A DNA stretch of 63,062 nt, counting the filler, from Neoconidiobolus thromboides FSU 785 (taxonomy: Eukaryota > Fungi > Entomophthoromycota): assembly GCA_025603075.1 (NCBI GenBank). It is 12 parts of 12 records of this genome, joined end to end, with 100 filler letters (N's around TTAATTAATTAA, not from the genome) between each part and the next. Parts side by side here need not be neighbours in the genome. Positions count along the whole stretch, not along the records: positions 8,023 to 27,586 come from MU626556.1; 11 more parts are not named here. One strand, given 5' to 3'. The notes under the pieces are model-generated. The model did not search any database and was not told the DNA's origin. It worked only from the letters and a program-made list of their open reading frames with translations. The position numbers were made by a program, and so were the translations under genes. Below are positions 1 to 63,062 of this stretch, in pieces (positions within the stretch are counted from its first letter, which is position 1; every line of letters begins with the position of its first letter).

Positions 1-959
1 GATGTTTACCATACAGCTATTTCTGGACATTCAAGTATTACATTTTATTTAAATTTCATATTTAAATTCAAAAATGAAAAGAATCCATTGTAAGTTCATT
101 ATATATATATAATATAAATTATTAAAACATTTGATTACGTAGGGTTTTGAAAGAAATATCTAAAAATTTAAATAACATTTCCTCTTTATTTTATAATGCT
201 CCAGAACACATTCAAAATGGATTAAACAATTTAAAAATTGCCTTCTTTAAGCCAATATTAGATGAATATGGATTTCATACTACACCTAATGATAAAGAAA
301 GCACTGGAACGCTTCGGGCAATCATTATTGAAATTTTGTGTAATTCAAATCACAAAGAAACAATTGATAAGATGTTAGAACTTTATGAAAATTGGCTATA
401 TAATGAAGATATGAGTATAGCTAATGATATAAGACCTCTATTTTTAAGAGTTGCTGCTAGATTTGGGACAATTAATCAATATGCACAAGTTAAAATTATC
501 TCTATGTTAGCGTCTACTGCTCAACAACAACTTACTGCTTCAATGGCTTTATGTTTTACTCAAAATCAAGAATTAATTGAAGAAACTTTAAGATATACCA
601 TTTCTACAGAAGTTCGTGCCCAGGATACTTGCTTTTTGATTTCAATTCTAGCATTGAATCCAAAAGCCCGAGATTTAACTTGGCAGTTTGTTAAAGATAA
701 TTGGGAGTTACTTGAAGGCAGATATAAACATAATGTGTCTACTTTGGGTGAAATATTACGCTCCTCTGCTAGTCTTTTAGCCTCCAAAAAAGATTTAAAG
801 GATTTAAAGGATTTTTTTGAAGTTAAAGATCACTCTTCGTTCAATATGGCCCTCGATAATACCATGGAAAGGGTTGAAATGAATGTTAATTTTGTCGAAA
901 AGGCTTCTAACCAACTTGAAAGTTGGTTGATAAACCAAGAATATATTGTTCAACCTTAA
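1..959 (+). CDS. M1 aminopeptidase (Ape2/puromycin-sensitive type), C-terminal ERAP1-like domain, 5'-truncated
   Basis: The ORF at 147-959 contains LRAIIIEIL, DIRPLFLRVAARFG, EVRAQD and RDLTWQFVKDNWELL, typical of the ERAP1-C region. An intron runs from about 35 to 142 (gt...tag). Confidence 0.85.
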
Positions 960-1073
960 TAAATTAACATCTTTAAGGTTGTACTTGGCTATTTTTATAT
1001 TAAAATTGTTATATTATGTTAATTACTTTTAATAAAGTTTTGTTATAAATTATCCAAATTATCTATAATAAAT

Positions 1074-1170
1074 ATATGGGGGATGTATTTTGTTGTTTAA
1101 GGTTTCTGCAAACAATTTTTTTGGTAGGACTCAAAAAATGGAAAATGTAGTGAAATCAAAAACATACTTA
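1074..1170 (+). mobile_element. ~105-bp MITE family copy (degenerate)
   Basis: ATATGGGGGATGTATTTTG...AAAAAATGGAAAATGTAGTGAAATCAAAAACAT matches the family consensus. Confidence 0.75.
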
Positions 1171-1613
1171 TTGAAATAAATGCCTCTCCTCATTTTAACT
1201 ATTTTTATTTTTTGTTTAAAGCATGAGTGAAATAATATTTAAATCAATATTTGAAGGTATTCAAATTTATGTAACTGAAATGTTTAAAACTGAAATCATT
1301 TAAACTTAAATATGATATGTCTTCAAACTACCATAATTTTTACTATTTATAGAAGAAATTTAATATAAATAAGAAAAATTTTCAATATGTTATTATTATT
1401 ATTTGTAATATAAAACTTATCAAATAATCTATCACTATAAAATTTAAAATCTCCACCTAATAGAATAAGCTACATTAAGTAAAATTACTAAATAAAACTG
1501 ACTTATTCATAATGTCATCAAAATCAAGTCAACGTAGTTCTACGTTTTTATAAGATTAGATTCAACCATATTTGAATCAAAATCAACTTTATCTTTTTAT
1601 AAAAAAATAAAAT

Positions 1614-2877
1614 ATGCAATTTCCACAAAGACAATTAGGTAATTAAGCTCATAACTTAAGATAGGAATAAACTAAGACAATAAATAGGTAAAGATGGCCC
1701 TATGGTATCTAGTATTGGATTGGGCTGTATGGGTATGAGTTTTGGATATGGAACGTCAGATGAAGAAGAGTGTTTAAAAGTATTAAATCGATCTATTGAT
1801 CTAGGATGTACATTTTGGGATACGGCCGTAAGTTTACTTAATTTTTATTAAAAAGACAATTCTAAAATAAACTTTTTATTTTTTCATTTAGGATGTTTAT
1901 GGCCAAGGAGAAAATGAAAAATTATTAGCCAAAGTATTAAAATCTCGCCGAAAAGATATCTTTCTATGTACCAAATTTTCTATGGCATTTGATCCAAAAA
2001 CATTTAATTTTACAATAAGAGGGGATAAAGAATATGTGAAACAATGTTGTGATAAAAGCTTGGAAAGATTAGGTGTGGATTATATTGATTTATATTATCA
2101 ACATAGAGTCGATCCAAAAACGTAAGTATCCTTTATTAATGAAGGTATTAAATTAATGGGATTATTAGTCCGATTGAAGAAACCGTTGAAGCAATGGCTG
2201 AATTAGTTAAAGAAGGTAAAGTTAAATACCTTGGATTATCAGAATGTAGTGCTGCTACATTAAGAAGAGCTTACAAAGTTCATCCTATTGCTGCTGTACA
2301 AGTTGAATATAGGTAAGATTAAAACAAAAGCAAAATGGGATTAAATATTAATAACATTTTTACAAGTCCATGGGAAACATTTATCGAAAAGAATGGCTTA
2401 TTAGAAGCATGCAAGGAATTGGGCGTAGCTGTAGTTGCTTATTCACCCTTAGGAAGAGGATTTTTAACTGGTAAAGTGGATGTGAATAAATTGGAAGATA
2501 ACGATTATCGTAAAAATGGAATCCCTAAATTATCTGCAGAAAATGCACAACACAATCTTCAATTGGTAAGAAAACTGGAGGAAATTGCGTTAAAAAAAGG
2601 AATTAAAGCATCTCAATTATGTATCTCTTGGGTTTTAGCTCAGGTAAAATTTAATTTTTAGTTAAGTTTTTAAAATGTTTATCATAAATCTTACTAGGGT
2701 GATCTTTTTATCCCTATTCCAGGCACTAAAAGATTAAAATATTTGGAAGAAAATATTGCTTCTAAAGATATTATTATTACTAATGAAGAAGATCAACAAA
2801 TTCGCCAATTAGTTAATGAGATCAATATTGTTGGTGAACGTTATAAGCCTGAAAATTTAGCTTTAATTGATTCTTAA
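1614..2877 (+). CDS. Aldo-keto reductase (AKR13/YakC-like), multi-exon
   Basis: The spliced translation gives [50 protein letters not shown] and IPIPGTK. Introns are canonical GT-AG. Confidence 0.95.
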
Positions 2878-2993
2878 TGATTTTAAAATAAAGCTTTAGT
2901 TATTCGCCTTATTTTGTTATTGTTTGAATTATAGCTAATACTTAACAAATTCATAATTAATGCTATGCTATTAATTAAATTTTTATTAAATAA

Positions 2994-4193
2994 CTAATGT
3001 AGAAATGCAATGAGAAGTAGTAATCGATATTTTAAATAAAGATTGGGAATAAACAAAATAAAGGAATAGGAATAAATAAAAATCAGGAATGAGAGTAAAT
3101 AAAAATGTAGTGTAAAGGGATGGAGAAATTCAATAATAGATAGGGGATATATATTTGAATAGATAAAAGTGCAAAAGTAAAATTGCAAAAATAGGATAGA
3201 CAAGATAAAAGAATACTATGAGTTAAAATAACTAAGGCTTAAAATTGTACTTATCGAAAGTAAATTGAGTTATAATTATTGCCAAAATTAAATAGAGAAG
3301 GATCCAAACTAAATGATATTAATAACTACAAAATGATAAGTAAATTTAAATTACCTAATATAAATAGCTTATTGGAAAAAATGATAAAAAATTAAAATTC
3401 CTTATAAATGTAAATACCATACATTACACTAATTGATACCATCATTAGCATTACAAAAAAAGGAGATAGCTCACTAATGAAAATTTTCAATTCAATAAAA
3501 CTAAATAAAATGGAAATAGCTTACGATCCACGATTATTATTGCTATTAAATTCTTTCTTACTTTTAATTTCAAGTTCATACAGAGCGTAACTTGCTCTTT
3601 TTTTAAGTTCTTTACCATTATTGCTATAATTATCATTTGTAAACTGACAAGCTGGACCAATTATTTCTTCATCTCTATACTCTCTAAAAGTAGAATATCG
3701 ATCATTCGTCTATTAATATTTAATTAATAATGCAATAAACAGTATAAAATTCTTACTGTAAATCTATTTGCATAGTCATTAAAAATATATTCTCCTTCCA
3801 TTTTATCTGCTAATATATCTTCTTCATTCTCATGATCCATTCTTGAGTTTGAATAACTAACTTGGAGATTATTAAACCCTCTACAATTGCTTACATTAGG
3901 ATGATAAGATGTGTTAGTTCCTAGTTAAAAAAAGTCCATAAATCTATTTTATTATGTAAAAAAAGTAATCGACACTTACTTAAACTGCCACTTCTCGTTT
4001 TTGGTAAATTAGTTTCCCAATCAACACCTAAAGCGGATTCCACTCTTTTTTTTATACCTCTTATAAATTGAAAGTATTCAAAATTATTAATTTGATCGTC
4101 GGTAGTGCTATCTAAGGTTACAACACCTAAATCCGAACTATCTTCTCGACGAAGCATAGTGAAGTCGCTGGTTTCTCTAGAAACTGAAAACAT
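2994..4193 (-). CDS. Hypothetical multi-exon protein with hydrophobic C-terminal exons
   Basis: The exon MFSVSRETSDF...RSGSL is followed by several GTAAG...AG introns and open exons. No family recognised and the ends are uncertain. Confidence 0.45.
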
Positions 4194-4845
4194 GTTAAAT
4201 ATTAAAAGCTGAAAAAATAAGCCAAAATTAAAAAATAAAATTGAAATGTATTTTATAGTTATCGCAGTCACTTTTATGAATTTAAACACTTTTTTAAAAG
4301 ATAGACAGAAGTTCATTGGTTAATTGAATTTGTTCAATTTGCCCTTGTTTGTTCAAATACAAAGTTAATCCTCCCTTATTTGATTTTAAAATATATAATA
4401 AATTGATCAATAATAATAATTACATTCTTGTATAATAGAATTAATATTTTTATCTTTTTAGTTATTTTATAAATCGATCAATATTAAATAAAATCATTAA
4501 ATCATTATATTAAAAACATTAAACTTTAAGTTGTTTATTTAATTTTAGTTAAGATCATAATAAATTAATATAAAAGGTAGTATTAAGAGTCATAATCAAA
4601 TGTTTCAATAATCACTAATAAAAAACAAATTATTCTATTAATCTTTTTTTCTCTTAAAATACTGAGATCCAAGTGTTTTATTGACTAAAATAGGAAGGTA
4701 ATACTAGAATTAGTAAATTTTAGCGACTAAAGCAACGAACGAGGACTTTGTAGAAGGACAAGAAGAGAATCCAAACTCTTTAAGTGTTTTTCCGAATTGA
4801 AGAAACGAAATACTGAACATTTTATCTCCAATAAAACTTTTATAG

Positions 4846-5819
4846 TTATTTTTTTTTAATATAATTTAAAGCATCTTCTGCAATCAATCGATGAATTCTT
4901 GTTGTTGGGTGAGTATTATCCCAATAAAAATAATTGTTAGCTGAAACACATTTTTTATCTTTATCAAAACAACTATCTTTTGTATTTAATGTAGTATTCG
5001 TCAATGTCAATAACCAGAAATCTATAAATAAAGGAATCAAAATAATGTAAAATATATTTATTATTACTATTATCATTATTATTATTAGCATTTAAACTTA
5101 CCACGAAAATGATCTTCAATCAAATTAATCTTATTATATTTTTGTTGCAATTTTATAAAACTTTGACTATATAATTGATTAAATATGTTTACTTTACTTC
5201 TAATAAAACTTTCAAATGGTTCCCCAATAGCCTGAATTACTGGTAATAAGTCAATAATAGTTGAAGTTGATAATAAAATAGTATTAAAAGGATAAAGATT
5301 TAATAAATCTGTTAAACAGGTTTCTAACTCTTGAATGATAATGTTTGGTTGACTATCTGGTAATATTAATTCATTACCCCCAAAATTAAAAGTTATTAAT
5401 GTTTGATTTAAATGTTTATAATGTTGAAAGTCTTGTTTGAATTTATTTACTTGCTGTTTGCATCCTGGTATTTTTAATGTGCTATCAACTAAAATTAAAT
5501 ATTGTAAGTATGAATAAAGTTAGAATATATAAAATTATAAATTATAAATTATAAATTTACCATTAAATAATTCATTATTACTAGTAGCTTTAATATACGC
5601 ATATGAAGTCAAATTAGCAACTAAATCTGTCTTCAAATAATCTAACCAAGTGTTGCCATTCGTCAATCGTCCATTATAGAATAGCGGACTTGTATGGTTT
5701 AACAATTTAAAATAATTGCCATTATCACTATAATTATCGCCAAAGGAAATGATTCGTTTATATGTTGAACTCAAGACCGAAGTTATTAAAGTACAAAGTA
5801 GGAAGCATTGAAATTTCAT
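4846..5819 (-). CDS. Secreted SGNH/GDSL lipase-like protein with catalytic Ser replaced (FGDNYSD)
   Basis: Signal-peptide-like N-terminus, block I FGDNYSDNGN, GRLTNGNTWLDYL, and block V YWDNTHPT. Introns lie between the ORF pieces. Confidence 0.85.
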
Positions 5820-6540
5820 TTTCTTTTAAATTAAATTAATATTTATTAGTTTTATATTCTGATTTTTGATATTTTATATAGCTATTTTTTTTGATTGTTT
5901 TGAATAGTGAGATTTTCACCCCTTTTAGTCCATTTCTATGGAGATTGACAAGTTGCATTTGTTATTTAGTGGTAATAAAAAATATCTAGCTATTTATAAA
6001 AAGTGATTTGATTTTGATATTATAGTTTTGTATAACTTTAAAATTTTAATATTATTAAATTGAATTTCATAGAATACTCGAAATAGCATAGAATAAAACT
6101 TTAAATTTACCAAAATTCCAAATTTGATTGTTTGATTATATTTAGGTTGACACTTATAAAAACTCAACTTATTTGTAATAATGTTTTTAATGGCTTAGAT
6201 AGCATTCCAGATATGAACTAAATTTTAAAGAAATAACTTATTTTAATATTAAGTCAAAATTATTTAAATAAGTTAAAATTTCATAAACAAAATTTTACTA
6301 TCTATATATTATTTATATCTATACTATAATTCCATAAAATAATTTATTTGTTTTAATATACATAAAATACAATAAAAAAGTATAACCTTAATTTAAATCA
6401 ATTATTTTTAGATGATGTCATTTTCAATAAATATTCAATTAACAATTCTTGATGTGACATATCAATTATTTTAGATTTGAAGAAATAAATTCAATTATCT
6501 CAACTATTTTTTATATAAAATAATATAAAATATTACAGAA

Positions 6541-7922
6541 ATGCAAGATCAACCCAATTTATTACCAACAAGTGTTAAACCCACTCATTATAATTTAACT
6601 CTTCATACTGATATTGATAATTTTAGTTTTAACGGTTTAATTAAAATCAATTTAGTTATTAATGAATCCATTGATATCATCAAATTCAATACCAAACATC
6701 TTGTGATTCAAGAAGCTAATTTACATGAAGATAGTACACTCTCAACAATTAAAGTAACCTCTATCAATTATGATACGGAGGAACAAACTTGCTCTTTAAA
6801 ATTAAGTGAAAATTTAAAACAAGGAAAAAATATGATTTTAGAGTTAAGATTTAGTGGTATATTAAATCGAGCTATGACTGGTTTTTATGCTTCAAGCTAT
6901 GAAAGTTTAGAAGGTAAAGAAGCATTTATGGCTTCAACTCATTTTGAGCCAAGTGATGCTAGACAAGCTTTTCCTTGTTGGGATGAGGTAAACCGATTTT
7001 ATTATTGTTCTCTATTCATTTATTTATTTTCTACTTATTTTCAGCCTGCTTTAAGAGCTACTTTTGACATTAAATTAATTGTTAAAAAAGAGTTAACAGC
7101 GTTATCTAATACCTCCATAAAATCACAAAAAGAAATTGATATCAATGGTATTAAATTTAATGAAGTTACTTTTGAAACTACACCAAATATGTCAACTTAT
7201 GTAAGTTTATTATTATTATTATTATCTCTTTAAACATTTTCTTTTTTGTTAGTTAATTGCTTTTGCAGTTGGTGATTTTGATTATATCGAAGATCGAACA
7301 AAAGAACAAAATATCTTAACCCGGGTATATGCTATCCGCGGTAGTGCCCACCTTGGTAAATTTGCTTTAAATGTAGCTTGTAAATCTATGGATTTATACT
7401 ATAAATTGTTTGGCCAACCCTATCCAATATCAAAATTAGATTTAATAGCTATACCTGATTTTAACATTGGAGCTATGGAAAATTGGGGATTAGTTACCTT
7501 TCGTACAGTATGTTTATTATATGAAGAAGGAATAAGTTCATTTGATCGTTGCCAAAAGATAGCTAATATAGTAGCTCACGAGTTAGCTCATCAATGGTTT
7601 GGTAATTTAGTGGCCTTAGAATGGTGGTCTCAACTTTGGTTAAAAGAAGGATTTGCAACATATATTGCTAGTTATGCAGTGGATAAACTATTTCCAGAAT
7701 GGGATGCTTGGACTGATTTTGTTATGGATGATTATCAAAGAGCATTAAAATTAGATAGTTTAAAATCCTCTCATCCTATACAAGTACCAGTCAATGATCC
7801 TAAACAAATTGGGCAAATATTCGATGCTATTTCCTATTCTAAAGGAGCTTCTATTTTGAGAATGTTATTTTCCTATCTTGGTGAGGATAAGTTTTTTGAA
7901 GGAATAAGAGTTTATCTTGATA
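6541..7922 (+). CDS. M1 aminopeptidase, N-terminal and catalytic domains, 3'-truncated by gap
   Basis: LLPTSVKPTHYNL, STHFEPSDARQAFPCWDE, GAMENWG, HELAHQWFG and WLKEG motifs. Confidence 0.95.
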
Positions 7923-8022
7923 NNNNNNNNNNNNNNNNNNNNNNNNNNNNNNNNNNNNNNNNNNNNTTAATTAATTAANNNNNNNNNNNNNNNNNNNNNN
8001 NNNNNNNNNNNNNNNNNNNNNN
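7923..8022. other. Artificial contig spacer (N-run with TTAATTAATTAA linker)
   Basis: Equivalent 100-bp spacers also occur at 27587-27686, 32579-32678, 34794-34893, 36961-37060, 46002-46101, 55075-55174, 56863-56962, 58105-58204, 59345-59444 and 60743-60842. The linker encodes stops in all six frames. Confidence 0.98.
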
Positions 8023-8363
8023 TATTAACTCTTTACACAATTTACCCTCATTATGGAAAAACCCAGACGCTTTTGATCCTCAAAGATGGTTACAAGATGG
8101 GAAATTCAAAACTAACCCCAATTTTTCACCCTTTTTAATAGGACCTAGAGCTTGTGTTGGTAGAACGTAAGCTATTGTTAAGAAAGTAACAATAATTATT
8201 TATTTTATTTTTTAGCCTGGCTTGGATGGAACTATACTTAGTTAGTGCGAATTTAATAAGAAACTTCACTTTTAAAAGAAATATTCAAAAAAAAATCAAA
8301 TCTAGGCATTTTGATACCACTCAACCCATTGAAGCTATTGAAGTTTCTATAACTAAAAACTGA
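8023..8363 (+). CDS. Cytochrome P450, C-terminal fragment
   Basis: WKNPDAFDPQRW (PERF-like) and the heme motif PFLIGPRACVG, then an intron and the final exon LAWMELYLV...SITKN*. Confidence 0.9.
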
Positions 8364-9131
8364 CATGAGTCTTAATAAAAATAATTAATTTAAATTTATT
8401 TTATACTAAAAGTTGTTTAAATTTACACTTTTTCTTTCTTTTCTCACATTGTGAAATAAAGCACTAATTTTAAATTTTTAAATTTTTGAAATGAGAGTTA
8501 AAATAAAGCGTTTATTATGAGTGAATAGCGAAAAGATGAAACTGAAAACAAAACTTTATATATTAATATGAAATTATTGATGTCTATTGTTTTTGTTTGT
8601 ATCAAACGCGCTAAAAAATAGTAAAGTATGATTGTTGAAACGAAGGCATTGGAAAATCTTTAATTTGAAGATTTGTAAATCCTATAATCATACTTAAAAG
8701 CTTTTGAATGTTTTAAAACATAGAAAAGTCTGTACTTCATGATATTGCTTTAAGATAATAATACTAAATTTTCTATAAAAAATATGTTATTGTTGATATT
8801 TATTTGTTCATTTTAATAGCTATAACCGTATAAGAAACTCTGCATAGAAACGATAACCTTTAGTGCTTTTAGAAAAATTATTGTTTTCTACTAGCAATAG
8901 GAGTACAAAATATAAATATCACCAATCAAACAAGGTAAATGTCATAAAAAGACAAGGATATAAAACTTAATAGCTGATCATATCATGATCAAAGTTTACT
9001 CAAGTATACAAATGTTAAAAAGCATGAAACATCGATTTAATTCTTTTTTAATTTAAGTTTTTGAGTTTTTAAACCTAGTATACATTAGTCAATTATTTAT
9101 CTATTGTTGTAAATTTCAATTCCAATGCAAA

Positions 9132-9725
9132 ATGAATAATTATAGGATTGAAGACTTTTATTCTCAATCAGACTATTGCGACGACGATGATGTTTATGAT
9201 GATGATATCTATAATGATGACGTCAATAATGATTATAATGAAAATGCCCACAACGAAGATCCTTACAATGGGGATGCTTACAATGAAGATTATCACGATG
9301 ATGGCAACTCCAGCGATGATGATTATAATGAGAATTCCCACAGCGATAATGACTATAATGAAAGCATTCACAATAATTACAATGAAGATTCTCAAGGTGA
9401 AAATTCTCAAAATGAAGGTGACTACGATGATGATGACTATAATGATAATGGTCATAACGAAGATTCTCAAGATAAATATAAGTATAACAATGAGGGTTAT
9501 AACAACGAAGATTACAGCAGTTATAGGAATAGTGAAGGCATTATAACCAATACTCCAGATAAATATGATCGGGATACTAACCATTATTCTGCACTCCATT
9601 GTGAGATTATTGATGAATTTAATGAGGATGATTCATATGAAGAGATAGATGGTGTGGCGCAAAAGTGGATGGAAAAAAGGGCTAGAACAAGTGATGAAAT
9701 CAAGGATAAATATAGAATACTATAA
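9132..9725 (+). CDS. Asp/Asn/Tyr-rich low-complexity repeat protein (unknown)
   Basis: A 197-aa ATG-started ORF built largely from 5-aa units such as NEDPY, NGDAY, NENSH and NNEDY. Confidence 0.5.
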   Translation: MNNYRIEDFYSQSDYCDDDDVYDDDIYNDDVNNDYNENAHNEDPYNGDAYNEDYHDDGNSSDDDYNENSHSDNDYNESIHNNYNEDSQGENSQNEGDYDDDDYNDNGHNEDSQDKYKYNNEGYNNEDYSSYRNSEGIITNTPDKYDRDTNHYSALHCEIIDEFNEDDSYEEIDGVAQKWMEKRARTSDEIKDKYRIL

Positions 9726-10510
9726 GCTAAGAGGAAATACTATTAACCTACCACGTTTTTAAATAAAGGCAAATTGGGTCCAATTGTTAATTTTATAGCA
9801 CGTCAACTCATTGTTTTGTATCGTTTTTCTCAATTATAAATTCTATTTTCAATAAATCATACTGTTATTCAACTAATGTTTAACAAAATAAAGTAATATC
9901 ATAGGTTCACTTTTTATATTGAGATTTTCAAATTTTGTTTAATATTTACAAACTAGTTCATATTTAGACAAAGTATCCACCTTTTATAAATAATATTAAC
10001 TTTTAAAAAATTACTTTATTTTACTTAAAAATAGTAAATATGGAAGAAAAATAGATTGAAAAAAGCACAAAAAAGTTATATGGAAGCTTTTATAGTTAAA
10101 GACAACATGATTAGGTGAAGCTGCAATTGTATAAATAGCTTAAAGCTTCTTAATATTAAATGAATTCAACACTAAGCGTATTGATAATTAAAACAGCAAC
10201 TCAATAAATTTTAATATCCTTAAAACCGGTTATTTAAAATATCAGTGCTACAACAATTTGTTGGTAAAACAAAACTCAAATTAAAAATCATTAGAAAAAG
10301 GAATAGTAAAATATCCATTAGAATGTTTATTTTGGCATTATTGTTGATTTCTAAATTTTACTTTTCGTAACAAACCAACAAAACAATGAAGTAAGATACC
10401 CTCTGGTATTTCTACTATTATAGCTATGATAGCTATAAATGGATAAGTTTGAAAACTCAGTTAAAATCAAGTATAAAGTTTTTCATTACACTTTTTTTTG
10501 TCTATTTGCT

Positions 10511-10613
10511 ATATGGGGATTTTTTTTGGCTTCATCACTTTCTCTATCTTTTAAGCACTATTTAAGTGAAAAAGTTACTAGTAAAATTCTTACACAAAAA
10601 TACATCCACATAT
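10511..10613 (-). mobile_element. MITE family copy
   Basis: ATATGGGGATTTTT...AAAATACATCCACATAT with the internal TTAAGCACTATTTAAGTGAAAA core. Confidence 0.85.
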
Positions 10614-10774
10614 AATGCAAATAAATACTAGATAAAAAAACACTCTAACATGAGTTACTAGAATTAAGCAAAAGAGCAAATTTTTTTTGCAACGCTTAGC
10701 ACTTAATCTGCAATTTTTACTGGAAATCTAAATTGGACAAAAATTAAAATAAGCTTTTAGACCAATCTAAATAC

Positions 10775-10878
10775 ATTGGGAGTATTTTTTTTGACTTCAT
10801 TATTTTTTCCATTTTTAAGCGCTATTTAAGCGGGAAAATTGTTAGTAGGATTCTTAAACACAAAAATACATCTCCATT
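10775..10878 (-). mobile_element. MITE family copy
   Basis: TGGGAGTATTTT...TTAAGCGCTATTTAAGCGGGAAAA...AAAATACATCTCCAT. Confidence 0.85.
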
Positions 10879-11538
10879 ATTTTCATTTATGATTTTACTC
10901 ACTTTCATAAAAAACAATATTTAAATTCTGTCATTTGCTTAAAATAAATTTACGCATTTTTATATATAGATGCAAAAGTTCGGCCTTGAATTTACTTTGA
11001 AATGTATGAATCTTCAAGTAAATAACAAATTTTTAAAAATGCTCACTTCTTTTTAAAGTGCGTAAACTATAACAAAAATAGTGTACTTACTATTATTATT
11101 AAAGTATCGATTTGTGATGTTTCTCTTTCTTTTTAGCTATTTTTACATTTTTTAAACCTATATGTTGAATAAATACTAGTTAAGTCAATAGTATAAAAAA
11201 ACATATCAATATGCTTTAACCGTATTAACTTATACTATTCATAAAATCTTGCTTATTTTTTAATCATAATAGAATCAAAAAAGATAAGCTATTGTATCAG
11301 AGAAGATAGAGAAAAGAAAAAGACTAATTAAAAGTGATAAAATTAATCACATTATAGTCAGAAGCAAAATTGAATCCACAACTCATATAAAATGAAATAA
11401 CTCTTTTAACTCTCTTTTAGCTTTATTAACTTTATTAAATCTAGTATATGGACAACCATTATCGTATTCCTGCTGTTTGTTTGAACTTCAGGTACAATAT
11501 GGGTCGCTATATTTAATAGTAGATCCTTGATTTATTCT

Positions 11539-11946
11539 TCAAGCAATCGGAACTCTTATTATAACCAACCAGAGTACAATTATAATGACGTTCATAACCA
11601 GGTACAGTATATAAATACTTCTACCTCTAGTCGAATGCAGTACAGGAGTTCTACCATTGACATCTAATTCCAAGAAAGAAGTGCAGTTATTCAAAATCGA
11701 TCATACCATAATGGTAGGATTGTCGATACTCGAGTAGAGCATAAAGAGCTTGACTACAATTGTATTTTGATAAACTGTATTGAATCTATCGCTTGTCATC
11801 AAAGCGAAAATATAAATAGAGAAGCTGAACTTGAAGTAATTGATATAGGCTTTATATACTGTACTCTTTTAACTCAAACTACTTCACGCGAAAAGACGAA
11901 TGACTCAGAATTAACTAAGTTTAAAAAGAAAAGGTCAAATAGTTGA
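11539..11946 (+). pseudogene. Unidentified coding-like relic (long frame with one internal stop)
   Basis: The frame SSNRNSYYNQPEY...TIDI*FQERSAV...KKKRSNS* stays open for about 135 codons in very AT-rich DNA. Family not recognised. Confidence 0.25.
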
Positions 11947-13068
11947 ACGTAATACGTGGAATAAGTATAGTGTATTATAGAATAGGAGTGAAATTTGTTG
12001 AATTAGCAAGTTCTGCTTCGCAAAATAAAATGTGTTATCTAAATTTACTAATTTCATGATATATTCATTCATTGATTTATGCCCTCCACTACTAAACTAG
12101 AAGTTTCATTGCTTTTTAAATAAACTATAATGCTATTTAGTTCGCATATTAAGAAAACCGATGCTTTAGTCTCATCTTTTACACTAGTAATGTAATAAAA
12201 TGAACACATTATCTTGCCTTCTATTCAAATTCCCCGACCCTCTCTCATTACTATAGCTAGCTTAAACTTCTTTCTATAACTATTAGCAATTATCAAAAGG
12301 GCTTTCTGCCTGTCTTATACAATCCCTTTTCCCTTTTACTAGTGTGTAATTAAATAATTTACAATAAACTCTCCTTCTTTACTTATCAAAATGAAACTGA
12401 AACTCGTGATCCTTATGTCCAGTTCCTTACGAAACCAATCCTCCCCTCCCTCTTATTATCTTGGAATATGACCTTTCTTGCCTCAGTGACCCCTTTAGCT
12501 TATCCTTTACCCCACTTTAATCATCTGTTTAACTCAAATTTAAAATAAATATCAAAAGGTATAGCTTTGTGCTCTCTAAAAAATAAAATTATTACCATTT
12601 ATTTATTACTATCAGCTATTACTAGTTTACAAATTTTCTTTAATTTTATAAAAAATACAGGACTTTCAGTTATGTAGCATTTTTAATTTTATTAACCGTT
12701 TATTATTTTATAATTAATGTAGCTGATATACTATAAAATTTTAGTTTACAATATAATAGTCATAGTAAAATTATAATTTAGTTTAATAAGTTTATTTCAA
12801 ACCCAATTTATGAGCTAAAAGCTATTCTTATACTTCTTTATGATGCTTAAGATAAGCCAGCTGTTAAAAAAATTCCTGTTAAATTTGAATAAAATAATAA
12901 AATATATTTAAATAAAAGAATAAAAAAGATTTATTAAAGTAATATGAATTCAACAAACCACACAATAATATAGATATAATTAAAACTAAGCTCATTATTA
13001 TGTATATTTTCAATTCTCTGTTCTGGTTACATCAATTGAAATTCACTTTAATTCTGTTCATTGTTGTC

Positions 13069-14439
13069 TTATTGTATTGAATGACTTTCATTTTCTGCAT
13101 TACTATTGGTTTCCATCGTAGCATTCATGTTGGCTTGATCTAATAAAATATTTTCTTCAACACCGTTATTCACTTCATTAGCCTTATTGACTTCATTACC
13201 GCTTTCACTATTCTCTTGTAGACTTACAGCACCATTTGTTGAATTCTCTATTGAGTTATTCATCATTGTCATAGGGAGGGTATGGAAAACATCAGCAATA
13301 TTAATTTGAGGTAAACTCTGACTACTTAAATGACCAAGCTCATTGTTCATATCTCCATTTCCATTTGAATCTTGATGGTTCATTTTGTTAAAATTACTGT
13401 CATGATTTACCTCAGTTGAAGTTGAATTTGCAATATTATTAAATGCTTGCTCCATACTTAGATTTGTTTCATTCGATTGATTAGGTAAAGTAAATGCTTG
13501 CTCAATATTAAAATTTGCTCCATTAGTTTCATTATTTCCATTTTCAAATACACCTTCAAGCTGTTGGTTGTTTTCATTAGAATGCCCTGATATACTATTA
13601 AATACTTGTGACATTTCATTTCCTTGTATATTATGCCCTGATAAATTATTAAATGGATGCATGATTTGACTAATATTTTCTGCACCATGGTTAGTCATCG
13701 AATTGTATGCATGCTCCATATTTATGTTGTTTTCTGTCCCTGGTGTTGTTAAACCATTATATGAATGACTCATTGGTATACTAGGATTATTATTGTGATT
13801 ATGCATATTATTAAGCGCATGCTCCATAGCTAAATTCGATACTGTATTTTGGGAAGATGTATTGGTAATGTTAAGATCCATATTTAAGTTATTGTTTGTC
13901 ATATTCATAGATATACTGGTGAGAGCCTGTTCTAAATTAATATCTCCTACATTTGATTTATGAATATCACCATTGTTTGGATTCACACTAAATGATTCAT
14001 TCAACTTTTTAGAACTAAGACCATTTAATGGCGGAGTTGAAATTTCATCTTTTTTCATTTCACTATCATCCCCTGCTATATCTGCGTTAATCCAAGCTCC
14101 CGACCTTTTAACTTTACCAAGTTTTTTCAAATGATATTGTACCGTTTTATAAGCTACATTTAATTTCTTTGATAATGCTCTTGAAGATTGACGTGGATCT
14201 TCAGCTAATAAAGCTTCTAATGTAGTAGAATCAATTTTTAAAGGTCTCCCAGCACGAGCATGTTTATTCAAATTAAAGTCCCCAGACTCAAACTTGTTAA
14301 ACCAATATTGGCATTTTCGATCATTGGTGGATTCAGGACCAAATACAGTACGTATATTATTCGAAGCTTCTTTCGGTTTCCTTCCTAGTTTGAATTCGTA
14401 TAGCATACAATTCCTAATATTTAATTCTTGATCTTTCAT
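13069..14439 (-). CDS. Mariner/SETMAR-type paired HTH DNA-binding domain fused to an Asn/Met-rich repeat region, no DDE domain
   Basis: aa 1-117 (IRNCMLYEFKLG...WFNKFESGD...RAGRP...DPRQSSRALSKKLNV...HLKKLGKVKRSGAWI) match the mariner transposase N-terminus up to the WVPH-equivalent motif. The remaining ~340 aa are low complexity. The ORF is a single intact, intronless frame. Confidence 0.9.
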   Translation of the reverse strand: MKDQELNIRNCMLYEFKLGRKPKEASNNIRTVFGPESTNDRKCQYWFNKFESGDFNLNKHARAGRPLKIDSTTLEALLAEDPRQSSRALSKKLNVAYKTVQYHLKKLGKVKRSGAWINADIAGDDSEMKKDEISTPPLNGLSSKKLNESFSVNPNNGDIHKSNVGDINLEQALTSISMNMTNNNLNMDLNITNTSSQNTVSNLAMEHALNNMHNHNNNPSIPMSHSYNGLTTPGTENNINMEHAYNSMTNHGAENISQIMHPFNNLSGHNIQGNEMSQVFNSISGHSNENNQQLEGVFENGNNETNGANFNIEQAFTLPNQSNETNLSMEQAFNNIANSTSTEVNHDSNFNKMNHQDSNGNGDMNNELGHLSSQSLPQINIADVFHTLPMTMMNNSIENSTNGAVSLQENSESGNEVNKANEVNNGVEENILLDQANMNATMETNSNAENESHSIQ

Positions 14440-15558
14440 TGTTATTTAAAAAAATTGGGAAAAAACTTTAAATTAATTATTTTTTGGTTCATCGTTTATT
14501 ACACTTGATTTTATGCATTGCATTTTGATTGCCCAATCATTGGTTTGTATTTGCCAACTTTTGAACTTTCTAGAAATTTGCTATTTAACGGTTGGTTTGA
14601 GCAATAATTCTTAGTGGTTCCGGTTTTATAAATTACCAATAATCCATTATTTTTTGGAATATTGGGCAACTATTCGTTCTGGGCAGTATGTCTTAGAATA
14701 ACTTTATAGAATAAAATAAATGGATATTTTTTAGTACACTACATTATTTAATAAATAAAATATCATTTATTATTCACCCTACAAAAATTATAAACTCTAA
14801 AACTAAATCTTTTTAATCTTAAAATTATAAATCAATCGGCTTTATACTCATATTAAACCTGTTGAGTTCTTTTTGTTAATAAATAAAAACGCAAAATAAA
14901 AGCACAAACAACGATTCATATTTGAATTAAATAATTGATCGGATTATTTACAATAATAATTTTGAATTAATTGACTTTAAAATATAGCAATCGTATTTCA
15001 TTACGATTTGTTACATAGAAATCAATTTTATTTTATATTTAAGAATTTATTTTATTGTATACTTTATTAAAACAATGGTAAATACTTTGATTTTTAACAC
15101 GTCATTCATAAAGCAATAAACTAAAGATGACCTTGAATATAATAAAATAAATATTATTGGTCAACTAAACGCAGAAACTCTAAATAAATGTAAAGTCTAG
15201 ATTTAAACTGCAAAAATAAATGAAAAAGCACCATTTTATTGCTTCAGTAATGGTCCATATTTTGTAAGTTCAAATTTTTTTAGCAAAATTCTTAATAATG
15301 ATTCTCAAATATATCTATCAAATATATAAATTCACTCAAAGAACAGTTTGATTTTGAATTATTAAATAAATTGTAAGATTTAGTATATTATAACTTATTG
15401 CATTGCTTCATGAAAAATGAAAAATGTTTATAGATTTAAACAAAGATAGAAAATTTGATATGAAACTTATATGGCTTTAATTAGGACTCTTGTGCTTTAG
15501 AGTTTGTTAGTAAAATAAAAAGATGGTAATACAATATAAATAAATATTAATGTAAAAA

Positions 15559-16701
15559 TTAACGGCGATCTGGGGAGTCTTCTGCGTCCCAAACAACTCC
15601 AACAATTACGCTAATATCGTCCAATTTTCCACCTTGATAGTACATACCCTCTAATGTTGCTCTTTCTTGAAAAGGACTTGACATATTACGTGTATTTTCA
15701 GCAACATCCCTAGCCGCTATCTTTAGATTATTAGCTATTATTTGTGGATTTATTTCTTCTCTAATTTGTCCAAACCCAGCATCTTGACGATCAATCGATT
15801 TTTGTACAATATCTAAAATATCGTCATCAAATAAATTATCATATAATCCATCCGATCCCAAAACTATTATATCTCCTTTTTTAACTTGTACTTTAAATCT
15901 TTGTGCACTCAATGGATGATCTCCACCTACAATACCGAGTTGATATGGATAGTTGAAAGAATGCTGTTGTTCTTCAGTACGGAAAAGAAAATCTCCATCC
16001 CTGATTATAGCTAATCCACAATCACCTAAATTTGCTATTCTTAATTCATCCCCTCTTAATAAAGCCAAACAGGCAGTAGTAGAGCCTTTAATTTGTTGTA
16101 AATAAGCATCAAAGTTAGTACGGTCATAACTTTTAGCTAATATATTGACTGGATCAGCATGAAAATAATCAACAAATTCGTCAGCATCAATATCATCATA
16201 TTTATTTAACTCCGAATAAACATAATGCATCAATTTACGTGAATAAAAGGCAGAGTTACCATTATTTAAACTCCATCCACCAACACCATCTGCTATCCCT
16301 AAAGCATCACTTCTACAAAACACTGAATCTTCTCCATAACCTTTACTATAAAGGGCTTTATCTCCATCATCAGATTCCACCTTTTGTTTTTTTTTCGCTT
16401 GCCCAGAACAGGCACTATAAAGTGAATAATTGGGGGTGTAATGATTCGTCTGTAAACCAAATTGGTTATTGATATTTTTAAAATTATAATAAACAAAATC
16501 ATTAACCTGAGGTTCAGATTGTAACATGGCTTGAGCTTTTGATGGTAAAGTGGATTTGGTGTAAGCTCTTTGAAGCTTAACGTTGGAACCGTTTAACAAA
16601 CATGATGCGATTCTAGAATTTGATAAAGGTTTAACTATCGATGAATTGAATTTATTAATCAAGTTAACTACGTTTTTCATGGAATATAGATTAAAATGCA
16701 A
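15559..16701 (-). CDS. PTC7: Ptc7-type PP2C phosphatase with mitochondrial-type presequence
   Basis: GEDS, LGIADGVGGW, GSTTAC, ANLGDCG, EEQQHSFNYPYQLG, SDGLYDN and GGKLDDISV motifs. Confidence 0.93.
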   Translation of the reverse strand: MHFNLYSMKNVVNLINKFNSSIVKPLSNSRIASCLLNGSNVKLQRAYTKSTLPSKAQAMLQSEPQVNDFVYYNFKNINNQFGLQTNHYTPNYSLYSACSGQAKKKQKVESDDGDKALYSKGYGEDSVFCRSDALGIADGVGGWSLNNGNSAFYSRKLMHYVYSELNKYDDIDADEFVDYFHADPVNILAKSYDRTNFDAYLQQIKGSTTACLALLRGDELRIANLGDCGLAIIRDGDFLFRTEEQQHSFNYPYQLGIVGGDHPLSAQRFKVQVKKGDIIVLGSDGLYDNLFDDDILDIVQKSIDRQDAGFGQIREEINPQIIANNLKIAARDVAENTRNMSSPFQERATLEGMYYQGGKLDDISVIVGVVWDAEDSPDRR

Positions 16702-18001
16702 TTATATAGTCTTTCCAAAAAAAATATATTGTTGAATTGGAAAGAGAATAAAAAGATAATTTTGAATTTTTATTTTATTTTGTTTTATAAATAAGCATGG
16801 TAATCAGATTTTAAAACCAAGCTTTTTTTGAAAAAAATAATTCATTAATCCCTACCAACTGATGATCTCAATTCAAAACACTAACAATTAGAGCTTAAAA
16901 ATTCAATTTGATTTTGGGGCAACTTATCTTTATATAGACACAGTAGTTAAATTTCAAATCCAAAAGTAAAGTAAATTAAATTCAATACTTTATTTAACCA
17001 ATCATATTCATTTTCCTTATCTAAAATGTCTTATCTAAAAGATAAGAAATTGACATTATCATCTTAAAATACTACTTTTGGTAGTTGTTAAAACTCGAGT
17101 TAGTTCCAATAAGTTTATTAATAAACAACTTATATAAATATTATTGGCTAAATTTAACAAATTCAAATCAATCAGCCAAAATTCATTTCAAGCAATATAA
17201 TGCTTATAATATTGTAGCACTCATACTATCAGTTAACCATATTAAACTTAACGGATAGACATCATGGACATTGTGTTCATTGATAGAATAGTCATGATGT
17301 TAAATGATATTAAAAATATTAATAAACGGTGGTTATTATCATTATTAAAATAAATTAATAATATAAAATATATGTATTTTATTGAATTCATGTGATAAAA
17401 ATTAGGGAGAAAGATTCTCACGGTTTAGGATAGCTTAGTAATAAATAAAACAAAAATAAATAAAACATCAAATTTGGGGGTTGTAGGGTAATATAATAAT
17501 TATAAATTATGTATATAAAATTTTATTAAAATCATTATAAATTATAACATTGTTATGAATCATAATATTACTTTATTAACTAATGATTGTTATTATTTTT
17601 TTCTTTATTTTAGCTGTAAACGATCGAATCTGAATATTATTTTCTCATTGTTATTAGTTGTAATTTAACTTTTTAATAAATTTTGATTTTTAGGGGTAAC
17701 TGCTATTTCACTATTTTCTGTTTCAACTTGACTCAATCAGAAAGTTAGTCTTAATTTGAGCATTAATATTGCCAATCATTTTGGCTCTTAAAGTCTAAGA
17801 TTTTTCTTTCGTTAGAAGCAACAATCAAGATTTAAAAAAAGTATCCCAACCCAACAGGAAAGTAAGCCATAAGCAAATAAACTCAATTTTGAATTTTATT
17901 TTTGAAATTGTTTAAAAATCACTTTATTTACTTATTTTTGAAACTTTTTTACGCTCAATTTAGCATCAAAAGAAAGTCCAAAATAATCAAAATAAAAAAA
18001 G

Positions 18002-18606
18002 ATGGTCTACCAATCGATGAATAATGCTGAAAAAATGGGATATAATTATGATCAAACTCACAAAGCTGGAAGTAATAGTCAAGAAGATTCTGAATCGGGA
18101 GAGTTGTCCCTTTATCAAGGCTTAACTAATGTGCATGAATTAAGTGTTAATTTGGGTCTTGCTATCATTGATTTCAATGCTAGTCCATCTATTAAAAATC
18201 TGGAGAAAAAATGGTAACTTTTTTTAGCTATAAAAATATAGTTCTTCCATTGAAATTAAATTGGATAATAGTAATGATTTAATTGATGGCTTGAGAGATT
18301 TATATAAGACTAGTGATGAAACAAATTTGGAAGTACCTTTTGAAGTTATTAGGTAATAATGAAAGTTTATAAAGTTAAGTATAAAATTTAAATGGTCCAA
18401 AAAGTTGCTTTGATCAAGGTCAAAGCCCCGATTCGTACATGGCTACCTTTATGGAACAAGCAGTATCCGAAAATCAATTTTGTAAAGGTAGATTGGACAC
18501 TTTAGCTGTAATTAATTTATTAATTCAATTTAATTTGATTTTATGTTTTGTTTATATAGTCGTTTGCTGATCTCCTGGAAGAAGAAATTAAGTGTAACTT
18601 TGATGA
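18002..18606 (+). CDS. MED10: Mediator subunit Med10/Nut2, multi-exon, 3' end uncertain
   Basis: The spliced translation LGLAIIDF...EVPFEVISCFDQGQSPDSYMATFMEQAVSENQFCKGRLDTLASFADLLEEEI matches the Med10 VPxEVxxxIDxGxNP...ENQxxKGK pattern. Confidence 0.8.
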
Positions 18607-20119
18607 GTTTTAATTTATATATTTATTATGATATAAATAGAAAATCAATTTAGTATGAGTAGTAGTTTTTATTAATATTTTCAGTTGATAATGAATATTT
18701 AGTATCAAAGTTTAATTTTTCCATTAAAATGGATTATTCTATTTTATATTGGAATTATTAGATTATACTACAATAAATTTTATTACAAGGCTTGGTTAAT
18801 TTATTATTAATAAGATTATTGTTATCTTTAATTATTTTGGAGAAATTCTATTATAAAAGTCAAAGTAATGTTCATGTCTTTTAATGCAGCAAAATAGGAG
18901 GTTTCTGTATAAAAGTTAGTGTTCTAATTTATTCAATTTACTTTTATATAGACGACAGATTGATTTATAAATGATTGAGGGCTAAGGTAGTGATAATAGC
19001 ATAGATACATAATCAAGATATAGTAAAAATCAATTTATTTTTTATGATATACAATAGAAGCAGTGACAGTTTTAGAAAAGTAACTATTGGATTAGTCATC
19101 CCAATGTAGAACGGAGTTATCTGATAAAAAAATTAAGGATAAAAATAATACATTAGTAATGATTATTTTAAACATCTGAAGTTTCTTTAGTTGTTTATTA
19201 TATTTCAATCTTTTGTTTAAACTAGTTTTTAAAGAACGCCAACAATGATAAGATGAAGTTCATCAAAATAAAGATTAAGTCTTTAGTAGAGTGAAAGGTG
19301 AATCATAAAGGGAACAATAGGTAATCAAAGAGCTTTTAATTCAGGATTTAATAGTTGTGAATGTGATAAAAGCTTGTAATCTACTAGTTAAAGTAAGAGT
19401 CTTATTTTATAGTAGAATAATATTAGTTATTACTTTAACTCTTTATTCGGCTTTAATTGACGAAATAGATAGCTAGCTTTGACTACTTAAACCTGCATTA
19501 GAAAAAATAAAAATGACAATTTTTTAGTGATAAAAGAATACAATATATTTAAGATTGAAGTTAACATATGAATATAATTCTGATATTTTATTGTAATAAA
19601 TAATTCATCAAACAATGTATCAAAAATTGTTTTGTTAAGTTTCTACTTTTAAAGTTATTTTTATTTCAAGTAATTTTGAGAACATTAATTTGAATTAATG
19701 ATACTTTTTTACATAAATCATTAAACTAAATAATATAAAAATAAAAGTATAACAATCATAAATTGAATATCCAAGCATCATTGAAATGACCGATCTCATT
19801 CTAAAAACAATGCTTGTCAACTTAATTCAATAACTTTTCAAACTCAAAGATTTCTTAAAAGATCGTAAATTAAAATTACATAACTCTATTTTAATTGGAT
19901 TAATTTGATTGTAACCAATTAAATCAGAAATTAACGTCATTTGACAAAATGAATAATAAACACTCTCAAAAGATGGAGTTAAATTCGTGTAGCATATGAA
20001 AAGTAAACCAAATATTCAAGTATATAAAGACAACTAAAATCATAACGAATACTTTTTTAAATTATTTTGTATCTTCATCCTTTTTTATTTCTCTTTAATT
20101 TAGAACAAGATATCTAACC

Positions 20120-21416
20120 ATGTCCTTATTAAAAAACAGTTTATTAAAACGTGCTTTACCTAGTATATTAAAACAGACTCAATGTTTTAATTCTACAATG
20201 AGTTTCAATTTAACAGAAGAACAAAAAGAGTATCAATCCTTAGCCCGTAAATTTACTGCTGATGAAATTATACCCAAAGCTGCACATCATGATCAAACTG
20301 GTGAATATCCTGTTGAAATCTTAAAGAAAGCTTGGGAATTAGGCTTAATGAATACCCATATCCCTTCCGAATATGGTGGTTTAGGATTGGGTGTATTAGA
20401 TGGTTGTATTATTACGGAAGAATTAGCTTTTGGATGTACAGGTATTCAAACAGCTATTGAAGCTAATGGATTAGCTGAAGCACCTGTAATTTTAGCTGGT
20501 AATGATGCACAGAAAAAAAAATATTTAGGACGAATGACTGAAGAACCCTTAATGGCCGCTTATGGAGTAACAGAACCAGGAGCAGGTTCCGATGTTGCTG
20601 GATTAAAAACAAAAGCAGTAAAGAAAGGAAATGATTGGGTTATCAATGGTCAAAAAATGTGGATTACCAATGGTGGAAAAGCCAATTGGTATTTTGTTTT
20701 AGCTAGAACTGGAGATTCTAATACTCCTACTGGTAAAGCTTTTACTGGTTTTATCGTTGATGCTGATGCTCCTGGTATTTCTGTGGGTAGAAAAGAAATT
20801 AATATGGGTCAAAGAGCATCCGATACTAGAGGTATTACTTTTGAAGATGTAGTTGTACCTGATGAAAATAGGTAATTATCATTTTATTTTATATTTATTA
20901 TATTGTTATTCAAATCATATGCTAAAAATAAATAATAGATTAGGTGAAATTGGTCAAGGTTTTAAAATAGCCATGGGAGCCTTTGACACCACACGACCAT
21001 TAGTTGCGTCTGGAGCTGTAGGATTAACCCGCCGAGCCTTAGAAGAAGCAACCAAATATGCTCTAGAAAGAAAAACAATGGGAACACCAATTATCAAACA
21101 TCAAGCAGTGGCATTTATGTTAGCTGATATGGCCATGAATTTAGAAGCATCCCGATTATTAGTGCATAAATCAGCATGGTTAAGAGATAATAAACAAAAA
21201 AATACGCATTTAGCTTCCATGGCTAAAGCAATGGCCTCCGAAGCGGCTAATAAAGCTGCTGCTGATTGCGTCCAAATCTTTGGGGGTAATGGATTTAATA
21301 CAGAATACCCAGCGGAGAAGTTGTTAAGAGACTCTAAAATATTTATGATTTATGAAGGTACTTCCCAAATTCAAAGACTTATTATTTCACGTCATTTGGC
21401 AGAGACTTATCAATAA
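20120..21416 (+). CDS. ACADM: Medium-chain acyl-CoA dehydrogenase, one intron near 20872-20939
   Basis: [64 protein letters not shown] and [13 protein letters not shown]. Confidence 0.96.
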
Positions 21417-21780
21417 ACGAGGATATATATATTGTAATGTTTTCTTTTAATGATATTGAGAAATCGTAGTTTGCTATAATTGTTATTGTATTTTAATTTT
21501 AATTACTTATGGATTGATTGATTTTAATAATCTTATTTTAATAAGCTTATTTTAATAATTTTAGATAATACAAAAGAATCCAATATAATATTATCTCTAT
21601 CATCAGATATATAATTAGTATTATTACAAATATTATAAAACAATATATTATTATAATTTTAATAAGTTATAAAATTTAATAATATTATATCAACTTTTAA
21701 ATAATCCACTAGTAGTATTTTTTTAGTAAATTTAATTAAATTATCTTTTTTTCATATAAAAAATGGACTAAATTCTTAAA

Positions 21781-21880
21781 TTAGGAGTATTTTTTAATTT
21801 CATTACTTTTTCCATTTTTAAGCACCATTTGAGTGAAAAAGCTGCCAGCAAAATTTTTGAACAAAAAATATATGCCCAAC
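21781..21880 (-). mobile_element. MITE family copy
   Basis: GGAGTATTTTT...TTAAGCACCATTTGAGTGAAAA...AAAAATATATGCCC. Confidence 0.75.
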
Positions 21881-22113
21881 TAGTTTTCCATTTCTTATTT
21901 TTTAATTCATCATCAAATAAGAATTAAAAAAAAGGAGAACTCAAATTTCCGTCTAAGTTATTATTTGGCTAATAAACAAGTTTGTAATGAACTGAAATAA
22001 GCCAATTTTCAAGCTTTCAAACGAAATGATATAAAAAGAGTTGAGATGTTCAAAGTTCAATACTTTTTTCTATTCGATTTGAGCAAAAGTTGAAAGGATT
22101 GCAATAAAGAATT

Positions 22114-23341
22114 ATGATAGATCAATTCATTTTATATCTTAAATATGCTTACTATTTATTATTGTTAAAGTTGACACAGTTATCTCAGGTAAATTATTCT
22201 AGTAAATAAAAATAAAATAGATAGACTAAACTAAACTAAATGATTTAAAAAATGATAGTGGATTGGTCAACCAAGCGGTACAAGTAATAATCAATTTGTT
22301 CAAAAATTAGTTGTATTTGGTAAATCTTATATTATTTATTTATTTATTTATTATTATTATTGTTCTTATTATTTAACATTAAAAAATAATCTATTAATAA
22401 TAAACTCATTATGTTTATAAACATTAATAAACAATCAACTAACTTTTTAATTCTTAATTTTTAATTTTATATCAATAGGAGATGACTTAGCCCTTGGGTA
22501 TGGAGACAAGATATCATTTGGTAGTGGAATAGGACTCACATTTTATTTGAAAACATTATTATTTAAAGCTAAAAATATTAAACAAGAATGGAAATTATTT
22601 AATTATGGTCAATATGGTAGTACCTCTAATCAATGGCATCCAGAAGGTCCGTTATTTAAGAAATATATTGAAAGGAATCAGACTATTGAAGGAGCAGGAT
22701 TGTTTTTGTTCTCAGTTGGGATGTATGATGTTAAGTAATTAATTTTTTATCTTGAATGAAACTATGTAAGAATGGGAGTTAATTAATGTTTTTTATTTAA
22801 ATAGGAAATCAGATGATTTTGATTTAATTATTAATAATATAATGGAAACAAGCGAAAAGATTAGTGAATTCGGCAAAATATATATATATACAATACCCGA
22901 TTTAACAAGAAATGTTGTACTAAAACAAGAGATTCATAAGTTTAATAAATTATTAATGGAAAGAATTAATAGGTAAATTGAGTTACTTTATTTTATATTA
23001 TTTTTACATATTATTAATTAATATTTATTTATTTATTTATTATATTATATTATATTATTATAGTTTAAATCATCCTAATATTAAATTATTATTACAATTG
23101 GATAGTAATAATTATGAATTTAAACGTATTGATCTTATTAATGGTAATGGCACTCATTTTAATAAAAAGGTAAATATTATTATTATTATTATTATTATTA
23201 TTTATAAAATATTAAGAATTCTAATTTTAATTCAATTTTTATTAGGGTTATCACAAAATAACTAAAGACAGTTTAGATGTGATTATTAATGATATGGTTA
23301 AATTAGAATTCAATGCTTTTTCAAAAGCATTAGGTTATTAA
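22114..23341 (+). CDS. Divergent SGNH hydrolase-like protein (block I FGDDL), multi-exon
   Basis: The spliced translation gives LVVFGDDLALGYGD, NYGQYGSTS, FSVGMYDV and GNGTHFNKKGY, the SGNH blocks I, II, III and V in order. Confidence 0.65.
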
Positions 23342-23413
23342 ATTACAATAAAATATAAATTATAGTATAATATAAATTAAATTAAATTAAATTAATTAAT
23401 AAATAAATATTGT

Positions 23414-25567
23414 TTATTTTGATAATACATTATTTAATTGAATTAATTTTTTAGTTAATAATTCAATAGGTTCATTTATTTGTTTTTTAATATCTTGGAT
23501 TTTCTATATTAAAATAAAGGTTAAATAAATCATTATAATTGTAATTGTTAATTATTTACCTCATCACTAAAATTTAATTCAAAATTAGAATATGTGTTAT
23601 TTAATAATTGTTGATTTAATGTGTTACTATAATAAAATAATAAAATAATAGATTAATAAAATAATAGATTAATAAAATAATAAATAAATAGAAATAAAAA
23701 CTTACAATTGATTTAATAATTGAAATAAAGAATTATCCAATGTATTTGTATTATTAATGTTATTTAATAATAACAAATTATTATCTTTCTCTTCTTTAAT
23801 CAATAGAAATTCTAATATTTTATTTAATAAATCCTTATTTATCTAATACATAATTTAATAACTAATCAAATAAGCGAATAATCAATAATATTAATTTACC
23901 TTATTATCTTTTTTCATTATATTATTATTGCAATTAACTTTTAACTCAATAAATATTTTATCTAACATAATCAAAACCTCATGAAATTCATGAAATTTCT
24001 GTTTTAAATTACAATAATTCATTTTTAATAATAAATTAAAATATATTGTTAATTTTAAATAATTAATAATTAAATCTATTATTATTTTAAATTTATTATA
24101 AACTTGTTTTTGTTGATTAATTTGTTTTTGATATTGAATTTGTTTTATATATTGAATTTCAATTAATTGAGTTTTGAAATTAATACTTTGTTCTTCTTTT
24201 TGCTCTTCTTTTTGTTCAATTATAAGTTGTAATAAACTATTTGAACATTAACTATTATAATTATTATAAAAAGTTAGATTAAAACTTACTTAATGTCTTT
24301 TGTCGTTGATGAGTTGTTATTTCTGAAATTAGCCAATAACTTTTGTTTTAATTGATTTTTGTATTTTATTTCTTTCAATTTACGTTGATTTTTTAAATAA
24401 CTAATAAATTGATTTTATTACTAGTTAATTATATACTATTAATGTTAAACCTTACATTTCATTCAATTTGTTAATTTCATCCAATATCTCTATTTTCCAA
24501 AAAAAACATTAATAACTTTTTCTCTTAATCTTTTAGTTTATACGAATACTTACTTTTTTCTTTGTTATTATATGTATTATTATTTAATTCAAAATTGATT
24601 TTAATTACTTCTATTAGATGAATAGCAATGGATTTAAAATTCAAATGAATGTCTTTCATTAGCGTTGTAAATAATAAAATGTCATATTCTAAACAAGTAG
24701 TTAAGTTTCAAAAAACGTAGAATAAACACTATAAACATACTATCACATTGAATTAAGTCTAAAAATTTACTGTCCATCCAACCAAATGTTTTCTTAATCT
24801 AATTAAAAATTTAATATTAAATATGTCTCATATTATTACTGTAACTTCAAAATCTTACTTCTAAACTTTGTTTTTTAAATTTCATTTCTAATTCTCTTTC
24901 TTGATCTTGAATTAATACTTCTTTTTGTTTTTTTAATATTTTAATTTCTTTTTGTAATTCAATTTCAGTATCACTAATCCTATTAAATCTCCATACAACT
25001 AAACTCAATATACTAATTACCTTAAACAATTTAATTGATTTTTTAATATCAAATTCTGTTGTTCAAGTCGATCAAGTTGAGTTAGTTGTATTTGATATTT
25101 GAAGCTAAATAATTTAATAGAAATTAACTAAAATTGATATTAGTTTATTTGAATCTTTAAATTACCTTTTCTCTTCTAATTGACTATGAGTAGAATTCAT
25201 AATCCTAACGCCGCTTTGTTTTCCCTATTAAAATAATAAAGACAGAAATAAATAACATTCTAAAGTTTCTAATCACATAACAATAAAAATGAAAACTTAC
25301 CCTCAATTCTATCATCTCTAATCTCTCATCTTCACTCAGACACTTCCATTTCCAATACACCAATTCATCCATTAGTTTGTTTTTAATTTTACTAATATTA
25401 TCTTGTTGATTTTTATTACTACTATCCTCTTTATTTCTACATTGAAACAAATGCGACTTTCTTAAATCGATGGAGTCTTTTTCATCTTTCCTCAATCCCT
25501 GTCGAATCTTTTCAAATAACTCATAATTATTAGAAGCTCTTGTTGGTCCTTGAAATTGAGAAGTCAT
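23414..25567 (-). CDS. Hypothetical multi-exon coiled-coil-rich protein
   Basis: The first exon MTSQFQGPTR...MIELR is followed by K/E/Q/L/I-rich exons separated by GT-AG introns, ending VLSK*. The exon structure is approximate. Confidence 0.5.
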
Positions 25568-26084
25568 AAAGATTAACAGATTGGATTATTTTTCAAACAG
25601 TTGAAATTGATTATAAATTCTTTTAAAAAAACAAAATAAGTCATAATAAAAATTAGAATCCTTTAACTATTTTCTAGTAAAAGCAAAATTTGCAACTAAA
25701 TTTAACCAAGTTTACTTAAGAAATAAAAACAAATTTTAATTAACAAGTGCTTTTCGAAACTGACCATGTGGGCTGATTGTGTTACACTTAATAAGTCTGC
25801 TAACTTTTCTTTATATCATTTTAAATAAAGGATTATGACAGACCAATCCTCAAATATTGATTTCAATTATTTTTAAAATTTTTAATACATCTGAAATTTT
25901 ATTAAATTTAGTGTATTATAAAATGATTTTTATAAAATATTATAAAATTTATATCTAAAATAGTAATTTATAAGATATTTTCTAAGTAATCTGGCTTTTT
26001 GGGTAGGTTCATGTTGGCAAAAGTACAAAACTCTTGTGGTTTAGCTTTTACAGAGAAAATAATTTACTTTTAGATATTAAAAGC

Positions 26085-26198
26085 ATATAAGGGTGTGTTT
26101 TTTTGTTTAAGAATTTTACTATGATTTTTCCATTTAAGTAGTGCTTAAGTGGAAAAATTGTTAATAAAACTCTTAAATATAAAATTATATCCTCATAA
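26085..26198. mobile_element. Symmetric (left arm + inverted left arm) MITE variant
   Basis: TTTAAGAATTTTACT...TTCCATTTAAGTAGTGCTTAAGTGGAAAAATTGTTAATAAAACTCTTAAA. Both halves are the same arm in opposite orientations. Confidence 0.75.
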
Positions 26199-26686
26199 GT
26201 TGTTGCAATTAATGGCTTTTTAAAATCAACTTTAGCTTAAAAAGTCAGATTACTTTAAAAAATACTTTATAATAAATTTTTTTGAATTGTATAAATAAAA
26301 TTTGAAATTAATTTTTAACCAAAAAAGTTATCTCAAATAATATAAAAAAAGTATTAAAAAAAATTAAAATATTCAGCTTAAAGTATTTTTTAAATATTAA
26401 TAAAAAAATGTTATTTAAAAACATAAAAGGATGTTCAAATTAGTCTTAGGATTTTTTAATTTCAATATAATAAAAATAATAATATAAATATTGTGATTCA
26501 TTTATATTAATTTTAATAGCTATTTATGAAACCCAGAATTTATACAATTTTATGATAATGATGGAATTCATTAAAACTTACTATTGATAATAATAAACTT
26601 GATTAGGCAATATATAAAGTTAATGTTTTAAAAGAAATAAGAAATAAATATCAATAAATACCATTATCATCAACCATAGTTTTACT

Positions 26687-26793
26687 ATATGGGGCTGTTT
26701 TTTTTAGTTTCATTATTTTTCGATTTTTTAAGCGCTATTTGAGTGGAAAGGCTGCTAATAAAATTCTTAAATAAAAAAAATACATCCTCATAT
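26687..26793 (-). mobile_element. MITE family copy
   Basis: ATATGGGGCTGTTTTT...AAGCGCTATTTGAGTGGAAA...TACATCCTCATAT. Confidence 0.9.
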
Positions 26794-26973
26794 TTTTTTA
26801 ATAAGTATAAAAACTTTGGATTTAATATAAGTAGAAATTAATATAACCACTTAAAAATAGTTAATAAGAATAAAATATTAATATCATAATTTATTATTAA
26901 CAATATAAAAAAAATCAAAAATAAGTAAATTAAAATTATCATATAATATTTAATAATTTAATCATCAAAATTT

Positions 26974-27063
26974 TTGGATGTTTTTTTAGCTTTATTACTT
27001 TTTCCATCTTTTAAGCATTATTTGAGTGGAAAAATTGTTAGATACAAAAATACACCCCCATAT
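26974..27063 (-). mobile_element. MITE family copy with internal deletion
   Basis: GGATGTTTTTTTAG...TTAAGCATTATTTGAGTGGAAAAATTGTTAG...AAAATACACCCCCATAT. Confidence 0.8.
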
Positions 27064-27136
27064 TTTCATTTATCAAAATTTTATGAAATTTTAATAAATA
27101 AAATCATTGATAGCTTTTTAGAGCAAATTTAAATAT

Positions 27137-27243
27137 ATATGGGGATGTATTTTTGTGTTTAAGAATTTTACTAACAAATTTTCCGCTCAAGTAGCGCTTA
27201 AAAAATGAAAAAAATAATGAAGCCAAAAGAAATACTCCCATAT
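27137..27243 (+). mobile_element. MITE family copy (near-consensus)
   Basis: ATATGGGGATGTATTTTTGTGTTTAAGAATTTTACTAACAAATTTTCCGCTCAAGTAGCGCTTAAAAAATG...AAATACTCCCATAT. Confidence 0.9.
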
Positions 27244-27384
27244 GGTAGTATAAAAAAGTGATATAATAAAAAATAAAAAATTCGATTAAATTTGATTATA
27301 AGCTATATATGAAAAAGATTATAACTTGTAAAATAGCAATTATAATTTCAAAGGTGTCCTTAATAACTTGAAACACCCTATATG

Positions 27385-27490
27385 ATAAGGGGCTGTTTTT
27401 TTTAGTTTCATTATTTTCCCATTTTTTAAGTTCTATTTATGTGGAAAAATTGTGAGTAAAATTCTTAAATACAAAAATACATCCCCATAA
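27385..27490 (-). mobile_element. MITE family copy
   Basis: GGGGCTGTTTTTTTTAG...GTGGAAAAATTG...AAAATACATCCCCATA. Confidence 0.88.
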
Positions 27491-27686
27491 ATTGAGTTAA
27501 ATTTTATTTATTATACAAGTCCTTTTATTTTTTATTTTTTATTTTTTCCTTTCCTTACAATATCTTTGTCAAGCATCTAATATATGNNNNNNNNNNNNNN
27601 NNNNNNNNNNNNNNNNNNNNNNNNNNNNNNTTAATTAATTAANNNNNNNNNNNNNNNNNNNNNNNNNNNNNNNNNNNNNNNNNNNN

Positions 27687-28225
27687 AAATCTTGGCAATA
27701 GCGATTGATCAAATCTCTCTTACTTGTACTCGAATAGCGTGCGCTTCTTAAACCCCATAAATTTTTTAGATTGATCAAAAAATTAGTTTGAAATAAAGCA
27801 GGACATTCTTTCATATATAAATTCAAGGCATCATCAGTATTGTATTTAGGTACTTTGCTTCCTTTTTCATTAGGAATGTTTAAAACGACACCTAATAAAG
27901 CTCCAGTGGAAGTCCCTGTAATAATATCAAATAGAGAACTAATTGGCTTCTTGGTTTTTTTTTCTATATAGTTTAATACCATTGTAGGTATGATGCCTCG
28001 TACACCCCCACCATCGATACTCAATATACGTAATGGTTTTCCTTCTTTAGCCTCTGCGTTATTCTCAGCTATTTTATCTAATAAACTATTCAATTTTATG
28101 TTTTTACTTAATGCTTCTTCAACTTCAATTCCTTTATTTGCCTCATTTTTCGTTTCGCTCTCAGTTTCGATTTCACTTATTACTTTATCTTCTGCTTGGG
28201 CTTTGGTTTGGGATTCGTTTGCCAT
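27687..28225 (-). CDS. Patatin-like phospholipase, N-terminal part, 3'-truncated by gap
   Basis: LRILSIDGGGVRG glycine-rich loop and FDIITGTSTG nucleophile elbow. Confidence 0.92.
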
Positions 28226-28867
28226 TTATATTAAATCTAAAAAAACAAATTGACTATAGCTATTATATTTCATTGTTTCCTCATTTATATACTAAATTTC
28301 TCCACATTTTTTAAATGTTATTATCTTGTTTTTCTTTAAACAAAATAAAATTCTCAAGTTGGGTATTTCAACAAACAACTTTTTAACACAAATTGTATGA
28401 CAAGTCATTCATTTATTATTTCCTTTCTTTTGACATCATTTAAAAATTCTCCGGTATACAGTATTATATTATATATTTTATAGCGTAAAAGTAATTAAAT
28501 TCATTAGCTAAAGTTTTTATTACAAATAGACAAAATACCTCTTAATCCCTGCCTCATGATCAACATACCATTTGATCTGATATATCTTTTAAATCCTATA
28601 AATTACCTCTTATTTATTTGGATTTATACTAAATAGATCAATTAGTCATTAGCTTGTATTAATTCTGATAAATAGGTTTAATACAAATTCCATTCTATTA
28701 AAATTTAAAAGGAAAGTAACACATATGCTTATTTTTAAATAAGGTATATTTTTATAGCAACTCATAACTATTAAACATGTAGTAATACTTAAAAAAGATT
28801 AAACTACTTGACGAATTATGTGTTTATAAATATATTAATTTTAATACTATCAATACAAATAGATATT

Positions 28868-28958
28868 TTCTAGTTTTGTCACCTTTTCCTTTTTTAAGTG
28901 CTATTTATTGAGCGGAAAATGTTGGTAAATTTCTTAAAAAACAGACATCCCTAAATAT
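28868..28958 (-). mobile_element. MITE family copy (degenerate)
   Basis: TTTAAGTGCTATTTATTGAGCGGAAAATGTTGGTAAATTTCTTAAAAAACAGACATCCC. Confidence 0.7.
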
Positions 28959-29221
28959 TTATTCATAATAATCGATCATAGGAAATAACAAAGTTTTCTA
29001 TGAAGATCATTAAAAATTACTTAAAATTAAAAACAATTGAAGATATTTGAATAGTAAAACTTAAATATGAATATAAATTAGTATTAGAATTAAAACTAGA
29101 AATACAACATGAAATATAACAAATAAAATATAAATAAAATACAACTTTTAGTATTAAATAATAAATATAATTTTTCATTTTATTAATCTCAATATAATGA
29201 AGAATTTAATTAAAATTAAGA

Positions 29222-30809
29222 TTAAGATTTATCGGCTTTAAATTGCTTATAGCCTTCATTCAATATTTCCAAATGATGCATTTCCACCTTCAATTGTAAA
29301 TTGGTATATTCCACCAATGTTTTCATTAGATTTTCAACTTTATATTTCTCAAAGTGAATAAATTCCTGTGTTAAATTTAATTGACTTTGTTCAAACTGTG
29401 CCTCTGCTTTTTCCAATTCTTGTTTTGAGATTAATTCCTTGTCGTCTCGGTTTTCATCTTCCGTTTCAGTTAAATTTCTATTATAATATGCCTTTGACTT
29501 ATCATAAATCTGACATATATTTTTCAGGTTTAATAGACGCTCTGTTCTTATATTCATTAATCCCTTTAGTGAGCTGATAATATGCAAATATTCATCTACT
29601 AAATGTTTGATTTGTAATTCCTCAATATTAGCCTGAATATTTATTAATACTTTTATATCATCTGTTAATATTGCTAAGCAGTTTAAATTTTTATCGAACT
29701 TTTTAAACATCCTTCTTTCTTCACATTTTATGAAGGGTCCTATTTTATATTTAGAGTCCAAACAGGATAAACACGCATCACCCAAATGAGATAACCTTAT
29801 CCCTATATCTCTCCTTCCACTGCTAAGTCTATCTATACCATTCAATAATTCTGAATAACTATCTTCTAATGTAATTAAATAACTTTTTCGCCTTTGGAAT
29901 TCATCATGATCATTCTAAAATTTTAAGTTATGTTTTTGTTTAAATTCTACCATTATTTTACTTCTTTAAAAATTTCCATTGCACGATATATTCTAAAACC
30001 CCTCTCAAAATGTTGTTGTAGTAATAAAGTACGAGGAAGTAAGCTTAACCTCTTTAGTATATTATTTCCGTTAGATAGTGTTTCTTCGTTAAACTATATA
30101 TAAATATTTATGAATATTGTAAAATTAATCTAAATTACCGTGCTTTCGCTATCTAAGAATTCCTTCACTATACTCAACCTCTTTATTTGAGGATGCTCAA
30201 TTATCCAATTTAAATACCTCTTTATTTCCGCTAGTTTTATATTTAAAAGCTGCTTTTCTTCATCTAGTCCTTTAGCTTTTTTAAGTATCAATGGTTCAGG
30301 TACTTTATAAATTATATTATCTACGCATACATTATGAAGTTTCTGGTTTAAACTTTGTAATTGTTTATAATTTCTTTTTGTTAACTTAATATCGGTCAAA
30401 TTCTATTTCAAACTAAAATTAATATATATATATATTATATAAAACAAGTTTATAAGTTTACCTCATTAGTTTTCAAGATCAATTTAAATTCCAAATTTAA
30501 TTCTAATTTATTCCAGTTACAAACTGCTTCTTGAATATCTAATCTTCGATTATTAAACTTTAGTAAAAAATCGGTTTCTTCCAACTTTATTTTATCAATA
30601 CTTCTTAGGGGTCTTGGATCAATTGGGGCCACTATTTTTTCAACTATATTCACTTTGGGTTTAGCTGTTTTTACAACTAATGCTACGTTCATTGAGTCGT
30701 CTATATCATCATCATATTTAAAATATTTTGAGGATAAGTCCTATATAATAATATTTTAATTCTAGTATTATAATGTTTAATTGTTTTATACCTCTGATCT
30801 AAAACTCAT
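29222..30809 (-). CDS. PX-BAR sorting nexin (Vps5/Vps17/SNX-like), multi-exon
   Basis: PX-like KRNYKQLQSLNQKL...IKRYLNWIIEHPQIKRLSIVKEFL, followed by a helical BAR-like C-terminal exon (EFIHFEKYK...LVEY). Confidence 0.75.
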
Positions 30810-31885
30810 TATTTTATTAATTAGTGATGAACCTTTGATAAAGTAGTTTATTTTTTGTTTAAAATCCCCAGCTAAATATTGAATATTAATTGGCCATCTA
30901 ATTTTAGTTAGTTTGATAATAATTGGCTATTTTACTCCCAAAAGAATTTCAACAACTAAAACCTGTACACATTTATGTAAACTTTTAGCTTACACTTGCA
31001 ACTAAAGTCATCTAAATGTTTTGATTCTTTTAACTACAGGTGCATATACTTTACCTTGACTTTTATCAACATTTGCTTAGTATGCTTCCAGTGCAGCTTA
31101 AATTATATACTAAGGATCTTAGGTTCATCTAATATAAAGCTCAATAATTGTTTAATATTAGCAGTTATAAGCTAAACTTTGAAAGCATTTGAACAATTTT
31201 ACTCACATGTCATAAGCTTATCCTAATACAAAAGAATTAAGCACGAGTTAGTTTAAAAGCTTGGTTCAGTTTTTGTTTAATTAGGTACTTAGCAAATATT
31301 ATGAATTAAACACTAAGTGTTGCAATTTTTTTTACTTTTTTGCTTAATTTTAAAATAATTCCGTTTGGACGTTTTTTATTCAGTATTTATTATGTTATAC
31401 AGTAAGTGGTTAAAAAAAATGAAATGGGAAAATCTTATCCTTGATTTTAATCAAACTTTTACTTACACATATTAAATATGCATTTAGAAATACCATTAAG
31501 TTATGTACATGATATGCTCAAAAATTATCATTTCTATACACATCATAAAAGCATAAAATTATATTTAGCTTGGGAGTAAAAAATCGCTTCCCGAAAGGTT
31601 GATACGAAGATAGCTGATGTATACGCTCAAAATTATGCCTCTCATAAAGTTATATTTAACTTAATATGACCTAATATCCTTCACATAGATTTTATGATGA
31701 TTATAGTGAGAAAAAGTAGTAGATTTTTGTGTACTGTGTCACAATAATTGTAACTATTAAATTAAGCTTATTATAGTCATATATCTAACGAATTTTTGAA
31801 TTATTATAAATTGCTATTAATAAAGCAAAGTAACAAAAAATAAAATTGTTTCCAAATATTGATATTTTATTAAACAAATATTGAA

Positions 31886-32578
31886 TTAAAATGTTAAACA
31901 AGCAAATGCACCATTGTAAGGTTTGCATTTTGAACCATGAGGACAAATTTGTGTTAAGATTCTACCATTTAGACAGATTTCTAAATTATTTTTATGACAA
32001 CGTTGTAATCCATGTTTAGTGCATTCACCCTTACCAGGTTTTCCGGGTTTAGTAGGTTTAGTTTCTTTAGCAGGTGGGGCTGGCTCTTTTTTTTCTGGCT
32101 CTTCTTTTTCTGATTCACCCTTTTCTGGCTCTTCTTTTTCTGGTTCACCCTTTTCTGGCTCTTCTTTTTCTGGTTCACCTTTTTCTGGCTTTTCTTTACC
32201 AGGATTGGTAGATCCGGTATCTTGAGAGCCACTTGGTGAAATGGTTTTAGATGGAGTAGATTCCATTTCAGATTTTTTATAATCATTAGCAAAACCTTCT
32301 GGGAAAATTTCATAACCATCAATGTTAGCTATGGTTGGTACATGTCCAGTGATACTTCCTCCTTCTTTACCATTCTTGATCGTAATATCAGCACAATTCA
32401 TGTAATATTCACGATTACCAGATCTATTGATCCAACCCCATGCAAATGTTACAGGTCCGCTTGGAGCATCAGCTGGGATAGGTATATCATAGTTTAATCC
32501 ACCAGTTAAACAATCTCCATAAACACTCTTCAATACTACCCAGTCTCTGTCATTGTAGGATACTGAAAATTGACAATG
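31886..32578 (-). CDS. AA11-like lytic polysaccharide monooxygenase with P/E/K linker and C-terminal CBM19-like domain, 5'-truncated
   Basis: FAWGWINRSGNREYYMNCADI (AA11-type), the linker repeat, and a 4-Cys C-terminal module CTKHGLQRC...ICLNG...CPHGSKC...C. Confidence 0.8.
   Translation of the reverse strand, partial: HCQFSVSYNDRDWVVLKSVYGDCLTGGLNYDIPIPADAPSGPVTFAWGWINRSGNREYYMNCADITIKNGKEGGSITGHVPTIANIDGYEIFPEGFANDYKKSEMESTPSKTISPSGSQDTGSTNPGKEKPEKGEPEKEEPEKGEPEKEEPEKGESEKEEPEKKEPAPPAKETKPTKPGKPGKGECTKHGLQRCHKNNLEICLNGRILTQICPHGSKCKPYNGAFACLTF
32080..32195 (-). repeat. Coding tandem repeat, 15/30-bp unit encoding PEK(G/E)E
   Basis: TTTTCTGGCTCTTCTTTTTCTGGTTCACCC is repeated about 3-4 times. 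Confidence 0.9.
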
Positions 32579-34659
32579 NNNNNNNNNNNNNNNNNNNNNN
32601 NNNNNNNNNNNNNNNNNNNNNNTTAATTAATTAANNNNNNNNNNNNNNNNNNNNNNNNNNNNNNNNNNNNNNNNNNNNTTGCATGATTAAAGTTGTATTG
32701 GTTTTAATTCTCACAGAGAAACAGAAATTGAACTTTGATAATGTATGATGTCCTTTTTTTATTGCTTATATACTATTCTGTCAAGTAGCTCATTGCACCA
32801 CGACCATGAGATCAATAGTCACCTCTGACGACTCAAATTTATTTTAGTACTAAGTTAATCATATTGCCATAAGCTATTCTTGGCAAGTTCCTTGTACTAA
32901 TAAATTAAAAACTACCTAAATTATCAAATATTTTCAAGCCAAATTTTGAACATTTTATCAAATATTTTAGGGCATAAGTCGATGTGAAAATTTTTACCTA
33001 CTAACATGCAATTTATTATTTTAATACTAACCTCAATCGTATAGCTTCAATATTAATTATATAAATCATGGTTTTACAAAAATCAAACTAAAGGATGGTG
33101 CTAAAGGGGCTCAATTCAACACCAATTATAAACCAATCATTCTAAAAAACTATTGGTAAGTTCAGTATTCATTATATGAATATTCCTTTACATCAGGATT
33201 AATTTATATATTTTAAGCATATTCGTAAAGTATTATATTATTTCACCTTTAATTGAGCTATTTAATACTGTAATACATGGAGGTGAAAAATAGCCCAAAC
33301 TTTTTAAAATTTTCTTTTTTTAGCAATATATTTTAACTAATAAAATAAAAACTTATGAGGCTAATAAAAAAATAGTTTAAAATTTCATAAGTGACTAGAT
33401 TTTAGCAAATGAAAAATATAAATTCAACTTCAAAGTTATTTTCCCACCTACTATATCGATTGCGCAAAAATGGAATCAAATTCTCTTAGAAAAGAATAGA
33501 AGTAGCATTGAATTGCTCCTTTTTCCAATAAAAAAATATTGCGTCACTGAAGTACAAAACAATTAACTACATTGGCTCATAAGTATTGTGAGCTTTTTAT
33601 TTACTCTATTCTTAAACTTTCTTTATTGTACTTTTCTCTCTGAAAAGGTAGGATAGCTCCTGTGTTTCTTTATAAATATAATTAAACTTTTTATACAAAG
33701 TAAAATAAGGAAATTAGCTATAATACAACACTCTGTTTCCCTTTTGTATTTTTATTGTAAATATGTATTTCGCTACTTTTACACGCTGTTTATAGAAGCA
33801 AAAAGTAAGGAATTTAATGATTATATATAAACTACTAAGGCTATGTTATTTGAATGAGAAAAGACGTGTAAAGACATTATGTATAAAAAAATCATAGATC
33901 AGGTAGCTGATTTCTTTATTAGTTTAAAATAACACAATTAGATTGAATAGTCTAAAGTGGTTTTAATATGTGAGTTGCCTTTTTTGAATCGGTTTGTTCT
34001 AAGATGTTTTGTAAAAATATAAATATTTAGATGGAAAAGAATAGCTTAAATTTTAGTGCCTAAATCTATTTGTTAGGTTTTCTATATATCCTGTCGCGAA
34101 AATTTAACCCTAAGAGAAGTAATGTTTAGCTAAAATAGTAACTTTAATTCTTAAGTTTTTTAACAAAGTGTTAATTTTTATCTAAAATCAATTTTTTGTG
34201 GGATAAGATTGGTTTTATTAGTGATTTTTTCAATTAAGACATTTTTCTGAGGAATATTGGTAATATTATGACAAGTAACTTTTATGTTGCAACCTGTCAC
34301 CCTCACTATAAAGTTTTACAAATTTTTTCACTTCATGACAAGATATACGAAAAAATATAATACAGAGATCAATATGAAAAACATATTAGGTTGATTCTTT
34401 ACACCCAGGAGCTTAAACTCTTTATTGTTTCCCTAATATAGTAGATAAACTTTGATACAAGTAAACAGTATGTTAGATATGTATATTCTAAAAATTAGAT
34501 AAAACCAAATAAAAATTAATTAATAAGTTTAATTATTTAAATACATCTAAATCGAGTATTTATTAAAACGATAAAAATACATGAACGAGTTATGCCTTGT
34601 TGATTAAAAAGAATTGATAATCACAGATATATCAAATTTAAAATATTCAACTATAGTAT

Positions 34660-34793
34660 CTAATAACAATGTGCATCGCCTTGGGGCCCTTTGCAGGTAG
34701 TGCCATCAGCACATGGGTTAGACCAAAGTGCTTTGTTGAAGCACATGGCAATTGTTGAACCATTGAGACAATACATTTTACCATCTTCACAAG
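34660..34793 (-). CDS. C-terminal CBM19-like Cys module of a gene truncated by the gap
   Basis: CEDGKMYCLNGSTIAMCFNKALWSNPCADGTTCKGPQGDAHCY* has a Cys pattern similar to the module at 31886. Confidence 0.7.
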
Positions 34794-36272
34794 NNNNNNN
34801 NNNNNNNNNNNNNNNNNNNNNNNNNNNNNNNNNNNNNTTAATTAATTAANNNNNNNNNNNNNNNNNNNNNNNNNNNNNNNNNNNNNNNNNNNNCATACTA
34901 TTATTTCTTATCACATATAGTATACTTAATATTCATTTATTAATAGGCTTTTGATTATATTATGTTCGTTTCTATTTTAAATATCTGATTAGAATATAAA
35001 CCTCCTTTAGTGTTTAAAATTGTTACTTACCTTTGCCATCTATTTTAAATACCTCAAATATTTTCCAAAGCTTATTAAATTAGAACTTTGCTGTCAACTA
35101 TGGCTATTTAAAAGTTTTAATTATTTTTACCATAGTGTTCTAGGAATTGTAATTGTTTATAGAATCTTATTTTGTTCAGCAAAGTATCAACTAATGAATA
35201 ACATTAAAATCAACTATTCATAGGGGCTGATATTATTGCATTTTCTATTTTTAGTAAATTAATAATTCTAAGATTTTTTTATCTGATAGCTTTTAGTAAC
35301 TGTATATTAATTTCAACCATAGCTCAATTATAATTATTTTCGAGCTACCAATAGCTTCATCTTCAATAAAAGAGACAATTAACCATTATAAATGTTTTGA
35401 GCTATCATATCTGATTACTTTCCAAATTTTTGATTTTTGATTCTTAGAAAGTTATTTTTAAACTCCTTCATCCATATTACTATATTTATTATTGACTTAA
35501 ACATTTTGTGATTGCGCAAAAAACAGGCATGTTTTAAGGAATATTATTTAATGGTCGATATTTGATAATTATTTAAAGTGGTGGCAAAAAGAAAACGTAA
35601 CACAAGAAAAGGTTAGATGAAATTAGAAGTTCGACATTTGTATCAGGCTAATTTTTTTATTTCAATGAATATTCGTAAATAATCAATTTTGTTGAGAAAA
35701 GAATAAAAAATTTAATTCCTTTAGATACAATCAAAGCTATTTTCATATTTTATTTTTATTATTTCATTTTTATTTTTTAGCTTTATTTACTAGCCCATGT
35801 TATGTATAAATTTAACAAGGCTCAATAAATAAATAAAGTTCAAGTTTATGTTAACTTCATTATTCACTTTATTCTCGATCCTTATTTTAAAATACAATGT
35901 ATAGCCTTTTAACTCACATTGACTATATTTCTTAACATTGACTCTCAAAAAATAAATATGATATCAATTTACTTTTATTACTCGAACTTATTATATATTA
36001 AATTAATGAATTATTTTAAAATACCTCACCTGTTAATGATTGAAAAAGATATCTTAGTTACCAAAAGTAGTAAAAATATTGAATTACCCATTTTAAAAAG
36101 CACTTCCGCTTTATTTAAATTTAAAATAAATAATGTTGGAATATTCTATTAATTAGCACAACAATAATAATCAGATTGTAATTAGCTTAAGGAAATGAAA
36201 CAAGGATTAGATCCTTATTTTAATTCCTATAGTTAGTGCTATCCACTTAGCTTTTAGTAAAACTATTTTAAT

Positions 36273-36366
36273 ACATGGGAATGTATTTTGTTTAACAATT
36301 TCACTAACAGCCTTCCTACTTAAATAGTCTTAAAAAATGGAAAAGCTGATGAAATCAAAAAAAAAA
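36273..36366 (+). mobile_element. MITE family copy (degenerate)
   Basis: ATGGGAATGTATTTTGTTTAAC...CTTAAATAGTCTTAAAAAATGGAAAAGCTGATGAAATCAAAA. Confidence 0.75.
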
Positions 36367-37060
36367 GAGTGGAAATCTGTATAATTTAAAAAAATACTGA
36401 TAAACAATATAAAATGTAGGAAAATATTATATAGTGAATATGTTATACATGTAAAATCTATTTCCAAAATTTAATGATATCACTTAATATAATATTTATA
36501 GATATGAGCTTATTTTTCTCTACTATAAAAGGTAATATGAAAAACCACTCTTTTGAAAAGAATAAATTTTAAGCTGGAGGACTCATATTGAAGGTTCAAA
36601 ATTTTAATTATATTTGGTCAATTTTACTATTATAATAGAGTTTATTCTTCTTCAAACCATCTTCGAAAATAAGACATTAATTAGATAAGCATATAATGTT
36701 CTATAAGTTTAGTGGATTGGATATTTTAGGATAAACGTTTCAACTTTAGATTTAATGGAAATAGCTATTCAAATACACTTAGGCCTAGACTTTCATAAAT
36801 AGAAAACTTATAAACTTCGCCATCTGAGAGAGTTTATTAAATTTAAGGAATATTTTGTATACATCGGGATATCCGAACTGGTTCCATTTTTTTATCCAGT
36901 TTTTAAATATCTTCCATTTCAAAAACTTTCTCAAAATTCTATAAAAATAGATTCTTTATTNNNNNNNNNNNNNNNNNNNNNNNNNNNNNNNNNNNNNNNN
37001 NNNNTTAATTAATTAANNNNNNNNNNNNNNNNNNNNNNNNNNNNNNNNNNNNNNNNNNNN

Positions 37061-37665
37061 GTGACTCCCTTTCTACTTTAATTCCTTATTCCAACTGGTG
37101 TACTGATGGTGATATTGCCTATGAGATTACTGAAAAAAAATTAACAGCCTTAAATTACCTATTGATTAAAAGAGTCTGTGGAGAAGATACTAAAAATCTG
37201 AAGTTCAAGAGTAAAAATTATTTACATTCTAAGCTCACGACGGAAAATAAGGAACAATTAGCCTCATTGAGTGAATCATCTTCAAACCAAAAGCTACTAA
37301 AGTGGAATATTAAATTAGGTAGTAATGATAACTCAGAAAAAGCAAACTATCAAAACATCAAGCTTGAAACAAAGAATGGTAAACTATTTGAGTTGAACTA
37401 TCTACATGTTGGTAGTCAAGAATCATATACTATAAGTTATAGCAACTCAGGTAGGTCATGGGAAATCGTAAAGAAGGACATAGGCCAAGAAGGATTAAAA
37501 CTTGAAATAGATTCACTTCAACTTAAAGTTTGCAGACTCCATTTCCAAATGAGCCAAATGAGATTTCCAGAGCCCATATTGTTAATCGTACTTAGTCATA
37601 TCATTAGTTATCAAAGTCAAATCCTTGATCATTTTACAAGCCCAAAGTTAAATATTTCATTTTAG
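37061..37665 (+). CDS. Orphan tandem family, paralog 1 (5'-truncated by gap)
   Basis: The frame is open from the gap: DSLSTLIPYSNWCTDGDIAYEITEK...PEPILLIVLSHIISYQ...ISF*. Homologous to 39122 and 41198. Confidence 0.85.
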
Positions 37666-38018
37666 GCTTATAAGTATGTATTTACCATATCTTTTCTGTA
37701 ACCTAATCAAGGGCTTGTATCACCCATATTTTCTACAACTTATGTTAATTATTATTTTTTAAATAAACTCTATGAAATATGAGTTTTGCTTTTTAGAGTT
37801 TCAAAGTTTACTATATTAAAAAGGATAAATATTACTTTATTGAGATAAAAGCGAGCTCAAAGCAAGTTAGATTTACTTAACTTTATGATTTATAATTAAA
37901 ACCGAAGTGTTTAGTGAACCAGGTGAGGATTGTTCTTTGTATCAATTTTAAATAATTTAGGTTTCATTGTAATTAACTCAAGCGAATTATGACCTTTTAA
38001 CTGCTTATTTGAGAGAAG

Positions 38019-38122
38019 ATATAAGGATATATTTTTTTGTTTAAGAATTTTATTAACAATCTTTTCACTCAAATAGCGCTTAAAAAATAGGAAGCAATGA
38101 AATCAAAAAAACATCCCCGTAT
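38019..38122 (+). mobile_element. MITE family copy
   Basis: TTTAAGAATTTTATTAAC...CTCAAATAGCGCTTAAAAAATAGG...AAAACATCCCC. Confidence 0.85.
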
Positions 38123-38272
38123 TTAGCTAAAACTAATTTAAAATCTAAGGATCTAGGCTTTAAAAAAATTGTTCAAAAATTACTTGATTGTAAGATTACC
38201 AAATAAATTACTAATTTTCTTGGATTGATTGTATTATGTTTTTCAATTTCAATTTAACTTTATTTTTATAAA

Positions 38273-38376
38273 ATAGGGATGTATTTTTGTGTTTAAGAAT
38301 TTTACCAAAAATTTTCCGCTCAAATAGTGTTTAAAAGATGGAAAAAGTAATGAAGCTAAAAAAAACACTCCCAAAT
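38273..38376 (+). mobile_element. MITE family copy
   Basis: GGGATGTATTTTTGTGTTTAAGAATTTTACC...CCGCTCAAATAGTGTTTAAAAGATGG...AAACACTCCCA. Confidence 0.88.
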
Positions 38377-39121
38377 GTTATATTTTTGCATTAAATTACT
38401 AAAACATATTATTTAAATGAACGAGATTCTTTAATCATTATCTATAATAATTAATATATTGTGATAAAATAATATTGAATCATTTATGTTTTTTACATAT
38501 TTGATTAATAATAGAGCGTAGTATTTATTATTTTACATTTAATTTTATACACAATTAGTCAAAAGCGAGTCTATTGGCCATTTGCCAATTTTAGTAGTTT
38601 ATTTATCTCCCCAATCAAAATTTTTGTAAGCTAGCCAGAATAATGACTTGAAGTCAAATTGGGGATATTTTAAAAATTAATTCAATAAAGATTAAGTTTG
38701 GATACTAAAATGTGACTTATATCTAATTAAATAATTTGCTGCGAATAAAGGGTTTTTAACATTGTATTATGAATTTTTAACTGTGTTATAATGAAAATAT
38801 AGTATTTTAGTATTATCCTTAAGTTTACAATAGTCTTTAAGGGTTTCAGTCGAACTTTAAAGGAATTGAGGTTTATACGATAACATTGTTAAACTATTAT
38901 ATTCTGTAAATTCCAAAAAACTTTGATTCATCAAAGCATGCTAGTAGACAGGATTCTAGGAAACTGCGTATTAATTTTAAGATTTTTTTCATTGATGATA
39001 ATAGCCCGGGGAGATAAAAAAATGGACTTATTTAGTAATTATAAAAAAGTATGAGAAATCAAGACAGTATAAATAAGCAACTAAATTACATAAAATAAAA
39101 TAAAAAATAACAATTATTTAA

Positions 39122-39799
39122 ATGTATAACATGGTATTAGAGTCATTGATAAAAAAATTCCGAAAACATAAAGTGTACAAAGGGGAAGCATTCGCTGCAA
39201 CATTTTCTACCTTAATCCCTTATTCCAATTGGTGCGCTGAGGGTGATATTGTCTATGAGATTACTGAAAAGAGGTTGACAGCCTTGAATTATTTTTTGAT
39301 TAAAAGAAGCTGTGATGGTACTGTTAAGAGCTTGAAATTTAAGAGTAAGAACTATTTAAACTCTAAGCTCACGACGGAAAATAAGGAACAATTAGCCTCA
39401 TTGAGTGAATCATCATTAAGTCAGAAACTTATAAAATGGGGTATTAAGCTACATGATAAAAGTAACATAGAAAAGTTGCAGTATCAAAGCATTAAATTGG
39501 AAACGAAAGATGGGAAGTTGTTTGCGCTGAGTTATCTAGATAATGGGATTCAACAGTCTTATGTGATAAATCATAACAATTTAAGTAAATCGTGGGAAAT
39601 CGTGGGAAATAACGATGATCAGGAAACATTAAAATTTGAATTGGATTCAATCCAGTTTAGAGTTTGTAAATTAAATTTCCAAACAAGTCAGATAAAGGTG
39701 CCGGAACCTATATTGCTAATCGTGCTTGGTCATATCATTAGTTATCAAAACCAAATCGCAGACCATTTTGCACACTCAATAGTAACTATTTCAATCTAG
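39122..39799 (+). CDS. Orphan tandem family, paralog 2 (225 aa, intronless)
   Basis: Intact ORF with a TATA-like element at about 39068. Aligns end to end with paralogs 1 and 3. Confidence 0.88.
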   Translation: MYNMVLESLIKKFRKHKVYKGEAFAATFSTLIPYSNWCAEGDIVYEITEKRLTALNYFLIKRSCDGTVKSLKFKSKNYLNSKLTTENKEQLASLSESSLSQKLIKWGIKLHDKSNIEKLQYQSIKLETKDGKLFALSYLDNGIQQSYVINHNNLSKSWEIVGNNDDQETLKFELDSIQFRVCKLNFQTSQIKVPEPILLIVLGHIISYQNQIADHFAHSIVTISI

Positions 39800-40501
39800 A
39801 CTAAATGGCTTGTATTTTTCATACCTTCTCTATAGTATTCTCATAATTCTATTTGCTCATATCTTTTCCGTGATCTAATTTAACACTATTTTTAAATAAA
39901 CTTTACAAAAACATTACTATTTGGCATTTTAACATTCTCTTCAAAAATTCTTTAATCTGGAATAATAGATATACTCAATCAATATAGAATGGAAACAAAA
40001 AAGAATACCCAAGGTATACTGATGTTTTTAATATTAAATAACTTATTTAATAAATGAGAAGAATGCTATTAAATTATCTAAAATTTAAAAATATTTTATT
40101 TTGTATAATTTCATAACAACTTGATTTATTCTAAGCTTTCACATGGCTTAACTTTATATACTAAATGATTGAAATCATTTCTTAATTACATAATACATTT
40201 TTTAAAAAGCCTTGAAGGAGCCGGAGGCTACCAAGTATTTTATTATTGAGGTAAAAGTTCATAAAGGATTGTGTGACTGATAAGAATATAGCTGGAAAGG
40301 AGTGGAGATGAAGAAGAAAGGAATTATATAATTGTGGAGAAAAACTCTAGCTCAACTTGATCAGCTTTGGGGTTGAATAAGGGCTATACTTAACGACTAT
40401 AAACTCTAATTACGTAATATTTTTTAGAAATCATAGGATTTCTATAGCATCATAGTTATACCATTTTAAATAACAAATTTAAATTAAGATTTTTTATCAA
40501 C

Positions 40502-40609
40502 ATATGGGGGTGTTTTCTTTGATTTCATTACTTTTTCATTTTTTTAAAGCACTATTTGAGTGGAAAGACTGTTAGTAAAATTCTTAAACAAAAAAATACA
40601 TTCCCATAT
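40502..40609 (-). mobile_element. MITE family copy
   Basis: ATATGGGGGTGTTTT...AAAGCACTATTTGAGTGGAAAG...AATACATTCCCATAT. Confidence 0.9.
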
Positions 40610-40844
40610 AATTAATCTTAACATTTTAACGCTTTAACTCTTATATCATTTTGATTTTATTGAGAGATCTGTTAATATCATTTATAAAAAAGAAATAAAA
40701 ATATACTGCGCAAGTTCAAATAAACATGATAAATACAATACTTCTAGAACTCATCATAATAAAATTATCTACAATTAACTATTACTTTTTCATTTATTAT
40801 AACACGCAGTAGTACTTTTGAGACAAAACAAATGCTATTTCTAT

Positions 40845-40950
40845 ATATGGGAATGCATTTTTGTATTTAAGAATTTCACTAACAATTTTTCTACTCAAAT
40901 AACACTTAATAGATAAAAAAAGTGATGAAGCCAGAAAAACATCCCTATAT
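40845..40950 (+). mobile_element. MITE family copy
   Basis: ATATGGGAATGCATTTTTGTATTTAAGAATTTC...AAAACATCCCTATAT. Confidence 0.88.
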
Positions 40951-41203
40951 ACTAACAATTCATTATGAGCCAATACAAAAAAACTCATTATAACTATGTA
41001 AATCAGAATATCCTCTAGACTCAACAGACTTTTTGAATTTTTTTAAATAAACCGGGGAGAATCCAATGCTACTCCCAAAAAAGTCTAAAGGCTTTTCATT
41101 TATCCGAAAGTATCAAGTTTTGAAAACTGCGAAGTCAACATATCAGCACTATAAAAAGATAAAGAAATATAGTCAATAGGTATAATAAAATTCAATCTTG
41201 ATA

Positions 41204-41881
41204 ATGATACTACATAGTATAATGACTAAATTCCAATCCAAGAAAGTGTACCAAGATACATATTTTAATAACTCAATAGATACCTTGATCCCCATTTCCG
41301 ATTGGAACTCAATGAATGAAATCGAGTACGAGATAACTGAAAAACAAATTGGAAATACGGATTATTTGAAAATTAAGAGACAGAGCCAAGACATTTCCAG
41401 TAATCTGAAATTTAAAAGTAAAGGATATGGATACTCTTATCTTACTACTGAAAGTAAGCAAAGATTGGTGAGTATTTCTGAGAATGGTACCTCTACTAAG
41501 AAAGTATTGAAATGGAAAATTAAGTTGGAAGAGGAGACTCAAAATGAAAAACTAAAGTTCCAAAATATAGCGCTTGAAACTAGGGATGGTAAAGAGTACC
41601 TTATAGCTTATAATTCAGGCGGTGATATCAAAAAGCTAAAGCTCAATATAAATAGTAATTTAACAGAGTGGAAGCTGAATTCTTTAGATAATGAAAATCA
41701 AACGGTGTTAAATTTTAAGTTTCCTGTAATGAATTTGAGAAAAAGGGTTCAATTTAAAGTTGAAAGGGAGCATATTGGAATTTCAGAACTTGTGCTATTG
41801 CTGATTATCACTCATTTGTTGAGTTATAAGTCAAATATTGAAGCCTTTTTTAACTCATCTTCCATCAAGCTGGCTTTTTAA
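41204..41881 (+). CDS. Orphan tandem family, paralog 3 (most diverged)
   Basis: MILHSIMTKFQSKKVY...TLIPISDW...YEITEKQ...LKFKSK...LETRDGK...SELVLLLIITHLLSY...KLAF*. Confidence 0.85.
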   Translation: MILHSIMTKFQSKKVYQDTYFNNSIDTLIPISDWNSMNEIEYEITEKQIGNTDYLKIKRQSQDISSNLKFKSKGYGYSYLTTESKQRLVSISENGTSTKKVLKWKIKLEEETQNEKLKFQNIALETRDGKEYLIAYNSGGDIKKLKLNINSNLTEWKLNSLDNENQTVLNFKFPVMNLRKRVQFKVEREHIGISELVLLLIITHLLSYKSNIEAFFNSSSIKLAF

Positions 41882-42589
41882 TTAACTTTTGACTGTAATC
41901 TTCTCCCTTTAATTTAATAATCGATCAAATTTTAGTTTTTAATAAAATTTATAAAAACAGAGCTTTTGATTAATATTTTATAAATCTTCAGTGCTGACTT
42001 GATATGGTCTTTTATTTGAAATAGAAATTATTTAGATACATTATATAATCAAAGTTGTTGAAGAATTTAGCATTAAATAATGGCCTATAAATAAGGGTAA
42101 GATATAAATAAAAATAAATAAATTAACAATCAAACATTTATAAAAGTGTATATCTAAGAAAAATTTAGGGCCATTTTAGATAATTAACACCTGATGTTAT
42201 ATACTCAGACCGATCCTTGAGAGAACTAAAGATAGGGTTGAAGAAGCAGTTGAGTTAATTATTGATAATGAACAAATGTAAGCTGAAGGTAAAGTTTTTA
42301 AGTCAAACAAATACTACAAAAAGTTCTCTAATTAAATTTTAATTGAAATTTCTGGAAAATACCAAAAAAACAAAAAAATGTTAAAAAAATGCAATAAATT
42401 TAAAAACAAAATGTCAATATCAAAAGTAACACACACTATTCAAAATAAAACTTTATAGTATACAATTCATATGAGTATAAAACTATTTAAATTCTTGACT
42501 CAGTTTTATTATAACATGTAAAAAATGTTACTGTTTAATACATTTTGTTGTAAAAATTAATCAAATAAATTATAACTTTGATCTACTGT

Positions 42590-43410
42590 ACGAAGTTATT
42601 TAAGATGTAATATAACCAATATCTTTCATAGTAATGTCTGAACTCAATGTGAATCTCGAGCAAGATAAGTTTCTTTATATAGCTGTAGTAACAAAGCATG
42701 AAGCAAAAACATTTCTCTTTAATAAATATTTTTTTATTTTCTTATAGTCAAGCATTGTAGGATGCCCACTACCTTTATGCTCATATAACCCTAATGAATG
42801 GAATTTTTCAACTACTAGTAAGCAGTTATAATTATTTTTGATACCTGCTGTCTTGTTAAAAGGTGCAAAATCTTTAGCTACGCTATATAAGCTCCCAATA
42901 ATAGTGGTACCTTAACCATGCTTTTTAACTAATCTTTCCAAATCATTAATATTATTATACTTAAGATTATATATATTCAGCTCCCCAAGACCAATACTAT
43001 CTCTAAAAGACCTACGTAGAAGCCTATATATATATGTTATTTTCACTACCACATAAGGGTTAAACAAGAGTAGCATTGGCTACATGTTCTGGTTGAATGA
43101 TCATAGTTACTTCTTTATTGATATATTCTGCTACCTTTTTCTAGAATAAACCTTGTGAGCCATCATCGGATACAAAAGCACCTGACATAACTACTTCAGA
43201 GTCATAACTAGCCACAGGTATGATCTTTGAAACTCACAGGTAATTATTATCGCCGACAATGATACTATCTTTAGTAGATGGTAGCCTTATTAAAGTGCCG
43301 TTTATTACTCTATCGCCTTCAGGCGCTCTAGTCTCAAAGTAATTTTTAAACTTTGCAATAAATTCCTGTTCCATTAAGTTGGGACCATTATTTGAAGTTT
43401 CTATGGTGTT
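42590..43410 (-). pseudogene. cqsA: CqsA/LqsA-like PLP-dependent (class II, AOS family) autoinducer-synthase pseudogene
   Basis: Manual translation: KNYFETR...DSIIVGDNNYL*...VVMSGAFV...F*KKVAEY...[19 protein letters not shown] /frameshift/ SFRDSIGLG...KYNNINDLERLVKKHG*GTTIIGSLYSV...FAP...[22 protein letters not shown]. This is collinear with Vibrio CqsA as recalled ([73 protein letters not shown]). At least 4 stops and frameshifts. The core at 42750-43374 is well supported and the 3' extension is weak. Confidence 0.75.
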
Positions 43411-45507
43411 TTTTTTCTCCTTTAACTAAAGCAGGTCTACAATTAGGACTGTTATTAACTTGGGCAAATTGTCTTAGTTTTTGGATTTTTTAATAGTCTT
43501 ACATTGACTTGCATTGGAATTTACAATAGCCAAATAAATCAGTTACTTTTACTTAACAAAGAATGGCATACCTAATGATGGTTTATGTAGCCTTGAAAAA
43601 TGGTAACAATCAAGCTATTTTCACCATTGAAATTAAAAGATTTATATATAGCTTCCGGATTTAGGATAAGTTGTCAGTTGGATATAATATATATGATGTG
43701 AGTCACTGGCTACATACTTTGTAACCATAGTTATTTTTAACAAGGTTATTACTATAATAGCTTAAATAGAGGCTTCTAAATTTATAGTAAATCGCCAATT
43801 ACATGCAAAATTAATAGTAAATAGCTCTCAATTATGCTTGTGTAAACATCTTTGTATTTAATAAGTTTTTATTATAATAGTTTAAATGTCATTCTCAGTT
43901 TCGTGTACTCTCTTGAATAAGTACGGTTTCGAATTTTCAATCAGTTTTTATGAAATGGAGGGAGATTTAATAAAAGAATAAAAAAGGTTATATCTACCAT
44001 AAAAGGTTATATTTATACTTTTAATTCTTTATTCAATTGTTAATTTTATCAAGCTATATTATGTACAGAAAAACTTTAGGGGTTTAATAAGTTAACTTTT
44101 GTAACGCATCCAAAGCAAAATCTTACGATTTTTTCTGAATTGAATTCTCTTCTTAACTAGCCATGCAACTTATGTCTAAAATGATTACTTTGGTTAATTT
44201 ATTTGCTCAAAAAGTAAATATTTTTGTGCACTCACTTTAACTTGGATATGTTTTTTAACTTATTTTCCTATAAAATTAAGTTAAACTTCTATTATCAGCC
44301 TCAACTTTCAATTTGTAAAAAAAATTCAACCTGTTTCTAAAAAATTCGAGTTGATTTGAAAATAAGACTAATATAAAATTATATATTTTTCTGGGAGTTT
44401 AAATTGATAAATTATTTATTTGAACGTCAAGATATTTAAAATTTTATTTATAATATCAAATTTTTGGATTTGTTTTAGATTAAATAGCTTTTTTATTGAT
44501 TCCACATCCAACAAGATGATATGGTTTATTTAAGTAAATTGTAAAGAATGAAAAAGAATAGAAGGTAAGATATTAGAAGAATTTGGGGATACTGAGGGCT
44601 TTGAACATTTTGAGTGCTTTGGCGTTAGGTTTGGTACGGCGGAAAAGATATTCAAATTCCTTATAAAGGGATTTTTGTCATTCGAACTGCAGTATTTTAT
44701 AAGAGGAAAACGCTAAGATTGATTTATAGTAGAGATTATGAAAGTTTCTGTGGACTACTCACACACTGAATAAAAAAATTAAATATCTTATTTTACAAAA
44801 TCTAAGTGTGCGCAAAACTTTCGAGTCTAATATTTGGTGATTTTGACGTTGTCATAAATGTTAATAAATTATGATTTTTTGTATAGTTTTTTACTCGGTG
44901 ATCAAGGTTTTATAATTTGTAATATAAATCACAAATATACTTATAGTATTTTTTTAAAATACGTTTAATTAGTTAGTACTACCTTGTAAATCAACATCAG
45001 GTCCTAATTTTAATAGTACACTACTTTTAAAACTGTCTCAAAGTTTCAGGTGGTCAACTTTGAATGTTAATTTCCTACTAATTAGTATTTAAAAAATAAG
45101 CTTTTTTTATAGTTATATTTGGCTTTCTCATATCAACGCTTATACAAATGTCACTTTTGTAAATTTTATATTAAATGAAATAACTTATTTTATCTCAGTT
45201 TAAAAGTGGGGCAGTTTTTGGAGGATATAACTAAAAATCATAAAAATTCAAATATCTCTTTATTTCTATTAATAACAACTTATGTAGCTTTTGGTATATA
45301 ATTAAAAGATATATGGGATGTTCCATAGAAAATTTCAGCTCAAATATGTCTATATTATATGATCATGGATCCATCAATCATAAGTTATTTGATATTCTTA
45401 ATGCTTTTTAAAACATAAGTAATATGGTATAAATGCATTTTATATAAAGTAATAATAACAGCAAATAGTATAAAAGGGAATTGATATACAAATCAATCAA
45501 CCTAGAA

Positions 45508-46001
45508 ATGGATAAAAACATAGATTTATTCTCTAAAAAACCAATTTACTCTTTTTCAACACTAGATAATTCAAGTAATGTGTTTAATGAATTATCTTCT
45601 CAATCTACATTAACTACAAGCTACAAGACTCCTTTACCTTATAACGCAAAAGTAATTTTATTCTTAGTTTTTTTGTTTTTTTTAGTTTTCTAATTTTTTA
45701 TAGCAATTACCACTTTCTGATAATAAAGTTAATACTCGATATCACCCAGAAGATAGTTACCGCTTTCCGATTGATCCAGAAGATTTCACTCGTTATGGTT
45801 ATATTAAGAATTGTAATATTAATTATTAAACAATGATAAAAATTACTAATATGTTTGAAGATATCATAAAGAATCATATGGGTGATATTCATCTTGGTAT
45901 TGAAGAATCTAATCAATTAAAGATAAAAGTAAATATAAAGTATATTTCATTTTGATTATTAATACTTTTTATTAGATGAAATCAAATATCAATTATTATC
46001 G
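45508..46001 (+). CDS. Hypothetical multi-exon gene, 3'-truncated by gap
   Basis: MDKNIDLFSKK...PYNAK, intron, QLPLSDNK...FTRYGYIKN, then two more GT-AG introns with open exons. Confidence 0.55.
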
Positions 46002-46101
46002 NNNNNNNNNNNNNNNNNNNNNNNNNNNNNNNNNNNNNNNNNNNNTTAATTAATTAANNNNNNNNNNNNNNNNNNNNNNNNNNNNNNNNNNNNNNNNNNN
46101 N

Positions 46102-47425
46102 TTAAAACTAGATACTTCATCTGATATTGTCATTGACACTATCTTCAGTTTCTTACCTTCAGATCAACTGTTTGATTTAAGATTTTTAAACAAAGCATTG
46201 TTTAAACAAATCAACTTGCTTATCTTTAATCATTTGTGTTATTCAGTTTATTCGAGTTCATCAACTTACTCATATGTTCAACATTCTTTCTATGAATATC
46301 GTAGTAACAATGTACAATATTTGAAGATAAAAAGTGATCAGTTGAGCTTTTTAGTTTTATGTCTAGACATTGTAATTTTGGATATTGAACATAAATAATT
46401 GACCGATATTGATATATTGAATAATTCAATACCACAAGAACTACCTTATTTGAAGAATATGATATTAACCATTACAATTAATCAACAGTCTATTTTGTTT
46501 AAGCATATAGCTTTATTATCTCGGGTTAAGAAGCTAACAGTTAGCGTTAATGATCCAGTTGATCTAGACCATTTTGTCAATCTACTTGATCCATACAAGC
46601 TTAAAGTATTAAAGATTAAATGTATCTCAACCAATTTAAACGGACTTGGTAAGTTGAAAGAGTTATTTGAAGAATTAAAGAAGCTAATAGTTATTAGTGA
46701 AGCTTTTTCAATACCTTCAACTCTCAATAATAATTCCAATTTTCAATCACTTGAAACACTAAAGATAGAAGGTAATCCAGTAAATAAAGTTCCTTTGAAC
46801 TATTTAGAGGATATTTCTAAAATAAAATCGGTATCTGTAAATATAGATGATTTTATCTATAATGAAATTATAAAACCAACGCATCCAATTATTCAATCGT
46901 TTGGCTTCAACAAGCCAATATACAATATAAACTGGCTTTTTAACGTCACACATTTAAAAGAAATTTGTATTAGTAGAACTACTACTTTTGAATCCGCCTT
47001 TAAAGCCATTTTATTGCTTAATACTGTTAAAATATTAACTATTCACAATTTAAATTATGTATACCGAGGATTTTGTTTGCGCCATTACCTTAGTGACCAT
47101 CTCAACAAAAAAGCGTATAAATTAGCTCGCGGAATCGTTAGTTGTTCCTTAAGCTCGACTTCAATTAAAAAAGCTATCTTTAAAGGATGTGATATTTCAG
47201 CAAATAATTTGTTTGACGTTATTTCTTCTGAATAATATCAGAGTAGTTGATTTTATCAATGGTAGATGTTACTATTGTATTGATAAGATAGTATGTGGTT
47301 TTTACAAAAAGGCATTTCTAATTCAATTTGATCGAAAATCTATATCTAATAGCTTGACGATTATTCACAACCCACTTAGTTACTTTAAACGTTATGTCAC
47401 TCTTATTGTAGATATTATAGATTAG
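46102..47425 (+). pseudogene. F-box/LRR (RNI-like) pseudogene, copy 1
   Basis: N-terminal F-box-like DIVIDTIFSFLPSDQLFDLRFLNK and LxxLxL-type repeats. In-frame TAA at 46396-46398 and a frameshift near 47225. Confidence 0.75.
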
Positions 47426-47532
47426 CATTTCTTATAATATTTAAACAAAATATTTATGCTATTATTTCAATTTTTAATCTTAAGTTCAAAGCTATATCGA
47501 ATTTATACAAAGTAATTTAAATCAATGATAAG

Positions 47533-47610
47533 AAGGTGCTTTTTTCATTTTATGTCATTTTTTAAGTGCAATCTGAGAGGAAAATTTATTAGTAAAACTT
47601 GAAAAAAATT
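47533..47610 (-). mobile_element. MITE family copy (degenerate)
   Basis: TTTTTAAGTGCAATCTGAGAGGAAAATTTATTAGTAAAACTT resembles the family core. Confidence 0.55.
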
Positions 47611-47763
47611 CTGAAATCTAGAATTTTGAGTAATGAAATAAATTTTTAGAATGAGTCTTGATTTGTGGATTTTATTAAGTTTATCGTATTCATCAAAAAT
47701 TTAAAAAAATAAAGGGACAGCAATCTCATTTTAACTCTATAATATTATAAAAAAGGATAAAAA

Positions 47764-49216
47764 ATGGTCAACAGTTATTCCAAGAGTTCCAACAATATAG
47801 TAAATATTGATTATAGGGAGGACTATAAGGTAGGTGATTTATAATATACGGTAATAGATAACAAAGGAATACTATTCTGTTTAACTATTAAAATTAAAAA
47901 TATTTTATTTTTATATAATGACATAATTGTTCAAATTTATTATTTAGTTTACTGATAAATTTAGTGATACTATATCCGATCTCCAATGGTCACCATCAGG
48001 TCCTTATTTATCTGTTGCTTCTTGGGATAAAACTGTAAGTTTCAATACTTGAAATTAAACAAATGATGAAAATCTCACTTCCTTAGGTAAAAATTTATGA
48101 AGTAAGTCAAGCAGCAAAACTACAAGCACGTCCATTAATGATGTATGAGCATGAAGCACCAGTGATGTGTAGTTCTTTTACTTTGGTAAATTATTTTGAT
48201 TTTTAAATATTTTCTTGAAATTTCAAACATTTATATTTAAAAAATTAAATAGGACGGCCAACAGATGGTTTCTGGAGGAGGGGATAATCAGGTCGTAAGA
48301 TTTGATTTAAAATCAGGAAATAAAGCAATTGTTGGCACCCATGACGCTCCAATATCTTGTATTGGATGGATTAACTCAAGTCAGATTTTGGTTACTGGTT
48401 CTTGGGATAAAACAATTAAAGTGAGTTTAATAGCAATAAGAGAAGAATGCTAAAGTTAATAATATGTATTTCTTATTTCAGTATTGGGATCTCCGACAAA
48501 ATAGAGCAGTTAGTACAGTAGCACTAAGTGATAGAGTATATTGTATGTCCACTTCAGGTGACTTATTAGTGGCTGGTTTGGCTGATAAATCAATTTCAAT
48601 AGTCAATTTACAAAACCCTCAAGCTGTATTGTCCGTAAGTTTTTGATTTATTCATTTTATTTGATAGTTTATATTTTATTATAATATATTAGAATGCCCC
48701 TTCCGAGGCTTTAAGACAAGTAAAATGTATATCAGCATATTCAAGCCCAAGGCTTGGATACTTTTATGGTACAGCGAGCGGAGCGATATATGAGAAAGTA
48801 GTAGAACCAAACAAGATGGGAATATCAAATAATGGAGATCGAGCAAATAAAAAAGCACATATGAGATCAACGAGTTATTCGTATTCAGTAAATAAAATGT
48901 GTATCCATCCTTCACAACAGTATTTGTGTTCTGGTGGTAGTGATGGAAAGATTAATATTTGGAGTAGGGAATCATTTGTTAGACTCAGTTATTTCGACTT
49001 TAAAGATAATCCTGTTACGGCTCTTAATTTTGATTCCTCAGGTCAAATCTTAGCTTATGCTACAGGGTATGAATGGAAAAAGGTAATATTCTTTAGTTTT
49101 TTATAAAGTGGAGGTGCTTATTGTTTTTTTAGGGATACCAATATCATAAAAATATTACACCTGCACTCGCATTGCATAAAATGAAGGAGATTGATTTACC
49201 TAAAAATCGTAATTAA
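47764..49216 (+). CDS. RAE1: Rae1/Gle2 (Bub3-like) WD40 protein, divergent, multi-exon
   Basis: DTISDLQWSP...VASWDKTV, THDAPI, LVTGSWDKTIKYWDLR, YSVNKMCIHP...SGGSDG and AYATGYEWKKG. Confidence 0.8.
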
Positions 49217-49503
49217 ATAAGTTGTTTAAAGATATAAAGTAAAATAAATATAAACGCTATTAAAAAATAAATTTTAGAGTATTATTATTAATCATGACTT
49301 TATTTTTACTGCTTATTCCTTTATAAATTAGTCATTGAAACTAAATTAAATTATAAAATTTACATTAGAAATCAAAAACGGGTTATAGCTCATACTTTTT
49401 CAAGAAAATGTTAAGATTTTCCAAATTATTACATCACGAAATTATTAACAGTATAAAAGTCAACAAGTTCAAATTTTCAAATAATTTTTATTCAAGTTTA
49501 AAA

Positions 49504-50278
49504 ATGAGTACTACCGCTAGCAACCCAACTTCTGGTTTCTGCTTTGTAAAAATAATAGATATCAAACACAATGAAATAAACTAATCTAATATTTATATTC
49601 ACAAAGAACCACACCATGATCCGCGTCAAGGATCCTAAAGCTTCTGTTGATTTTTATACTAAAGTTTTAGGCATGAAGTAAGTTGTTGGCAACTCGCCAT
49701 TGTTTTAGTATTTTGAAAAAATAATTACTAACAAAACACCACTTAGATTATTGCGTGAAAGCAAGATGGAATCTGGCAAATTCACCTTATATTTCTTAGG
49801 TTATTTAGGAGAAGATGAAGTACTACCTACTGAGGAATCTCAACTCCATACCTTTGTCGCCAAAAGATCAGGTGTATTAGAATTGACTCAGTAAGTGATT
49901 TAAGATGTTTAGTATCCTACCAGAAAGACTAAATCTTTATTTTTTAGTAACTGGGGTACTGAAAATGATGACTCATTTGAAGGATACCATAATGGAAACA
50001 AAGAACCCAGAGGGTAAGATTCTTTAATAATAATCAAGCGCTAAACGTTTAATTATTAGCTTTGGACACATTGCCATCTCAGTCGATGACATTAATGAAG
50101 CTTGTAAGAGGTTCGATGAGTTAAAAGTTAAGTATGTTAAACGCCTTGAAGACGGTAGTATGAAACATATTGCCTTCATTGCTGATCCTGATAACTATTG
50201 GGTTGAGGTAAAAATCCTTCATTACGATGTCATAGTTTTAACTGAATTTTATTCTAGATTGTACCTAAGACTGTTTAA
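49504..50278 (+). CDS. GLO1: Lactoylglutathione lyase (glyoxalase I), single-domain, multi-exon
   Basis: [60 protein letters not shown] and [11 protein letters not shown]. Confidence 0.95.
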
Positions 50279-50685
50279 TTTTTTATTATTGGGCCTAATA
50301 AAATTTTACAATTTTTATGCTTTAATCATATTTTTTAATTATTACTTTCAAATATTGATCACTTTGTTAAAATGAAATCATTCTTATTCTCAAAGTATTA
50401 TAGAGAATTTTAAAAAAATCAAATATGAATCCCATAATTTAAGACAAGCAAATGAATTTAATGCAAGGTTTTGAAAATCAAAACAATAATTTTATAAAAT
50501 TAGAATAAATTAAACTAACATTAATAAAATATATATAAAAAATGGTAATTACAATACTCCAATAGTAGAATGAAAAACAATAGTAACGATCTACTTAAAA
50601 ATATAGTCATTATCTTTATTCGCCCGTCGTTTAACTCAACGTAGTAATCAAATTACCAAACTTAAGTAAGTTACTTTTTTCTAAA

Positions 50686-51426
50686 ATGTTGGGCTTTCAA
50701 TTTAGTTCAAAAACTAATCTTCGACTTAGCATTCAATCTATCAAAAAGGTGGCTTATTACAGTGATGTTGCCACCAAAAAAGTTGAAACACCTGGAGAGA
50801 AAACTGAAGTATCACCAAAGATCAATGAAATTGTAGATAAAATCGCCACTTTAAGTTTACTTGAAACCGCCGACTTAATTGAAGCTCTTAAAGTAAGCTA
50901 TTATTTCCTTTTTAAAGCCATATATACATTATCAAAATGAAGTTTAATTATTAATTCATTTTTTTAGTTAAAACTTAACATCAGTGAAATTGCTATGCCA
51001 TCAGCGTCAGCAGCTGCTCCAGCTGCCGCTGCCCCTGCTACTGAAGCCGCTGAAGTAAATTTTATTTGTATGTTATTTTCATGATATGTATTAACTGACA
51101 AACTTTTAAATAGGAAGAAAAACCAGCTGCTAAAAGTATTTTCACAGTTAAGCTTGAGAAATTCGATGCTGCTTCTAAAGCTAAAATCATTCGTGAAATT
51201 AAATCCATCTTACCTGGAGCTAACTTAGTAGAGGTAAGCTTATTCCTTTTTATTTTATAGAGAGAGTATTTATTGGTTTGTAACTTTTTATTAATTTTAA
51301 ATCTTTTAGGCCAAAAAATTTGTTGAATCAGCACCAAAAGTAATTAGAACCGATGTACCAAAAGAAGAAGCTGAAAAAATAAAGGCCACTTTAGAAGCTA
51401 TTGGTGCCACCATCGCTTTAGAATAA
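50686..51426 (+). CDS. MRPL12: Mitochondrial ribosomal protein bL12 (L7/L12)
   Basis: [25 protein letters not shown], an Ala-rich hinge, and [21 protein letters not shown]...[14 protein letters not shown]. Confidence 0.95.
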
Positions 51427-51644
51427 AGTATAGATTTTTACAATTAACTTAATCAGATGATTATTTTTGGATTCCACACACATTAAAAAAAATAACATAA
51501 TAACTTTTATAAAAAAATTTTAATCAGTTTTTTGTATGGAATTATGATTTTATGGTAATGCATTATAGTATAGCAAGTAATTAATATGACCAATAAGTTA
51601 GTTTCAATTATTTAATATTATTAAATTCTTATTTACAATAAAGA

Positions 51645-53055
51645 TTAAGGTTGAATAGTTTGAGGATAAAAGAAGAAAGCCATAGCAATGATACAATAAG
51701 CGGCAATTAAAGTGAGCCCTTCTAACCAGTTAGATTTACCATCCTATAAAATAAATATCATAAGTATAAATATATTTAGATAAATAATTAAAATAAACTT
51801 ACTTGAATTAAATAATTAACGATTAGTACTGTAATAAACAACACGGCTGTTTCAAAAGTATCAAAAAATAAAGTCATAGGTTGTCCAATAATCCAGCCCA
51901 AGATAACTAATACTGGAGTAACGAATAAAGCAATTTGCATAGAAGATCCTACTGCTACTCCTAAGCTGAGATCCATCTTATTTTTCATTGCTACTGTAAC
52001 CGCAGTCATGTGTTCTGATCATTATCGTTTTTAAAATCAAGAATATTAAAAATTAATAAAATGTTATTTACCTGCTGCATTACCAACAATAGGTACAAGA
52101 ATAATACCAACAAAAGTATCAGATAAACCTAACTGTTGTGTTAATCCTTCAATACTACCAACAAGATACTCAGCTGAGATAGACACGATGATAGTAATAC
52201 CAAGAAGGCTATACATTTAAAAGATAATAAGAATTTTTGATTGAATAAATCATATCTAAAAATTTACCAAACCAATGCTACACCGAGAGACATGTGGGCT
52301 TCTTCCTCATCATCATCTTCAGCCTCAAATAAATGGGTGTGGGTTTTTAATTGAAAGACCAAAAAAGCGACATACAAAATTAGCATAATAACTGCGGTAC
52401 CGTGGGATAAATTCATAATTCCTTTTGCAATTTCTTTTTCACTGCCCAAAACATTATGGAAAGCAGCTGGTACTAAAAGAGAAAGTACGCAGATACCTAA
52501 TAAAGAACTATTCGTTTGAGCAGCGGTAACATTAAAAGATTGCTCATCATGCTTTAATCCACCAAAGAAAAAGCAGAAACCAAGCACCTAAAAATAATTG
52601 ATTTTAATTCTATTTCTTCACATAAAAATAAAAACACAAGCACTTACAAGTAAAAGATTAGATAAAATAGAACCTAATAAAGAAGCCTGTACCACACGAA
52701 TAAGCCCCAATCTTAAAGCTAGTATAGAAACGATCAATTCTACAGCGTTACCAAATGTAGCGTTGACTAAACCTCCAATTGTTTGACCCATGTATTTAGC
52801 TACCTCTTCAGTTGCAGTACCAAGGAGACTCGCCAATGGTATAATTGCGAAAAAATTAAGAAAGAAGATGGCAGCGTTAGAAAGATGTAAAGAGCTTGCA
52901 ATTGCTCCTAAGGGTACAAACACCAATAATATATTGATGTAATTGGATAAAAAGAGATATTTTAGCTGCTTGATTATATTAAGATCAGGTGAAGCGCTAC
53001 CACCACCTTGCTCGATGCTGCTTAATAATCGGGTAGACTCGTTGAGATTTGACAT
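51645..53055 (-). CDS. VCX1: Ca2+/H+ antiporter (CAX/Vcx1), multi-exon
   Basis: [32 protein letters not shown] and [14 protein letters not shown] alpha-repeat motifs. Confidence 0.95.
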
Positions 53056-53829
53056 ATAAGTTTAAGTTTATTAAGATTAAAAGTGTAAGTTGTAGAAAAG
53101 AAAGGAATTTTGGGCTTATAAATTTGTTTGGAGTGATTTCATGTTCGACCTGATTTAGTAATTTTTCATGTCATGCATTTAATTTATTATAAATTTGAGA
53201 TTTTTAATCAGTTGAAAATGGGTGGCTTATGGAGAATTAAAAACTAGTTTTGAGTTTAAGAAAGGTTTGTCGCTTCTATTTATCGAATAACAAGAAAGGT
53301 TTGTCTCTCTTCAAAACTTTAGTTTAAAGTGTTTTGAAGAAGTTGCTATAACTATCAGAAAAATAAAAGCATTATTTTCAATGCTTATTTGAGAATTAAT
53401 AGTTTGTAGCTTTGAAACATGCTGGCTTCACCTCACTGAATGCTATCGAAAATAATCAGATAATTGGTATATAATCTTGTTATGAATACAATATCATCAC
53501 ATGTTCTGTAATGTCCTTAGAAATTCAATTTTCTATTTAAAAAACAAGAATTTTCTTTATTCTCAAAGAATTTTATAGAAAATTACCACACTTATTTATT
53601 ACTGCAATTATTTAACCATTTTGTACAAATATTAGAAAAAGTTATAAATCATATTATACGCTATAAAGATATATCTGTAGTTTGTTTTATTAAATATTAT
53701 TGTTCATTAAAAATGCATATAATGATTTATAGATATAAGCTCAAAAACAATAGCATAAACAATTTTATTTGTTCTAGTTACTACTACTCAAAAATACCCA
53801 CAATGACTTTACTATAACATTTGAGCTTA

Positions 53830-55074
53830 GGAAGTAAATCGCCAAAGTCTAATGAGTCATCAATTATAGACTTATCAATTTGAATTGAAAATGACTTTCT
53901 ATAAGAAATACCGGGTATTAATTCATTCTCATAATAATCAAAGTATCTCCCACCTATAAAATAACCACTTTAACGTCATTTAGAGAAAATAATATATTAA
54001 ATAAACTATTAGTTGATAAGTGAAATTGCTTAAATGTAACTTTTCTAATTGTGGTAGAGTATATATAGCAATCAAGATTTCCATGTGTTAACTATATACT
54101 TATTTTGTAAGACGATAAATAGCGTAATGGCTCAAAATAAACTCTTAAATGATACAGCTTAAATTATAAAGAGTTAATGTTTGAACGTTCTGTAATCACA
54201 GGATAATTTTAAAGGTGGATTCAAAAATATTAGTCCCATCAATACAACTTTCTTTTAAATACAAACCCTCTAAAAGTGACTACATTGTTAGGTGTATTGG
54301 TCTAATTATATAATTATAGATAAAATCATCTATATTTATAGATACCGATTTTATTTTAGAAATATCCTCTAAATAGTTCAAAGGAACTTTATTTACTGGA
54401 TTACCTTCTATCTTTAGTGTTTCAAGTGATTGAAAATTGGAATTATTATTGAGAGTTGAAGGTATTGAAAAAGCTTCACTAATAACTATTAGCTTCTTTA
54501 ATTCTTCAAATAACTCTTTCAACTTACCAAGTCCGTTTAAATTGGTTGAGATACATTTAATCTTTAATACTTTAAGCTTGTATGGATCAAGTAGATTGAC
54601 AAAATGGTCTAGATCAACTGGATCATTAACGCTAACTGTTAGCTTCTTAACCCGAGATAATAAAGCTATATGCTTAAACAAAATAGACTGTTGATTAATT
54701 GTAATGGTTAATATCATATTCTTCAAATAAGGTAGTTCTTGTGGTATTGAATTATTCAATATATCAATATCGGTCAATTATTTATGTTCAATATCCAAAA
54801 TTACAATGTCTAGACATAAAACTAAAAAGCTCAACTGATCACTTTTTATCTTCAAATATTGTACATTGTTACTACGATATTCATAGAAAGAATGTTGAAC
54901 ATATGAGTAAGTTGATGAACTCGAATAAACTGAATAACACAAATGATTAAAGATAAGCAAGTTGATTTGTTTAAACAATGCTTTGTTTAAAAATCTTAAA
55001 TCAAACAGTTGATCTGAAGGTAAGAAACTGAAGATAGTGTCAATGACAATATCAGATGAAGTATCTAGTTTTAA
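53830..55074 (-). pseudogene. F-box/LRR pseudogene, copy 2
   Basis: Reverse complement of 46102-46836 over 54340-55074, including the same TAA. Beyond that it is diverged but still homologous, with extra stops and a deletion, down to about 53830. Confidence 0.75.
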
Positions 55075-55174
55075 NNNNNNNNNNNNNNNNNNNNNNNNNN
55101 NNNNNNNNNNNNNNNNNNTTAATTAATTAANNNNNNNNNNNNNNNNNNNNNNNNNNNNNNNNNNNNNNNNNNNN

Positions 55175-56862
55175 TACTATGGCCATACCAGATCTCAAAT
55201 AAGGCAAATTCCATTCTTTAATATTAGTTCCTTCTACATGTAATGAACCAGAGTTCAAGTCATAGAATCGCTGAGCTAGTCCAATGACAGTAGATTTTCC
55301 AGAACCTGAGGCACCTACTAAAGCCACCTTCTTTCCAGCTAAAATGGAAAGATCTAAACCTTGAAGGATAGGAGCATCTGGACGAGTAGGATAAGAAAAC
55401 CTGGCATCTTTTAATTCTAAGTTACCCAACAATTTAGCTGGACGAGTACCATAATCTTCACTACAACTGATAGCTGGTTGACGATCTAACAATTCAAAGA
55501 GATCGATGGCTGCTACTTTTGACTTAACAAAGGTAGTTAGTTGAGAAGAAGATTGTCCTAAGGCAATACCAGTAAATAATACAGCAGTGATAACTTGGAA
55601 CATTTGTGTGAAATCATATTCACCAGAAGCAACTAAAGTAGTACCATACCAGAAAGCTAAAGCATTGATCAAGAAAGGAGAACCCATAGATAATGAATAA
55701 CCAAATGAGGCTTTAATGGCACCACTTAAGGCAGACTTATGGGCTACATTAACACGAGTAATATAGTCATCAAAGAATATATTTTCCTTTGTTAACCCAG
55801 CAATAGTACGAATGTTAACAATAGATTCACTAGCAATTTGAGATACTAATTCGTAACTCTTTTTGGTTTTAATACTTACATTAGTAAGTATACGCATCTG
55901 CAGTACATTGGCTAAAGCAATGACAGGTACACAGGCCAAAACAACTAAAGTTAACTTCCAACCATTAGCAAAAGCGATACCTAAACCAACGCACATAGTT
56001 GAAATAGCCATGATGATAGGGCCTGTTACTTTGGAAATCAAGCCTTGGATTTGTTCAGCCTCAGTAGAAAGTTTAGAAGACAGGATACCAACACTATTAA
56101 TTGGATTATCAAAATAAGCAATTTCTTGATTCAGTAAAGTTTTGAATGAATTTAAACGGATATCATAAGTTATGGATTCACCTACATGTTCTAAAGCCCC
56201 AATTCTTGCATTGATAGCAAAGAATGAGATAACGCCTAAAACAACAAACATTAAAGCCCAAAAGTTAGAATCACTAACACCAATATCGTGAAATCCAGGT
56301 TTCTTGATATCAATAAAAGATTTAGATACTCTAGTAAGGATCAAAGAATAAATAGGCATAATAGCGCCGTCAATTAAAGCACCAACCAATCCTAAAAATA
56401 CTAATCCTGCCCATGGAGTAGCCATTTTGAATACTCGAAGAATAGGTAATGGTTCTTTCTTTAATTTTTCTTCCCTTAATTTTTGGACATCTTTAATTGT
56501 ACTCTTACGAGTTATTGCTTTGATAATACCAGTATCTTCAATTTCACCTAATTCATTATCTTCACTACCATCAATATCAATGGCGATATCACCATGTTCG
56601 TTTTGTACTACTAAAGATTTCTTCTTAGTAACGGGTACTACATCCATTCCTTTATCACTACCATTATCCTTTTTATCCTCTGTACGAATCTTTTGAGATT
56701 CTACTAGTCCAGCATAGATACTACCTCTGTTTAATAATTCATCATGACTGCCTTCTTCTGCAATATGCCCATGATCAAATACTACAATTTTATCAGCATT
56801 TTTGATTGTTGATAAACGATGAGCAATTACAACCGTTGTACGGCTTTTAGATGCATTATCAA
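55175..56862 (-). CDS. ABCB/MDR (P-glycoprotein) transporter, internal fragment (end of NBD1, linker, TMD2, start of NBD2)
   Basis: [46 protein letters not shown] and Walker [10 protein letters not shown]. Confidence 0.95.
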
Positions 56863-57639
56863 NNNNNNNNNNNNNNNNNNNNNNNNNNNNNNNNNNNNNN
56901 NNNNNNTTAATTAATTAANNNNNNNNNNNNNNNNNNNNNNNNNNNNNNNNNNNNNNNNNNNNTATGGTAATAAAATACTAATTAAAATATTTAACCTTTT
57001 TCAATTTTATTTTTCAATTTAACATTTAACCTATCAACTTATTTTAATACTTTATCTATTAACTTTCTAGTTGAGGGATTTGTAGCATCTTAAAATGTAT
57101 CTCTTCTATAATCTAACAAGCTTCTACTAAGTATGATTTGGAGCTAGATAAACGAGCTAGAAATGATACCACTACAGAAAAAGTATGTAAAAAGACTTTT
57201 CCTGATTTGACTAAACTTTTAAAGAATTAGTTTAATTTATTTTAATAACGATAACTAGTAAGGTTATTATACATAAAAGCTTGCTCTTTTTATCGTATGA
57301 TGCAATATAATTAATTGTCATTTTTATAGTTTCCGCCTTATATATACTAGAAACTTGTCAAGCATATATAATGTTCTTTATTATAATATTAATAGTGTAT
57401 ACTGCCGATAAAGTACTAAATTTGATAAGTTAATGGGTGCGGCACAGATGTTTTGGCTAATATATTAAAGGTGCGTAATATATTACATAGAACTTTATTA
57501 CTATTCACAATTTGAATTTATAATTTCTTTTCTTTGTTCCACAATTGTCGAGCTTATTTAATAATTTAAAATATACAATAATTAGATTGGTCTTTTTAGA
57601 TGATGTAGCGTAAATTATTAGGTTTGTTATGGCTTAAAT

Positions 57640-58104
57640 AGCTAACTGATACATTGGTAGGAATTATAATACCAAAAGGAGTAATGATGTTTCGTTTTCT
57701 AATTCTTTATTCCTTTGCCATTTTTCCAATCTCCTCTCATTTACTTAAAATTCTTATCAGTTTTCGATCTCTATCCCACCACAACGTTTTCTGAAATTTT
57801 GATTTTGTTTTATTCTATATAAATTCCTTGATTATAGCAATACCCCATACTAAGATCTTTATTAATTAATTTCCATAATCTATAATCCTCTTTCCTGGAT
57901 TAAAACTTTGATATTTTTTCAACTACAATACAAACTTTGTTCGATAAAATCTGTTAAAAATGACTTTTCTACTCTTCAATATTCTATTTATTGGTGGTTC
58001 TAACCATACTGTGAAATCTGGTACTCAGTGTTTGGAGTCAAGAACAGCTATTGCTGGGTTGACTACACTATAAGTCGAAAGGTCTTAGTTTATATGACTA
58101 AGAT
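57640..58104 (-). mobile_element. Degenerate coding relic, possibly retrotransposon-derived
   Basis: A stop-interrupted frame VPDFTVWLEPPINRILKSRK...KILVWGIAIIKEFI*...LWWDRDRKLIRILSK* looks protein-like, but the family is not identified. Confidence 0.25.
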
Positions 58105-58289
58105 NNNNNNNNNNNNNNNNNNNNNNNNNNNNNNNNNNNNNNNNNNNNTTAATTAATTAANNNNNNNNNNNNNNNNNNNNNNNNNNNNNNNNNNNNNNNN
58201 NNNNTTTAACCGTTATATTGGACACAAACTTAAAATTTTAAATTTGGATTAATTTCTAAGTAGATTCTGAAACCAATTAGGACAGCCCC

Positions 58290-58395
58290 ATATGGAGATG
58301 TTTTTTTTAACTTCGCTACTTTTTTCGTCTTTTAAGCACTATTTGAATGGAAAGATTGTAGTAAAATTCTTAAACAAAAAAACACATCCCCATAT
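58290..58395 (-). mobile_element. MITE family copy inserted in the 3' end of an ORF
   Basis: ATATGGAGATGTTTT...TTAAGCACTATTTGAATGGAAAG...AAACACATCCCCATAT, abutting a second TIR end (ACAGCCCCATAT). Confidence 0.9.
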
Positions 58396-58829
58396 CGTAT
58401 AATAATTTTAATTTGCTCATCCTTAATTTTTTCTGTATTTTCAATAATAGGCTGTAAGATTAGTGTATTATTATTACCAATTACTTTTAAATGATCATAT
58501 TGATTTCTACTTATATTGGACTCAAAACTCTTACATTTATCAAAAGAATACAGTGAAAATATAGTTGATAATAATGCTACTTGTTGGTTTTTATCTGTTT
58601 CCCTTAAAGCACTAATTTTATATATTACTTGATTAAGTTTATTATTATCGATAGTAAACTTTGGTAATTTTTCTTTTCTTTTTTTGTTTTTTATAAAATC
58701 CCATAAACTTTGGTTGCTATGAACAGCATTAAATCGATGTAAATGAGTTACGTTATATAATGTGTTTTTCCCTACTATATCAAATTTTTTAAAAATTCCA
58801 TTTCGAAGTTTAACTATAGAAGCTTGCAT
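58332..58829 (-). CDS. Unknown multicopy-family ORF whose last ~21 codons derive from a MITE
   Basis: 165-aa ORF. Its 58683-58780 part is homologous to 60843-60940, and the C-terminus YGDVFFCLRILLQSFHSNSA* is MITE sequence. Confidence 0.5.
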   Translation of the reverse strand: MQASIVKLRNGIFKKFDIVGKNTLYNVTHLHRFNAVHSNQSLWDFIKNKKRKEKLPKFTIDNNKLNQVIYKISALRETDKNQQVALLSTIFSLYSFDKCKSFESNISRNQYDHLKVIGNNNTLILQPIIENTEKIKDEQIKIIIRYGDVFFCLRILLQSFHSNSA

Positions 58830-58951
58830 TTTGTTTCTATTTTAATAAAAAATAAATTTAAATAGTTACATAGCTACTAAGCATTTAACAAAAATAGGAC
58901 GATTAAAATAAGTCTTTTAAATTAAACTTTCATCATCTAATTTGACTAATC

Positions 58952-59055
58952 ATATGGGGCTGTTTTTTTGATTTCATAACTTTTTCCATTTTTTAAGCAC
59001 TATTTGAGCGGAAAAGTTGTTAGTAAATTCTTAAACACAAAAAGTATCCCCATAT
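58952..59055 (-). mobile_element. MITE family copy
   Basis: ATATGGGGCTGTTTTTTTG...AAGCACTATTTGAGCGGAAAA...AAGTATCCCCATAT. Confidence 0.92.
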
Positions 59056-59140
59056 ATTAAAGACCTACAAATTTAAAACTTTGGATTAATTTTTAATAAA
59101 ACTCTGAAACCAGTTTCAACATCCTCACCTAATCATAAAT

Positions 59141-59237
59141 TAAGGGGTATTTTTGGTTGCATCCCTTTTTACATTTTTCAAGTGCTATTTAAATGGAAAA
59201 ACTGCTAGTAATATTCTTGAAAAAATATATCCCCAAT
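59141..59237 (-). mobile_element. MITE family copy
   Basis: GGGGTATTTTTGG...AAGTGCTATTTAAATGGAAAA...ATATATCCCCA. Confidence 0.8.
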
Positions 59238-59444
59238 TTGGGATTGATTTAAAATTACGTGATGGTTGACACATTTTTGTCGATGGTCTTAAAAAAGTAT
59301 ATAAACAAAGCTCAATAATTCATTTTTAATTATATCTGTTTATANNNNNNNNNNNNNNNNNNNNNNNNNNNNNNNNNNNNNNNNNNNNTTAATTAATTAA
59401 NNNNNNNNNNNNNNNNNNNNNNNNNNNNNNNNNNNNNNNNNNNN

Positions 59445-60742
59445 CGTGAAAGACTTGTGAAGGCTTTGGACGAAATTGACGTCATGAAGGCAGATTTAGA
59501 TGATTGCTACGAAGCTTTAGAAGCTTTAAATGAAGAAGTAATCGAAAGAGATGCTCATATCACGGAATATCGTCAATATATCCTAACTCTTAAAGAAGAC
59601 ATTAACGAACTTCAAGAAGTACTTAGTTCACAACAAACTGAAGCTATAACTCTGAGATCAGAAACTGATAAGATGTTAGGCCTTAATCTCAGTCTTCAAA
59701 ACATGGTATTTAAGTCAAAAGCAAAGGCTGTTGATATGGAGCTTAAAAAAATTGAAGCTAATGAAGCATCAATTCATCTCAAATGTATTATCCCTTATCT
59801 TCCAAAATCTTTCTATGAAAATGAAACTGATTCGTTAAATTTCTTCCTTCAGCTTTTAAGGGTATATTCGAAAGTTGAATTATGTGGTCGACAAGTTTGT
59901 GCTTCACACCCAATTACTTCAATTGATACATTAATTGGTGGATCTGGAAATGATGTAATGTCCCTTAACACTATAGTCACACATAATTTCGAGTTCAAAC
60001 ATCGATTAAATCAACTCAATTTAATACTTAAATCATTTATTTCCCACGTAAAGTCTTGCTCTGTGCCTCAATACCTTTCTATTTCGCGTTTAAGCCAAGA
60101 TCTCACTAATATTGAAGGTACTGTTGATACGCTTTTAGATGAAGCCAAGCAAGAACTTTTAGTACCGTCCAACCATATGTCCAATATTGAAAAAGTTGTT
60201 GATAATGCAACTTATTTACGTGAATCTTATGTTACCCCAAATGCTACTCATCCTTTAGTAAAATCATCCCAAGCACTTGAAACATTGATTGCCCTTTTTA
60301 ACTCTCAAGATCTCATCCTATCTAAAATGGCATTAATCAATCGTTCAATCACCTCTCCTACTGAATTGGATCTATTTAGTAAAATCTCAGATGACGAAAG
60401 AACCTTAGTTAACTCTGATCTTTTACGTCCTTTGAATGAACTTATGAAAGTAATATTTAGCTTTAAATCTACTTTGGGTTCTATTCAACGCTTTATTGAT
60501 GAAAAAGTAGATGAGTCTACTATGATTCGATCAGAGTTACAAGATATTATTATTAGCCAATACCAAAACAACGAAAAGTTTGTTAAATATGCTTGTAAAG
60601 TATCATCCAGTATTATTTCTTATATCAAGGATACATCAATGAATGATGAAAATCTCACATTCGATGGTTTAAAACAAACTTTAATCAGAGCTTCTAAGGA
60701 ATCTGGATTTGAATCTGACTCTGAAGTGTTATTTGAGGAACA
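59445..60742 (+). CDS. DCTN1: Dynactin p150(Glued) subunit, internal fragment
   Basis: A coiled coil followed by KAVDMELKKIEANEASIHLKCIIPYLP...FLQLLRVYSKVEL, typical of the dynactin p150 domain. Confidence 0.8.
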
Positions 60743-60842
60743 NNNNNNNNNNNNNNNNNNNNNNNNNNNNNNNNNNNNNNNNNNNNTTAATTAATTAANN
60801 NNNNNNNNNNNNNNNNNNNNNNNNNNNNNNNNNNNNNNNNNN

Positions 60843-60940
60843 TGTTTTATTATAAAATTCCATAAACCTTGGGTTGTTGTAAGTAGCTTTTAAAATTGAT
60901 GCAAATGAATTATAATGTTTAGTTATATATCCGTTAAATA
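60843..60940 (-). pseudogene. Paralogous fragment of the 58332-58829 ORF
   Basis: TTTTATTATAAAATTCCATAAACCTTGGGTTG...AAATTGATGCAAATGA aligns with TTTTTTATAAAATCCCATAAACTTTGGTTG...AAATCGATGTAAATGA at 58683. Confidence 0.6.
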
Positions 60941-61095
60941 TTTAATAGAAACAACACAAAACATAGTTAATTTTTTAGCTATTTAAGAAAAGGAAACAAT
61001 TAAAGTTTTAAGTAAAGAGATTTAATTTCAAGCTTTTTAGATTTGATTTAACCATCAAATTCAAGACAAATTTAAAAATTTAATGGAATTAATTC

Positions 61096-61729
61096 TTAAC
61101 TAAATTCTGAAACAACCCGATTTGGACAATCCCGTACACAACCTGTAATTCCCCTTTTCTGGTTGTATTCTATTTTCTGATATTGGTGATAATATGATAA
61201 TATGGCTTTAATTAGAGTGTATGGAATATCTACAATGAATAGTAGTTGTAAGAAGACAGCTTTTAGCTCTATTTTGTGTTTCATTATCTTCTTTTGGTAA
61301 GTCAGGAAGTTATTAAGGTATGTTTTGCAATAGGTACTTGGTTTTTTGGGTTTGTTGCCTGGAGAGCTTAGTAGTATCCGTATCCTTGGAATATTAAACA
61401 ATGCTCATTATTCTAACTTTGAAATAGCCCCTCTGCTACTAAACCCTTCACTTGAAAATATATTATCAAATGAAGCAAAAGTTTGAATAACGTTTTTACC
61501 TACCACAAGTTTTGGTGAAAAATTTTAAATATTTTTAATTTACATCCAACCCATCCAAGTAACCAACGTTATTTTTTTGAATAAAAGGATTCAATAATGT
61601 ATTTGCCAAAATTACTGCTAGTAATGAATCCTTCAATCCCATAAATAAATATATATTTTGATAAAGATAAAAAAGGGAAATAAAAAGGAAACTATTCTTT
61701 TTTTCCCTTTTGTCGGTATGGAGAGACAA
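61096..61729 (-). mobile_element. Possible degenerate PIF/Harbinger/ISL2EU-type DDE transposase relic
   Basis: NNVGYLDG (cf. xCxGAIDG), then NVIQTFASFDNIF (cf. NxQxVxDxDxxF), then KPKKP...YLNNFLTYQKKIMKHKIELKAVF (cf. FNxxLSxxRxxIExxFGxLKxRF). The motifs are in the expected order but across stops and frameshifts. Confidence 0.35.
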
Positions 61730-61938
61730 ACCAGGAATCTTTTGCTATAATCAGCAAGTTATACTGATAATTTAATAGCCATTTATAAAAATAATTTATC
61801 TTATCTTTTTTCCCCTCCATCCATCTTCCCTCCAACATTAATACTGTAATTAGTATTATACATATTTAAATTGTTTTGACTATTTTGATATGAACTGTGA
61901 ACAACCTCATTTGACATCAAAATATATCTAGAGTACAC

Positions 61939-62045
61939 AATGGGGATATATTTTTAAGAATTTCCTAAATATCTTTCGATTCAAGTAAATAGTGTCGTTT
62001 AAAGGATGAAAAAAGTGATAAAGATTAAAAAAACATTCATCATAT
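61939..62045 (+). mobile_element. MITE family copy (degenerate)
   Basis: ATGGGGATATATTTTTAAGAATTTC...TTAAAGGATGAAAAAAGTG...AAACATTCATCATAT. Confidence 0.7.
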
Positions 62046-62096
62046 TTTGACAAATTTATAAATACAATTAAATTTTACCTATATACGTTTTCTAGA

Positions 62097-62205
62097 TCTG
62101 GAAATATTTTTTTGTGTTTAAGGATTTTTACTAACATTTTCCACTTATAATAGTGCTTAAAAAGATGGAAAAAAAAGTGAGAAGTCAAAAAAAACATCCC
62201 CATCT
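62097..62205 (+). mobile_element. MITE family copy
   Basis: TTTGTGTTTAAGGATTTTTACTAAC...AATAGTGCTTAAAAAGATGG...AAAACATCCCCAT. Confidence 0.85.
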
Positions 62206-62456
62206 ATATTATTTAATTTGTGAAATAACATAATTTGCACTATAGTTTATAAGTTTATAAACTATAGTCATTTTTAATAAGCTAAGCAATTATGAAAAAT
62301 TAAATTTCCCCTCTAAATCCTTTTATGATAATGATATTTTAAACTATTTTCATCCAAATACAACACTTTTTACACCTTTAATGAAAGATAATTGATATTT
62401 GGTATAATAACCTTTATGCTCATTGATAAATAAAGCACCATTTATCCCCATTTAAC

Positions 62457-62562
62457 AATGGTGACGTTTTTTTTGGCTTTCATCATTCTTTTTCTATCTT
62501 TAAGCGCTATTTAAGTGGAAAAATCGTTAGTAAAATCTTTAAATACAGATAGATCCCCATAT
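62457..62562 (-). mobile_element. MITE family copy
   Basis: TAAGCGCTATTTAAGTGGAAAAATCGTTAGTAAAATC...GATCCCCATAT. Confidence 0.85.
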
Positions 62563-62867
62563 ATCAAATGTATTACAATATTGAATACAAAATTTTAAAC
62601 CCTACCTATGTAGATTGTTTTAAGTATATTACATGGGATCTATACGTTTTTGATGTAAATCTTTTATGAAACATTTTTAATACTGAGTTTAAGTTTATTG
62701 CTATATCTAAATACTAACAAAGAATTTAATTTAGTAAATATTTAAGGCTATAATATCAAATTTTATATTAAATTTCAAATTGTGCTTTAACTAATTGGTA
62801 TATATGATGTATATTGTTGTTCTTTTTGTCATTTGGTATTAAATTTTATTAATTATAAACTTAAAAA

Positions 62868-62972
62868 ATAAGGATGTATTTTTTGTTTAAGAACTTTACT
62901 AACAATCTTTCTGCTAAATAGCGCTTAAAAAAATGGAAAAAGTGATGGAACTAAAAAAAAGCGGTTCCATAT
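62868..62972 (+). mobile_element. MITE family copy (first of a head-to-tail pair)
   Basis: GGATGTATTTTTTGTTTAAGAAC...AAATAGCGCTTAAAAAAATGG...TTCCATAT. Confidence 0.88.
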
Positions 62973-63062
62973 GGGGATGTGTTTTTGTATTTAAGAATTT
63001 TACTAGCAATTTTTCCACTTAAATAACGCTTAAAAGATGTAAAAATAATGAAATCAAAAAAA
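62969..63062 (+). mobile_element. MITE family copy (second of the pair, cut by window end)
   Basis: ATATGGGGATGTGTTTTTGTATTTAAGAATTTTACTAG... shares the ATAT at 62969-62972 with the previous copy. Confidence 0.9.

Follow-up and report, generated by a model that had tools for sequence, protein, structure and literature searches.

We identified in Neoconidiobolus thromboides FSU 785 an open reading frame (ORF) in which a mariner-type paired HTH is followed by a long acidic tail carrying a repeated motif. In the window, that is, the whole stretch of 63,062 nucleotides that was analysed, this complete ORF of 456 codons plus a stop lies on the minus strand at 13069..14439, with its TAA stop at 13069-13071, and corresponds to positions 5047-6417 of its contig. 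Our preferred reading, to which we give a probability of about 0.5, is that it is a single-copy N. thromboides host gene derived from the HTH of an Hsmar1/SETMAR-like transposase, in which the catalytic domain was replaced by a disordered tail and whose product would be a DNA-binding regulator. New regulators are well known to arise from transposase DNA-binding domains taken over by the host (SETMAR, CG4570/cag/toy, Pdc2, Abp1), and a lineage-restricted reuse of such a domain from a mariner is plausible here.

To begin with the reading frame itself, the start is an ATG with an A at -3 (ACAATGA), three codons past an in-frame TAA. The 456-codon frame has no internal stop, while each of the five other frames is interrupted by 16-76 stops over this length, and the longest open run in 2000 shuffles of the ORF was 129 codons. 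The first-pass annotation had described an intact, intronless ORF of 456 aa at these positions. The frame is indeed uninterrupted and far longer than any found in the shuffles, and "intronless" holds in the sense of a continuous reading frame alone. The GC content is 31% in the ORF and 25% in the whole genome. The codon usage of the ORF is host-like and matches that of the adjoining PP2C and acyl-CoA dehydrogenase genes, with a GC3 of 0.21-0.22 (0.16-0.26 in the two genes) and an RSCU correlation with them of 0.73-0.75.

We then looked at the N-terminal region, all parts of which are encoded on the minus strand. HTH1, at aa 7-54 (14278..14421), matched the Pfam family HTH_48, "HTH domain in Mos1 transposase" (E=7.4e-17), with 61.7 bits for a curated cut-off of 24.1, and the score was 65.6 bits in a six-frame search of the genome. 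Its helices were placed by AF2 at aa 2-17, 22-33, and 40-51 (pLDDT 94-98). The linker between the two HTHs, H-A-R-A-G-R-P-L-K (aa 60-68, 14236..14262), was delimited by the ungapped alignment to 7s03. It holds two AT-hook-like arginines, R62 and R65, within R-A-G-R-P (aa 62-66), and its G64 is invariant in an alignment (A2). HTH2 follows at aa 71-107 (14119..14229), as indicated by an HTH_24 match to a winged HTH (E=2e-5 at aa 77-107) and by AF2, with predicted helices at aa 71-80, 86-93, and 97-106. The last transposase-homologous segment, K-V-K-R-S-G-A-W-I-N-A-D-I (aa 109-121, 14077..14115), is a basic stretch with a beta-hairpin formed after HTH2 by strands at aa 109-112 and 115-118 (AF2). 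In total, 107 residues of the model have a pLDDT >90, and its six helices and hairpin show the bipartite fold, with two three-helix HTH motifs joined by the G-R-P-bearing linker. On this model, the DNA-binding domain is intact and fold-competent.

Comparison with solved structures and with the mariner family gave the same picture. Among PDB sequences, the ORF matched the SETMAR DNA-binding domain 7s03 (E=6.7e-26, aa 6-110, ungapped over 105 residues) and the Mos1 transposase 3hos/4u7b (E=4e-15, aa 8-119), and the best Foldseek match was again 7s03 (E=2e-8, 40% identity), followed by Mos1. A profile of 10 full-length mariner transposases aligned to aa 4-121 of the ORF only (probability 99.8%), GAWINADI sitting opposite the GKWVPHEL of the transposases, and homology ends at aa 119-121. 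A complete mariner/Hsmar1-like bipartite HTH at aa 1-117, with homology ending at GAWI as the counterpart of WVPH, had been claimed before; Pfam, PDB, profile, and AF2 agree on the former, and the profile alignment, which stops at aa 121, on the latter. As judged from these alignments, the N-terminus is a complete mariner paired HTH, more like Hsmar1 than Mos1. Of the 26 columns conserved in at least 75% of 45 mariner HTHs, 23 are kept by the ORF (0.88; family mean 0.85). Four of the seven base-contacting residues of SETMAR are also retained: R41 aligns with SETMAR R371, R62 and R65 with R392 and R395, and R87 with R417. In SETMAR, R371 is the base-contacting arginine of HTH1, and R392 and R395 are minor-groove AT hooks (PMC9062482). 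The recognition helix of HTH2 has diverged from Hsmar1, having Y97, K98, and Y102 where SETMAR has H427, S428, and R432.

Downstream of the HTH, we found no trace of the rest of a transposase. Pfam gave no match to Transposase_1 or DDE_3 in the ORF, which lacks a DD34D catalytic domain, and no match to PF01359 in the genome. When 10 mariner transposases were compared by tblastn with the six frames of positions 11000-16000, nothing was detected at E<0.17 outside the HTH, the single exception being that P0064, whose HTH is repeated, matched the HTH of the ORF a second time. The possibility that the tail is a decayed or frameshifted catalytic domain was ruled out by this six-frame search together with the profile-profile comparison, and we take the catalytic domain to be absent rather than decayed in place. 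No TIRs with a TA duplication were present within 1.1 kb on either side and none at E<0.01, the inverted matches of the flanks being only AT-rich at 70-76% complementarity, or at most 18 nt long. The first-pass annotation had reported both absences; the DDE domain left no trace in the tail, the other frames, or the flanks, and the inverted-match search of the flanks confirmed that TIRs are lacking. It had also named many near-identical copies flanked by TIR+TA as a finding that would speak against a domesticated gene, and we found one copy and no TIRs. Its remark that most other TE-like sequence in the window is decayed refers to pieces other than this one. Queries with the ORF protein, with HTH_48, and with full-length mariner transposases each returned this locus alone from the 24.6-Mb genome, and a 2.5-kb DNA query covering the ORF and its flanks matched only itself; as the searches score the best candidates only and the assembly is in 799 contigs, these copy counts are lower bounds. 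The genome does contain 27 DDE_3 matches, 23 of them above the curated cut-off, which are Tc1/Sleeping-Beauty-like. That the ORF could be a truncated copy of this resident family was ruled out, the HTHs of the resident elements being unrelated to its own.

The ORF is flanked directly by two unique housekeeping genes encoding a PTC7-like PP2C and an acyl-CoA dehydrogenase. The latter, a spliced gene whose first exon was the only part used as a query, is 100% identical to an annotated N. thromboides FSU 785 protein. In the piece around the ORF, tRNA and Rfam scans gave no match, and its nine minor ORFs had no significant Pfam match. These data bear on a further possibility, that the ORF is carried by a non-autonomous element that can still move, either as a component of it or as a captured gene, and that the assembly has collapsed or missed the other copies. 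The fragmentation of the assembly and the best-candidate scoring of the searches leave some room for this, but the 2.5-kb query finds itself alone, no TIRs are seen within 1.1 kb on either side, the flanks run straight into the two unique genes, and the genome has no mariner transposase able to mobilise the ORF; we regard it as very unlikely. The ORF can be counted as domesticated-type at the sequence level since it is single copy, TIR-less, host-like in its codons, and placed between ordinary fungal genes. Molecular domestication is judged by such sequence-level criteria, e.g., single copy, intact ORF, and no TIR/TSD (PMC13548663), and the ORF is single copy and intact, with neither TIR nor TSD.

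The tail (aa 118-456, 13072..14088, minus strand) is acidic, N-rich, and predicted to be disordered on the basis of its composition and of AF2, which gave a pLDDT <50 and no secondary structure. The tail of about 340 aa rich in N/S/M/H/E that had been reported earlier comprises 339 residues, of which 22% are N, 11.5% S, 8.3% E, 5.6% M, and 4.4% H (15/339). It contains 40 D/E and 7 K/R (net charge about -33), and its GC1>GC2>GC3 of 0.40/0.31/0.22 is of the coding type. From this composition, the tail may be activating or condensate-forming, as had been suggested; N-richness is by itself no evidence for condensates, since the genome, at 25% GC, encodes other N-rich proteins as well.

Most informative in the tail is a feature overlooked in the first-pass annotation, a set of eight copies of a short amphipathic motif, which occupy aa 166-393 (13261..13944, minus strand). 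The strict form is N-hydrophobic-x-[MIL]-E-[QH]-A-[FLY]-N/T-x-[IM], and the cores, [MIL]-E-[QH]-A-[FLY], lie at aa 169-173, 205-209, 241-245, 276-280, 294-298, 312-316, 329-333, and 381-385. In 5000 shuffles, 0.018 copies of the loose pattern were expected against eight observed, and 0.002 of the strict form against five observed. The tail motif is thus non-random and repeated. The same motif residues are encoded by differing codons (Ala GCT/GCG/GCA, Val GTA/GTT, Leu CTC/CTT, Glu GAA/GAG), and pN/pS among the copies is 0.45 in the core and 0.88 in the flanks, a comparison that is biased, the copies having been chosen by their amino-acid motif. Weak DNA repeats spaced 51 nt occur in the motif region (D1, D2, D6), and Tandem Repeats Finder returned two trivial short arrays only, the motif copies being too diverged in DNA for a tandem array. 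No helices were predicted by AF2 at the motif copies. Genome-wide, a DNA pattern encoding M-E-Q-A-F was found in this ORF only, so there is no protein family in the genome with exactly that motif. We found no homologue of the tail among 1.84 billion representative proteins by phmmer, and an ESM Atlas search with the tail gave no usable match.

Altogether, these features suggest how the product may work. As in SETMAR and Mos1, the two HTH recognition helices would enter adjacent major grooves, and the R-A-G-R-P linker would read an AT-rich minor groove. The target sequence is probably unlike the Hsmar1 TIR because three recognition residues of HTH2 are changed. The eight amphipathic hydrophobic motifs in their acidic context could serve for the multivalent docking of a partner, in the manner of an acidic activation domain. 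With a DNA-binding HTH and a partner-docking tail, the protein would therefore be a sequence-specific DNA-binding regulator. The basic stretch K-K-L-G-K-V-K-R suggests that the product is nuclear. We infer its DNA binding in vivo, partner recruitment, and regulatory role, and its role as a transcription factor, from the same features.

The same domain and tail could also belong to an architectural chromatin protein of the CENP-B/Abp1 type, with the HTH binding dispersed or repeated sites and the tail making chromatin or heterochromatin contacts rather than activating. The pogo-derived DNA-binding proteins Abp1, Cbh1, and Cbh2 of S. pombe, which have chromatin roles, provide a fungal precedent, and an intact DNA-binding domain with a multivalent tail would suit such a role. 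However, the ORF has neither the DDE-like domain nor the dimerisation domain that CENP-B-like proteins retain, no repeated target family was identified, and an acidic tail with hydrophobic motifs suits activation or partner recruitment at least equally. We find a chromatin protein quite unlikely.

We also searched for relatives. Against 1.84 billion representative proteins, an exhaustive phmmer search gave 2294 matches, all lying within aa 1-~148 and none exceeding 47% identity. The nearest are transposases, or fragments of them, of arthropod or other animal mariners (30-47% identity); the named HTH matches are all arthropod, and one unnamed HTH relative adjoins animal GPCR exons. A word-indexed protein search with aa 1-125 in the full-length size range returned 208 candidates, none significant. 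No orthologue of the ORF was found in the 1.84 billion representative proteins, and close relatives of the fungus are absent from the collections searched. They hold no evident close relative because the best non-self matches of the acyl-CoA dehydrogenase are only 85-87% identical, and the distantly related fungus Allomyces already reaches 85%. The Conidiobolus coronatus acyl-CoA dehydrogenase locus shows no synteny, the 10 kb on each side of it containing no counterpart of the ORF or of the PP2C gene.

N. thromboides infects aphids and thrips. An arthropod mariner could have entered the fungal lineage and been purged, leaving the HTH with a new eight-motif tail as a Neoconidiobolus-specific regulator, which would be the first described fungal mariner (HTH_48) domestication. 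This more specific history is compatible with the named HTH relatives being all arthropod, with a genome devoid of other mariner-family sequence, and with an insect-infecting host. It appears weakened by the overwhelming share of arthropod sequences among database mariners and by an identity of only 30-47%, and we hold it to be unlikely.

The same relatives would also fit a transposition repressor. The KP-type truncated P-element repressor offers the analogy: a protein made only of the DNA-binding domain would occupy the TIRs of incoming mariners and block transpososome assembly, the tail being secondary. A fungus living inside mariner-rich arthropods would be protected in this way, and the genome has neither a mariner-family catalytic domain nor another HTH_48. 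In addition to the arthropod mariners and the neighbour of GPCR exons among its nearest relatives, the SETMAR HTH1 dimer-interface positions are partly kept in the ORF (Y14, F33). But this function leaves 339 open residues with eight conserved motifs unexplained, and no known mariner is more than 47% identical to the HTH. Moreover, no mariner TIR-like sites were found: with up to 3 mismatches, the Hsmar1 19-bp TIR core (sequence from PMC9062482) has 3 matches in the genome, no more than expected by chance given the 1 match of the reversed control. A repressor is improbable in our opinion.

Finally, the ORF is missing from the public protein sets searched, whereas the adjoining acyl-CoA dehydrogenase gene is present, and it seems to be unannotated, through TE filtering or lack of transcript support. 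It might then be a non-functional relic, i.e., a truncated mariner insertion or chimeric pseudogene, unexpressed, still open by chance, and bound to decay. The lack of a detected orthologue and of an apparent annotation would agree with this, and single orphan TE-derived ORFs often are relics. On the other hand, a frame of 456 open codons in 31%-GC DNA was never approached in the shuffles (0/2000 exceeded 129 codons). Host-like codon usage and GC3 in spite of an HTH identity of at most 47% to any mariner point to a long residence, during which neutral sequence would have gained stops. The HTH core residues are retained at the family-average rate, and the tail motif is kept in eight copies with differing codons. 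We consider a relic doubtful, and favour a domesticated regulator.

Our literature search found no reported fungal domestication built on the mariner HTH_48 domain, and we know of no reported fungal regulator built on it. If expressed, the ORF would represent an independent and apparently young co-option in an early-diverging insect-pathogenic fungus, and possibly a marker of arthropod-to-fungus transposon transfer. It would also offer a compact natural design of a DNA-binding domain with a motif-array tail, the eight-fold motif being directly testable for recruitment or activation. If not expressed, it would merely be an unusually well-preserved relic. It also points to an annotation gap, as genes that are genuine co-options may be lost from fungal gene catalogues when TE domains are filtered out.

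Among known systems, S. cerevisiae Pdc2, which activates transcription and has its activation region at the C-terminus, and S. pombe Abp1/Cbh are pogo-derived fungal host genes with a DDE-like region. Like the ORF, they are fungal host genes on a DNA-binding domain of the Tc1/mariner/pogo superfamily, but their HTH is of the pogo/CENP-B type and not HTH_48, and a sequence relationship with the ORF is not expected. The DD34D transposases of the autonomous mariners Mos1 and Hsmar1 are about 340-350 aa long. The N-terminal 120 residues of the ORF are homologous to them throughout, up to the W-V-P-H-E-L linker, whereas the ORF has no Transposase_1/DDE, no TIRs, and no TA-flanked ends, is present in one copy, and has fungal codon usage. 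In Drosophila, Tc1/mariner elements were co-opted for their DNA-binding module alone in CG4570, cag, and toy, and in LOC26532114, which is lineage-restricted (PMC13548663). As in these genes, the HTH is kept, the DDE is lost, and the ORF is single copy with no TIRs; like LOC26532114, it appears to be lineage-restricted. They differ from the ORF in having known syntenic orthologues, dN/dS estimates, and expression data, in the host kingdom, and in the fusion partner, which is a homeodomain in toy and a novel motif-bearing disordered tail here. The closest solved structure is that of SETMAR (Metnase; PDB 7S03; PMC9062482), which has the paired HTH and AT-hook-like linker in common with the ORF and which, as the ORF appears to be, is a single-copy host gene reusing a mariner DNA-binding domain. 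SETMAR has in addition a SET domain, which the Pfam scan did not find in the ORF, and the whole Hsmar1 transposase including the DDN catalytic domain, which is likewise lacking here, and the fungal genome, unlike that of its primate host, has no Hsmar1-type TIR landscape. As one host is a fungus and the other a primate, the ORF and SETMAR would be two independent events reusing the same type of DNA-binding domain.

The ORF, on the minus strand at 13069-14439, is a single unbroken frame of 456 codons. Its start codon is an ATG preceded by A at -3, and an in-frame TAA three codons upstream fixes the N-terminus; an AATAAA lies about 135 nt beyond the stop, a weak signal since the DNA is AT-rich. 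In each of the five other frames, this stretch has 16-76 stops, and the longest open run in 2000 shuffles of the ORF was 129 codons, so that its length far exceeds chance for such a base composition and the first-pass annotation was right to call the frame intact. GC at codon positions 1/2/3 was 0.40/0.38/0.21 in the part encoding the paired helix-turn-helix (HTH) head and 0.40/0.31/0.22 in that encoding the tail (aa 118-456), a coding periodicity that is the same as in the neighbouring host genes, with flanks at 20-22% GC. Codon usage was likewise host-like (GC3 0.21-0.22; RSCU correlation 0.73-0.75 with two neighbouring genes). Host-like codons, yet at most 47% identity to any mariner, suggest a long residence in the host, and over such a time in this base composition a neutral sequence would have gained stops. 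An unexpressed relic is therefore an unlikely explanation, disfavoured by the open-frame statistics, by the codon usage and by the conservation of a motif in the tail described below.

In the head of the protein, Pfam placed HTH_48 ('HTH domain in Mos1 transposase') over aa 7-54 with E=7.4e-17, and a second HTH, of the winged type, over aa 77-107. By sequence search, the best match among solved structures was the DNA-binding domain of SETMAR, the primate fusion gene derived from the mariner Hsmar1 (7s03, E=6.7e-26, ungapped over aa 6-110), followed by the Mos1 transposase (E=4e-15, aa 8-119). A full-length mariner profile built from ten transposases aligned to aa 4-121 only, with a probability of 99.8%, and its final segment placed GAWINADI of the ORF opposite GKWVPHEL of mariner; the HTH had been proposed to end at GAWI, the counterpart of WVPH, and this boundary is correct. 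AlphaFold2, run with a 46-row alignment, gave pLDDT >90 over 107 residues and predicted helices at aa 2-17, 22-33, 40-51, 71-80, 86-93 and 97-106 followed by a hairpin at aa 109-118. With this model, Foldseek retrieved 7s03 (E=2e-8, 40% identity) and also Mos1 complexes. The ORF keeps 23 of the 26 columns that are at least 75% conserved among 45 mariner HTHs (0.88 versus a family mean of 0.85), a set composed of the best matches to the ORF and thus mildly favouring it.

In SETMAR, DNA is contacted by the base-contacting R371 of HTH1, by R392 and R395 of the AT-hook, by R417, and by H427, S428 and R432 of the HTH2 recognition helix (PMC9062482). Transferred through the ungapped 7s03 alignment, R371, both AT-hook arginines and R417 are kept as R41, R62, R65 and R87 of the ORF, and H427, S428 and R432 are changed to Y97, K98 and Y102. 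The domain looks competent for DNA binding, and the Hsmar1 terminal inverted repeat (TIR) is probably not its target. In agreement with this, the 19-bp Hsmar1 core is no more frequent in the genome than expected by chance (3 matches at 3 mismatches versus 1 in the reversed control). With such a domain, an architectural role like that of CENP-B or Abp1 can be imagined, and we consider it improbable.

We then looked at the ORF as a possible transposon copy. The ORF protein, the 2.5-kb DNA spanning it and the HTH_48 model each had a single match among the best-scoring candidates of the whole assembly, the ORF locus, as did a full-length mariner transposase query containing HTH_48, Transposase_1 and DDE_3. 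The mariner Transposase_1 model had no match in the assembly. Within 1.1 kb of the ORF there are no TIRs, just AT-rich arms that are 70-76% complementary or matches no longer than 18 nt, which agrees with the earlier statement that no flanking TIRs were evident; near-identical copies flanked by TIRs and TA, named there as a refuting finding, were not found among the best-scoring candidates of the assembly either. That the ORF belongs to a multi-copy element that has stayed hidden is very improbable, and that it acts as a repressor of incoming mariners through its DNA-binding domain only is improbable.

The superfamily does occur elsewhere in the genome: DDE_3 had 27 matches, 23 of them above the curated cut-off and many in open frames of 340-550 codons. 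They cluster on a few contigs: six lie within 27 kb on one (C225, 1346-26984), three within 6.5 kb on another (C162, 27197-33578), and further ones on C3, C96 and other contigs, loci L010-L014 being among them. The two elements inspected are Tc1/Sleeping-Beauty-like with heads of the HTH_SB/HTH_28 type, and may still be active. One locus, L014 (549 aa), carries an N-terminal extension of about 180 aa that is N-rich and coiled-coil-like. The one DDE_3 element compared directly with the HTH of the ORF showed no significant similarity, and given the type of the two inspected elements, we rejected the idea that the ORF is a resident element's damaged copy.

Regarding the catalytic domain, said to be absent, no Pfam match was found in the tail and profile comparison detected no similarity between the tail and the mariner catalytic domain. 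Six-frame tblastn of ten transposases over 11000-16000 revealed no catalytic remnant, whether in the flanks or in another frame of the tail, all matches outside the HTH having E of at least 0.17, except for a second match to the ORF's HTH by the repeated HTH of one mariner query, P0064. These results confirm the absence and exclude a DDE domain decayed in place. Without DDE domain or TIRs and with one copy only, the ORF was rejected as a transposon. Judged by the sequence-level criteria used for co-opted transposases (PMC13548663), it is a single-copy, intact frame, without TIR or target-site duplication, that has lost the catalytic module and kept the DNA-binding one.

The tail is predicted to be disordered from end to end (AlphaFold2 pLDDT <50, no secondary structure). 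N makes up 22% of it and S 11.5%, and D/E residues number 40 versus 7 K/R. N content reaches 11% in a resident transposase, 16% in an ORF at 9132-9725 and 4-8% in the neighbouring phosphatase and dehydrogenase; in part, the richness in N belongs to the background of this 25%-GC genome, and alone it is no argument for condensate formation. What is informative in the tail is a short motif in eight copies, absent from the first-pass annotation, with the strict form N-hydrophobic-x-[MIL]-E-[QH]-A-[FLY]-N/T-x-[IM]. Its cores are at aa 169-173, 205-209, 241-245, 276-280, 294-298, 312-316, 329-333 and 381-385, spaced by about 36, 36, 35, 18, 18, 17 and 52 residues. The loose pattern was observed 8 times versus 0.018 in the shuffled tail and the strict one 5 times versus 0.002; the pattern was set after the data were seen, and we judged the excess too large for that to matter. 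Since codons vary between copies (Ala GCT/GCG/GCA, Val GTA/GTT, Leu CTC/CTT, Glu GAA/GAG, Phe TTT/TTC), the DNA of the tail shows just weak repeats at 51-nt spacing and Tandem Repeats Finder detected no array of the motifs, the motif is, to judge from its coding, maintained as protein sequence and not the product of a recent DNA duplication. The pN/pS among copies (core 0.45, flanks 0.88), biased because copies were chosen by their amino acids, agrees in direction. A DNA pattern for M-E-Q-A-F was found nowhere else in the genome.

Altogether, the reading we find most likely, at about even odds (0.5), is that of a lineage-restricted DNA-binding protein. With two helices in the major groove and a linker resembling an AT-hook, the paired HTH would recognise a specific site. 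The acidic disordered tail would offer its eight motifs, amphipathic and hydrophobic, for docking, and the protein would thereby be an activator-like regulator.

The ORF lies on a piece (8023-27586) that is one entire contig of 19564 bp in a 24.6-Mb, 799-contig assembly. N. thromboides, an insect-pathogenic fungus of the Entomophthorales, has a genome that is small and poor in repeats (8,867 genes, 13.5% repeats; PMC10515909). The gene directly upstream of the ORF, 1.1 kb away and likewise on the minus strand, encodes a PTC7-like PP2C phosphatase (15559-16701), for which the TTG start given by the tool is a bacterial-code artefact and the ATG at residue 8 (M-K-N-V-V) the likely start. A medium-chain acyl-CoA dehydrogenase gene (20120-21416, plus) is interrupted by a single short intron near 20860-20940. 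The first exon, the part used for searching, matches the annotated N. thromboides FSU 785 acyl-CoA dehydrogenase at 100% identity, and orthologues from early-diverging fungi and animals at 77-87% and 69-80%, respectively. With these two neighbours, the contig reads as ordinary fungal chromosome, and contamination is excluded. The ORF at 9132-9725 (plus, 197 aa) is of extreme D/N/Y/E-rich low complexity (31% D+E) and has no Pfam match; two further frames also have long ORFs there, which suggests a feature that arises from composition or repeats. Downstream of the ORF, GC is raised to 0.33 in 11500-13000 and its skew is strongly negative (-0.19 to -0.33), with a purine-rich minus strand at about 12300-12540; the ORFs of this stretch have no Pfam matches, and a UTR or a gene of small exons may lie there. 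In a block of very high AT at 23000-24500 (GC 0.14-0.15), neither a gene nor a tRNA or Rfam match could be recognised.

phmmer, run exhaustively against 1.84 billion representatives, gave 2294 matches, all within aa 1 to about 148, with no match to the tail and no self-match of the ORF. The top score (141 bits) came from tandem HTH fragments of the ant Ooceraea biroi, and the highest identity was 47%. A word-indexed protein search found nothing either, and the ESM Atlas held no usable look-alike of the tail. Both large protein collections include the contig's dehydrogenase under N. thromboides FSU 785 and lack the ORF, which therefore seems to have been left out of public annotation, possibly through filtering of TE-like domains. 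Among 30 matches looked up, all that carry a name are arthropod (ants, beetle, butterfly, amphipod, Limulus, pseudoscorpion, aphid), and one unnamed full-length relative adjoins animal-type GPCR exons. Transfer of a mariner from arthropod to fungus is an attractive possibility, its support at present being a database-biased list of best matches. No orthologue with the same architecture was present in the protein collections searched, where no close relative of the fungus is evident, so that this absence is weak evidence in either direction; the best non-self matches of the dehydrogenase, a strongly conserved protein, are just 85-87% identical, and the distantly related fungus Allomyces reaches 85%. 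The dehydrogenase locus of C. coronatus is not syntenic with the ORF locus.

A non-exhaustive survey of the literature found no fungal HTH_48 co-option. By ancestry, the ORF belongs to the mariner HTH_48 family. Functionally, it comes closest to the SETMAR DNA-binding domain and to the 'DNA-binding module' co-options of Drosophila (CG4570, cag, toy and LOC26532114); it is itself no SETMAR, as it carries neither a SET domain nor a catalytic domain.

Follow-up and report, generated by a model that had tools for sequence, protein, structure and literature searches.

A CqsA-like pseudogene, very probably a decayed duplicate, and its intact paralog in the fungus Neoconidiobolus thromboides

The window analysed here is a stretch of 63,062 nucleotides assembled from 12 pieces of the draft genome of Neoconidiobolus thromboides FSU 785 (GCA_025603075.1). 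One of these pieces, the entire 8.9-kb contig MU626671.1, holds the relic of a gene for a CqsA-like pyridoxal phosphate (PLP)-dependent enzyme on its minus strand. An intact relative, P0001, is encoded in the same assembly on MU626439.1. It is the paralog that the first-pass annotation of this DNA had hoped for, a 375-aa protein from an intronless gene annotated as 'PLP-dependent transferase [Neoconidiobolus thromboides FSU 785]'. The following features were delimited, in the direction of the gene and with codons numbered as in P0001:

43375 to 43523, minus strand: relic 5' flank, alignable by blastn to L001 9852-10000, the corresponding flank of the intact paralog
43141 to 43514, minus strand: public 88-aa gene model on the 5' part of the relic, ending at a TAG, with putative introns at 43426-43502 (77 nt) and 43208-43237 (30 nt)
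42573 to 43374, minus strand: relic coding region of the CqsA-like PLP enzyme, from Met1 to the terminal Ser-Lys-Leu (tblastn of P0001, codon comparison and tree)
43234 to 43236, minus strand: premature stop TGA at codon 47 (TGT, Cys)
43141 to 43143, minus strand: premature stop TAG at codon 78 (CAG, Gln)
43060 to 43062, minus strand: premature stop TAA at codon 105 (CAA, Gln)
43025 to 43035, minus strand: (TA)n run with a frameshift at about codon 117, the tblastn block frames differing on either side
42912 to 42914, minus strand: premature stop TAA at codon 155 (CAT, His)
42735 to 42746, minus strand: junction of an internal deletion, with codons ~215-320 gone (~318 nt, ~106 codons)
42675 to 42677, minus strand: premature stop TAA at codon 341 (CCA, Pro)
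42600 to 42602, minus strand: premature stop TAA at codon 366 (CAA, Gln)
42570 to 42572, minus strand: natural stop TAA of the relic, directly after the terminal SKL
42505 to 42572, minus strand: stop codon and 3' flank, alignable by blastn to the corresponding flank of the paralog

A tblastn search with P0001 against the 8.9-kb piece returned three collinear blocks (aa 1-116, 53% identity; aa 115-214, 45%; aa 313-375, 59%) with a combined E of 1e-55, a collinearity far above chance level. All peptides quoted in the first-pass annotation were recovered on the minus strand, and the CqsA strings that it had set beside them agree with the solved Vibrio cholerae CqsA sequence in PDB alignments. 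The collinearity with alpha-hydroxyketone synthases that it had described for an N-terminal half was borne out, but it covers the entire protein minus the internal deletion. The relic and P0001 are 53% identical in protein and 67.5% in DNA. By blastn, 42738-43523 matches L001 9852-10639 (67.5% over 791 nt) and 42505-42741 matches L001 10957-11190 (71%), so that the likeness at the DNA level continues for 149 nt beyond the 5' end of the coding region and for about 65 nt beyond its 3' end. The C-terminal sequence ...RFTL(N/S)SDITMKDI...SKL is common to both copies.

The relic's own stop-free pieces are short, and a Pfam search with them gave nothing above threshold. The only family signal came from the longest of them, a 78-aa piece (42678-42911), for which CqsA was the top match in the PDB (E 3.6e-4, against 0.02 for ALAS and 0.08 for SPT). 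Its alignment jumps from CqsA residue 217 to 328, matching the internal deletion. The same piece found its 375-aa relative P0001 among 1.84 billion representative proteins (E 1.4e-15). PDB searches with the other pieces gave no family signal, returning nothing or chance matches (arenavirus nucleoprotein, TLR9).

In total, the relic carries eight interruptions: six in-frame premature stops, one frameshift and one large deletion. The deletion removed the PLP-binding Lys223 together with 15 further family-invariant residues. Across the 46 invariant positions, all of which P0001 retains, the relic keeps 18, has 12 changed and lacks 16. The core motifs QSGY, His121, DESH and SLAK, the last with the PLP lysine, are all intact in P0001; in the relic, QSGY reads QPEH, His121 is Arg, the DES of DESH is EKF and the SLAK lysine is deleted. 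Since the catalytic lysine is absent and 28 of the 46 invariant residues are lost, the relic is expected to have no enzymatic role. Identity to P0001 at codon positions 1, 2 and 3 is 0.69, 0.80 and 0.56, respectively, and the persistence of this gradient (2 > 1 > 3) points to constraint having probably acted on the relic over part of its past. A RIP-like mutation signature was rejected, given that the excess of C>T plus G>A over the reverse changes is only slight in the unpolarised comparison of paralog and relic (100 versus 83 T>C plus A>G).

The first-pass annotation had stated that the region has no ORF call. This is not wholly correct, as the public annotation places the 88-aa model on the 5' part, and splicing both putative introns as annotated gives exactly 88 aa. 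This model offers a starting point for the view that the locus is a still-working gene, its stops being spliced out through short introns, read through or recoded. Its 30-nt putative intron is a perfect GTGAGT...TAG segment that steps over the TGA at 43234-43236, and three of the stops fall at Gln codons of the paralog, the pattern expected if TAA and TAG specified Gln. Such a ciliate-type code, raised by the stops at Gln sites and the AT-rich DNA, was rejected because the standard code leaves the 225-aa ORFs nearby uninterrupted, because the paralog has CAA or CAG where the relic has TAA or TAG, and because the relic additionally shows a TGA, one frameshift and a large deletion. Splicing cannot remove the TGA, the frameshift and a 106-codon deletion that takes the PLP lysine with it. 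In addition, 12 invariant residues of the catalytic core are substituted. We found no RNA joints at either putative intron of the 88-aa model. RNA word depth was 2-4 over part of the relic versus about 1320 for the neighbouring gene; the low-depth RNA contigs cover 42494-42961, and adjacent intergenic DNA shows equal depth, which is the level of background. Some transcription of the relic is possible, but a functional gene at this locus is very unlikely, and the 88-aa model is most likely an annotation artefact.

We placed the relic, P0001 and their relatives in phylogenetic trees together with bacterial homologues, which were drawn from the best 80 genome matches; Legionella was not among these, so LqsA is absent from the tree. 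The relic, P0001, P0009, homologues from Mortierella sp. GBA30 (P0011) and Emericellopsis atlantica (P0012), and further contigs form a clade with 100/100 support, hereafter the fungal-type clade. Neither the Mortierella nor the Emericellopsis protein has a more specific annotation than 'PLP-dependent transferase' or 'hypothetical protein'. The careful tree pairs the relic with P0001 as sisters (99/88), and P0009 joins them at 100/99; the branch of the relic measures 0.97 versus 0.31 for P0001. A search of the literature on fungal and eukaryotic CqsA/LqsA homologues, including surveys of horizontal transfer in early-diverging fungi, returned no mention of this clade, which apparently represents a rare and undescribed fungal branch of the CqsA family.

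Most members of the clade end in a tripeptide that fits a type 1 peroxisomal targeting signal (PTS1; pattern [SAC][KRH][LM]). The ending is SKL in the relic, P0001, P0009 and the Mortierella sequence read to its stop, ARL in P0005, AKL in P0008 and SRL in L011. Two members are off the pattern, namely Emericellopsis (ARLV) and P0003 (NKL). None of the 93 bacterial and outgroup proteins has a PTS1 end.

These relationships bear on the proposal that a bacterial cqsA or lqsA gene landed at this locus and decayed there, leaving the relic as a direct remnant of a bacterium-to-fungus transfer. Apart from the fungal-type members, the family is overwhelmingly bacterial, the gene is intronless, and the best maximum likelihood tree sets the fungal-type clade beside CqsA of Vibrionaceae and Porticoccaceae (90/96), nested among bacterial homologues. 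However, the nearest kin of the relic is the fungal paralog in the same genome, with a likeness that includes the flanks, whereas identity is no higher than 37% for the best bacterial genes. The relic also keeps the eukaryotic SKL ending and lies inside the clade shared with Mortierella and Emericellopsis. Being nested in a fungal clade with PTS1 endings and having a closer paralog, it points to any transfer having long predated the duplication. A direct import at this site is thus highly improbable.

At the level of the family, the first-pass suggestion of a horizontally acquired autoinducer synthase fares better. A horizontal origin is plausible in view of the patchy distribution, the intronless genes and the otherwise bacterial family, and a bacterial origin of the fungal-type family is favoured because Vibrionaceae-type CqsA comes out as the sister group of the clade in the best tree. 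In a 105-row quick tree, by contrast, the fungal-type clade was sister to all bacterial homologues (84). Horizontal origin remains unproven, as a placement of the clade outside all bacterial CqsA survives the AU test (p 0.31). No relatives were found in a scan of IMG/VR viral contigs, which leaves the idea of a viral vector, prompted by contig L006 with its dense ORFans, unsupported.

We then considered which enzyme of the alpha-oxoamine synthase (AOS) family the intact copy resembles. P0001 carries PF00155 (Aminotran_1_2) and matches every AOS class in PDB and NCBIfam. In the PDB, CqsA scored 200 bits (E 4e-58) and the next best match 120 bits. Its NCBIfam scores, each with the curated cut-off in brackets, are 323 bits for the CqsA-type model NF005526 (428), 219 for bioF (426), 167 for SPT (500), 166 for KBL (460) and 144 for ALAS (339). 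NF005526 also ranks above bioF for P0009, P0011, P0012, P0003 and P0008. The ESM Atlas clusters nearest to the predicted P0001 model are all bacterial alpha-hydroxyketone synthases (TM 0.94). Judged by sequence, P0001 is CqsA-like, a far better match to this family than to BioF, KBL, ALAS or SPT. The label 'bacterial-type' given in the first-pass annotation is nevertheless only partly apt. CqsA is the best family match, but the fungal-type proteins form a clade of their own and fall short of the NF005526 equivalog cut-off, the other members scoring 304-370 bits, while the bacterial Enterobacter mori protein P0013 passes it with 483 bits. Of 36 CqsA-signature columns (those held by at least 85% of 83 bacterial CqsA-type proteins and at most 15% of 90 other AOS proteins), 16 are held by at least 70% of the fungal-type clade.

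An ordinary fungal AOS enzyme, that is, a peroxisomal BioF, KBL, ALAS or serine palmitoyltransferase, is accordingly a most improbable parent for the relic. Fungal BioF (8-amino-7-oxononanoate synthase) reportedly carries a PTS1, and the fold and the motifs first quoted for the relic are common to all AOS enzymes. Against this parentage stand the NCBIfam and PDB scores of P0001 and the trees, in which BioF, ALAS and KBL form an outgroup split off by a 100/100 branch, the BioF sequences being bacterial. The relic was not placed within ordinary BioF, KBL or ALAS clades, and its original reading as a pseudogene of a CqsA/LqsA-like enzyme of the AOS family stands.

The genomic setting of the relic is fungal, as had been proposed at the outset. 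The GC content of the piece (26.7%) equals that of a 38.8-kb scaffold of the same assembly with intron-containing eukaryotic genes, and both share a MITE family with 80-94% identity. The neighbour genes of the relic belong to a eukaryote-type tandem family, one member of which is highly expressed. Independent contigs from two other DNA data sets, covering 41000-45427 (20 differences) and 42269-44585 (12 differences), run through the relic into both flanks at 0.4-0.5% divergence; they contain the same stops, and none of the listed differences falls within a stop codon. Bacterial contamination or a chimeric misassembly, to which the shortness of the contig and the bacterial affiliation of the family in most databases could point, is therefore practically out of the question.

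We conclude that 42573-43374 on the minus strand is, very probably, a non-functional duplicated pseudogene of an N. thromboides gene whose intact copy encodes P0001 on another scaffold. The parent would be an intronless gene for a 375-aa PLP-dependent enzyme of the alpha-oxoamine-synthase fold, with the bacterial autoinducer synthases CqsA/LqsA/JqsA as its nearest characterised relatives, and belonging to a small fungal-type clade with PTS1 endings. The locus shows the features that define a duplicated pseudogene, in that it carries disabling lesions, has an intact paralog elsewhere in the genome and shares sequence with that paralog beyond the coding region on both sides. A decayed duplicate of a fungal gene, rather than a fresh bacterial import or contaminant, is indicated because the likeness to the paralog reaches both flanks. 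The 149 nt of upstream sequence common to the two copies argue for a segmental duplication at the DNA level; as the parent gene is intronless, its intron content cannot exclude retroposition. The duplication would have occurred in the Neoconidiobolus lineage after the split from the organism of P0009, and one copy would then have lost constraint, in keeping with its roughly threefold longer branch. No synteny was found beyond the gene and its immediate flanks, either between the relic and P0001 loci or among the fungal loci, and therefore either copy may be ancestral.

The P0001 gene adjoins, in divergent orientation, a gene for acyl-CoA oxidase (ACOX); a TAF1-like gene, a gene without assigned function and an acetyltransferase gene also lie within 10 kb. 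The ACOX neighbour is not conserved at the other fungal loci compared. No CqsS/LqsS-type sensor kinase is encoded within 10 kb of P0001, and the gene neighbours of the Emericellopsis and Mortierella homologues are likewise unrelated.

From its terminal motif and by homology, the intact enzyme could reside in peroxisomes, where it might condense an amino-acid-derived donor with acyl-CoA supplied by beta-oxidation. CqsA performs a reaction of this type, joining SAM or 2-aminobutyrate to acyl-CoA to give an alpha-hydroxyketone precursor (PMC3376566), and the product of the fungal enzyme would by homology be an alpha-amino-ketone or enamino-ketone. A bolder version of this scheme, which we regard as rather unlikely, is that some fungi carry a working peroxisomal CqsA-type synthase that makes CAI-1/LAI-1-type alpha-amino-ketones or alpha-hydroxyketones from beta-oxidation acyl-CoAs, with a gene from an ancient gammaproteobacterial cqsA and the relic recording a past duplication. 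Besides Neoconidiobolus (Zoopagomycota) and Mortierella, a few Ascomycota and the eukaryote-like sources of the remaining contigs would be candidate carriers of a working synthase.

As a decayed duplicate, the relic is an ordinary dead gene copy, and its value is that it led to a gene still intact and so far unstudied, and to a small clade of eukaryotic CqsA-like enzymes with peroxisomal signals. Signalling by alpha-hydroxyketones (CAI-1, LAI-1, JAI-1) is considered a bacterial trait; LAI-1 is known to affect eukaryotic cells. Were a eukaryote to make related molecules, the production of signals across kingdoms, or interference with them, could be tested directly. If the bolder scheme were true, these fungi could produce, mimic or jam the bacterial quorum-sensing language, or hold an unrecognised class of fungal signals or metabolites, and the secondary metabolism of early-diverging fungi, which is sparse, would gain an enzyme class. 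Should the product be unrelated, the clade would still represent an AOS enzyme recruited into peroxisomes.

Among known systems, V. cholerae CqsA, the CAI-1 autoinducer synthase (PDB 2WK7-2WKA, 3HQT and 3KKI), is the best solved-structure match of P0001, over residues 26-364. The two proteins have the same length and fold, and the PLP lysine in SLAK and the DESH motif are aligned. They differ in that identity to the fungal proteins is only about 33-36% and the fungal ones end in a PTS1; the relic differs further in lacking the catalytic lysine. LqsA, JqsA and other bacterial alpha-hydroxyketone synthases share the model NF005526 and the same superclade (support 100) relative to BioF, ALAS and KBL. 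Sampled bacterial homologues (Duganella, Nitrococcus, Polaromonas, Cupriavidus and Burkholderia) all fall outside the fungal-type clade. Bacterial alpha-hydroxyketone synthases sit in lqsA-lqsS(-lqsR) clusters, according to the review PMC3376566, unlike the fungal locus, which has no such cluster. The peroxisomal BioF of fungi belongs to a different subfamily, as reflected by the bioF score of P0001, about half the cut-off. It is nonetheless an AOS-fold PLP enzyme that uses acyl-CoA in peroxisomes and has a C-terminal PTS1, and it provides a precedent for the location proposed for P0001.

Translation of the minus strand of 42400-43600 in all frames recovered every peptide quoted in the first-pass annotation. 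The CqsA-like relic, at 42573-43374, reads as the following stop-free pieces:

43237-43374, minus strand, 46 aa, starting at an ATG
43144-43233, minus strand
43063-43140, minus strand
43027-43059, minus strand
42915-43031, minus strand, in a frame different from that of the preceding pieces
42678-42911, minus strand, 78 aa
42603-42674, minus strand
final piece, minus strand, nine codons with Ser-Lys-Leu at the end, then TAA

The top solved structure in the PDB for the 78-aa piece was Vibrio cholerae CqsA (E 3.6e-4; ALAS 0.02, SPT 0.08), and the tail of this piece aligned with CqsA residues 328-347, the first hint of an internal deletion. The shorter pieces, each searched alone, had no match. 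Among 1.84 billion representative proteins, the 78-aa piece retrieved P0001, a 375-aa protein of the same assembly (E 1.4e-15). In a tblastn search, P0001 matched the 8.9-kb piece carrying the relic in three collinear blocks (residues 1-116, 53% identity; 115-214, 45%; 313-375, 59%), with a joint E of 1e-55. Homology of the relic to a CqsA-like protein is thereby confirmed and far exceeds chance. The collinear stretch described from the sequence is real, although it spans the full protein and not just the N-terminal half.

A codon-by-codon comparison, with P0001 as the reference, identified these lesions:

codon 47, stop, TGT>TGA
codon 78, stop, CAG>TAG
codon 105, stop, CAA>TAA
codon ~117, frameshift within a (TA)n run
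codon 155, stop, CAT>TAA
codons ~215-320, deletion, missing from the relic
codon 341, stop, CCA>TAA
codon 366, stop, CAA>TAA

Out of 46 invariant residues common to nine family members, the relic keeps 18, while 12 have changed (among them QSGY to QPEH, His121 to Arg, and DES of the DESH motif to EKF) and 16 are deleted, including Lys223, the PLP lysine. Its identity to P0001 at codon positions 1, 2 and 3 is 0.69, 0.80 and 0.56, indicating that part of the divergence arose under constraint. Its tree branch (0.97) is threefold longer than that of P0001 (0.31). The relic, an ordinary duplicated pseudogene, would have no enzymatic role.

The region had been described as lacking an ORF call, but the public annotation contains an 88-aa model at 43141-43514. 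This model is exactly reproduced by removing 43426-43502 and a 30-nt GTGAGT...TAG segment holding the premature TGA. Contigs of one RNA run showed no joint at either putative intron, and we regard the model as a gene-caller artefact. In the same contigs, RNA word depth was 2-4 across 42494-42961 and zero along the greater part of the relic's 5' half; in the intergenic DNA beside it the depth was equally low, compared with ~1,320 at the neighbouring gene (41198-41881). These contigs thus provide no evidence of meaningful relic expression. Divergent from the region upstream of the relic, an RNA contig revealed a spliced transcript at 43501-43795 (plus strand) with a 49-nt GT..AG intron (43602-43650), where the annotation has no gene.

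The piece carrying the relic is the complete contig MU626671.1 (8,941 bp; assembly GCA_025603075.1), as identified by an exact match to a 225-aa ORF beside the relic. The first-pass annotation had hoped for an intact paralog, and P0001, named 'PLP-dependent transferase [Neoconidiobolus thromboides FSU 785]', is indeed encoded in this genome, on contig MU626439.1 (38.8 kb). Its gene (1,128 nt, no introns) is divergent from an acyl-CoA oxidase gene that does have introns and encodes a protein ending in PKL. The two scaffolds match in GC content (26.5% and 26.7%) and share a MITE family (80-94% identity). The relic and P0001 loci are 67.5% identical over 791 nt of DNA, from 149 nt upstream of the ATG to ~65 nt beyond the stop; no synteny was found beyond that alignment. 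Two other sets of DNA data contain contigs that span the relic (41000-45427 with 20 differences; 42269-44585 with 12). These rule out contamination or misassembly, upholding the earlier argument against a bacterial contaminant. None of the listed differences falls in a stop codon, so those samples likewise carry a broken relic.

Other features were observed on the relic contig. Three tandem paralogs (37162-37665, 39122-39799 and 41198-41881, plus strand), ~2.1 kb apart, encode a product of ~225 aa with no Pfam match; its Atlas model resembles Tubby-C/LURP-one/scramblase-like and DUF6593 proteins at low confidence (pTM 0.51, mean pLDDT 0.48). The third copy is the very abundant one in the RNA run. 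The MITE-like inverted repeat (~100 nt) occurs at 38019-38131, 38269-38386, 40488-40626 and 40843-40950, and on the P0001 contig at ~4940-5945, 12780-13690 and 19420-19600; L002, the contig encoding the next relative, yielded no copy. A 42-nt island at 42260-42301 is shared with transcripts of very high abundance and with several DNA contigs that run on, at either end, into dissimilar sequence; the RNA depth of ~5,900 belongs to a record with a variant at 42265. Read in its plus-strand frame, the island resembles part of a small CsbD-like stress protein (...DNEQM*AEGK...) and is perhaps a second gene fragment.

We searched 5.8 billion proteins for relatives by a word-indexed search, using P0001 and a nine-member profile. 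Only a handful were close: P0011 (Mortierella sp. GBA30), P0012 (Emericellopsis atlantica) and the contig-encoded P0003, P0004, P0005, P0008, P0009, P0010 and P0127. These scored at least 453 bits, whereas hundreds of bacterial CAI-1 synthases scored at most 373. In a search of 185,579 species genomes of bacteria and archaea, the top match was 40% identical, on L011, a 2.6-kb contig of low coverage and 32.5% GC assigned to a gammaproteobacterial MAG, with a single ORF and more than 1 kb of non-coding DNA. Since this ORF ends in SRL and groups with the fungal-type clade, L011 is probably a misbinned eukaryotic contig; true bacterial genes reached at most 37% identity. Introns were absent from all five fungal-type loci examined. 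A strict C-terminal PTS1 tripeptide was found in the relic, P0001, P0009, P0005, P0008 and L011, and in none of 93 bacterial and outgroup proteins. The deposited 'partial' Mortierella protein (L005, 5372-6507) is two residues short and, read to the genomic stop, ends in SSKL, a canonical PTS1.

Some members have unusual settings. P0003 (391 aa, ending in NKL), the member nearest to the Neoconidiobolus/P0009 pair, is the only gene of a 1,531-bp, 20%-GC unit, delimited by overlapping ends of L007, L008 and L009 and identical in three runs (seven contigs in total); the unit represents a small circle or else a tandem array. The basal member P0008, ending in AKL, lies on L006 (9 kb, 31% GC) among densely packed, short-spaced genes, mostly ORFans, together with a Peptidase_G2 tailspike-type domain protein and a flotillin/Band-7 protein. 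The make-up of L006 suggests a virus (giant virus or phage) or a bacterium more than a fungus; a search of IMG/VR returned no relatives. In P0005 (L010, 1885-3041), the N-terminal 27 residues are in another frame than the remainder, 20 nt apart, an apparent 1-nt frameshift that reflects a fault of assembly or else a further copy in decay.

In trees that included neither authentic fungal BioF nor Legionella LqsA, a CqsA superclade separated from BioF/ALAS/KBL (100*, 105-row quick tree), against the vertical BioF/KBL/ALAS placement named beforehand as the refuting outcome. The fungal-type clade (97*) was sister to all bacterial CqsA (84) in that tree. In a careful 64-row tree it received 100/100 and was sister to Vibrionaceae/Porticoccaceae CqsA (90/96, weak backbone). 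Within it, the relic grouped with P0001 (99/88), then P0009 (100/99) and P0003 (100/96), and separate Mortierella and Emericellopsis groups were also resolved (100/100 and 99/92, respectively); this branching is compatible with fungal phylogeny. The proposed horizontal acquisition is thus favoured by the best tree, while an AU test did not reject a topology uniting all bacterial sequences (delta lnL 6.5, p 0.31). In P0002 (802 aa), two AOS-type domains are naturally fused, and its C-terminal, CqsA-like half falls with the Vibrionaceae/Porticoccaceae clade.

The first-pass interpretation is upheld in part. We infer an old gene acquisition, for which a gammaproteobacterial cqsA lineage would be the simplest donor. 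The gene may then have been domesticated, gaining a peroxisomal signal, and inherited vertically with many losses, before a duplication in the Neoconidiobolus lineage and the death of one copy. P0001 keeps all invariant residues of the AOS catalyst and, judging by its homology to CqsA (PMC3376566), would use PLP to join an amino-acid-derived donor and an acyl-CoA. The PTS1 and, in N. thromboides, the adjacent acyl-CoA oxidase suggest a peroxisomal location, where beta-oxidation would supply acyl-CoAs.

Full-text literature searches turned up no account of CqsA/LqsA homologues in fungi or other eukaryotes. In term searches of two papers, an AHK signalling review named bacteria only (PMC3376566) and an interkingdom transfer survey of 44 early-diverging fungi mentioned neither N. 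thromboides nor this enzyme class; database names of the fungal clade proteins are generic only. No cqsS-like kinase was found at the P0001 locus.

Compared with known enzymes, P0001 is closest to the CqsA type, as originally preferred over BioF, KBL, ALAS and SPT. In the PDB it scored 200 bits (E 4e-58) against CqsA and 120 against the next class, BioF/KBL; the alignment spans CqsA residues 30-374 and keeps both the SLAK lysine and the DESH motif in register. Its top NCBIfam model was NF005526 ('alpha-hydroxyketone-type quorum-sensing autoinducer synthase'; 323 bits vs bioF 219, KBL 166, ALAS 144 and SPT 167). The curated cut-off of 428 was reached by none of six fungal-type members (304-370), while one bacterial member scored 483. 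By features and by predicted structure (TM 0.94), every one of its nearest ESM Atlas clusters consists of bacterial AHK synthases, with no eukaryotic cluster of at least 50 members among them. Of 36 CqsA-signature columns (defined by conservation in 85% or more of 83 bacterial CqsA-type proteins and occurrence in no more than 15% of 90 other AOS proteins), 16 are common to the fungal-type group; the loss of the other 20 calls for caution in assuming CAI-1-like chemistry. The relic points to a genuine fungal family of candidate enzymes, intact, unstudied and bearing PTS1, which is CqsA-like yet distinct.
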